Shown in pieces: positions 1-64,000 of a stretch of DNA of 64,000 nucleotides. Each line of letters starts with the position of its first letter. The stretch's first letter is position 1. This DNA comes from Auanema rhodensis (taxonomy: Eukaryota > Animalia > Nematoda), in NCBI GenBank assembly GCA_964057225.1, contig OZ059898.1, positions 16,492,001-16,556,000 on the forward strand, given 5' to 3'. Position numbers and translations under genes: made by a program. The notes below the pieces were generated by a model, which ran no database searches, was not told the DNA's origin, and saw only the letters and a list, made by a program, of their open reading frames with translations.

Positions 1-405
1 TTTTTTTCTACCTTGTTTACCTATGTTGAAGAGTCATTTTTTAGCACCAATGCACGTTATTGCTCAAGTAATATGTTTCTGATTTAATCAACTTATGCTC
101 CTATCTTTTTTATGTTTTTTTATTTATGTTAAATTAAATATAATATGTGGATTTAATAATAACTTACTAATAGAAACAACATATTTTTTTTAGAAATAAG
201 TCCAAAACTTTTTATTCCCACAGGTTGAAATTTGATATAGAAATCTTGAAGACTTTGTTGGTGAAACTGTCGGAAAGTATCGGATTTATGTATTGAGCTT
301 AGATTGAATACTTTCTAACTTGAATGAATTTCTTTGCTTTTCTTCCTCTCAGGTTGATATCGTTGTCGTTTTTGATGTTTTCTTCCAAGTTAAAGCATGT
401 ATTTT

Positions 406-412
406 TTTTCAG
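406..412 (+). promoter_or_regulatory. Candidate SL trans-splice (or 5'UTR intron) acceptor TTTTCAG upstream of the LHFPL6-like gene
   Basis: Perfect nematode acceptor consensus TTTTCAG ending 20 nt before the ATG at 433, preceded by T-rich sequence. Confidence 0.45.
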
Positions 413-432
413 ACCTATTATCGAATTTTGAG

Positions 433-1336
433 ATGGGTGGACTGAATCCTCTTGGGCTTTTTTGGGCTCTAATTTCTGCGATTGCAACTATTTTAATAAG
501 TTATTTTTAATAATCTTTGTAAACTATATATTAATTGTTTCAGTAGGAGGGGTTCTTACCCCCGAATGGCTTATAGGAGAGGTGTCTGCGGATGGAAAAA
601 CTTTGAAAGCGTTTTTTGGTTCTTATAAACGTTGCAACTACCCAGTTTTAGACAAAGTAGTTATTAAGTTACAATAATTTAAATAGTTTACCTCAATATA
701 CAAAAATCAAGGAATCAAACCGCATTGCCCTTGCTGCAGCTTGTGGTCGCTATGAATCATTTACTGCAGTTCCCTCATATTATTGGAAACTTGCAATTTT
801 ATGTGCAGCCTCAGGTAGATAGAAACTAATATTTTTACAGCATAAAAACAATCTTTCAGGTTCATCCCTCTCATTACTTTTGTGTCTCTTGCTACTTCCA
901 TCAATGTGCATACAAGATATTGTGAGTAGTTCAACAGCTCTAGTGGTGGGATGCTTCCAGATCATAGCATGTAATTGAGCGTTTTTCATCATTGTATTAG
1001 AAGTTTTGTTTAAGCCATATTTTTGTCTGCAGCCCTAGTGTTGTATCCACTTGGTTGGGACAATCCAGAAGTTAAGGATGCATGTGGAGAGACAGCTGAT
1101 CGTTTTGCTTTAGGTTAGTTGGCTTAAAAAAAAAAAATAATTTTAAAATACTGTTATTAGGGCGGTGTGAACTGGGCAGATCATTTATAAGCATGGTTGT
1201 TGGAACTTCGATGCTGATTTTTTGCTCTCTGCTCTCAATATGTGGAGGGAAAAAACGTGAATTAAGACTCGATCTGCATTCAGATGGTATGCTCATTCAA
1301 GGATTCGATAATACACGATTAGATTTTGCCAAATAA
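433..1336 (+). CDS. LHFPL6: LHFPL tetraspan family protein (LHFPL6/LHFP-like), 6 exons, ~222 aa
   Basis: Manual splice: join(433..499,544..656,712..814,860..970,1015..1113,1161..1336) = 669 nt, all introns GT-AG and 44-55 nt. Translation MGGLNPLGLFWALISAIAT...PEWLIG...FGSYKRCNYPVLD...CGRYESFTAVPSYYW...YPLGWDNPEVKDACG...FALGRCELG carries the LHFP motifs (FGxxxRCxYP, CGRYxSF, YPxGWDxxEV...CG) and four hydrophobic segments. The acceptor at 711 (AAG) is weak. Confidence 0.9.
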
Positions 1337-2287
1337 TCTCATACTGTTTTTCATATATTTCTTTTATTTTGTTTTTCAAACGGAATTGTACGGGTCATGC
1401 TCTGTTTTGACTATCAATGCTTAGCATACAACACATTTATGCTTCCATTTGGTTCAAACTTATAAAGATTGAATTGCTTTCGCAGAATTAAAAAAAATAA
1501 ATGAATATTTTTTCCACATGTTGGCTCGTCTTTTAATCTTATCCTTTACTTTTCATCGAATCGATTACTCTCGTGGACCCACTTGCCACTTAATATTTTA
1601 TCGCAAATCTATAATTTTAAGTTGAAATCTTTTTTAATTTTTTTATTCAACAACGTTCTTAATTTGTGAAATTGACACAAAATATTTTATTTTAATAATC
1701 ATTTATTTTGAGTATAATGAAAGTTTTAATGAATATCATCCTGCTTGTTGTTATTAGGCTTGATATTTTTTGCAATATTGAATATACAGTCAAATAACAC
1801 CCTCAAATATATATATTCTTTGTTCGATCGTAAGCTATATTTTAGTAAGAAATTCTTAAGAATCTGATATCCTATATTCTTACTCCTTTAGTACTTTTTT
1901 CTTTTTTTATTGTTGTCATATACAGTCCTCATTGTGTTTTAAATTCACTCTTTTTCTACTTAAAGTACAAATTTTTTTAGCTTTAGTTACTTATCGATGA
2001 GCTCAATATTTCAAATAATTATCTACGGGAATCATTTTCATTATACTCTAGTTCGCTTTTATTACCAAGCATTTCATGATCGGTTCCAGGCAATGAAAAA
2101 GTGTCTTAACATTTCTTGACGTTCAAAAAAACCCAAATCTTTCATCCTTTTCAAAACATCTTTTATCGTAATGTGATATCTTCAATCACGTTGCGGTTGT
2201 TTAGCTATAACAAAGGAAAACTGTAAAGATCAATAGTTTGCTTAAAACTCAAAATTAGCCTTTGGCGCTGGTATCGTTTCGCTCACT

Positions 2288-2301
2288 CCCCCCCCCCCCC
2301 C
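2288..2301. repeat. C14 homopolymer (G14 on minus strand; G-quadruplex-capable)
   Basis: 14 consecutive C within a locally GC-rich patch (2260-2400) in otherwise AT-rich intergenic DNA. Confidence 0.85.
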
Positions 2302-4745
2302 ATCTAATCATCAGAGAGTTAACATTAGAGCGCGCGTATAACATTTTGGGCACGGACCACCTTCACATAAACTAGCGGGAGTGCCCTATCCCAAATAGCC
2401 TTTTGATTAATAAATTCGTAAGATATACTAGTGCTTTAAACTAGAGAAAATAACGAAAAATTTGACTTGATATACTATCTTTCCATAATATATAATTACA
2501 AACAACATATGCATAAAAGAAAAAATTGAACATATTCTATCAAGAACTAAGGACAATACTTGCTATGCCTCTTGTCTAGCTTGTTTTTGACAAACAAAAA
2601 ATAATACTTAAAAAGAACTAATGTAAATAAAATATTGAAAATTGTGAGTTAACGTTCGTCAAAATATCAACAAAATATAACACCTTTATTCCAATCTTTT
2701 TTTTTCATTGCCTCTCAAATATTTTCAGTCAATGAAAACTCGAGAATGTAAATCAAAGAAAGAATTATAAAGAAAAGTTGTTGGTTCAGCACGTGTTTTA
2801 TCAGACACAAACACAACAGTATAATGTTTTCATATGTTTCAAAATTTGATTATTTTCTTGTTTTTCTCTCTTGTCAATTGTCAAGACAACCATTACTGCT
2901 ATAATCCTCTCTATTACTTGTAGACACCTTATTTTCCTGTCAAATAAAACTATTTTCTAACCGTTATGGCAGAAATATTCTCTAGAGTTACAAAATACTA
3001 TTTTTGACGAGCTAATTCGCGTTTTTGAGGAACTTATATGTAGACATCTGCTATCATTGAGCTGAGACTTAAGAATTAGATAACAGTTGCTACACGAGAC
3101 TTACGTAAATTCCGCTTTTAAAACTACGAACCTTCGTCAACTGTGAACAATTGCTGCGATTTAATTTTTTCTTATACCTACTCAAGATTGTAATTTAGTT
3201 ATCGCTTTTTTCGTCTTTCAAGTCAAAATTCTATTTTCTTAAGAACCTTAAGATCAATCAGATAAAAATGATGAATTATGTTAGTCTTCGATAGGTAACA
3301 CAGCTACCTAGCTGGCATTTCTTCAAGGTTCATCTTGGCTTTAGCATTCTCATTTCCTCAATCGAGAATAATCGGCAACTTTCATTTTTTAGTTTTCAAC
3401 TTTAAAGTTTATAACCATTGATAGCTTGGCTTCGGAACTTCAACTTTTGTTTTAATGAAAAATATTAAATTATGTGAGCATTTACTATAAATCTTTACAA
3501 TTAGCTTTGCTCATGCTTTAATGAAGCAATAATTTATAAATTGCTGCTTACTAATCAAAAGATAAATTTTCAAGTAAGAAAGCTGTGCTGATCATATAAT
3601 TTACAACCTTCACTTCAGCGTGTGTCGGTAATTCTCTTTTTTTTTCTTTTTTCTTTTTTTTTCATTACTTGAGCTTGATGATTCGAACTGAACTTCACTT
3701 CTTCAAACCTAAAATACTTGATATCTAAGAAACACTTAAAAAATTTTTCTCTTATTTAGATATTTCACAGTTATTTATTAACAAATAAAGAGTAACATTT
3801 ACTTTGAAGAAATAATAATTAACAACTATGTTGAAGCAGAAAGCTTATTTGAGACTTAACCTGTTCTTTCTATCTCATCTTTTCACAACAAGATATTATC
3901 GGCGCCACTGCGAAATACAGTAATTAGTATTCTTTCATATATTTTCTTAAATCCTATCCTAGAAACGTCATAATTCATGAAAACATTTGTATATTCTCAA
4001 AGATACGTTTTCTTGCTTTCAATAATGTCATATCAGCATTTGCAAAATTGTAAATGAGACTTGAAAACACTGCGTTATCTGGTTGATGTAAAGTGAATAT
4101 TATCGCAACTACAAGAAAATAAAGATAGTAACTTTGCCTTTTATTTCTCAACGCAATAATGGACTCCAATAAAATGTTCTGTAACTCATGAGCATATTAT
4201 ATCATAAATATCAAAAGTGATAAACTTCATTGTACAACAAGATTAATACAACAAATGGGAGTTTCTTAATAGGTTTCTTCTATGATAAAGCGATATAATT
4301 ATATTTGTTAAAAAAGTTTATATTTCCGCTTTGATCTAATAGCTTTGACCTCTTAAAAAATATCTCCCTCTTGTTAATTTGATTGAACAAGCAACATGGA
4401 CATATTTCTAGAGTAGAACATAGCATTGAATAAAGACCGAATATTAAATGTTTTATAAAAGAGTTTGTGATATTTCAATAGATGCTTGTTTGTTTTATTA
4501 AAATAAGAAAAAGTTATGAAACGTGAATAAAAGCCGAAATGTTCGCTCTCTTTTTTTAATAATACTTCAAATAAATTTGTGATTTGCTTGCTCTATTCTC
4601 AATTTTGTCAATTTTTACATAGCAACAGTTTCCCTAAAATATTGTTTTAGAGAAAAATCAACGACATAGTTATTGCAAATAGCTTCGCTGGCAGATCCAA
4701 TTCCGATATCAAAGTAAATTGGTAGTGCCACCTACAATTCTCCAG

Positions 4746-5995
4746 ATGATGAATACAGGTATTATTTCAGAGAAGTTTAGTTTTCCAAAGTTTGCGTTTG
4801 AAATTAGCCACATGACCACAAATATCAAATAATCTTGAAGGCACTCATGCTTTTGAGTAATATAAACAGTATGCTTTAAATTTATCTAAGAATATTGATA
4901 AAGTAGTCAACTTTCGTTTCACGTTGTCATGGAAAATAGATAGAAATCCTCATTCGAGCAGTTTACGTGTATGAAAGGAAAATAAACAAAATATCCCATC
5001 TGCGTCTCTGGCTCAAATCTTCACTCTAATTGTCTGTCTCTGCTCGATTGGAAATTTGAATACACTGCTTCCACTATGATCCTCAGCTGTCACATAGATT
5101 TGATGTGTCATTCTCACCCCTAGCCTTTTCTTTTAAAATCAGCTCTTAAAATTTGAAATAATATTTTAAATTTATTCATAGTAATATATAGGTCATGTTT
5201 TAGTATATTAGGATTAATTAAATGTTTATTGTGTTCTTTTGACTGAAAATATTTTTAGAAGTTCCTCTAATATTATCGAAAGATCAGTCTTTGGGTGAGC
5301 CTGTCATTGTTCAAGTACCTTCATACCATAATATATCTGACAACGACGAAAACTCTCCTAAGAGTGACGAAGGTTATTACAGTCCAGTGCTAGGGTGAGT
5401 ATTTCATTGCTTTCTTTCTTTCTTAGCAGTTCTGACTTTTAATCGCATTTTATGTAAGTGTTTTACCCTGCTAACCATATGATGTGTAAGGATGAGGTGT
5501 ATACTTGTGAGAGAGAATTTCACAGCACAAATGTGTACTCAACTGATGCAACTCTCCAACTTAAATATCATAGGTTTCAAAATAAGAATTGACTACAGAA
5601 TATTTTTAGTTCTCGTTCGTTCAGACTCCTTCTAATTTCTAAATGTAATCGTTAAAATAATTGACTGATTGTCTTATTCTCTGCTTTAAGTTTATTGAAA
5701 GTTATCTTGGTTTCTTAAACATTTAGTTTTGTTTTGGTTCATCCATTTTTTTAAAATTTGTACAACATGAACATTTTGCAAATATTACACTTTTTCTAAC
5801 AATTTGGTTTAATGTTTCCTCCCATAGCGGTTCTTTGCACCCTCTGCTTGTTCAGTCTACAGTCCTTTTATAAGCTTCACGACTACAATAATCAAATTCA
5901 GAGACAACCATCTTTCTGCTTTATTACGCATTTCCAAAGACGTTTACAGTCATACGAAAGAAATGGCTAATGAAACTTCTCCTAAAAAATATCAG
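4746..5995 (+). CDS. Putative upstream exons of a long TTD14-like isoform
   Basis: join(4746..4758,5259..5394,5902..5995) splices in frame at GT-AG sites (strong GG|gtgagt donor at 5394, ttcag acceptor at 5901) giving MMNTEVPLILSKDQSLGEPVIVQVPSYHNISDNDENSPKSDEGYYSPVLGDNHLSALLRISKDVYSHTKE, continuing into [11 protein letters not shown]. No homology support is available to me. Confidence 0.5.
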
Positions 5996-7616
5996 GTACG
6001 AATATCTCTGCATAATTTTTCATTTCTGGTCATGTAGGTTTATAAAGTCGTTCTAACCGGTGGACCATGTGGAGGTAAAACAACTGGTATGGATAGACTA
6101 TTTTCATTTTTTGAAAACATGGGATGGAAAGTGTTTACTGTTCCGGAAACTGCTACTATTTTGTTGGGTTCAAAAGTTAAATTCTCTGAGCTGGATGAAA
6201 ACCAAGCTTATACATTCCAAAGAGATTTGTTGAAAACTATGCTCCAAATAGAAGAGGTAATGGTTTTTCCTTTTGTGAAAGACTTCACGATCTTTAGACC
6301 ATTTTCAATCAAGCTCACATGGTTAAAAATCGCAATGTTCTTGTTATTTGTGATCGTGGTGCTATGGATCCATCTGCTTATATGTCAAAAGAAGATTGGA
6401 ATAAACTGCTGGATGATTTGAAAATAGCTGAATTTGATTTAATAAATAATCGCTATAATCAGGTACTAAAAATCATGAAATCATCCTTTATGGTCTTATG
6501 TTAGATTATTCACATGGTTACTGCTGCAGATGGTGCTCATCAGTACTATACTGTAGCAAACAACACTTCTCGCTCTGAAGGTATTGCTGAAGCCAAAGCT
6601 GTTGATGAGAAGACAAGAAGGGTAACTCAGTACGTAAACTAGTTATTTTTATGTTTCTATAGGTTTGGTTGGGACACCCTTATTATGATATAGTTGATAA
6701 TACTGAGTGCTCAAAGTTTGAAGACAAAGTTCTGAAAGCTATTCAGGTAATCTTTTTGAAAAACTAAAGTTAAAATTATTTGATTAGGTAGTATGTGACC
6801 GAACTGGAGTTGATTCTCATGATAGATTAAGTAAGAACAGCAGGTATTTAAGTTTATTTTTTTAAAAATTTTGATCATTATGATATAGAAAGAGGAAATG
6901 GCTTGTTCATTCTATTGATGAGTCACAGTTTGTTAAGTTTGAAGAATACTTAATCAGGCATGATTATTTATTAGCGGACACTTCTTCTGTTCAGGTAATT
7001 CTTTATGATACGGTGGGTACATCTCTTTCTGCACTCAGGTTCGTATCCGTTCTCGTACCCAAATCAACCGTGGTACTAGTTATTCATTGACAACTCGCGT
7101 CTATCATGATGATACGAAGGAATGCATTGAAACCAGGTACATTTCAATATTTTCAGCTGGAATAATCACTCTGTTTTAGAATGCCTATTACATTCCGAGA
7201 ATATACTCGATATTTGGGTATGGTGGATAAAAGTCGTTCAGCTTTATATAAGAAAAGACGGATTTTTATGGTTGGGAGCCAGGTTTCATACTTTATAAAT
7301 TTGAATAATTTTATAATAAAAACTATTTAGTATTTCAATTTGGACATATACACCGACCCACTGCCTCCTGCGGCAGGAAATAAGCATTTAATGTTCTTAG
7401 AGACCTATACAACTCAACCAAAAGGAAATACTTTGCCAATACTTCCTTCATTTTTGAGTGTGGAGAAGGTATCACGATTGTATTTTTGAAATAGTACAAT
7501 TTGTTTAGGAAATCACCGGCGATTCGTCTTTTAGCATGTATTCCTTGGCGAAATTGCCGGGAGTCAAATGCGAACGGGATGAGTTCATTGGAGCTTCGTC
7601 CTTCAGAGATGACTAG
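5963..7616 (+). CDS. Ttd14: TRPL translocation defect 14-like protein (P-loop NTPase of the NadR/Ttd14 AAA_28 type plus CYTH-like C-terminal domain), 11 exons, ~408 aa
   Basis: join(5963..5995,6038..6256,6298..6462,6505..6621,6663..6746,6788..6843,6889..6994,7039..7136,7180..7282,7331..7468,7509..7616) = 1227 nt. Motifs [13 protein letters not shown] (Walker A), [55 protein letters not shown]...SMYSL. Confidence 0.92.
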
Positions 7617-8706
7617 CTTGTCTATTTGAGTATTTTCATGGGATTTCACTTTTTTCTTTCTGATCTACATATGTGATTAGCTTTTTTGTTTTCTAGATTT
7701 TTGTTTTTCGTAAATATTACTCGATTGTCTTCCTTCTTTGGTAATACCCATATCAAAAAGCATAAGCATTTTTTTTACGATTTCAAATGTATCCTTATCA
7801 AGGAGTATTTTGGTTATAATCTGCGTACATGTAATGCCTATTTGAAGTTGTTATAAATTTAAAAAAAAAATATTCATGTGCTATTCGCAATCATACAATG
7901 AACAATAGAAGAATGCAAAACTAGCAGTAGTTCTGTTTCAGATCATCCATAAAACCTAAATTAATAGACAATATATAAACTGAAATGGTTTGGTATAATT
8001 ATAGAATCACTATCTTTCAACCCAATATCAACCCAATTTCCCTAATTCCATAAGCACAAGAACGCAGGACAGTATGTTCTTTAACTATTGAAAATTCATG
8101 TTTTAATGCTATGTAATACAATTAACTGATTACAAACACGATTTAATAGTACTTGCTATCTTAACCGAAATTATAAGCTTCATTTTTAGTGGGGTATTTA
8201 AGTACAGTTATTATTAAGTATGATTAATAGTGTCACATGGCCATCTGAGTTTCATATGAATCCTTTTCATACGAATGGTGCTAATCTCTGCTACAATTCC
8301 CCCAGATATATTACATGAAACATGTCTGACTGAAATAATAATATGATTGCAAGATTTCATTTGATTATGTTTGTGTTCACAAAAAAAATGACCTGGTTAC
8401 TAACATCAGTATAAACTTACAATAAGTTATTTCAGATCTGAAGAACAGATTAGTAGAATACAGAGGAAATATTGAAGAAAAGTTGTGATAGAACATTCAT
8501 ATAAATTTAAGTCAAAAATGTTATCCCACTCTACCGAATCCAATAGAGACCAATGCTTGAAAGAACAAGAGTTTGCTTGGTACTATCGAGCACATTTTAA
8601 TATATATTTCATATAGAAGTGTATATCTAATTGAACATATTTGGAACTCATTAAACTGATTTCTACTTTACTTATTTTCTCGTTTATCAAAAATATATTT
8701 TTGGAT

Positions 8707-9803
8707 TTAAGTATTGATACATCTCACCGCTATTGGACGCGCATCGTGATCTATAATAATAGAAATTGTTGATTTTATTATCTTCTCTTTCCTGAGTTTT
8801 AGATAAGCCAAAAATGATTCGCATAGATTACAAAATTCAGATCCACAAATTTGAGATTTCATCTTCGAACATCCTGTTTCAAATCTAAATTTATAATAGC
8901 GAATGAATATAACTTTGTGAAATGTAAATTTTGCATGATATAACTTTGTTGTTGATAGATTGTCTTTCTCATGATACATTGTCTTGAATGGAATTAACAA
9001 ATCTTTCTGTACATCTAGTTCACCCTCTTCGATAACTGCGGAATTTTCCATTCTGATTCTTCAATCAAGATTTTCAAAGAGACTTTTTCTTTCACTGAGA
9101 ACTTTTCATTAGCTTCAACTATTTTCACTTTGTTTAGTACAAGATTTTCTGGGTTATTCTGTCAAGGCTCTGTGCTAGCTAGTATCTGTGTTTTCTGCAT
9201 ATCACATGAGACATTCAACCAATCTATCAATTATCTAACTAATTCTGATACACTGAGATAGCATTCATCAATTGACATGACAAGTAATCTGACACTTTGA
9301 ATCTCAAGAACAGATGTTGTAGAAGCCTTCTGACTATAGCTAGTCTTCTCTCATGAAACTTGATGGTGTTACAATTATCCTAAAACTTTCTACTGCGAAA
9401 AGCTTCAAGCTGGATTATCCGTAAGTGACGTGCTTCTTCTATGATCACAGTATTCAGCTGTTGGACCTGATTCTAGCTCAAGTTTGCTATGAATTATCTA
9501 TCATCAATGGTTGTTCTTATATCGTTCTTAGCAGGGGTGCGTCATCGCACAACTCCTCAATGTTTATTTATAAACTCATAGAAAACTGTTGATATCTTGC
9601 ATTCAGATGAATCCATATATCACTTCAGATCCGACTAGTGCTTCGGCCCAAATGTATATATTTGCTTTTCTCCCTGGCTTTGATCTGCGTTTATGTTCTG
9701 TTTCAACAAATCTAATTTATAGATAATATATTCACAAAACCAACGAACAATAGCACAAAAAAATATGATAAAAAGGCTCATCGCAGTATTCTCTTTCAAG
9801 CAT
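8707..9803 (-). pseudogene. Decayed gene-like or non-coding transcribed region
   Basis: Minus strand has a T-rich tract, a TTTCAG acceptor (9811-9816), ATG at 9803 (MLEREYCDEPFY...), several short coding-like frames broken by stops, and a 114-aa ORF (8707-9051). No recognisable domain. Confidence 0.3.
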
Positions 9804-10161
9804 CTTTTGACTGAAACAATTTAGCTTCAAAAAAAAATCAATTTCTAATCGATAACAAAAAAACAGAATAATCAAATGTACCGATAGAGAGAGAAAAAAC
9901 GGTCTTGATACTATATACTATGGAAAAACAGAGAAAAAAATAAATTGAAACCACTTCGATAAAATCAACAAAAAAACAGTACTCTAAAAGATAACGTTTA
10001 ACATTCGAACATTTTCTGCACATCTTTTCAATTTAAAAACAGAAAAAACAACTTTTAAACAATTAAATTAAAAGTTAGTTTTCTCACAACAGTCGAATAA
10101 CTTTTATGAACCATCTAGACGACAACCTAGACCTGAACAACGTAACATCCTTGCACCAACG

Positions 10162-10188
10162 TTTAGTTCAGGCTCAGCCAAAACAGAA
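10162..10188. other. Degenerate palindrome TTnnGTTnnGGCTnAGCCnnAACnnAA; candidate DNA-elimination break / telomere-addition motif
   Basis: tttagttcaGGCT-c-AGCCaaaacagaa: 9 of 13 symmetric positions are complementary. The centre AGGCT matches the nematode telomere repeat (TTAGGC)n. The palindrome is directly seen; the function is inferred. Confidence 0.5.
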
Positions 10189-10475
10189 ATCTTATGAAAA
10201 GGTATGAACATCAAATCTCACATATTAACAAGATACAATTCATAAACGTGAACATTTTGATTCTTTTGATTAATTATTGCAACACGACTATTACATTCGT
10301 TTTCAATAACACTATTTGTTTCTTATCGCAATGGTAGCGAGTTCACTCTCCAGTCTTTTGCCTTCTTTATCATTTTTATTTTATCTTAATAACCTTGTTT
10401 AAATTCCACATGTAAATTTCATTGAAAACATGATCTTTTTTATTACAACAAATTCAAGATGAATATTGCATTACC

Positions 10476-10855
10476 TGATGCATTAGTGTATGTTGAGTTT
10501 CCATGTACACTCAACATTGCTTCCAAAAACATTTTGACAAAAATTTTCCCAAAAAATTTCAAAATAATTTAGCAAAAAGTAGATGTTTTTAGATTCCGTT
10601 TTTCAAAGCAAAGACGATGGACAATGTTATTCAACGAAAAAAATAATTCTTCAGGGTGAAAATCGAGGATATAAGTGTGAACTTATATCAGTTGATATCT
10701 CGGTGCATTTTTGAGCTAGCGCAAATCTGATAACACAGATCGACGCAGCTTAAAAATCCGCAACGAATGCACTATACTACATTGAGAAACGCTTAATACA
10801 AAAATTAGTTATGATCGTTTGAAAAATGATGCATTAGTGTATGTTGAGTTTCCAT
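10476..10855. repeat. 351-bp unit bounded by a perfect 29-bp direct repeat (10476-10504 and 10827-10855)
   Basis: tgatgcattagtgtatgttgagtttccat occurs twice, 351 bp apart. The second copy is joined directly to the first satellite base. Internal 9-bp-stem inverted repeats at 10490-10517 and 10668-10689. Confidence 0.8.
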
Positions 10856-13800
10856 TCTCTTTATCTTTCACGTGAAGCGAGTTACATACCAAGTGCACAT
10901 CACGTGTACATTTAATTAGCATAAATTAAAGTTCACGTAAATTTCAAAGTCATGGTTACCATGAACCAATATCAATAAAAATTTGTTTTTAGACTAATAT
11001 GGACATGGGGAATCTAATTTTCAAAACCGCATCTCTTTATCTTTCACGTGAAGCGAGTTACATACCGAGTGCACATCACGTGTACATTTAATTAGCATGA
11101 ATTAAAGTTCACGTAAATTTCAAAGTCATGGTTACCATGAACCAATATCAATAAAAATTTGTTTTTAGACTAATATGGACATGGGGAATCTAATTTTCAA
11201 AACCGCATCTCTTTATCTTTCACGTGAAGCGAGTTACATACCGAGTGCACATCACGTGTACATTTAATTAGCATAAATTAAAGTTCACGTAAATTTCAAA
11301 GTCATGGTTACCATGCACCAATATCAATAAAAATTTGTTTTTAGACTAATATGGACATGGGGAATCTAATTTTGAAAACCGCATCTCTATATCTTTCACG
11401 TGAAGCGAGTTACATACCAAGTGCACATCACGTGTACATTTAATTAGCATAAATTAAAGTTCACGTAAATTTCAAAGTCATGGTTACCATGAACCAATAT
11501 CAATAAAAATTTGTTTTTAGACTAATATGGACATGGGGAATCTAATTTTGAAAACCGCATCTCTATATCTTTCACGTGAAGCGAGTTACATACCAAGTGC
11601 ACATCACGTGTACATTTAATTAGCATGAATTAAAGTTCACGTAAATTTCAAAGTCATGGTTACCATGAACCAATATCAATAAAAATTTGTTTTTAGACTA
11701 ATATGGACATGGGGAATCTAATTTTCAAAACCGCATCTCTTTATCTTTCACGTGAAGTGAGTTACATACCTAGTGCACATCACGTGTACATTTAATTAGC
11801 ATGAATTAAAGTTCACGTAAATTTCAAAGTCATGGTTACCATGAACCAATATCAATAAAAATTTGTTTTTAGACTAATATGGACATGGGGAATCTAATTT
11901 TAAAAACCGCATCTCTTTATCTTTCACGTGAAGCGAGTTACATACCGAGTGCACATCACGTGTACATTTAATTAGCATAAATTAAAGTTCACGTAAATTT
12001 CAAAGTCATGGTTACCATGCACCAATATCAATAAAAATTTGTTTTTAGACTAATATGGACATGGGGAATCTAATTTTGAAAACCGCATCTCTATATCTTT
12101 CACGTGAAGCGAGTTACATACCAAGTGCACATCACGTGTACATTTAATTAGCATGAATTAAAGTTCACGTAAATTTCAAAGTCATGGTTACCATGCACCA
12201 ATATCAATAAAAATTTGTTTTTAGACTAATATGGACATGGGGAATCTAATTTTGAAAACCGCATCTCTATATCTTTCACGTGAAGCGAGTTACATACCAA
12301 GTGCACATCACGTGTACATTTAATTAGCATAAATTAAAGTTCACGTAAATTTCAAAGTCATGGTTACCATGCACCAATATCAATAAAAATTTGTTTTTAG
12401 ACTAATATGGACATGGGGAATCTAATTTTGAAAACCGCATCTCTATATCTTTCACGTGAAGCGAGTTACATACCAAGTGCACATCACGTGTACATTTAAT
12501 TAGCATGAATTAAAGTTCACGTAAATTTCAAAGTCATGGTTACCATGAACCAATATCAATAAAAATTTGTTTTTAGACTAATATGGACATGGGGAATCTA
12601 ATTTTGAAACCCGCATCTCTTTATCTTTCACGTGAAGCGAGTTACATACCAAGTGCACATCACGTGTACATTTAATTAGCATAAATTAAAGTTCACGTAA
12701 ATTTCAAAGTCATGGTTACCATGCACCAATATCAATAAAAATTTGTTTTTAGACTAATATGGACATGGGGAATCTAATTTAGAAAACCGCATCTCTTTAT
12801 CTTTCACGTGAAGCGAGTTACATACCAAGTGCACATCACGTGTACATTTAATTAGCATAAATTAAAGTTCACGTAAATTTCAAAGTCATGGTTACCATGC
12901 ACCAATATCAATAAAAATTTGTTTTTAGACTAATATGGACATGGGGAATCTAATTTTGAAAACCGCATCTCTTTATCTTTCACGTGAAGCGAGTTACATA
13001 CCAAGTGCACATCACGTGTACATTTAATTAGCATAAATTAAAGTTCACGTAAATTTCAAAGTCATGGTTACCATGCACCAATATCAATAAAAATTTGTTT
13101 TTAGACTAATATGGACATGGGGAATCTAATTTAGAAAACCGCATCTCTTTATCTTTCACGTGAAGCGAGTTACATACCAAGTGCACATCACGTGTACATT
13201 TAATTAGCATAAATTAAAGTTCACGTAAATTTCAAAGTCATGGTTACCATGCACCAATATCAATAAAAATTTGTTTTTAGACTAATATGGACATGGGGAA
13301 TCTAATTTTGAAAACCGCATCTCTTTATCTTTCACGTGAAGCGAGTTACATACCAAGTGCACATCACGTGTACATTTAATTAGCATAAATTAAAGTTCAC
13401 GTAAATTTCAAAGACATGGTTACCATGAACCAATATCAATAAAAATTTGTTTTTAGACTAATATGGACATGGGGAATCTAATTGTGAAAACCGCATCTCT
13501 TTATCTTTCACGTGAAGCGAGTTACATACGAAGTGCACATCACGTGTACATTTAATTAGCATAAATTAAAGTTCACGTAAATTTCAAAGTCATGGTTACC
13601 ATGAACCAATATCAATAAAAATTTGTTTTTAGACTAATATGGACATGGGGAATCTAATTTTGAAAACCGCATCTCTTTATCTTTCACGTGAAGCGAGTTA
13701 CATACCAAGTGCACATCACGTGTACATTTAATTAGCATAAATTAAAGTTCACGTAAATTTCAAAGTCATGGTTACCATGAACCAATATCAATAAAAATTT

Positions 13801-16800
13801 GTTTTTAGACTAATATGGACATGGGGAATCTAATTTTGAAAACCGCATCTCTTTATCTTTCACGTGAAGCGAGTTACATACCAAGTGCACATCACGTGTA
13901 CATTTAATTAGCATAAATTAAAGTTCACGTAAATTTCAAAGACATGGTTACCATGAACCAATATCAATAAAAATTTGTTTTTAGACTAATATGGACCTGA
14001 GGAATCTAATTGTGAAAACCGCATCTCTTTATCTTTCACGTGAAGCGAGTTACATACCAAGTGCACATCACGTGTACATTTAATTAGCATAAATTAAAGT
14101 TCACGTAAATTTCAAAGACATGGTTACCATGAACCAATATCAATAAAAATTTGTTTTTAGACTAATATGGACATGGGGAATCTAATTGTGAAAACCGCAT
14201 CTCTTTATCTTTCACGTGAAGCGAGTTACATACCAAGTGCACATCACGTGTACATTTAATTAGCATAAATTAAAGTTCACGTAAATTTCAAAGTCATGGT
14301 TACCATGAACCAATATCAATAAAAATTTGTTTTTAGACTAATATGGACCTGAGGAATCTAATTGTGAAAACCGCATCTCTTTATCTTTCACGTGAAGCGA
14401 GTTACATACCAAGTGCACATCACGTGTACATTTAATTAGCATAAATTAAAGTTCACGTAAATTTCAAAGTCATGGTTACCATGAACCAATATCAATAAAA
14501 ATTTGTTTTTAGACTAATATGGACATGGGGAATCTAATTTTGAAAACCGCATCTCTTTATCTTTCACGTGAAGCGAGTTACATACCGAGTGCACATCACG
14601 TGTACATTTAATTAGCATAAATTAAAGTTCACGTAAATTTCAAAGTCATGGTTACCATGAACCAATATCAATAAAAATTTGTTTTTAGACTAATATGGAC
14701 ATGGGGAATCTAATTTTGAAAACCGCATCTTTTTATCTTTCACGTGAAGCGAGTTACATACCAAGTGCACATCACGTGTACATTTAATTAGCATTAATTA
14801 AAGTTCACGTAAATTTCAAAGTCATGGTTACCATGCACCAATATCAATAAAAATTTGTTTTTAGACTAATATGGACATGGGGAATCTAATTTTGAAAACC
14901 GCATCTCTTTATCTTTCACGTGAAGCGAGTTACATACCAAGTGCACATCACGTGTACATTTAATTAGCATAAATTGAAGTTCACGTAAATTTCAAAGTCA
15001 TGGTTACCATGAACCAATATCAATGAAAATTTGTTTTTAGACTAATATGGACATGGGGAATCTAATTTTGAAAACCGCATCTTTTTATCTTTCACGTGAA
15101 GCGAGTTACATACCAAGTGCACATCACGTGTACATTTAATTAGCATTAATTAAAGTTCACGTAAATTTCAAAGTCATGGTTACCATGCACCAATATCAAT
15201 AAAAATTTGTTTTTAGACTAATATGGACATGGGGAATCTAATTTTGAAAACCGCATCTCTTTATCTTTCACGTGAAGCGAGTTACATACCAAGTGCACAT
15301 CACGTGTACATTTAATTAGCATAAATTAAAGTTCACGTAAATTTCAAAGACATGGTTACCATGAACCAATATCAATACAAATTTGTTTTTAGACTAATAT
15401 GGACATGGGGAATCTAATTTTGAAAACCGCATCTCTTTATCTTTCACGTGAAGCGAGTTACATACCAAGTGCACATCACGTGTACATTTAATTAGCATAA
15501 ATTAAAGTTCACTTAAATATCAAAGTCATGGTTACCATGAACCAATATCAATAAAAATTTGTTTTTAGACTAATATGGACATGGGGAATCTAATTTTGAA
15601 AACCGCATCTCTTTATCTCTCACGTGAAGCGAGTTACATACCGAGTGCACATCACGTGTACATTTAATTAGCATAAATTAAAGTTCACTTAAATATCAAA
15701 GTCATGGTTACCATGAACCAATATCAATAAAAATTTGTTTTTAGACTAATATGGACATGGGGAATCTAATTTTGAAAACCGCATCTTTTTATCTTTCACG
15801 TGAAGCGAGTTACATACCAAGTGCACATCACGTGTACATTTAATTAGCATAAATTAAAGTTCACGTAAATTTCAAAGTCATGGTTACCATGCACCAATAT
15901 CAATAAAAATTTGTTTTTAGACTAATATGGACATGGGGAATCTAATTTTGAAAACCGCATCTCTTTATCTTTCACGTGAAGCGAGTTACAGACCGAGTGC
16001 ACATCACGTGTACATTTAATTAGCATAAATTAAAGTTCACGTAAATTTCAAAGTCATGGTTACCATGAACCAATATCAATAAAAATTTGTTTTTAGACTA
16101 ATATGGACATGGGGAATCTAATTTTGAAAACCGCATCTCTTTATCTTTCACGTGAAGCGAGTTACATACCAAGTGCACATCACGTGTACATTTAATTAGC
16201 ATAAATTAAAGTTCACGTAAATTTCAAAGACATGGTTACCATGAACCAATATCAATAAAAATTTGTTTTTAGACTAATATGGACATGGGGAATCTAATTG
16301 TGAAAACCGCATCTCTTTATCTTTCACGTGAAGCGAGTTACATACCAAGTGCACATCACGTGTACATTTAATTAGCATAAATTAAAGTTCACGTAAATTT
16401 CAAAGTCATGGTTACCATGAACCAATATCAATAAAAATTTGTTTTTAGACTAATATGGACATGAGGAATCTAATTGTGAAAACCGCATCTCTTTATCTTT
16501 CACGTGAAGCGAGTTACATACCAAGTGCACATCACGTGTACATTTAATTAGCATAAATTAAAGTTCACGTAAATTTCAAAGTCATGGTTACCATGAACCA
16601 ATATCAATAAAAATTTGTTTTTAGACTAATATGGACATGGGGAATCTAATTTTGAAAACCGCATCTCTTTATCTTTCACGTGAAGCGAGTTACATACCAA
16701 GTGCACATCACGTGTACATTTAATTAGCATAAATTAAAGTTCACTTAAATATCAAAGTCATGGTTACCATGAACCAATATCAATAAAAATTTGTTTTTAG

Positions 16801-19800
16801 ACTAATATGGACATGGGGAATCTAATTTTGAAAACCGCATCTCTTTATCTCTCACGTGAAGCGAGTTACATACCGAGTGCACATCACGTGTACATTTAAT
16901 TAGCATAAATTAAAGTTCACGTAAATTTCAAAGTCATGGTTACCATGAACCAATATCAATAAAAATTTGTTTTTAGACTAATATGGACATGGGGAATCTA
17001 ATTTTGAAAACCGCATCTCTTTATCTTTCACGTGAAGCGAGTTACATACCAAGTGCACATCACGTGTACATTTAATTAGCATAACTTAAAGTTCACGTAA
17101 ATTTCAAAGTTATGGTTACCATGCACCAATATCAATAAAAATTTGTTTTTAGACTAATATGGACATGGGGAATCTAATTTTGAAAACCGCATCTCTTTAT
17201 CTTTCACGTGAAGCGAGTTACATACCAAGTGCACATCACGTGTACATTTAATTAGCATAAATTGAAGTTCACGTAAATTTCAAAGTCATGGTTACCATGA
17301 ACCAATATCAATGAAAATTTGTTTTTAGACTAATATGGACATGGGGAATCTAATTTTGAAAACCGCATCTTTTTATCTTTCACGTGAAGCGAGTTACATA
17401 CCAAGTGCACATCACGTGTACATTTAATTAGCATTAATTAAAGTTCACGTAAATTTCAAAGTCATGGTTACCATGCACCAATATCAATAAAAATTTGTTT
17501 TTAGACTAATATGGACATGGGGAATCTAATTTTGAAAACCGCATCTCTTTATCTTTCACGTGAAGCGAGTTACATACCAAGTGCACATCACGTGTACATT
17601 TAATTAGCATAAATTAAAGTTCACGTAAATTTCAAAGACATGGTTACCATGAACCAATATCAATAAAAATTTGTTTTTAGACTAATATGGACATGGGGAA
17701 TCTAATTGTGAAAACCGCATCTCTTTATCTTTCACGTGAAGCGAGTTACATACCAAGTGCACATCACGTGTACATTTAATTAGCATAAATTAAAGTTCAC
17801 GTAAATTTCAAAGTCATGGTTACCATGAACCAATATCAATAAAAATTTGTTTTTAGACTAATATGGACATGGGGAATCTAATTTTGAAAACCGCATCTCT
17901 TTATCTTTCACGTGAAGCAAGTTACATACCAAGTGCACATCACGTGTACATTTAATTAGCATAAATTAAAGTTCACGTAAATTTCAAAGTCATGGTTACC
18001 ATGAACCAATATCAATAAAAATTTGTTTTTAGACTAATATGGACATGGGGAATCTAATTTTGAAAACCGCATCTCTTTATCTTTCACGTGAAGCGAGTTA
18101 CATACCAAGTGCACATCACGTGTACATTTAATTAGCATAAATTAAAGTTCACGTAAATTTCAAAGTCATGGTTACCATGAACCAATATCAATAAAAATTT
18201 GTTTTTAGACTAATATGGACATGGGGAATCTAATTTTGAAAACCGCATCTCTTTATCTCTCACGTGAAGCGAGTTACATACCGAGTGCACATCACGTGTA
18301 CATTTAATTAGCATAAATTAAAGTTCACGTAAATTTCAAAGTCATGGTTACCATGAACCAATATCAATAAAAATTTGTTTTTAGACTAATATGGACATGG
18401 GGAATCTAATTTTGAAAACCGCATCTCTTTATCTTTCACGTGAAGCGAGTTACATACCAAGTGCACATCACGTGTACATTTAATTAGCATAAATTAAAGT
18501 TCACTTAAATATCAAAGTCATGGTTACCATGAACCAATATCAATAAAAATTTGTTTTTAGACTAATATGGACATGGGGAATATAATTTTGAAAACCGCAT
18601 CTCTTTATCTCTCACGTGAAGCGAGTTACATACCGAGTGCACATCACGTGTACATTTAATTAGCATAATTAAAGTTCACGTAAATTTCAAAGTCATGGTT
18701 ACCATGAACCAATATCAATAAAAATTTGTTTTTAGACTAATATGGACATGGGGAATCTAATTTTGAAAACCGCATCTCTTTATCTTTCACGTGAAGCGAG
18801 TTACATACCAAGTGCACATCACGTGTACATTTAATTAGCATAAATTGAAGTTCACGTAAATTTCAAAGTCATGGTTACCATGAACCAATATCAATGAAAA
18901 TTTGTTTTTAGACTAATATGGACATGGGGAATCTAATTTTGAAAACCGCATCTTTTTATCTTTCACGTGAAGCGAGTTACATACCAAGTGCACATCACGT
19001 GTACATTTAATTAGCATTAATTAAAGTTCACGTAAATTTCAAAGTCATGGTTACCATGCACCAATATCAATAAAAATTTGTTTTTAGACTAATATGGACA
19101 TGGGGAATCTAATTTTGAAAACCGCATCTCTTTATCTTTCACGTGAAGCGAGTTACATACCAAGTGCACATCACGTGTACATTTAATTAGCATAAATTAA
19201 AGTTCACGTAAATTTCAAAGACATGGTTACCATGAACCAATATCAATAAAAATTTGTTTTTAGACTAATATGGACATGGGGAATCTAATTTTGAAAACCG
19301 CATCTCTTTATCTTTCACGTGAAGCGAGTTACATACCAAGTGCACATCACCTGTACATTTAATTAGCATAAATTAAAGTTCACTTAAATATCAAAGTCAT
19401 GGTTACCATGAACCAATATCAATAAAAATTTGTTTTTAGACTAATATGGACATGGGGAATCTAATTTTGAAAACCGCATCTCTTTATCTCTCACGTGAAG
19501 CGAGTTACATACCGAGTGCACATCACGTGTACATTTAATTAGCATAAATTAAAGTTCACGTAAATTTCAAAGTCATGGTTACCATGAACCAATATCAATA
19601 AAAATTTGTTTTTAGACTAATATGGACATGGGGAATCTAATTTTGAAAACCGCATCTCTTTATCTTTCACGTGAAGCGAGTTACATACCAAGTGCACATC
19701 ACGTGTACATTTAATTAGCATAAATTGAAGTTCACGTAAATTTCAAAGTCATGGTTACCATGAACCAATATCAATGAAAATTTGTTTTTAGACTAATATG

Positions 19801-22800
19801 GACATGGGGAATCTAATTTTGAAAACCGCATCTTTTTATCTTTCACGTGAAGCGAGTTACATACCAAGTGCACATCACGTGTACATTTAATTAGCATTAA
19901 TTAAAGTTCACGTAAATTTCAAAGTCATGGTTACCATGCACCAATATCAATAAAAATTTGTTTTTAGACTAATATGGACATGGGGAATCTAATTTTGAAA
20001 ACCGCATCTCTTTATCTTTCACGTGAAGCGAGTTACATACCAAGTGCACATCACGTGTACATTTAATTAGCATAAATTAAAGTTCACGTAAATTTCAAAG
20101 ACATGGTTACCATGAACCAATATCAATAAAAATTTGTTTTTAGACTAATATGGACATGGGGAATCTAATTGTGAAAACCGCATCTCTTTATCTTTCACGT
20201 GAAGCGAGTTACATACCAAGTGCACATCACGTGTACATTTAATTAGCATAAATTAAAGTTCACGTAAATTTCAAAGTCATGGTTACCATGAACCAATATC
20301 AATAAAAATTTGTTTTTAGACTAATATGGACATGGGGAATCTAATTTTGAAAACCGCATCTCTTTATCTTTCACGTGAAGCGAGTTACATACCAAGTGCA
20401 CATCACGTGTACATTTAATTAGCATAAATTAAAGTTCACGTAAATTTCAAAGTCATGGTTACCATGAACCAATATCAATAAAAATTTGTTTTTAGACTAA
20501 TATGGACATGGGGAATCTAATTTTGAAAACCGCATCTCTTTATCTTTCACGTGAAGCGAGTTACATACCAAGTGCACATCACGTGTACATTTAATTAGCA
20601 TAAATTAAAGTTCACGTAAATTTCAAAGACATGGTTACCATGAACCAATATCAATAAAAATTTGTTTTTAGACTAATATGGACATGGGGAATCTAATTGT
20701 GAAAACCGCATCTCTTTATCTTTCACGTGAAGCGAGTTACATACCAAGTGCACATCACGTGTACATTTAATTAGCATAAATTAAAGTTCACGTAAATTTC
20801 AAAGTCATGGTTACCATGAACCAATATCAATAAAAATTTGTTTTTAGACTAATATGGACATGAGGAATCTAATTGTGAAAACCGCATCTCTTTATCTTTC
20901 ACGTGAAGCGAGTTACATACCAAGTGCACATCACGTGTACATTTAATTAGCATAAATTAAAGTTCACGTAAATTTCAAAGTCATGGTTACCATGAACCAA
21001 TATCAATAAAAATTTGTTTTTAGACTAATATGGACATGGGGAATCTAATTTTGAAAACCGCATCTCTTTATCTTTCACGTGAAGCGAGTTACATACCAAG
21101 TGCACATCACGTGTACATTTAATTAGCATAAATTAAAGTTCACGTAAATTTCAAAGTCATGGTTACCATGAACCAATATCAATAAAAATTTGTTTTTAGA
21201 CTAATATGGACATGAGGAATCTAATTGTGAAAACCGCATCTCTTTATCTTTCACGTGAAGCGAGTTACATACCAAGTGCACATCACGTGTACATTTAATT
21301 AGCATAAATTAAAGTTCACGTAAATTTCAAAGTCATGGTTACCATGAACTAATATCAATAAAAATTTGTTTTTAGACTAATATGGACATGGGGAATCTAA
21401 TTTTGAAAACCGCATCTCTTTATCTTTCACGTGAAGCGAGTTACATACCAAGTGCACATCGCGTGTACATTTAATTAGCATAAATTAAAGTTCACTTAAA
21501 TATCAAAGTCATGGTTACCATGAACCAATATCAATAAAAATTTGTTTTTAGACTAATATGGACATGGGGAATCTAATTTTGAAAACCGCATCTCTTTATC
21601 TCTCACGTGAAGCGAGTTACATACCGAGTGCACATCACGTGTACATTTAATTAGCATAAATTAAAGTTCACGTAAATTTCAAAGTCATGGTTACCATGAA
21701 CCAATATCAATAAAAATTTGTTTTTAGACTAATATGGACATGGGGAATCTAATTTTGAAAACCGCATCTCTTTATCTTTCACGTGAAGCGAGTTACATAC
21801 CAAGTGCACATCACGTGTACATTTAATTAGCATAACTTAAAGTTCACGTAAATTTCAAAGTCATGGTTACCATGCACCAATATCAATAAAAATTTGTTTT
21901 TAGACTAATATGGACATGGGGAATCTAATTTTGAAAACCGCATCTCTTTATCTATCACGTGAAGCGAGTTACATACCAAGTGCACATCACGTGTACATTT
22001 AATTAGCATAAATTAAAGTTCACGTAAATTTCAAAGTCATGGTTACCATGAACCAATATCAATAAAAATTTGTTTTTAGACTAATATGGACATGGGGAAT
22101 CTAATTGTGAAAACCGCATCTCTTTATCTTTCACGTGAAGCGAGTTACATACCAAGTGCACATCACGTGTACATTTAATTAGCATAAATTAAAGTTCACG
22201 TAAATTTCAAAGTCATGGTTACCATGAACCAATATCAATAAAAATTTGTTTTTAGACTAATATGGACATGGGGAATCTAATTTTGAAAACCGCATCTCTT
22301 TATCTTTCACGTGAAGCGAGTTACATACCAAGTGCACATCACGTGTACATTTAATTAGCATAAATTAAAGTTCACGTAAATTTCAAAGTCATGGTTACCA
22401 TGAACCAATATCAATAAAAATTTGTTTTTAGACTAATATGGACATGGGGAATCTAATTTTGAAAACCGCATCTCTTTATCTTTCACGTGAAGCGAGTTAC
22501 ATACCAAGTGCACATCACGTGTACATTTAATTAGCATAAATTAAAGTTCACGTAAATTTCAAAGACATGGTTACCATGAACCAATATCAATAAAAATTTG
22601 TTTTTAGACTAATATGGACATGAGGAATCTAATTGTGAAAACCGCATCTCTTTATCTTTCACGTGAAGCGAGTTACATACCAAGTGCACATCACGTGTAC
22701 ATTTAATTAGCATAAATTAAAGTTCACGTAAATTTCAAAGTCATGGTTACCATGCACCAATATCAATAAAAATTTGTTTTTAGACTAATATGGACATGGG

Positions 22801-25800
22801 GAATCTAATTTTGAAAACCGCATCTCTTTATCTTTCACGTGAAGCGAGTTACATACCAAGTGCACATCACGTGTACATTTAATTAGCATAAATTAAAGTT
22901 CACGTAAATTTCAAAGTCATGGTTACCATGCACCAATATCAATAAAAATTTGTTTTTAGACTAATATGGACATGGGGAATCTAATTTTGAAAACCGCATC
23001 TCTTTATCTTTCACGTGAAGCGAGTTACATACCAAGTGCACATCACGTGTACATTTAATTAGCATAAATTAAAGTTCACGTAAATTTCAAAGACATGGTT
23101 ACCATGAACCAATATCAATAAAAATTTGTTTTTAGACTAATATGGACATGGTGAATCTAATTTTGAAAACCGCATCTCTTTATCTTTCACGTGAAGTGAG
23201 TTACATACCTAGTGCACATCACGTGTACATTTAATTAGCATGAATTAAAGTTCACATAAATTTCAAAGTCATGGTTACCATGAACCAATATCAATAAAAA
23301 TTTGTTTTTAGACTAATATGGACATGGGGAATCTAATTTTGAAAACCGCATCTCTTTATCTTTCACGTGAAGCGAGTTACATACCAAGTGCACATCACGT
23401 GTACATTTAATTAGCATAAATTAAAGTTCACGTAAATTTCAAAGACATGGTTACCATGAACCAATATCAATTAAAATTTGTTTTTAGACTAATATGGACA
23501 TGGGGAATCTAATTGTGAAAACCGCATCTCTTTATCTTTCACGTGAAGCGAGTTACATACCAAGTGCACATCACGTGTACATTTAATTAGCATAAATTAA
23601 AGTTCACGTAAATTTCAAAGTCATGGTTACCATGAACCAATATCAATAAAAATTTGTTTTTTGACTAATATGGACATGGGGAATCTAATTTTGAAAACCG
23701 CATCTCTTTATCTTTCACGTGAAGCGAGTTACATACCAAGTGCACATCACGTGTACATTTAATTAGCATAAATTAAAGTTCACGTAAATTTCAAAGACAT
23801 GGTTACCATGAACCAATATCAATAAAAATTTGTTTTTAGACTAATATGGACATGGGGAATCTAATTTTGAAAACCGCATCTCTTTATCTTTCACGTGAAG
23901 TGAGTTACATACCTAGTGCACATCACGTGTACATTTAATTAGCATAAATTAAAGTTCACGTAAATTTCAAAGTCATGGTTACCATGAACCAATATCAATA
24001 AAAATTTGTTTTTAGACTAATATGGACATGGGGAATCTAATTTTAAAAACCGCATCTCTTTATCTTTCACGTGAAGCGAGTTACATACCAAGTGCACATC
24101 ACGTGTACATTTAATTAGCATAAATTAAAGTTCACGTAAATTTCAAAGTCATGGTTACCATGAACCAATATCAATAAAAATTTGTTTTTAGACTAATATG
24201 GACATGGGGAATCTAATTTTGAAAACCGCATCTCTTTATCTTTCACGTGAAGCGAGTTACATACCAAGTGCACATCACGTGTACATTTAATTAGCATAAA
24301 TTAAAGTTCACGTAAATTTCAAAGTCATGGTTACCATGCACCAATATCAATAAAAATTTGTTTTTAGACTAATATGGACATGGGGAATCAAATTTTGAAA
24401 ACCGCATCTCTTTATCTTTCACGTGAAGCGAGTTACATACCAAGTGCACATCACGTGTACATTTAATTAGCATAAATTAAAGTTCACTTAAATATCAAAG
24501 TCATGGTTACCATGAACCAATATCAATAAAAATTTGTTTTTAGACTAATATGGACATGGGGAATCTAATTTTGAAAACCGCATCTCTTTATCTCTCACGT
24601 GAAGCGAGTTACATACCAAGTGCACATCACGTGTACATTTAATTAGCATAAATTAAAGTTCACGTAAATTTCAAAGACATGGTTACCATGAACCAATATC
24701 AATAAAAATTTGTTTTTAGACTAATATGGACATGGGGAATCTAATTGTGAAAACCGCATCTCTTTATCTTTCACGTGAAGCGAGTTACATACCAAGTGCA
24801 CATCACGTGTACATTTAATTAGCATAAATTAAAGTTCACGTAAATTTCAAAGTCATGGTTACCATGAACCAATATCAATAAAAATTTGTTTTTAGACTAA
24901 TATGGACATGGGGAATCTAATTTTGAAAACCGCATCTCTTTATCTTTCACGTGAAGCGAGTTACATACCAAGTGCACATCACGTGTACATTTAATTAGCA
25001 TAAATTAAAGTTCACGTAAATTTCAAAGTCATGGTTACCATGAACCAATATCAATAAAAATTTGTTTTTAGACTAATATGGACATGGGGAATCTAATTTT
25101 GAAAACCGCATCTCTTTATCTTTCACGTGAAGCGAGTTACATACCAAGTGCACATCACGTGTACATTTAATTAGCATAAATTAAAGTTCACGTAAATTTC
25201 AAAGACATGGTTACCATGAACCAATATCAATAAAAATTTGTTTTTAGACTAATATGGACATGGGGAATCTAATTGTGAAAACCGCATCTCTTTATCTTTC
25301 ACGTGAAGCGAGTTACATACCAAGTGCACATCACGTGTACATTTAATTAGCATAAATTAAAGTTCACGTAAATTTCAAAGTCATGGTTACCATGAACCAA
25401 TATCAATAAAAATTTGTTTTTAGACTAATATGGACATGAGGAATCTAATTGTGAAAACCGCATCTCTTTATCTTTCACGTGAAGCGAGTTACATACCAAG
25501 TGCACATCACGTGTACATTTAATTAGCATAAATTAAAGTTCACGTAAATTTCAAAGTCATGGTTACCATGAACCAATATCAATAAAAATTTGTTTTTAGA
25601 CTAATATGGACATGGGGAATCTAATTTTGAAAACCGCATCTCTTTATCTTTCACGTGAAGCGAGTTACATACCAAGTGCACATCACGTGTACATTTAATT
25701 AGCATAAATTAAAGTTCACGTAAATTTCAAAGTCATGGTTACCATGAACCAATATCAATAAAAATTTGTTTTTAGACTAATATGGACATGAGGAATCTAA

Positions 25801-28800
25801 TTGTGAAAACCGCATCTCTTTATCTTTCACGTGAAGCGAGTTACATACCAAGTGCACATCACGTGTACATTTAATTAGCATAAATTAAAGTTCACGTAAA
25901 TTTCAAAGTCATGGTTACCATGAACTAATATCAATAAAAATTTGTTTTTAGACTAATATGGACATGGGGAATCTAATTTTGAAAACCGCATCTCTTTATC
26001 TTTCACGTGAAGCGAGTTACATACCAAGTGCACATCGCGTGTACATTTAATTAGCATAAATTAAAGTTCACTTAAATATCAAAGTCATGGTTACCATGAA
26101 CCAATATCAATAAAAATTTGTTTTTAGACTAATATGGACATGGGGAATCTAATTTTGAAAACCGCATCTCTTTATCTCTCACGTGAAGCGAGTTACATAC
26201 CGAGTGCACATCACGTGTACATTTAATTAGCATAAATTAAAGTTCACGTAAATTTCAAAGTCATGGTTACCATGAACCAATATCAATAAAAATTTGTTTT
26301 TAGACTAATATGGACATGGGGAATCTAATTTTGAAAACCGCATCTCTTTATCTTTCACGTGAAGCGAGTTACATACCAAGTGCACATCACGTGTACATTT
26401 AATTAGCATAACTTAAAGTTCACGTAAATTTCAAAGTCATGGTTACCATGCACCAATATCAATAAAAATTTGTTTTTAGACTAATATGGACATGGGGAAT
26501 CTAATTTTGAAAACCGCATCTCTTTATCTTTCACGTGAAGCGAGTTACATACCAAGTGCACATCACGTGTACATTTAATTAGCATAAATTAAAGTTCACG
26601 TAAATTTCAAAGTCATGGTTACCATGAACCAATATCAATAAAAATTTGTTTTTAGACTAATATGGACATGGGGAATCTAATTGTGAAAACCGCATCTCTT
26701 TATCTTTCACGTGAAGCGAGTTACATACCAAGTGCACATCACGTGTACATTTAATTAGCATAAATTAAAGTTCACGTAAATTTCAAAGTCATGGTTACCA
26801 TGAACCAATATCAATAAAAATTTGTTTTTAGACTAATATGGACATGGGGAATCTAATTTTGAAAACCGCATCTCTTTATCTTTCACGTGAAGCGAGTTAC
26901 ATACCAAGTGCACATCACGTGTACATTTAATTAGCATAAATTAAAGTTCACGTAAATTTCAAAGTCATGGTTACCATGAACCAATATCAATAAAAATTTG
27001 TTTTTAGACTAATATGGACATGGGGAATCTAATTTTGAAAACCGCATCTCTTTATCTTTCACGTGAAGCGAGTTACATACCAAGTGCACATCACGTGTAC
27101 ATTTAATTAGCATAAATTAAAGTTCACGTAAATTTCAAAGACATGGTTACCATGAACCAATATCAATAAAAATTTGTTTTTAGACTAATATGGACATGAG
27201 GAATCTAATTGTGAAAACCGCATCTCTTTATCTTTCACGTGAAGCGAGTTACATACCAAGTGCACATCACGTGTACATTTAATTAGCATAAATTAAAGTT
27301 CACGTAAATTTCAAAGTCATGGTTACCATGCACCAATATCAATAAAAATTTGTTTTTAGACTAATATGGACATGGGGAATCTAATTTTGAAAACCGCATC
27401 TCTTTATCTTTCACGTGAAGCGAGTTACATACCAAGTGCACATCACGTGTACATTTAATTAGCATAAATTAAAGTTCACGTAAATTTCAAAGTCATGGTT
27501 ACCATGCACCAATATCAATAAAAATTTGTTTTTAGACTAATATGGACATGGGGAATCTAATTTTGAAAACCGCATCTCTTTATCTTTCACGTGAAGCGAG
27601 TTACATACCAAGTGCACATCACGTGTACATTTAATTAGCATAAATTAAAGTTCACGTAAATTTCAAAGACATGGTTACCATGAACCAATATCAATAAAAA
27701 TTTGTTTTTAGACTAATATGGACATGGTGAATCTAATTTTGAAAACCGCATCTCTTTATCTTTCACGTGAAGTGAGTTACATACCTAGTGCACATCACGT
27801 GTACATTTAATTAGCATGAATTAAAGTTCACATAAATTTCAAAGTCATGGTTACCATGAACCAATATCAATAAAAATTTGTTTTTAGACTAATATGGACA
27901 TGGGGAATCTAATTTTGAAAACCGCATCTCTTTATCTTTCACGTGAAGCGAGTTACATACCAAGTGCACATCACGTGTACATTTAATTAGCATAAATTAA
28001 AGTTCACGTAAATTTCAAAGACATGGTTACCATGAACCAATATCAATTAAAATTTGTTTTTAGACTAATATGGACATGGGGAATCTAATTGTGAAAACCG
28101 CATCTCTTTATCTTTCACGTGAAGCGAGTTACATACCAAGTGCACATCACGTGTACATTTAATTAGCATAAATTAAAGTTCACGTAAATTTCAAAGTCAT
28201 GGTTACCATGAACCAATATCAATAAAAATTTGTTTTTTGACTAATATGGACATGGGGAATCTAATTTTGAAAACCGCATCTCTTTATCTTTCACGTGAAG
28301 CGAGTTACATACCAAGTGCACATCACGTGTACATTTAATTAGCATAAATTAAAGTTCACGTAAATTTCAAAGACATGGTTACCATGAACCAATATCAATA
28401 AAAATTTGTTTTTAGACTAATATGGACATGGGGAATCTAATTTTGAAAACCGCATCTCTTTATCTTTCACGTGAAGTGAGTTACATACCTAGTGCACATC
28501 ACGTGTACATTTAATTAGCATAAATTAAAGTTCACGTAAATTTCAAAGTCATGGTTACCATGAACCAATATCAATAAAAATTTGTTTTTAGACTAATATG
28601 GACATGGGGAATCTAATTTTAAAAACCGCATCTCTTTATCTTTCACGTGAAGCGAGTTACATACCAAGTGCACATCACGTGTACATTTAATTAGCATAAA
28701 TTAAAGTTCACGTAAATTTCAAAGTCATGGTTACCATGAACCAATATCAATAAAAATTTGTTTTTAGACTAATATGGACATGGGGAATCTAATTTTGAAA

Positions 28801-30610
28801 ACCGCATCTCTTTATCTTTCACGTGAAGCGAGTTACATACCAAGTGCACATCACGTGTACATTTAATTAGCATAAATTAAAGTTCACGTAAATTTCAAAG
28901 TCATGGTTACCATGCACCAATATCAATAAAAATTTGTTTTTAGACTAATATGGACATGGGGAATCAAATTTTGAAAACCGCATCTCTTTATCTTTCACGT
29001 GAAGCGAGTTACATACCAAGTGCACATCACGTGTACATTTAATTAGCATAAATTAAAGTTCACTTAAATATCAAAGTCATGGTTACCATGAACCAATATC
29101 AATAAAAATTTGTTTTTAGACTAATATGGACATGGGGAATCTAATTTTGAAAACCGCATCTCTTTATCTCTCACGTGAAGCGAGTTACATACCAAGTGCA
29201 CATCACGTGTACATTTAATTAGCATAAATTAAAGTTCACGTAAATTTCAAAGACATGGTTACCATGAACCAATATCAATAAAAATTTGTTTTTAGACTAA
29301 TATGGACATGGGGAATCTAATTGTGAAAACCGCATCTCTTTATCTTTCACGTGAAGCGAGTTACATACCAAGTGCACATCACGTGTACATTTAATTAGCA
29401 TAAATTAAAGTTCACGTAAATTTCAAAGTCATGGTTACCATGAACCAATATCAATAAAAATTTGTTTTTAGACTAATATGGACATGAGGAATCTAATTGT
29501 GAAAACCGCATCTCTTTATCTTTCACGTGAAGCGAGTTACATACCAAGTGCACATCACGTGTACATTTAATTAGCATAAATTAAAGTTCACGTAAATTTC
29601 AAAGTCATGGTTACCATGCACCAATATCAATAAAAATTTGTTTTTAGACTAATATGGACATGGGGAATCTAATTTTGAAAACCGCATCTCTTTATCTTTC
29701 ACGTGAAGCGAGTTACATACCAAGTGCACATCACGTGTACATTTAATTAGCATAAATTAAAGTTCACGTAAATTTCAAAGACATGGTTACCATGAACCAA
29801 TATCAATAAAAATTTGTTTTTAGACTAATATGGACATGGTGAATCTAATTTTGAAAACCGCATCTCTTTATCTTTCACGTGAAGTGAGTTACATACCTAG
29901 TGCACATCACGTGTACATTTAATTAGCATGAATTAAAGTTCACATAAATTTCAAAGTCATGGTTACCATGAACCAATATCAATAAAAATTTGTTTTTAGA
30001 CTAATATGGACATGGGGAATCTAATTTTGAAAACCGCATCTCTTTATCTTTCACGTGAAGCGAGTTACATACCAAGTGCACATCACGTGTACATTTAATT
30101 AGCATAAATTAAAGTTCACGTAAATTTCAAAGACATGGTTACCATGAACCAATATCAATTAAAATTTGTTTTTAGACTAATATGGACATGGGGAATCTAA
30201 TTGTGAAAACCGCATCTCTTTATCTTTCACGTGAAGCGAGTTACATACCAAGTGCACATCACGTGTACATTTAATTAGCATAAATTAAAGTTCACGTAAA
30301 TTTCAAAGTCATGGTTACCATGAACCAATATCAATAAAAATTTGTTTTTTGACTAATATGGACATGGGGAATCTAATTTTGAAAACCGCATCTCTTTATC
30401 TTTCACGTGAAGCGAGTTACATACCAAGTGCACATCACGTGTACATTTAATTAGCATAAATTAAAGTTCACGTAAATTTCAAAGACATGGTTACCATGAA
30501 CCAATATCAATAAAAATTTGTTTTTAGACTAATATGGACATGGGGAATCTAATTTTGAAAACCGCATCTCTTTATCTTTCACGTGAAGTGAGTTACATAC
30601 CTAGTGCACA
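10856..30610. repeat. 176-bp tandem satellite array, left arm (~112 monomers)
   Basis: Monomer tctctttatctttcacgtgaagcgagttacataccaagtgcacatcacgtgtacatttaattagcataaattaaagttcacgtaaatttcaaagtcatggttaccatgaaccaatatcaataaaaatttgtttttagactaatatggacatggggaatctaattttgaaaaccgca. Register holds at exactly 176 (10861, 13501, 16141 = +15, +30 units) apart from one 1-bp deletion near 18668. Confidence 0.99.
30606..30610. other. Target-site duplication GCACA, left copy (right copy 37321-37325)
   Basis: Left flank ...ctagtGCACA|atcaaag; right flank ...cttgaca|GCACAtcacgtg. A 4-bp GCAC reading is also possible, with the LTR starting at 30610. Confidence 0.85.
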
Positions 30611-30988
30611 ATCAAAGAACGAAAAATAAAAAGAAAAAGATTTATTTAAAAAAACAAAAAAAAATACAAAAAAATTCAAGAGAAAATTCCAAACTGAAAA
30701 AAATATAAAAAAATTCCTTATCACAATAATTTTAGGACAAAAAACAACTAAATATTGTTTTAATCAGATTACGGTAGTTGATTATCAACAGTTCACTGTT
30801 TACCAACAATCTCTAAATGGAGCGCGATTACTATGGATTGTTTTATCAATGGGTCATTTTATTCAAATTATTCATTTTATTTAATTTTTTCATGAATAAT
30901 TGTTATCTTAATATTTTATATAAATTATATTATATATTTATCTTCATTTATACTATTCCTTTTAGTATCTATAGCCATATTCTTGACA
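30611..30988 (-). repeat. 3' LTR (378 bp)
   Basis: Identical by eye to 36943-37320; reads TGTCAAGAAT...TCTTTGAT on the minus strand. Confidence 0.95.
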
Positions 30989-31000
30989 TCCCCGGCCTCT
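30989..31000 (-). other. Polypurine tract (AGAGGCCGGGGA)
   Basis: Purine-rich 12-mer abutting the TG start of the 3' LTR; contains two C. Confidence 0.7.
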
Positions 31001-31129
31001 CAAATTTCTCGTCCCGAGAAAAAATTCTTCTTATTACTATTTATTCAATAGTTTAACAGTTTCTTTAAAAACAACAATTAAAATAAACATTTACAACATA
31101 CATGAGAAAATTCAAATTTCAACAAGAAA

Positions 31130-34100
31130 TTAGTTATGGTGCTGTTTTTTAAACTGTTGTTGAGGCTTATGGGTTTTGTGCAAATTCGCAGAATTCTTCT
31201 TATAAGAGAATTTCTCATATGGCTTTATATTTGTCGCTGGCTTTTGTTTCCGCCTTTCAATTCTATTTAGCATAGATGCGACACCCACAGATAGCAATTT
31301 TTTTTGTAGCATTGCAAAAAAACTTTTTACATGCTCAAACAAAATACGATCAGAAGATTTCTGATATGGTAACGGCCCACCGGCAAACCAGTAATTAGTA
31401 ACAAGCGCAAGATCGTCTCCTCGACACCCTATGTACTGGACCCACAATTTATTATTAAGAGTAGCGCTCTCAGCTGCGAACATTTCATGGACCTTCTGCC
31501 ACGTTCTCATACTTTCAAAAAATTTATTATCGTCATATCTTGCGATAGGACTTATTAACAAAATCTGGGATTCTAGTGCACATCCTAATCTCCCCAACTG
31601 TTTTGTTATCTTACTAATCTCATCTTCTTCACAAATCACAGGCACTACAACCAATACATACCTAACATTATTATAATTCAACAACTTAGGGATGACTTCT
31701 CCAGTCAAATTTTCATAGACTATACAGTCACCAAATGGAAAGTATAAGTCATTTACCGCGTTCATTCTTTTCGGTACAAAAAGCACATCTTTTTTAGAAG
31801 GTTTTACAACACGGGCTATTTTTTCAGCAGCCAACAAAAAAGCTTTGGAAATGTCATCTGCTGACATATTAAATTCAACGTTATTTGAACAAGAGATATG
31901 AAAATTCTCGATCACCGAGAAATTGACTTTTGCATGTAAACAAAATTTTTTCTGAATTAAGATCGCTTCAGCCATGCTTTCCGCATCCGGATGTACGTTC
32001 ATCCTATTGATAAAATTAATCTTTTCGGATATCCAAATTCTTGGATCTTTCATGATGCATAAAAACTGCGCTAGACGAAACGTGTTCTTTACTCTGATTC
32101 CTCTCAATAATGTTGGACATCTGTTATCCAATATATCGCCATACGTAACAGCATATGCACCTAACCATTTACTGAAGTGATCTATTATAGCAACAACATA
32201 ACGATTGTTTGATGTTGTTCGACCCAGATCCATCACATCAATCCCAACCAATTCGAATGGTTTTTCCGTTCTATAAGGCTGTAATAGTGGAACTGGACTC
32301 GTTCGACTATTTGCTAAAAAACACTTTTTGCACTCACTATGCCATTTCCGTACATCTGAATCCAGACCGTCCCAAAAAAATTGTCTCTTTAGAGAACGTA
32401 TATTTTTTTTCGGTCGAAAATGAGCTCCAAATAATCCTTCATGAGCTTCTTTATATATGTCATATCTTTTTGACGGAGGAATGACTAATAATTTCTCACC
32501 CTTCTCGTTGATATAATACAAGTTTTCTTTTGAAATTAGAAAATCACCGACAAATAGTTTATGTGCCAGTTTTGGCAGAAAAATTCTCTCTGTGAGTTTT
32601 TCATCACTTCTGAGATTGATAATATTTTTGTAATTTTCATCCATCATCAATTCAGCTATATTATCTCTCATTTGTAACGAACAAATATATTTTATATCTG
32701 AGTCACTTTCAAGATCAAAATTATCTTGGACTGGAACACCTCGCGATAATGCATCCGCTATAACATTTCCTTTTCCTTTGACGTACTCAATAGTTATTCT
32801 GTATCGCTGTACAATCAGGCTCCATCTCAACATTCTCCCACTTGCTGTCTTCTTGAACAGACATGTCAATGGTTGATGATCAGTTTTCACAACTGTTTTT
32901 TCAGTATTATAAATGTAATATTGAAACTTCTCTAGCGCAAATACAATAGCCAGAGCTTCTAAATCTGTTACATGATAATTTTTTTCCGCTTTTGACAAAC
33001 CTTTAGAAACGAAGGCAATCGGGTGTAAAAAATTATCTTTTGCTTTTTGACATAACACCGCTCCTACACCAGATGCACACGCATCAGTGTATATAATATA
33101 TGGGTTTTTACCGCTATTTGCACCTTCCCAGTCAGGCTGTATTAGTACAGGAGCTTGAGTAAGCTTTTTCTTTAGAACTTCAAAAGCCTCTTTTCTCTCT
33201 CGGGTCCATTCCCATTTACTTTTTTCACTTGTCATTTCGTGCATTGGTTTAGCAATAGCAGCGAAATTTAGCACAAATTTTCTGTAATACGACGCCATTC
33301 CCAAGAATGTTCTTAATTCAGCAATCGTATTTGGTAAGGGATATTTTAAAATTGCCTCAATTTTATTCGGATCGGCGTGAATACCTTTTCCGTTTACTTT
33401 GTGGCCCAAATAATCCACTTCGTTTTGTAAAAGTTTACACTTAACCGCTTTCAACGATAAATTTGCTTGTTTCAGCGCTTCAAAAACATTCTTCATAACT
33501 TCAAAATGTCTTTCGAAAGTATCTGTTGCAATCATTATATCGTCTATATAAACAAAAACTTCATTACTTTTGAGTAAATCTCCCAGAGCTTTGTCCATCA
33601 TTCTTTGGAATGTTGGTGGACTAGTTGCTAAGCCAAAAGGACATACTACAAATTGAAAAGATCCTTCGCTGGTCACGAAAGATGTTTTTTCTTTATCTTC
33701 TTCGGAAAGTTTTATTTGCCAAAACCCCGACGATAGATCAAATGTGGAAAATATTTTCTTCCCGTTCATCGATCTAAGAATGATATCTATCTTTGGTATT
33801 GGATAAGCATCTAGTTTCAGGACCTTATTCAATTCTCTATAATCTATACAGAGTCTGATAGATTTGTCTTTTTTCTCTACTAAGACTACAGGGCTTGCCC
33901 ATGCGCTTTGGCTAGGTTCTATAACCCCTCTTTGTAATAGGTCTTTTATAATACCTCTAAACTCATTTTTTATACCAAACGGCACTGGTCGTACTTTTTG
34001 ACTAATAGGACTCGCATCTCCCGTATCAATATTCATAGTGACAATATTTGTTTGTTGCAGATCAGCATCAACCAACGCAAATATCGATGAATATTCTTCT

Positions 34101-36511
34101 AAAAGGTCCTTGACCTTTGGATCAAAGGTTACACCACTTTTCTCTTCTAAGACAGCAATGACTTTTTCTGCTCTTCCAACCGGATCTGTTGGTTTAGCGT
34201 ATTGATCTAACATACGCATCTCTAACACATCAATTGATTCGGTTTTCAATTCGTCATTCAGTGCAGTCAGCTTTTCAGTCCAATTCTCGGACTCCCATTT
34301 ACCGACAATCTCTCCTTTCTTTATCGTGGTTGGCTGGCATGTCATGTTAGCCACAATCACTGTAGTGGAACTATTGGTGTCCACTTTACATATTCCCGTG
34401 AGTATATCACTCCTATGGGATACCAGTAAGCTATCTTTCTGCTCGTCACATGAGATTTGTAACGTTCTACTTTTATTCGCAGGTATATAAACTCTCTGTA
34501 AGGCTATGGCCTCCTTTCTATAAAACTTCAAAGATATGCCCAAATCTTTCAGGGCATTCGTACCAATAAGTATAGAATCTTCTCTACTTTTTCTCACCAA
34601 AAAACATACTTGTGCAGTTTTTTTACTTTCTGAGCAATAAACTTCACAGCTTATTGCTCCAACAAAATTCATTCGCGTACCCGAGGCATTTGCTATGAAC
34701 TTATCTCCATTCCAAGGAAGTTGAGTTACTGTTCTATCTAAGTCAACCCCTTCATTCATCAAATTAACTAGAGCTTGTGACGACATCACTGATATTTGCG
34801 ATCCCGTGTCAATAAGAACTTTTTTATTTCTCATGCTGCAGATTAACATAGGTAGTAAACTCTGCTCACCAATCAATTTTGCATCATAGCTCTTGTTGCA
34901 TGTTTTGATAGTTTTGTTCCATGCAACAGCTTGCTTATTCATAACAGGACCCATATTGTTCTGTTCTTGTTCAATTCTTTTAGAATTGTCTGATGGTCGT
35001 TTTCTTTCAGCACAATGTGTTGCTATATGACCACTTTTGTTACATATGTAACAAATAACTTCTTTTCTCTGTGGAAAATTACGAACCTTTTCAGTTACGT
35101 AACTGCCACGATTGGTCATGTGTTGACCACTAGCAGTATTATTCTGCTTCAAAAATCTCAGCCTGGGCAGGTTTACTTCAGGTATTCTGTCCTTTCTATG
35201 CTGATTGTAGTGAATGCGCTTATTTCTTTCACAACGTAAAGCGACCTCTTTCACCTTCTCATACACCTCCCCTTCTTCACTAGTCTCTATTGTCTCAAGT
35301 ACTTGTAATGCACAAGTACATTCTCTGAGTACCTCATACAAGACTTGAGCTCTTGTGAACGATAACTTTGACATAGACAATCCGGGGTAAGCCTTCCTAG
35401 AAGTTTCTTCTAGTTTCTTACAAAAGCTTATTAGATTGCTATTGTTGTCAAACTTCAAAGATTTAAGAGCAGCTATGGCATCTAACCTACTTGCTCTCTT
35501 AGAATACTCATGTTGCTTACTCAGTTCCTCTATTATTTTGTCGAGCGAACTGTTTCTGATTATTTCAGGCAACTCATCATACCTATCTCTCGCCTCTCCT
35601 CTTAATTTTTCTACAAACAACGTTCTGCGGCCGCTTGCCGACAACGTGCTTTTTGGGTATTTCAGGTGAAACCCTTCTACAAAATGGTTCCATTTCTCGA
35701 ATGACCCACTCGAAAAACTTGGAACATCAGGCAGCAATTGCGCTCGCATTATGTCCAAAAACGCTTCATTCTGCGCGCTGAGTCCATTAAAAGGCAAAGA
35801 TGACTCACCCTTGGAGTCTAATCCCTCTTTTTTCTCCTGTTTCTGTTGAACATCCGTCAACCATTTCTGAGTTGTTCCTAACTCCTTCTGTCGATGCAAC
35901 TGTAAAATATATTCAATTTCAGAATTTTCCTCTTCTATTTTACCTGCTGCTTTGTCATCAATCATCATATCCGCCATAGCTAATTGCGCTTGGCTCTCGA
36001 TAGCTGCTGATCTCTGCAAATTAAAACTATTAAATATTTCATGCTTCAAAGATTTTTTATCACATTTGAAAAAATCGCATAAATCTTTCATAGTACTATT
36101 AATGGCCCTCATCTCGTCCACTATCTCACTTTCATTGAGTTGGAAAATCTCACAAATGAATTTAGTTGTTTCCGCTCGTTTATCAGCTAACTTCAGAGTA
36201 TTACCCAACTCTGAAGGCTTTTTGAGCCCACTCTTGTTCATTACTGTAATAATGGACTGGATAAATCTCCAATTTTGCCCTTTTCGCAATTCACTAGCTA
36301 AATTTTGCTTCATTGAGTTTATCAAATTAGCAACTTTCTGCTCTGCTCTCCTTTTCTCAGCAGAATTTCTGATTTTTTCCGTAAAATCTTTACGTAAACA
36401 ATCATTCAACGGCTCAATAGCCGATAATATTTCAGAGATGAATGAATTCAACATTACCTCTTCAAATGCGCTCTCGAAGTCCATATCGAGCAATTCATTC
36501 ACAAATGACAT
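31130..36511 (-). CDS. Gag-Pol polyprotein (Gag with CCHC knuckle, aspartic protease, RT, RNase H, truncated integrase, extra C-terminal domain)
   Basis: Uninterrupted ORF (open from 36580, first ATG 36511). CYICNKSGHIATHC at 35012-35053; LIDTGS near 34810; WASPVVLVEKKD..RLCIDYRELN, DLSSGFWQ, PFGL, YIDD (33539-33550); YTDA...ELE-like DLEALA...TDH...ADALSR RNase H; HHCC (AHEGLFGAH...CKKC) and the first integrase Asp (GIDVMD...IDHFSKW). Confidence 0.96.
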   Translation of the reverse strand: MSFVNELLDMDFESAFEEVMLNSFISEILSAIEPLNDCLRKDFTEKIRNSAEKRRAEQKVANLINSMKQNLASELRKGQNWRFIQSIITVMNKSGLKKPSELGNTLKLADKRAETTKFICEIFQLNESEIVDEMRAINSTMKDLCDFFKCDKKSLKHEIFNSFNLQRSAAIESQAQLAMADMMIDDKAAGKIEEENSEIEYILQLHRQKELGTTQKWLTDVQQKQEKKEGLDSKGESSLPFNGLSAQNEAFLDIMRAQLLPDVPSFSSGSFEKWNHFVEGFHLKYPKSTLSASGRRTLFVEKLRGEARDRYDELPEIIRNSSLDKIIEELSKQHEYSKRASRLDAIAALKSLKFDNNSNLISFCKKLEETSRKAYPGLSMSKLSFTRAQVLYEVLRECTCALQVLETIETSEEGEVYEKVKEVALRCERNKRIHYNQHRKDRIPEVNLPRLRFLKQNNTASGQHMTNRGSYVTEKVRNFPQRKEVICYICNKSGHIATHCAERKRPSDNSKRIEQEQNNMGPVMNKQAVAWNKTIKTCNKSYDAKLIGEQSLLPMLICSMRNKKVLIDTGSQISVMSSQALVNLMNEGVDLDRTVTQLPWNGDKFIANASGTRMNFVGAISCEVYCSESKKTAQVCFLVRKSREDSILIGTNALKDLGISLKFYRKEAIALQRVYIPANKSRTLQISCDEQKDSLLVSHRSDILTGICKVDTNSSTTVIVANMTCQPTTIKKGEIVGKWESENWTEKLTALNDELKTESIDVLEMRMLDQYAKPTDPVGRAEKVIAVLEEKSGVTFDPKVKDLLEEYSSIFALVDADLQQTNIVTMNIDTGDASPISQKVRPVPFGIKNEFRGIIKDLLQRGVIEPSQSAWASPVVLVEKKDKSIRLCIDYRELNKVLKLDAYPIPKIDIILRSMNGKKIFSTFDLSSGFWQIKLSEEDKEKTSFVTSEGSFQFVVCPFGLATSPPTFQRMMDKALGDLLKSNEVFVYIDDIMIATDTFERHFEVMKNVFEALKQANLSLKAVKCKLLQNEVDYLGHKVNGKGIHADPNKIEAILKYPLPNTIAELRTFLGMASYYRKFVLNFAAIAKPMHEMTSEKSKWEWTRERKEAFEVLKKKLTQAPVLIQPDWEGANSGKNPYIIYTDACASGVGAVLCQKAKDNFLHPIAFVSKGLSKAEKNYHVTDLEALAIVFALEKFQYYIYNTEKTVVKTDHQPLTCLFKKTASGRMLRWSLIVQRYRITIEYVKGKGNVIADALSRGVPVQDNFDLESDSDIKYICSLQMRDNIAELMMDENYKNIINLRSDEKLTERIFLPKLAHKLFVGDFLISKENLYYINEKGEKLLVIPPSKRYDIYKEAHEGLFGAHFRPKKNIRSLKRQFFWDGLDSDVRKWHSECKKCFLANSRTSPVPLLQPYRTEKPFELVGIDVMDLGRTTSNNRYVVAIIDHFSKWLGAYAVTYGDILDNRCPTLLRGIRVKNTFRLAQFLCIMKDPRIWISEKINFINRMNVHPDAESMAEAILIQKKFCLHAKVNFSVIENFHISCSNNVEFNMSADDISKAFLLAAEKIARVVKPSKKDVLFVPKRMNAVNDLYFPFGDCIVYENLTGEVIPKLLNYNNVRYVLVVVPVICEEDEISKITKQLGRLGCALESQILLISPIARYDDNKFFESMRTWQKVHEMFAAESATLNNKLWVQYIGCRGDDLALVTNYWFAGGPLPYQKSSDRILFEHVKSFFAMLQKKLLSVGVASMLNRIERRKQKPATNIKPYEKFSYKKNSANLHKTHKPQQQFKKQHHN

Positions 36512-36926
36512 TTCACCTATCAATGAAAAAAAATTACTAGAAGTTTCCTCTACTAATTTATTGCTATTTGAAAGAATCAAACAAGCACTTATATCAAGAA
36601 AATTGAATTTACTTGATATTAGTTACTACTACCCAAGTTCTGAATGTAGTTCACAGCGGAAGAAATCAGAAAAAGTGTTTAAAAGAAAACACTTTAACCA
36701 AAAACAACCGTACAACAATATAGCAAGAGACACTGTTGTTACCAACACTGTCAAATGATAATTGTTCTGTAAACTTCACTTTTATTCGGCAAATACCAAA
36801 CAAAATTGAATGAATACAAACAGAACCCTATTCAGGTAGCAGTGACTTTTTCACCAAACTCTATTCGAGCTTTCAAACAGGGTTATATGAGCAATTAGCT
36901 CAACCCAAACAATAAAATAGTGAAGA

Positions 36927-36941
36927 CCGGTTCGGCCCCCA
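36927..36941 (-). other. Primer-binding site complementary to tRNA-Pro 3' end
   Basis: TGGGGGCCGAACCGG directly after the 5' LTR. The complement CCGGTTCGGCCC-CCA matches the 3' end of C. elegans-type tRNA-Pro as I recall it. Confidence 0.85.
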
Positions 36942-36942
36942 A

Positions 36943-37320
36943 ATCAAAGAACGAAAAATAAAAAGAAAAAGATTTATTTAAAAAAACAAAAAAAAATACA
37001 AAAAAATTCAAGAGAAAATTCCAAACTGAAAAAAATATAAAAAAATTCCTTATCACAATAATTTTAGGACAAAAAACAACTAAATATTGTTTTAATCAGA
37101 TTACGGTAGTTGATTATCAACAGTTCACTGTTTACCAACAATCTCTAAATGGAGCGCGATTACTATGGATTGTTTTATCAATGGGTCATTTTATTCAAAT
37201 TATTCATTTTATTTAATTTTTTCATGAATAATTGTTATCTTAATATTTTATATAAATTATATTATATATTTATCTTCATTTATACTATTCCTTTTAGTAT
37301 CTATAGCCATATTCTTGACA
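36943..37320 (-). repeat. 5' LTR (378 bp)
   Basis: Direct repeat of 30611-30988, followed on the minus strand by the PBS. Confidence 0.95.
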
Positions 37321-40300
37321 GCACATCACGTGTACATTTAATTAGCATAAATTAAAGTTCACGTAAATTTCAAAGTCATGGTTACCATGAACCAATATCA
37401 ATAAAAATTTGTTTTTAGACTAATATGGACATGGGGAATCTAATTTTAAAAACCGCATCTCTTTATCTTTCACGTGAAGCGAGTTACATACCAAGTGCAC
37501 ATCACGTGTACATTTAATTAGCATAAATTAAAGTTCACGTAAATTTCAAAGTCATGGTTACCATGAACCAATATCAATAAAAATTTGTTTTTAGACTAAT
37601 ATGGACATGGGGAATCTAATTTTGAAAACCGCATCTTTTTATCTTTCACGTGAAGCGAGTTACATACCAAGTGCACATCACGTGTACATTTAATTAGCAT
37701 TAATTAAAGTTCACGTAAATTTCAAAGTCATGGTTACCATGCACCAATATCAATAAAAATTTGTTTTTAGACTAATATGGACATGGGGAATCTAATTTTG
37801 AAAACCGCATCTCTTTATCTTTCACGTGAAGCGAGTTACATACCGAGTGCACATCACGTGTACATTTAATTAGCATAAATTAAAGTTCACGTAAATTTCA
37901 AAGTCATGGTTACCATGAACCAATATCAATAAAAATTTGTTTTTAGACTAATATGGACATGGGGAATCTAATTTTGAAAACCGCATCTCTTTATCTTTCA
38001 CGTGAAGCGAGTTACATACCAAGTGCACATCACGTGTACATTTAATTAGCATAAATTAAAGTTCACGTAAATTTCAAAGACATGGTTACCATGAACCAAT
38101 ATCAATAAAAATTTGTTTTTAGACTAATATGGACATGGGGAATCTAATTGTGAAAACCGCATCTCTTTATCTTTCACGTGAAGCGAGTTACATACCAAGT
38201 GCACATCACGTGTACATTTAATTAGCATAAATTAAAGTTCACGTAAATTTCAAAGTCATGGTTACCATGAACCAATATCAATAAAAATTTGTTTTTAGAC
38301 TAATATGGACATGGGGAATCTAATTTTGAAAACCGCATCTTTTTATCTTTCACGTGAAGCGAGTTACATACCAAGTGCACATCACGTGTACATTTAATTA
38401 GCATTAATTAAAGTTCACGTAAATTTCAAAGTCATGGTTACCATGCACCAATATCAATAAAAATTTGTTTTTAGACTAATATGGACATGGGGAATCTAAT
38501 TTTGAAAACCGCATCTCTTTATCTTTCACGTGAAGCGAGTTACATACCGAGTGCACATCACGTGTACATTTAATTAGCATAAATTAAAGTTCACGTAAAT
38601 TTCAAAGTCATGGTTACCATGAACCAATATCAATAAAAATTTGTTTTTAGACTAATATGGACATGGGGAATCTAATTTTGAAAACCGCATCTCTTTATCT
38701 TTCACGTGAAGCGAGTTACATACCAAGTGCACATCACGTGTACATTTAATTAGCATAAATTAAAGTTCACGTAAATTTCAAAGACATGGTTACCATGAAC
38801 CAATATCAATAAAAATTTGTTTTTAGACTAATATGGACATGGGGAATCTAATTGTGAAAACCGCATCTCTTTATCTTTCACGTGAAGCGAGTTACATACC
38901 AAGTGCACATCACGTGTACATTTAATTAGCATAAATTAAAGTTCACGTAAATTTCAAAGTCATGGTTACCATGAACCAATATCAATAAAAATTTGTTTTT
39001 AGACTAATATGGACATGAGGAATCTAATTGTGAAAACCGCATCTCTTTATCTTTCACGTGAAGCGAGTTACATACCAAGTGCACATCACGTGTACATTTA
39101 ATTAGCATAAATTAAAGTTTACGTAAATTTCAAAGTCATGGTTACCATGAACCAATATCAATAAAAATTTGTTTTTTGACTAATATGGACATGGGGAATC
39201 TAATTTTGAAAACCGCATCTCTTTATCTTTCACGTGAAGCGAGTTACATACCAAGTGCACATCACGTGTACATTTAATTAGCATAAATTAAAGTTCACGT
39301 AAATTTCAAAGACATGGTTACCATGAACCAATATCAATAAAAATTTGTTTTTAGACTAATATGGACATGGGGAATCTAATTGTGAAAACCGCATCTCTTT
39401 ATCTTTCACGTGAAGCGAGTTACATACCAAGTGCACATCACGTGTACATTTAATTAGCATAAATTAAAGTTCACGTAAATTTCAAAGTCATGGTTACCAT
39501 GAACCAATATCAATAAAAATTTGTTTTTAGACTAATATGGACATGAGGAATCTAATTGTGAAAACCGCATCTCTTTATCTTTCACGTGAAGCGAGTTACA
39601 TACCAAGTGCACATCACGTGTACATTTAATTAGCATAAATTAAAGTTCACGTAAATTTCAAAGACATGGTTACCATGAACCAATATCAATAAAAATTTGT
39701 TTTTAGACTAATATGGACATGGGGAATCTAATTTTGAAAACCGCATCTCTTTATCTTTCACGTGAAGCGAGTTACATACCAAGTGCACATCACGTGTACA
39801 TTTAATTAGCATAAATTAAAGTTCACGTAAATTTCAAAGTCATGGTTACCATGAACCAATATCAATAAAAATTTGTTTTTAGACTAATATGGACATGGGG
39901 AATCTAATTTTGAAAACCGCATCTCTTTATCTTTCACGTGAAGCGAGTTACATACCAAGTGCACATCACGTGTACATTTAATTAGCATAAATTAAAGTTC
40001 ACGTAAATTTCAAAGACATGGTTACCATGAACCAATATCAATAAAAATTTGTTTTTAGACTAATATGGACATGGGGAATCTAATTGTGAAAACCGCATCT
40101 CTTTATCTTTCACGTGAAGCGAGTTACATACCAAGTGCACATCACGTGTACATTTAATTAGCATAAATTAAAGTTCACGTAAATTTCAAAGTCATGGTTA
40201 CCATGAACCAATATCAATAAAAATTTGTTTTTAGACTAATATGGACATGAGGAATCTAATTGTGAAAACCGCATCACTTTATCTTTCACGTGAAGCGAGT

Positions 40301-43300
40301 TACATACCAAGTGCACATCACGTGTACATTTAATTAGCATAAATTAAAGTTCACGTAAATTTCAAAGTCATGGTTACCATGAACCAATATCAATAAAAAT
40401 TTGTTTTTAGACTAATATGGACATGGGGAATCTAATTTTGAAAACCGCATCTCTTTATCTTTCACGTGAAGCGAGTTACATACCAAGTGCACATCACGTG
40501 TACATTTAATTAGCATAAATTAAAGTTCACGTAAATTTCAAAGTCATGGTTACCATGAACCAATATCAATAAAAATTTGTTTTTAGACTAATATGGACAT
40601 GGGGAATCTAATTTTGAAAACCGCATCTCTTTATCTTTCACGTGAAGCGAGTTACATACCAAGTGCACATCACGTGTACATTTAATTAGCATAAATTAAA
40701 GTTCACGTAAATTTCAAAGTCATGGTTACCATGCACCAATATCAATAAAAATTTGTTTTTAGACTAATATGGACATGGGGAATCAAATTTTGAAAACCGC
40801 ATCTCTTTATCTTTCACGTGAAGCGAGTTACATACCAAGTGCACATCACGTGTACATTTAATTAGCATAAATTAAAGTTCACGTAAATTTCAAAGACATG
40901 GTTACCATGAACCAATATCAATAAAAATTTGTTTTTAGACTAATATGGACATGGGAAATCTAATTTTGAAAACCGCATCTCTTTATCTTTCACGTGAAGC
41001 GAGTTACATACCAAGTGCACATCACGTGTACATTTAATTAGCATAAATTAAAGTTCACGTAAATTTCAAAGTCATGGTTACCATGAACCAATATCAATAA
41101 AAATTTGTTTTTAGACTAATATGGATATGGGGAATCTAATTTTGAAAACAGCATCTCTTTATCTTTCACGTGAAGCGAGTTACATACCAAGTGCACATCA
41201 CGTGTACATTTAATTAGCATAAATTAAAGTTCACGTAAATTTCAAAGACATGGTTACCATGAACCAATATCAATAAAAATTTGTTTTTAGACTAATATGG
41301 ACATGGGGAATCTAATTTTGAAAACCGCATCTCTTTATCTTTCACGTGAAGCGAGTTACATACCAAGTGCACATCACGTGTACATTTAATTAGCATAAAT
41401 TAAAGTTCACGTAAATTTCAAAGACATGGTTACCATGAACCAATATCAATAAAAATTTGTTTTTAGACTAATATGGACATGGGGAATCTAATTTTGAAAA
41501 CCGCATCTCTTTATCTTTCACGTGAAGCGAGTTACATACCAAGTGCACATCACGTGTACATTTAATTAGCATAAATTAAAGTTCACGTAAATTTCAAAGT
41601 CATGGTTACCATGAACCAATATCAATAAAAATTTGTTTTTAGACTAATATGGACATGGGGAATCTAATTGTGAAAACCGCATCTCTTTATCTTTCACGTG
41701 AAGCGAGTTACATACCAAGTGCACATCACGTGTACATTTAATTAGCATAAATTAAAGTTCACGTAAATTTCAAAGTCATGGTTACCATGAACCAATATCA
41801 ATAAAAATTTGTTTTTAGACTAATATGGACATGGGGAATCTAATTGTGAAAACCGCATCTCTTTATCTTTCACGTGAAGCGAGTTACATACCAAGTGCAC
41901 ATCACGTGTACATTTAATTAGCATAAATTAAAGTTCACGTAAATTTCAAAGTCATGGTTACCATGAACCAATATCAATAAAAATTTGTTTTTAGACTAAT
42001 ATGGACATGGGGAATCTAATTTTGAAAACCGCATCTCTTTATCTTTCACGTGAAGCGAGTTACATACCAAGTGCACATCACGTGTACATTTAATTAGCAT
42101 AAATTAAAGTTCACTTAAATTTCAAAGTCATGGTTACCATGAACCAATATCAATAAAAATTTGTTTTTAGACTAATATGGACATGGGGAATCTAATTTTG
42201 AAAACCGTATCTCTTTATCTCTCACGTGAAGCGAGTTACATACCGAGTGCACATCACGTGTACATTTAATTAGCATAAATTAAAGTTCACGTAAATTTCA
42301 AAGTCATGGTTACCATGAACCAATATCAATAAAAATTCGTTTTTAGACTAATATGGACATGGGGAATCTAATTTTGAAAACCGCATCTCTTTATCTTTCA
42401 CGTGAAGCGAGTTACATACCAAGTGCACATCACGTGTACATTTAATTAGCATAAATTAAAGTTCACGTAAATTTCAAAGTCATGGTTACCATGAACCAAT
42501 ATCAATAAAAATTTGTTTTTAGACTAATATGGACATGGGGAATCTAATTGTGAAAACCGCATCTCTTTATCTTTCACGTGAAGCGAGTTACATACCAAGT
42601 GCACATCACGTGTACATTTAATTAGCATAAATTAAAGTTCACGTAAATTTCAAAGTCATGGTTACCATGAACCAATATCAATAAAAATTTGTTTTTAGAC
42701 TAATATGGACATGGGGAATCTAATTGTGAAAACCGCATCTCTTTATCTCTCACGTGAAGCGAGTTACATACCGAGTGCACATCACGTGTACATTTAATTA
42801 GCATAAATTAAAGTTCACGTAAATTTCAAAGTCATGGTTACCATGAACCAATATCAATAAAAATTTGTTTTTAGACTAATATGGACATGGGGAATCTAAT
42901 TTTGAAAACCGCATCTCTTTATCTTTCACGTGAAGCGAGTTACATACCAAGTGCACATCACGTGTACATTTAATTAGCATAAATTAAAGTTCACGTAAAT
43001 TTCAAAGTCATGGTTACCATGAACCAATATCAATAAAAATTTGTTTTTAGACTAATATGGACATGGGGAATCTAATTGTGAAAACCGCATCTCTTTATCT
43101 TTCACGTGAAGCGAGTTACATACCAAGTGCACATCACGTGTACATTTAATTAGCATAAATTAAAGTTCACGTAAATTTCAAAGTCATGGTTACCATGAAC
43201 CAATATCAATAAAAATTTGTTTTTAGACTAATATGGACATGGGGAATCTAATTGTGAAAACCGCATCTCTTTATCTTTCACGTGAAGCGAGTTACATACC

Positions 43301-46300
43301 AAGTGCACATCACGTGTACATTTAATTAGCATAAATTAAAGTTCACTTAAATTTCAAAGTCATGGTTACCATGAACCAATATCAATAAAAATTTGTTTTT
43401 AGACTAATATGGACATGGGGAATCTAATTTTGAAAACCGCATCTCTTTATCTTTCACGTGAAGCGAGTTACATACCAAGTGCACATCACGTGTACATTTA
43501 ATTAGCATAAATTAAAGTTCACTTAAATTTCAAAGTCATTGTTACCATGAACCAATATCAATAAAAATTTGTTTTTAGACTAATATGGACATGGGGAATC
43601 TAATTTTGAAAACCGCATCTCTTTATCTTTCACGTGAAGCGAGTTACATACCAAGTGCACATCACGTGTACATTTAATTAGCATAAATTAAAGTTCACGT
43701 AAATTTCAAAGTCATGGTTACCATGAACCAATATCAATAAAAATTTGTTTTTAGACTAATATGGACATGGGGAATCTAATTGTGAAAACCGCATCTCTTT
43801 ATCTTTCACGTGAAGCGAGTTACATACCAAGTGCACATCACGTGTACATTTAATTAGCATAAATTAAAGTTCACGTAAATTTCAAAGTCATGGTTACCAT
43901 GAACCAATATCAATAAAAATTTGTTTTTAGACTAATATGGACATGGGGAATCTAATTGTGAAAACCGCATCTCTTTATCTTTCACGTGAAGCGAGTTACA
44001 TACCAAGTGCACATCACGTGTACATTTAATTAGCATAAATTAAAGTTCACGTAAATTTCAAAGTCATGGTTACCATGAACCAATATCAATAAAAATTTGT
44101 TTTTAGACTAATATGGACATGGGGAATCTAATTGTGAAAACCGCATCTCTTTATCTTTCACGTGAAGCGAGTTACATACCAAGTGCACATCACGTGTACA
44201 TTTAATTAGCATAAATTAAAGTTCACTTAAATTTCAAAGTCATGGTTACCATGAACCAATATCAATAAAAATTCGTTTTTAGACTAATATGGACATGGGG
44301 AATCTAATTGTGAAAACCGCATCTCTTTATCTTTCACGTGAAGCGAGTTACATACCAAGTGCACATCACGTGTACATTTAATTAGCATAAATTAAAGTTC
44401 ACGTAAATTTCAAAGTCATGGTTACCATGAACCAATATCAATAAAAATTTGTTTTTAGACTAATATGGACATGGGGAATCTAATTGTGAAAACCGCATCT
44501 CTTTATCTTTCACGTGAAGCGAGTTACATACCAAGTGCACATCACGTGTACATTTAATTAGCATAAATTAAAGTTCACGTAAATTTCAAAGTCATGGTTA
44601 CCATGAACCAATATCAATAAAAATTTGTTTTTAGACTAATATGGACATGGGGAATCTAATTTTGAAAACCGCATCTCTTTATCTTTCACGTGAAGCGAGT
44701 TACATACCAAGTGCACATCACGTGTACATTTAATTAGCATAAATTAAAGTTCACTTAAATTTCAAAGTCATGGTTACCATGAACCAATATCAATAAAAAT
44801 TTGTTTTTAGACTAATATGGACATGGGGAATCTAATTTTGAAAACCGCATCTCTTTATCTCTCACGTGAAGCGAGTTACATACCGAGTGCACATCACGTG
44901 CACATTTAATTAGCATAAATTAAAGTTCACGTAAATTTCAAAGTCATGGTTACCATGAACCAATATCAATAAAAATTTGTTTTTAGACTAATATGGACAT
45001 GGGGAATCTAATTTTGAAAACCGCATCTCTTTATCTTTCACGTGAAGCGAGTTACATACCAAGTGCACATCACGTGTACATTTAATTAGCATAAATTAAA
45101 GTTCACGTAAATTTCAAAGTCATGGTTACCATGAACCAATATCAATAAAAATTTGTTTTTAGACTAATATGGACATGGGGAATCTAATTGTGAAAACCGC
45201 ATCTCTTTATCTTTCACGTGAAGCGAGTTACATACCAAGTGCACATCACGTGTACATTTAATTAGCATAAATTAAAGTTCACGTAAATTTCAAAGTCATG
45301 GTTACCATGAACCAATATCAATAAAAATTTGTTTTTAGACTAATATGGACATGGGGAATCTAATTGTGAAAACCGCATCTCTTTATCTTTCACGTGAAGC
45401 GAGTTACATACCAAGTGCACATCACGTGTACATTTAATTAGCATAAATTAAAGTTCACGTAAATTTCAAAGTCATGGTTACCATGAACCAATATCAATAA
45501 AAATTTGTTTTTAGACTAATATGGACATGGGGAATCTAATTTTGAAAACCGCATCTCTTTATCTTTCACGTGAAGCGAGTTACATACCAAGTGCACATCA
45601 CGTGTACATTTAATTAGCATAAATTAAAGTTCACTTAAATTTCAAAGTCATGGTTACCATGAACCAATATCAATAAAAATTTGTTTTTAGACTAATATGG
45701 ACATGGGGAATCTAATTTTGAAAACCGCATCTCTTTATCTCTCACGTGAAGCGAGTTACATACCGAGTGCACATCACGTGCACATTTAATTAGCATAAAT
45801 TAAAGTTCACGTAAATTTCAAAGTCATGGTTACCATGAACCAATATCAATAAAAATTTGTTTTTAGACTAATATGGACATGGGGAATCTAATTTTGAAAA
45901 CCGCATCTCTTTATCTTTCACGTGAAGCGAGTTACATACCAAGTGCACATCACGTGTACATTTAATTAGCATAAATTAAAGTTCACGTAAATTTCAAAGT
46001 CATGGTTACCATGAACCAATATCAATAAAAATTTGTTTTTAGACTAATATGGACATGGGGAATCTAATTTTGAAAACCGCATCTCTTTATCTTTCACGTG
46101 AAGCGAGTTACATACCAAGTGCACATCACGTGTACATTTAATTAGCATAAATTAAAGTTCACGTAAATTTCAAAGACATGGTTACCATGAACCAATATCA
46201 ATAAAAATTTGTTTTTAGACTAATATGGACATGGGGAATCTAATTTTGAAAACCGCATCTCTTTATCTTTCACGTGAAGCGAGTTACATACCAAGTGCAC

Positions 46301-49300
46301 ATCACGTGTACATTTAATTAGCATAAATTAAAGTTCACTTAAATTTCAAAGTCATTGTTACCATGAACCAATATCAATAAAAATTTGTTTTTAGACTAAT
46401 ATGGACATGGGGAATCTAATTTTGAAAACCGCATCTCTTTATCTCTCACGTGAAGCGAGTTACATACCGAGTGCACATCACGTGTACATTTAATTAGCAT
46501 AAATTAAAGTTCACGTAAATTTCAAAGTCATGGTTACCATGAACCAATATCAATAAAAATTTGTTTTTAGACTAATATGGACATGGGGAATCTAATTTTG
46601 AAAACCGCATCTCTTTATCTTTCACGTGAAGCGAGTTACATACCAAGTGCACATCACGTGTACATTTAATTAGCATAAATTAAAGTTCACGTAAATTTCA
46701 AAGTCATGGTTACCATGAACCAATATCAATAAAAATTTGTTTTTAGACTAATATGGACATGGGGAATCTAATTGTGAAAACCGCATCTCTTTATCTTTCA
46801 CGTGAAGCGAGTTACATACCAAGTGCACATCACGTGTACATTTAATTAGCATAAATTAAAGTTCACGTAAATTTCAAAGTCATGGTTACCATGAACCAAT
46901 ATCAATAAAAATTTGTTTTTAGACTAATATGGACATGGGGAATCTAATTGTGAAAACCGCATCTCTTTATCTTTCACGTGAAGCGAGTTACATACCAAGT
47001 GCACATCACGTGTACATTTAATTAGCATAAATTAAAGTTCACGTAAATTTCAAAGTCATGGTTACCATGAATCAATATCAATAAAAATTTGTTTTTAGAC
47101 TAATATGGACATGGGGAATCTAATTTTGAAAACCGCATCTCTTTATCTTTCACGTGAAGCGAGTTACATACCAAGTGCACATCACGTGTACATTTAATTA
47201 GCATAAATTAAAGTTCACGTAAATTTCAAAGTCATGGTTACCATGAACCAATATCAATAAAAATTTGTTTTTAGACTAATATGGACATGGGGAATCTAAT
47301 TTTGAAAACCGCATCTCTTTATCTTTCACGTGAAGCGAGTTACATACCAAGTGCACATCACGTGTACATTTAATTAGCATAAATTAAAGTTCACGTAAAT
47401 TTCAAAGACATGGTTACCATGAACCAATATCAATAAAAATTTGTTTTTAGACTAATATGGACATGGGGAATCTAATTGTGAAAACCGCATCTCTTTATCT
47501 TTCACGTGAAGCGAGTTACATACCAAGTGCACATCACGTGTACATTTAATTAGCATAAATTAAAGTTCACGTAAATTTCAAAGTCATGGTTACCATGAAC
47601 CAATATCAATAAAAATTTGTTTTTAGACTAATATGGACATGGGGAATCTAATTGTGAAAACCGCATCTCTTTATCTTTCACGTGAAGCGAGTTACATACC
47701 AAGTGCACATCACGTGTACATTTAATTAGCATAAATTAAAGTTCACGTAAATTTCAAAGTCATGGTTACCATGAACCAATATCAATAAAAATTTGTTTTT
47801 AGACTAATATGGACATGGGGAATCTAATTTTGAAAACCGCATCTCTTTATCTTTCACGTGAAGCGAGTTACATACCAAGTGCACATCACGTGTACATTTA
47901 ATTAGCATAAATTAAAGTTCACGTAAATTTCAAAGACATGGTTACCATGAACCAATATCAATAAAAATTTGTTTTTAGACTAATATGGACATGGGGAATC
48001 TAATTGTGAAAACCGCATCTCTTTATCTTTCACGTGAAGCGAGTTACATACCAAGTGCACATCACGTGTACATTTAATTAGCATAAATTAAAGTTCACGT
48101 AAATTTCAAAGTCATGGTTACCATGAACCAATATCAATAAAAATTTGTTTTTAGACTAATATGGACATGGGGAATCTAATTGTGAAAACCGCATCTCTTT
48201 ATCTTTCACGTGAAGCGAGTTACATACCAAGTGCACATCACGTGTACATTTAATTAGCATAAATTAAAGTTCACGTAAATTTCAAAGTCATGGTTACCAT
48301 GAACCAATATCAATAAAAATTTGTTTTTAGACTAATATGGACATGGGGAATCTAATTTTGAAAACCGCATCTCTTTATCTTTCACGTGAAGCGAGTTACA
48401 TACCAAGTGCACATCACGTGTACATTTAATTAGCATAAATTAAAGTTCACTTAAATTTCAAAGTCATGGTTACCATGAACCAATATCAATAAAAATTTGT
48501 TTTTAGACTAATATGGACATGGGGAATCTAATTTTGAAAACCGTATCTCTTTATCTCTCACGTGAAGCGAGTTACATACCGAGTGCACATCACGTGTACA
48601 TTTAATTAGCATAAATTAAAGTTCACGTAAATTTCAAAGTCATGGTTACCATGAACCAATATCAATAAAAATTCGTTTTTAGACTAATATGGACATGGGG
48701 AATCTAATTTTGAAAACCGCATCTCTTTATCTTTCACGTGAAGCGAGTTACATACCAAGTGCACATCACGTGTACATTTAATTAGCATAAATTAAAGTTC
48801 ACGTAAATTTCAAAGTCATGGTTACCATGAACCAATATCAATAAAAATTTGTTTTTAGACTAATATGGACATGGGGAATCTAATTGTGAAAACCGCATCT
48901 CTTTATCTTTCACGTGAAGCGAGTTACATACCAAGTGCACATCACGTGTACATTTAATTAGCATAAATTAAAGTTCACGTAAATTTCAAAGTCATGGTTA
49001 CCATGAACCAATATCAATAAAAATTTGTTTTTAGACTAATATGGACATGGGGAATCTAATTGTGAAAACCGCATCTCTTTATCTCTCACGTGAAGCGAGT
49101 TACATACCAAGTGCACATCACGTGTACATTTAATTAGCATAAATTAAAGTTCACGTAAATTTCAAAGTCATGGTTACCATGAACCAATATCAATAAAAAT
49201 TTGTTTTTAGACTAATATGGACATGGGGAATCTAATTGTGAAAACCGCATCTCTTTATCTTTCACGTGAAGCGAGTTACATACCAAGTGCACATCACGTG

Positions 49301-52300
49301 TACATTTAATTAGCATAAATTAAAGTTCACGTAAATTTCAAAGTCATGGTTACCATGAACCAATATCAATAAAAATTTGTTTTTAGACTAATATGGACAT
49401 GGGGAATCTAATTGTGAAAACCGCATCTCTTTATCTTTCACGTGAAGCGAGTTACATACCAAGTGCACATCACGTGTACATTTAATTAGCATAAATTAAA
49501 GTTCACGTAAATTTCAAAGTCATGGTTACCATGAACCAATATCAATAAAAATTTGTTTTTAGACTAATATGGACATGGGGAATCTAATTTTGAAAACCGC
49601 ATCTCTTTATCTTTCACGTGAAGCGAGTTACATACCAAGTGCACATCACGTGTACATTTAATTAGCATAAATTAAAGTTCACGTAAATTTCAAAGTCATG
49701 GTTACCATGAACCAATATCAATAAAAATTTGTTTTTAGACTAATATGGACATGGGGAATCTAATTGTGAAAACCGCATCTTTTTATCTTTCACGTGAAGC
49801 GAGTTACATACCAAGTGCACATCACGTGTACATTTAATTAGCATAAATTAAAGTTCACGTAAATTTCAAAGTCATGGTTACCATGAACCAATATCAATAA
49901 AAATTTGTTTTTAGACTAATATGGACATGGGGAATCTAATTGTGAAAACCGCATCTCTTTATCTTTCACGTGAAGCGAGTTACATACCAAGTGCACATCA
50001 CGTGTACATTTAATTAGCATAAATTAAAGTTCACGTAAATTTCAAAGTCATGGTTACCATGAATCAATATCAATAAAAATTTGTTTTTAGACTAATATGG
50101 ACATGGGGAATCTAATTTTGAAAACCGCATCTCTTTATCTTTCACGTGAAGCGAGTTACATACCAAGTGCACATCACGTGTACATTTAATTAGCATAAAT
50201 TAAAGTTCACGTAAATTTCAAAGTCATGGTTACCATGAACCAATATCAATGAAAATTTGTTTTTAGACTAATATGGACATGGGGAATCTAATTTTGAAAA
50301 CGGCATCTCTTTATCTTTCACGTGAAGCGAGTTACATACCAAGTGCACATCACGTGTACATTTAATTAGCATAAATTAAAGTTCACGTAAATTTCAAAGA
50401 CATGGTTACCATGAACCAATATCAATAAAAATTTGTTTTTAGACTAATATGGACATGGGGAATCTAATTGTGAAAACCGCATCTCTTTATCTTTCACGTG
50501 AAGCGAGTTACATACCAAGTGCACATCACGTGTACATTTAATTAGCATAAATTAAAGTTCACGTAAATTTCAAAGTCATGGTTACCATGAACCAATATCA
50601 ATAAAAATTTGTTTTTAGACTAATATGGACATGGAGAATCTAATTGTGAAAACCGCATCTCTTTATCTTTCACGTGAAGCGAGTTACATACCAAGTGCAC
50701 ATCACGTGTACATTTAATTAGCATAAATTAAAGTTCACGTAAATTTCAAAGTCATGGTTACCATGAACCAATATCAATAAAAATTTGTTTTTAGACTAAT
50801 ATGGACATGGGGAATCTAATTGTGAAAACCGCATCTCTTTATCTTTCACGTGAAGCGAGTTACATACCAAGTGCACATCACGTGTACATTTAATTAGCAT
50901 AAATTAAAGTTCACGTAAATTTCAAAGTCATGGTTACCATAAACCAATATCAATAAAAATTTGTTTTTAGACTAATATGGACATGGGGAATCTAATTTTG
51001 AAAACCGCATCTCTTTATCTTTCACGTGAAGCGAGTTACATACCAAGTGCACATCACGTGTACATTTAATTAGCATAAATTAAAGTTCACTTAAATTTCA
51101 AAGTCATGGTTACCATGAACCAATATCAATAAAAATTTGTTTTTAGACTAATATGGACATGGGGAATCTAATTTTGAAAACCGCATCTCTTTTTCTCTCA
51201 CGTGAAGCGAGTTACATACCGAGTGCACATCACGTGTACATTTAATTAGCATAAATTAAAGTTCACGTAAATTTCAAAGTCATGGTTACCATGAACCAAT
51301 ATCAATAAAAATTTGTTTTTAGACTAATATGGACATGGGGAATCTAATTTTGAAAACCGCATCTCTTTATCTTTCACGTGAAGCGAGTTACATACCAAGT
51401 GCACATCACGTGTACATTTAATTAGCATAAATTAAAGTTCACTTAAATTTCAAAGTCATGGTTACCATGAACCAATATCAATAAAAATTTGTTTTTAGAC
51501 TAATATGGACATGGGGAATCTAATTTTGAAAACCGCATCTCTTTATCTCTCACGTGAAGCGAGTTACATACCGAGTGCACATCACGTGTACATTTAATTA
51601 GCATAAATTAAAGTTCACGTAAATTTCAAAGTCATGGTTACCATGAACCAATATCAATAAAAATTTGTTTTTAGACTAATATGGACATGGGGAATCTAAT
51701 TTTGAAAACCGCATCTCTTTATCTTTCACGTGAAGCGAGTTACATATCAAGTGCACATCACGTGTACATTTAATTAGCATAAATTAAAGTTCACGTAAAT
51801 TTCAAAGTCATGGTTACCATGAACCAATATCAATAAAAATTTGTTTTTAGACTAATATGGACATGGGGAATCTAATTGTGAAAACCGCATCTCTTTATCT
51901 TTCACGTGAAGCGAGTTACATACCAAGTGCACATCACGTGTACATTTAATTAGCATAAATTAAAGTTCACGTAAATTTCAAAGTCATGGTTACCATGAAC
52001 CAATATCAATAAAAATTTGTTTTTAGACTAATATGGACATGGGGAATCTAATTGTGAAAACCGCATCTCTTTATCTTTCACGTGAAGCGAGTTACATACC
52101 AAGTGCACATCACGTGTACATTTAATTAGCATAAATTAAAGTTCACGTAAATTTCAAAGTCATGGTTACCATGAATCAATATCAATAAAAATTTGTTTTT
52201 AGACTAATATGGACATGGGGAATCTAATTTTGAAAACCGCATCTCTTTATCTTTCACGTGAAGCGAGTTACATACCAAGTGCACATCACGTGTACATTTA

Positions 52301-55300
52301 ATTAGCATAAATTAAAGTTCACGTAAATTTCAAAGTCATGGTTACCATGAACCAATATCAATAAAAATTTGTTTTTAGACTAATATGGACATGGGGAATC
52401 TAATTTTGAAAACCGCATCTCTTTATCTTTCACGTGAAGCGAGTTACATACCAAGTGCACATCACGTGTACATTTAATTAGCATAAATTAAAGTTCACTT
52501 AAATTTCAAAGTCATGGTTACCATGAACCAATATCAATAAAAATTTGTTTTTAGACTAATATGGACATGGGGAATCTAATTTTGAAAACCGCATCTCTTT
52601 ATCTCTCACGTGAAGCGAGTTACATACCGAGTGCACATCACGTGTACATTTAATTAGCATAAATTAAAGTTCACGTAAATTTCAAAGTCATGGTTACCAT
52701 GAACCAATATCAATAAAAATTTGTTTTTAGACTAATATGGACATGGGGAATCTAATTTTGAAAACCGCATCTCTTTATCTTTCACGTGAAGCGAGTTACA
52801 TACCAAGTGCACATCACGTGTACATTTAATTAGCATAAATTAAAGTTCACGTAAATTTCAAAGTCATGGTTACCATGAACCAATATCAATAAAAATTTGT
52901 TTTTAGACTAATATGGACATGGGGAATCTAATTGTGAAAACCGCATCTCTTTATCTTTCACGTGAAGCGAGTTACATACCAAGTGCACATCACGTGTACA
53001 TTTAATTAGCATAAATTAAAGTTCACGTAAATTTCAAAGTCATGGTTACCATGAACCAATATCAATAAAAATTTGTTTTTAGACTAATATGGACATGGGG
53101 AATCTAATTGTGAAAACCGCATCTCTTTATCTTTCACGTGAAGCGAGTTACATACCAAGTGCACATCACGTGTACATTTAATTAGCATAAATTAAAGTTC
53201 ACGTAAATTTCAAAGTCATGGTTACCATGAATCAATATCAATAAAAATTTGTTTTTAGACTAATATGGACATGGGGAATCTAATTTTGAAAACCGCATCT
53301 CTTTATCTTTCACGTGAAGCGAGTTACATACCAAGTGCACATCACGTGTACATTTAATTAGCATAAATTAAAGTTCACGTAAATTTCAAAGTCATGGTTA
53401 CCATGAACCAATATCAATAAAAATTTGTTTTTAGACTAATATGGACATGGGGAATCTAATTTTGAAAACCGCATCTCTTTATCTTTCACGTGAAGCGAGT
53501 TACATACCAAGTGCACATCACGTGTACATTTAATTAGCATAAATTAAAGTTCACGTAAATTTCAAAGACATGGTTACCATGAACCAATATCAATAAAAAT
53601 TTGTTTTTAGACTAATATGGACATGGGGAATCTAATTGTGAAAACCGCATCTCTTTATCTTTCACGTGAAGCGAGTTACATACCAAGTGCACATCACGTG
53701 TACATTTAATTAGCATAAATTAAAGTTCACGTAAATTTCAAAGTCATGGTTACCATGAACCAATATCAATAAAAATTTGTTTTTAGACTAATATGGACAT
53801 GGGGAATCTAATTGTGAAAACCGCATCTCTTTATCTTTCACGTGAAGCGAGTTACATACCAAGTGCACATCACGTGTACATTTAATTAGCATAAATTAAA
53901 GTTCACGTAAATTTCAAAGTCATGGTTACCATGAACCAATATCAATAAAAATTTGTTTTTAGACTAATATGGACATGGGGAATCTAATTTTGAAAACCGC
54001 ATCTCTTTATCTTTCACGTGAAGCGAGTTACATACCAAGTGCACATCACGTGTACATTTAATTAGCATAACTTAAAGTTCACTTAAATTTCAAAGTCATG
54101 GTTACCATGAACCAATATCAATAAAAATTTGTTTTTAGACTAATATGGACATGGGGAATCTAATTTTGAAAACCGCATCTCTTTATCTCTCACGTGAAGC
54201 GAGTTACATACCGAGTGCACATCACGTGTACATTTAATTAGCATAAATTAAAGTTCACGTAAATTTCAAAGTCATGGTTACCATGAACCAATATCAATAA
54301 AAATTTGTTTTTAGACTAATATGGACATGGGGAATCTAATTGTGAAAACCGCATCTCTTTATCTTTCACGTGAAGCGAGTTACATACCAAGTGCACATCA
54401 CGTGTACATTTAATTAGCATAAATTAAAGTTCACGTAAATTTCAAAGTCATGGTTACCATGAACCAATATCAATAAAAATTTGTTTTTAGACTAATATGG
54501 ACATGGAGAATCTAATTGTGAAAACCGCATCTCTTTATCTTTCACGTGAAGCGAGTTACATACCAAGTGCACATCACGTGTACATTTAATTAGCATAAAT
54601 TAAAGTTCACGTAAATTTCAAAGTCATGGTTACCATGAACCAATATCAATAAAAATTTGTTTTTAGACTAATATGGACATGGGGAATCTAATTGTGAAAA
54701 CCGCATCTCTTTATCTTTCACGTGAAGCGAGTTACATACCAAGTGCACATCACGTGTACATTTAATTAGCATAAATTAAAGTTCACGTAAATTTCAAAGT
54801 CATGGTTACCATAAACCAATATCAATAAAAATTTGTTTTTAGACTAATATGGACATGGGGAATCTAATTTTGAAAACCGCATCTCTTTATCTTTCACGTG
54901 AAGCGAGTTACATACCAAGTGCACATCACGTGTACATTTAATTAGCATAAATTAAAGTTCACTTAAATTTCAAAGTCATGGTTACCATGAACCAATATCA
55001 ATAAAAATTTGTTTTTAGACTAATATGGACATGGGGAATCTAATTTTGAAAACCGCATCTCTTTTTCTCTCACGTGAAGCGAGTTACATACCGAGTGCAC
55101 ATCACGTGTACATTTAATTAGCATAAATTAAAGTTCACGTAAATTTCAAAGTCATGGTTACCATGAACCAATATCAATAAAAATTTGTTTTTAGACTAAT
55201 ATGGACATGGGGAATCTAATTTTGAAAACCGCATCTCTTTATCTTTCACGTGAAGCGAGTTACATACCAAGTGCACATCACGTGTACATTTAATTAGCAT

Positions 55301-58300
55301 AAATTAAAGTTCACTTAAATTTCAAAGTCATGGTTACCATGAACCAATATCAATAAAAATTTGTTTTTAGACTAATATGGACATGGGGAATCTAATTTTG
55401 AAAACCGCATCTCTTTATCTCTCACGTGAAGCGAGTTACATACCGAGTGCACATCACGTGTACATTTAATTAGCATAAATTAAAGTTCACGTAAATTTCA
55501 AAGTCATGGTTACCATGAACCAATATCAATAAAAATTTGTTTTTAGACTAATATGGACATGGGGAATCTAATTTTGAAAACCGCATCTCTTTATCTTTCA
55601 CGTGAAGCGAGTTACATATCAAGTGCACATCACGTGTACATTTAATTAGCATAAATTAAAGTTCACGTAAATTTCAAAGTCATGGTTACCATGAACCAAT
55701 ATCAATAAAAATTTGTTTTTAGACTAATATGGACATGGGGAATCTAATTGTGAAAACCGCATCTCTTTATCTTTCACGTGAAGCGAGTTACATACCAAGT
55801 GCACATCACGTGTACATTTAATTAGCATAAATTAAAGTTCACGTAAATTTCAAAGTCATGGTTACCATGAACCAATATCAATAAAAATTTGTTTTTAGAC
55901 TAATATGGACATGGGGAATCTAATTGTGAAAACCGCATCTCTTTATCTTTCACGTGAAGCGAGTTACATACCAAGTGCACATCACGTGTACATTTAATTA
56001 GCATAAATTAAAGTTCACGTAAATTTCAAAGTCATGGTTACCATGAATCAATATCAATAAAAATTTGTTTTTAGACTAATATGGACATGGGGAATCTAAT
56101 TGTGAAAACCGCATCTCTTTATCTTTCACGTGAAGCGAGTTACATACCAAGTGCACATCACGTGTACATTTAATTAGCATAAATTAAAGTTCACGTAAAT
56201 TTCAAAGTCATGGTTACCATGAATCAATATCAATAAAAATTTGTTTTTAGACTAATATGGACATGGGGAATCTAATTTTGAAAACCGCATCTCTTTATCT
56301 TTCACGTGAAGCGAGTTACATACCAAGTGCACATCACGTGTACATTTAATTAGCATAAATTAAAGTTCACGTAAATTTCAAAGTCATGGTTACCATGAAC
56401 CAATATCAATAAAAATTTGTTTTTAGACTAATATGGACATGGGGAATCTAATTTTGAAAACCGCATCTCTTTATCTTTCACGTGAAGCGAGTTACATACC
56501 AAGTGCACATCACGTGTACATTTAATTAGCATAAATTAAAGTTCACTTAAATTTCAAAGTCATGGTTACCATGAACCAATATCAATAAAAATTTGTTTTT
56601 AGACTAATATGGACATGGGGAATCTAATTTTGAAAACCGCATCTCTTTATCTCTCACGTGAAGCGAGTTACATACCGAGTGCACATCACGTGTACATTTA
56701 ATTAGCATAAATTAAAGTTCACGTAAATTTCAAAGTCATGGTTACCATGAACCAATATCAATAAAAATTTGTTTTTAGACTAATATGGACATGGGGAATC
56801 TAATTTTGAAAACCGCATCTCTTTATCTTTCACGTGAAGCGAGTTACATACCAAGTGCACATCACGTGTACATTTAATTAGCATAAATTAAAGTTCACGT
56901 AAATTTCAAAGTCATGGTTACCATGAACCAATATCAATAAAAATTTGTTTTTAGACTAATATGGACATGGGGAATCTAATTTTGAAAACCGCATCTCTTT
57001 ATCTCTCACGTGAAGCGAGTTAGATACCGAGTGCACATCACGTGTACATTTAATTAGCATAAATTAAAGTTCACGTAAATTTCAAAGTCATGGTTACCAT
57101 GAACCAATATCAATAAAAATTTGTTTTTAGACTAATATGGACATGGGGAATCTAATTTTGAAAACCGCATCTCTTTATCTTTCACGTGAAGCGAGTTACA
57201 TACCAAGTGCACATCACGTGTACATTTAATTAGCATAAATTAAAGTTCACGTAAATTTCAAAGACATGGTTACCATGAACCAATATCAATAAAAATTTGT
57301 TTTTAGACTAATATGGACATGGGAAATCTAATTTTGAAAACTGCATCTCTTTATCTTTCACGTGAAGCGAGTTACATACCGAGTGCACATCCCGTGTACA
57401 TTTAATTAGCATAAATTAAAGTTCACGTAAATTTCAAAGTCATGGTTACCATGCACCAATATCAATAAAAATTTGTTTTTAGACTAATATGGACATGGGG
57501 AATCAAATTGTGAAAACCGCATCTCTTTATCTTTCACGTGAAGCGAGTTACATACCAAGTGCACATCACGTGTACATTTAATTAGCATAAATTAAAGTTC
57601 ACTTAAATTTCAAAGTCATGGTTACCATGAACCAATATCAATAAAAATTTGTTTTTAGACTAATATGGACATGGGGAATCTAATTTTGAAAACCGCATCT
57701 CTTTATCTCTCACGTGAAGCGAGTTACATACCGAGTGCACATCACGCGTACATTTAATTAGCATAAATTAAAGTTCACGTAAATTTCAAAGTCATGGTTA
57801 CCATGAACCAATATCAATAAAAATTTGTTTTTAGACTAATATGGACATGGGTAATCTAATTTTGAAAACCGCATCTCTTTATCTCTCACGTGAAGCGAGT
57901 TACATACCGAGTGCACATCACGTGTACATTTAATTAGCATAAATTAAAGTTCACGTAAATTTCAAAGTCATGGTTACCATGAACCAATATCAATAAAAAT
58001 TTGTTTTTAGACTAATATGGACATGGGGAATCTAATTTTGAAAACCGCATCTCTTTATCTCTCACGTGAAGCGAGTTACATACCGAGTGCACATCACGCG
58101 TACATTTAATTAGCATAAATTAAAGTTCACGTAAATTTCAAAGTCATGGTTACCATGAACCAATATCAATAAAAATTTGTTTTTAGACTAATATGGACAT
58201 GGGTAATCTAATTTTGAAAACCGCATCTCTTTATCTCTCACGTGAAGCGAGTTACATACCGAGTGCACATCACGTGTACATTTAATTAGCATAAATTAAA

Positions 58301-61300
58301 GTTCACGTAAATTTCAAAGTCATGGTTACCATGAACCAATATCAATAAAAATTTGTTTTTAGACTAATATGGACATGGGGAATCTAATTTTTAAATACAT
58401 AAATTGAAGTTCACGTAAATTTCAAAGTCATGGTTACCATGAACCAATATCAATAAAAATTTGTTTTTAGACTAATATGGACATGGGGAATCTAATTTTG
58501 AAAACCGCATCTCTTTATCTTTCACGTGAAGCGAGTTACATACCAAGTGCACATCACGTGTACATTTAATTAGCATAAATTAAAGTTCACTTAAATTTCA
58601 AAGTCATGGTTACCATGAACCAATATCAATAAAAATTTGTTTTTAGACTAATATGGACATGGGGAATCTAATTTTGAAAACCGCATCTCTTTATCTCTCA
58701 CGTGAAGCGAGTTACATACCGAGTGCACATCACGTGTACATTTAATTAGCATAAATTAAAGTTCACGTAAATTTCAAAGTCATGGTTACCATGAACCAAT
58801 ATCAATAAAAATTTGTTTTTAGACTAATATGGACATGGGGAATCTAATTTTGAAAACCGCATCTCTTTATCTCTCACGTGAAGCGAGTTACATACCGAGT
58901 GCACATCACGTGTACATTTAATTAGCATAAATTAAAGTTCACGTAAATTTCAAAGTCATGGTTACCATGAACCAATATCAATAAAAATTTGTTTTTAGAC
59001 TAATATGGACATGGGTAATCTAATTTTGAAAACCGCATCTCTTTATCTCTCACGTGAAGCGAGTTACATACCGAGTGCACATCACGTGTACATTTAATTA
59101 GCATAAATTAAAGTTCACGTAAATTTCAAAGTCATGGTTACCATGAACCAATATCAATAAAAATTTGTTTTTAGACTAATATGGACATGGGGAATCTAAT
59201 TTTGAAAACCGCATCTCTTTATCTTTCACGTGAAGCGAGTTACATACCAAGTGCACATCACGTGTACATTTAATTAGCATAAATTAAAGTTCACGTAAAT
59301 TTCAAAGTCATGGTTACCATGAACCAATATCAATAAAAATTTGTTTTTAGACTAATATGGACATGGGGAATCTAATTTTGAAAACCGCATCTCTTTATCT
59401 CTCACGTGAAGCGAGTTAGATACCGAGTGCACATCACGTGTACATTTAATTAGCATAAATTAAAGTTCACGTAAATTTCAAAGTCATGGTTACCATGAAC
59501 CAATATCAATAAAAATTTGTTTTTAGACTAATATGGACATGGGGAATCTAATTTTGAAAACCGCATCTCTTTATCTTTCACGTGAAGCGAGTTACATACC
59601 AAGTGCACATCACGTGTACATTTAATTAGCATAACTTAAAGTTCACGTAAATTTCAAAGTCATGGTTACCATGCACCAATATCAATAAAAATTTGTTTTT
59701 AGACTAATATGGACATGGGGAATCTAATTTTGAAAACCGCATCTCTTTATCTTTCACGTGAAGCGAGTTACATACCAAGTGCACATCACGTGTACATTTA
59801 ATTAGCATAAATTGAAGTTCACGTAAATTTCAAAGTCATGGTTACCATGAACCAATATCAATAAAAATTTGTTTTTAGACTAATATGGACATGGGGAATC
59901 TAATTGTGAAAACCGCATCTCTTTATCTTTCACGTGAAGCGAGTTACATACCAAGTGCACATCACGTGTACATTTAATTAGCATAAATTAAAGTTCACGT
60001 AAATTTCAAAGTCATGGTTACCATGAACCAATATCAATAAAAATTTGTTTTTAGACTAATATGGACATGGGGAATCTAATTTTGAAAACCGCATCTCTTT
60101 ATCTTTCACGTGAAGCGAGTTACATACCAAGTGCACATCACGTGTACATTTAATTAGCATAAATTAAAGTTCACGTAAATTTCAAAGACATGGTTACCAT
60201 GAACCAATATCAATAAAAATTTGTTTTTAGACTAATATGGACATGGGAAATCTAATTTTGAAAACTGCATCTCTTTATCTTTCACGTGAAGCGAGTTACA
60301 TACCGAGTGCACATCCCGTGTACATTTAATTAGCATAAATTAAAGTTCACGTAAATTTCAAAGTCATGGTTACCATGAACCAATATCAATAAAAATTTGT
60401 TTTTAGACTAATATGGACATGGGAAATCTAATTTTGAAAACCGCATCTCTTTATCTTTCACGTGAAGCGAGTTACATACCAAGTGCACATCACGTGTACA
60501 TTTAATTAGCATAAATTAAAGTTCACGTAAATTTCAAAGTCATGGTTACCATGAACCAATATCAATAAAAATTTGTTTTTAGACTAGGATGGACATGGGG
60601 AATCTAATTTTGAAAACCGCATCTCTTTATCTTTCACGTGAAGCGAGTTACATACCAAGTGCACATCACGTGTACATTTAATTAGCATAAATTAAAGTTC
60701 ACGTAAATTTCAAAGTCATGGTTACCATGAACCAATATCAATAAAAATTTGTTTTTAGACTAATATGGACATGGGGAATCTAATTTTGAAAACCGCATCT
60801 CTTTATCTTTCACGTGAAGCGAGTTACATACCAAGTGCACATCACGTGTACATTTAATTAGCATAAATTAAAGTTCACGTAAATTTCAAAGTCATGGTTA
60901 CCATGAACCAATATCAATAAAAATTTGTTTTTAGACTAATATGGACATGGGGAATCTAATTTTGAAAACCGCATCTCTTTATCTTTCACGTGAAGCGAGT
61001 TACATACCAAGTGCACATCACGTGTACATTTAATTAGCATAAATTAAAGTTCACGTAAATTTCAAAGTCATGGTTACCATGAACCAATATCAATAAAAAT
61101 TTGTTTTTAGACTAATATGGACATGGGGAATCTAATTTTGAAAACCGCATCTCTTTATCTTTCACGTGAAGCGAGTTACATACCAAGTGCACATCACGTG
61201 TACATTTAATTAGCATAAATTAAAGTTCACGTAAATTTCAAAGTCATGGTTACCATGAACCAATATCAATAAAAATTTGTTTTTAGACTAGGATGGACAT

Positions 61301-64000
61301 GGGGAATCTAATTTTGGAAACCGCATCTCTTTATCTTTCACGTGAAGCGAGTTACATACCAAGTGCACATCACGTGTACATTTAATTAGCATAAATTAAA
61401 GTTCACGTAAATTTCAAAGTCATGGTTACCATGAACCAATATCAATAAAAATTTGTTTTTAGACTAATATGGACATGGGGAATCTAATTTTGAAAACCGC
61501 ATCTCTTTATCTTTCACGTGAAGCGAGTTACATACCAAGTGCACATCACGTGTACATTTAATTAGCATAAATTAAAGTTCACGTAAATTTCAAAGTCATG
61601 GTTACCATGAACCAATATCAATAAAAATTTGTTTTTAGACTAATATGGACATGGGGAATCTAATTTTGAAAACCGCATCTCTTTATCTTTCACGTGAAGC
61701 GAGTTACATACCAAGTGCACATCACGTGTACATTTAATTAGCATAAATTAAAGTTCACGTAAATTTCAAAGTCATGGTTACCATGAACCAATATCAATAA
61801 AAATTTGTTTTTAGACTAGGATGGACATGGGGAATCTAATTTTGAAAACCGCATCTCTTTATCTTTCACGTGAAGCGAGTTACATACCAAGTGCACATCA
61901 CGTGTACATTTAATTAGCATAAATTAAAGTTCACGTAAATTTCAAAGTCATGGTTACCATGAACCAATATCAATAAAAATTTGTTTTTAGACTAATATGG
62001 ACATGGGGAATCTAATTTTGAAAACCGCATCTCTTTATCTTTCACGTGAAGCGAGTTACATACCAAGTGCACATCACGTGTACATTTAATTAGCATAAAT
62101 TAAAGTTCACGTAAATTTCAAAGTCATGGTTACCATGAACCAATATCAATAAAAATTTGTTTTTAGACTAATATGGACATGGGGAATCTAATTTTGAAAA
62201 CCGCATCTCTTTATCTCTCACGTGAAGCGAGTTAGATACCGAGTGCACATCACGTGTACATTTAATTAGCATAAATTAAAGTTCACGTAAATTTCAAAGT
62301 CATGGTTACCATGAACCAATATCAATAAAAATTTGTTTTTAGACTAATATGGACATGGGGAATCTAATTTTGAAAACCGCATCTCTTTATCTTTCACGTG
62401 AAGCGAGTTACATACCAAGTGCACATCACGTGTACATTTAATTAGCATAAATTAAAGTTCACGTAAATTTCAAAGACATGGTTACCATGAACCAATATCA
62501 ATAAAAATTTGTTTTTAGACTAATATGGACATGGGAAATCTAATTTTGAAAACTGCATCTCTTTATCTTTCACGTGAAGCGAGTTACATACCGAGTGCAC
62601 ATCCCGTGTACATTTAATTAGCATAAATTAAAGTTCACGTAAATTTCAAAGTCATGGTTACCATGAACCAATATCAATAAAAATTTGTTTTTAGACTAAT
62701 ATGGACATGGGGAATCTAATTTTGAAAACCGCATCTCTTTATCTTTCACGTGAAGCGAGTTACATACCAAGTGCACATCACGTGTACATTTAATTAGCAT
62801 AAATTAAAGTTCACGTAAATTTCAAAGACATGGTTACCATGAACCAATATCAATAAAAATTTGTTTTTAGACTAATATGGACATGGGGAATCTAATTGTG
62901 AAAACCGCATCTCTTTATCTTTCACGTGAAGCGAGTTACATACCAAGTGCACATCACGTGTACATTTAATTAGCATAAATTAAAGTTCACGTAAATTTCA
63001 AAGTCATGGTTACCATGAACCAATATCAATAAAAATTTGTTTTTAGACTAATATGGACATGGGGAATCTAATTGTGAAAACCGCATCTCTTTATCTTTCA
63101 CGTGAAGCGAGTTACATACCAAGTGCACATCACGTGTACATTTAATTAGCATAAATTAAAGTTCACGTAAATTTCAAAGTCATGGTTACCATGAACCAAT
63201 ATCAATAAAAATTTGTTTTTAGACTAATATGGACATGGGGAATCTAATTTTGAAAACCGCATCTCTTTATCTTTCACGTGAAGCGAGTTACATACCAAGT
63301 GCACATCACGTGTACATTTAATTAGCATAACTTAAAGTTCACTTAAATTTCAAAGTCATGGTTACCATGAACCAATATCAATAAAAATTTGTTTTTAGAC
63401 TAATATGGACATGGGGAATCTAATTTTGAAAACCGCATCTCTTTATCTCTCACGTGAAGCGAGTTACATACCGAGTGCACATCACGTGTACATTTAATTA
63501 GCATAAATTAAAGTTCACGTAAATTTCAAAGTCATGGTTACCATGAACCAATATCAATAAAAATTTGTTTTTAGACTAATATGGACATGGGGAATCTAAT
63601 TTTGAAAACCGCATCTCTTTATCTTTCACGTGAAGCGAGTTACATACCAAGTGCACATCACGTGTACATTTAATTAGCATAAATTAAAGTTCACGTAAAT
63701 TTCAAAGTCATGGTTACCATGTACCAATATCAATAAAAATTTGTTTTTAGACTAATATGGACATGGGGAATCTAATTTTGAAAACAGCATCTCTTTATCT
63801 TTCACGTGAAGCGAGTTACATACCAAGTGCACATCACGTGTACATTTAATTAGCATAAATTAAAGTTCACGTAAATTTCAAAGTCATGGTTACCATGAAC
63901 CAATAGCAATAAAAATTTGTTTTTAGACTAATATGGACATGGGGAATCTAATTTTGAAAACCGCATCTCTTCATCTTTCACGTGAAGCGAGTCACATACC
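37321..64000. repeat. 176-bp tandem satellite array, right arm (~152 monomers, runs off the window)
   Basis: Same monomer and orientation; gcacatcacg recurs every 2640 bp (37321, 39961 ... 55801). One 108-bp truncated monomer at 58381-58488. Confidence 0.99.

Follow-up and report, generated by a model that had tools for sequence, protein, structure and literature searches.

Identification of the break site

We conclude with high confidence that positions 10161-10189 of the window (the whole 64,000-nucleotide stretch of DNA that was analysed, C6:16,492,001-16,556,000 of a germline assembly of 180,911,798 bases in 112 contigs) are the Sequence For Elimination (SFE) by which Auanema rhodense chromosome 5 is cut at its right-hand terminal elimination boundary; this chromosome is the 21.64 Mb scaffold C6 and carries the site at 16.50 Mb. 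The motif and its membership in a family, the exact position of the break, the drop in depth and the assignment of the satellite come from this analysis; the telomeric nature of the added sequence, the loss of AT-1 satellite signal by FISH and the resection and priming chemistry (the last from Oscheius tipulae) are taken from the literature, and a recognising protein is presumed.

Read directly, TTTAGTTCAGGCTCAGCCAAAACAGAA at 10162-10188 is a degenerate palindrome in which 9 of 13 arm positions pair around a central C at 10175, with GGC and GCC 3 bases apart at the palindrome centre (GGC-TCA-GCC, 10171-10179). In the published layout, and by a leave-one-out matrix score, the SFE is the 29-mer at 10161-10189, made of two 14-base arms around central base 10175. 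Its conserved core, GGCT-C-AGCC or GGC-N3-GCC (10171-10179), is invariant or nearly so at other boundary sites and holds the putative telomerase priming sequence on both strands. The break and telomere-addition point lies at 10174-10175, between motif positions 14 and 15, as placed by contig ends and by the published coordinate, window base 10174 being C6:16,502,174 and position 14 of the 29-mer. The pairing reported by an earlier sequence-only reading of the window, together with all of its distances to the neighbouring repeats, proved correct on re-measurement (288 bp from the palindrome to the start of a 351-bp unit at 10476 and 668 bp to that of a 176-bp array at 10856). That reading was also right that AGGCT on the + strand has the orientation suited to extension as (TTAGGC)n and hence to capping the gene-bearing left side, and TTAGGC repeats are present in the Auanema rhodense assembly.

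The two sides of the motif differ sharply, with a tandem-repeat cover of 0.00 to the left of the site versus 0.86 to the right. Positions 1-10174, the retained somatic side, are unique gene-bearing DNA of high depth that is free of tandem repeats, with single high-depth contigs over 7600-10174 in all four sequencing runs compared below. The open reading frames in these 10 kb of unique sequence are exon-like, and a Pfam search with eight of them returned only a sub-threshold AAA_28 match at 6319-6504. On the eliminated side, positions 10175-10475 form a unique, germline-limited spacer, delimited by the depth step and without homology to the other boundaries compared.

The published Auanema rhodense system

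The site is one of 28 that have been published, and is the example drawn in Fig. 3B of an August 2026 preprint (Gonzalez de la Rosa et al., bioRxiv 10.64898/2026.08.27.747507, here and below as given in its text); the call made from sequence was therefore correct and is not new. The preprint describes a 180.9-Mb germline assembly of which ~61% is eliminated, with four telomere-addition sites per chromosome, and an SFE that is a 29-base palindrome with a variable central base and four conserved residues flanking it, telomeres being added between positions 14 and 15. For chromosome 5, its Fig. 3B places telomere-clipped long reads around position 16,502,174, where most reads are clipped, and somatic nuclei are reported to lose the AT-1 FISH signal as of the 12-cell stage. 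The preprint's text and the present site agree in organism and coordinate, in the 29-base palindrome with its GGCT-N-AGCC core, in the addition point and in the position of AT-1 on the eliminated side, and we see no difference at the level of the site. Consistent with membership in this class, the window has the GGCT-C-AGCC centre, the transition in coverage from gene-rich to repeat-rich DNA and the somatic end at motif position 14. A breakpoint of programmed DNA elimination was thus located to the base by a tool-less reading of raw sequence. Little biology is added by this, as the site, the motif, the telomere addition and the satellite loss are all in the 2026 preprint, and the flanking boxes described below are the possible added value.

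Read depth across the junction

Logan contigs of four public runs (X1, X3, X7 and X9) from three studies were placed on positions 7600-10855. In all four, a high-depth contig ended exactly at 10174. Depth left of 10174, set against depth at 10216-10433, was 402 and 75 in X1, 57 and 10 in X3, 106 and 0 in X9, and 18 and 2-5 in X7, where each value is the single depth figure that Logan gives per contig and three of the four runs may come from the assembly's own samples. A separate, mismatch-free contig spanned 10145-10504 in X1 and X3 at 0.18-0.19 of the left-side depth (about five-fold shallower), and such a pair of contigs is expected from a de Bruijn graph in which the major, somatic path parts from the minor, germline one at 10175. 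Summed depth rose about 10^5-fold from 10434 rightward, owing to the high copy number of the 351-bp unit. Two contigs (X7 and X9) carried 17-18 unaligned letters past 10174; that the sequence added at 10174 is telomeric is taken from the text of the preprint (10.64898/2026.08.27.747507). The rightward coverage drop that had been predicted from sequence was thus found, with depth falling and contigs breaking at 10174/10175 in four runs from three studies, and the proposed junction between retained and eliminated DNA is supported by a depth step within unique DNA that has genes on its left and satellite on its right.

A motif family at elimination boundaries

Since the search pattern was derived from the site itself, a shuffle test within the window is uninformative, and the genome-wide test is the meaningful one. 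The pattern of the sequence-only reading, allowing at most 2 mismatches, matched 22 places genome-wide versus 0 for its reversed control, and two looser patterns gave 18 versus 1 and 38 versus 4. The matches lay four to a chromosome at expected elimination-boundary positions, on C1 at 5.57, 10.91, 13.34 and 18.00 Mb and on C6 at 3.83, 9.39, 10.67 and 16.50 Mb, the latter number agreeing with the four sites per autosome given in the preprint's text. Further junctions of genes and satellite in this genome thus carry the motif, as had been proposed for other array borders.

A symmetrised matrix (consensus nTTTnGnTnAGGCTnAGCCTnAnCnAAAn) was trained on 12 other boundary sites with the site under study left out. 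It scored 10161-10189 at 35.1 bits, within the 25.9-37.9 bits of the training sites, in a test that is partly circular because these sites had been found with a pattern taken from the scored site. Eight look-alike cores in retained DNA scored 9.9-21.6 bits. The runner-up 29-mer in the 64-kb window reached 6.7 bits, and the matrix scan found no second SFE there. Duplication was considered as the cause of the recurrence and rejected, as BLAST of 9000-11050 against 20 other loci returned homology only from 10476 rightward, that is, in the satellites. With no homology between the SFE flank and other boundaries, the motif is conserved in its own right and not carried by a duplicated segment.

Several further repeats were noted elsewhere in the assembly. 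Six identical SFE-like copies with a 3,495-bp spacing lie at C8:14217199-14234700, inside eliminated X DNA; this spacing matches the 3.5-kb periodic X-chromosome motifs of the preprint, whose text speaks of five in 14 kb. Several boundary sites of central blocks (L023, L026, L027, L031, L035 and L036) have minisatellites of 28-31 bp period less than 5 kb away, and none was seen at terminal boundaries. Short interstitial (TTAGGC)n tracts in both orientations were found scattered over C8:26.31-26.93 Mb, a 600-kb stretch close to the X scaffold's right end, and on the unplaced contigs C72 (19.7-19.9 kb) and C104 (13-33 kb), and there were no long terminal (TTAGGC)n arrays among those listed.

Alternative explanations

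Three other explanations were weighed. The motif might be a back-up SFE whose principal break lies elsewhere nearby, given that extra functional SFEs inside eliminated DNA are described in the preprint (10.64898/2026.08.27.747507) and in the Oscheius tipulae work, and that paired copies of the motif occur at C1:5.57, C1:18.00, C3:5.00 and C8:5.50. We consider this highly improbable, as the depth step and the contig ends fall exactly at 10174, full depth is kept throughout the unique DNA on the left, every other 29-mer in the 64-kb window stays at or below 6.7 bits, and the preprint's text has most reads clipped at this very coordinate.

The position of the step also bears on the idea that a palindrome matched by chance beside a satellite, with the drop caused by under-replicated or poorly recovered heterochromatin. 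Sequencing libraries often contain too little satellite DNA, and degenerate palindromes are common in AT-rich DNA, but the drop starts inside the unique 300-bp spacer, at an identical base in all four runs (three studies); other boundaries carry the motif as well, versus 0-4 matches for reversed controls; and, according to the text of the preprint, AT-1 is physically lost by FISH. The probability that we attach to this idea is negligible, and it is equally negligible for an assembly artefact, or a structural polymorphism that separates haplotypes or strains, as the origin of the junction. Satellite borders are indeed prone to misassembly and the runs carry three organism labels; against this, the mismatch-free, low-depth contig bridging 10145-10504 in X1 and X3 shows that the germline junction exists as assembled, the line was inbred according to the preprint (10.64898/2026.08.27.747507), and the same architecture is found on other chromosomes. 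A principal elimination break at 10174/10175 remains our reading of the site.

Proposed mechanism of break and healing

From about the 12-cell stage on, a sequence-specific factor would bind the palindrome in presomatic blastomeres, and a double-strand break would follow at the palindrome centre. End resection would then leave 3' overhangs ending in GGC(T), on whose GGC telomerase could prime to add (TTAGGC)n, as proposed by analogy with Oscheius tipulae. Extension of the + strand end ...CAGGCT-3' as TAGGCTTAGGC... would in this way cap the gene side, and the left, gene-bearing side would become the end of a somatic chromosome. Healing of the right-hand, satellite side would be transient, and from the 12-cell stage this side would disappear in micronucleus-like bodies. 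It would take with it the 300-bp spacer and the 351-bp repeat, some 5.1 Mb of AT-1 and related satellite, and the retrotransposon embedded there.

Comparison with other nematode elimination systems

Among the closest known systems is the SFE of Oscheius tipulae (Dockendorff et al. 2022; PMC13060919, 2026). It too is a degenerate palindrome of 29 bp, in which GGC and GCC, set 3 bp from each other, serve as telomerase primers, as seems to be the case here; the priming role of GGC/GCC has been shown in Oscheius tipulae. Precise telomere healing and interchangeable sides are further likenesses, as arms beginning TTTAG-T may be. Compared with a partial Oscheius tipulae consensus assembled from the published text (TTTA at 1-4, AGGT at 4-7, GGC and GCC), the arm has TTTAGGT at positions 1-7 in that species versus TTTAGTT at 2-8 here, a one-base shift in register towards the core. 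It was to this SFE that the palindrome had been likened from sequence. The likeness holds in that the two motifs are considered homologous, but they are not identical, the present motif being the Auanema rhodense SFE with a single central base between GGCT and AGCC. The systems differ in extent as well: as far as the texts of the two sources go, cuts in Oscheius tipulae are confined to the vicinity of chromosome ends and 349 kb is lost, whereas Auanema rhodense also cuts internally and removes ~61% of its genome. Necessity and sufficiency of the motif have been established by CRISPR in Oscheius tipulae only.

Precise telomere addition and satellite-rich eliminated DNA are shared with Caenorhabditis auriculariae and C. 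monodelphis, whose SFEs are described as bipartite (PMC13370393). Their two-part motif with a variable gap of 9-68 bp resembles the arrangement of box, gap and core found here, in a comparison made by description, the sequences being published as logos (PMC13370393). In the text of that source, however, the Caenorhabditis motifs are non-palindromic and lie upstream of the addition site in retained DNA, whereas the present motif is palindromic and spans the break, which sets it outside that class. The chromosomal break regions of Ascaris are alike in breakage, de novo telomere healing and somatic loss of satellite, but they have no sequence motif and receive telomeres over 3-6 kb; the base-precise site with its strong motif in Auanema rhodense does not belong with them. 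The preprints on Mesorhabditis and on a survey of Rhabditidae give no motif sequences in their text.

Flanking TGTTCAT-like boxes

Four short boxes surround the motif, all listed on the + strand: ATGAAC (reverse complement GTTCAT) at 10106-10111, 69 bp left of the centre; TGAACA at 10134-10139, 41 bp left; ATGAACA, which points inward, at 10204-10210, 29 bp right; and TGAACA at 10249-10254, 74 bp right. Together (10106-10254) they form the densest cluster of such boxes within the unique 10.5 kb. One or more boxes (GTTCAT or TGTTCA, oriented either way) lay 15-80 bp from the centre at 12 of 13 boundary sites; under the same definition, only 2 of the 8 look-alike cores from retained DNA had one, and the background expectation was about 0.2 per site. 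Among hold-out sites, which were found before the box was searched for and were judged from the short flanks printed by the pattern searches only, a box was present in 12 of 13. Genome-wide, GTTCA-N15-45-GGCTNAGCC occurred 47 times and the opposite orientation 28 times, with 7 and 3 occurrences for the respective reversed controls. The boxes favoured neither the retained nor the eliminated side, with six inward boxes on each. The word GTTCA is also the distal part of many palindrome arms (TGTTCAGGCT), and its presence in both boxes and arms may point to a multimeric factor that reads repeated GTTCA half-sites.

These data raise the possibility, which we put forward tentatively and think rather doubtful, that the break site is larger than the 29-base palindrome and includes boxes as candidate accessory binding sites, some 15-80 bp away, on either arm and in either orientation with inward favoured, by which the machinery could tell true SFEs apart from retained look-alikes. 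If true, the site would be composite, like the bipartite SFEs of Caenorhabditis. Functional boxes would also help to explain why cutting spares some of the retained DNA's high-scoring motif matches, and would narrow the search for the protein or nuclease that binds the SFE. The TGTTCAT-like flanking boxes are possibly new, in that the text of the preprint mentions only AT-rich flanks (10.64898/2026.08.27.747507).

Satellites and a retrotransposon on the eliminated side

The first repeat beyond the spacer is a high-copy terminal satellite with a 351-bp unit (10476-10855, + strand, 1.08 copies), which is 93-94% identical to a 350-bp tandem array of C1 and is probably the AT-2 of the preprint. 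The C1 array lies in the left-terminal block of C1, in the opposite orientation to the 351-bp unit; besides 10476-10855, the comparison of this repeat covered L021:16-1091, L034:5112-5622 and L024:4930-5176. Beyond it, a 176-bp array on the + strand spans 10856-64000 with a single interruption at 30610-37320, its first part (10856-30609) holding 112 copies that are 98% alike and its second (37321-64000) continuing to the end of the window. The AT-1 FISH probe of the preprint matched the window 251 times with a 176-bp period, once per unit, which identifies the 176-bp repeat as AT-1. That the satellite is germline-limited, as had been suggested from sequence, is supported by this identity together with the somatic loss of AT-1 by FISH reported in the preprint's text. 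The order SFE, 351-bp unit, AT-1 is common to three right-terminal boundaries (C6:16.50, C1:18.00 and C5:17.16). The 351-bp unit and AT-1 also have diverged relics, with 71-78% identity, on the eliminated side of a central-block boundary at C6:10.67 Mb (L036:3990-4483); the text of the preprint describes terminal repeats as restricted to chromosome ends (10.64898/2026.08.27.747507), and these relics stand at a central boundary.

The interruption at 30610-37320 is a 6.7-kb LTR retrotransposon on the minus strand, inserted within the AT-1 array, with 379-bp LTRs that are 100% identical and an open reading frame of 1816 amino acids, also on the minus strand. It is flanked by a target duplication of 4-5 bp (GCAC or GCACA), which together with the identical LTRs indicates a very young insertion, and this insertion sits in DNA that somatic cells discard. 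Further into the array, an irregularity at 57929-58855 gave extra TRF periods of 108, 284 and 460 bp, which point to a partial-unit duplication near 58281-58503.
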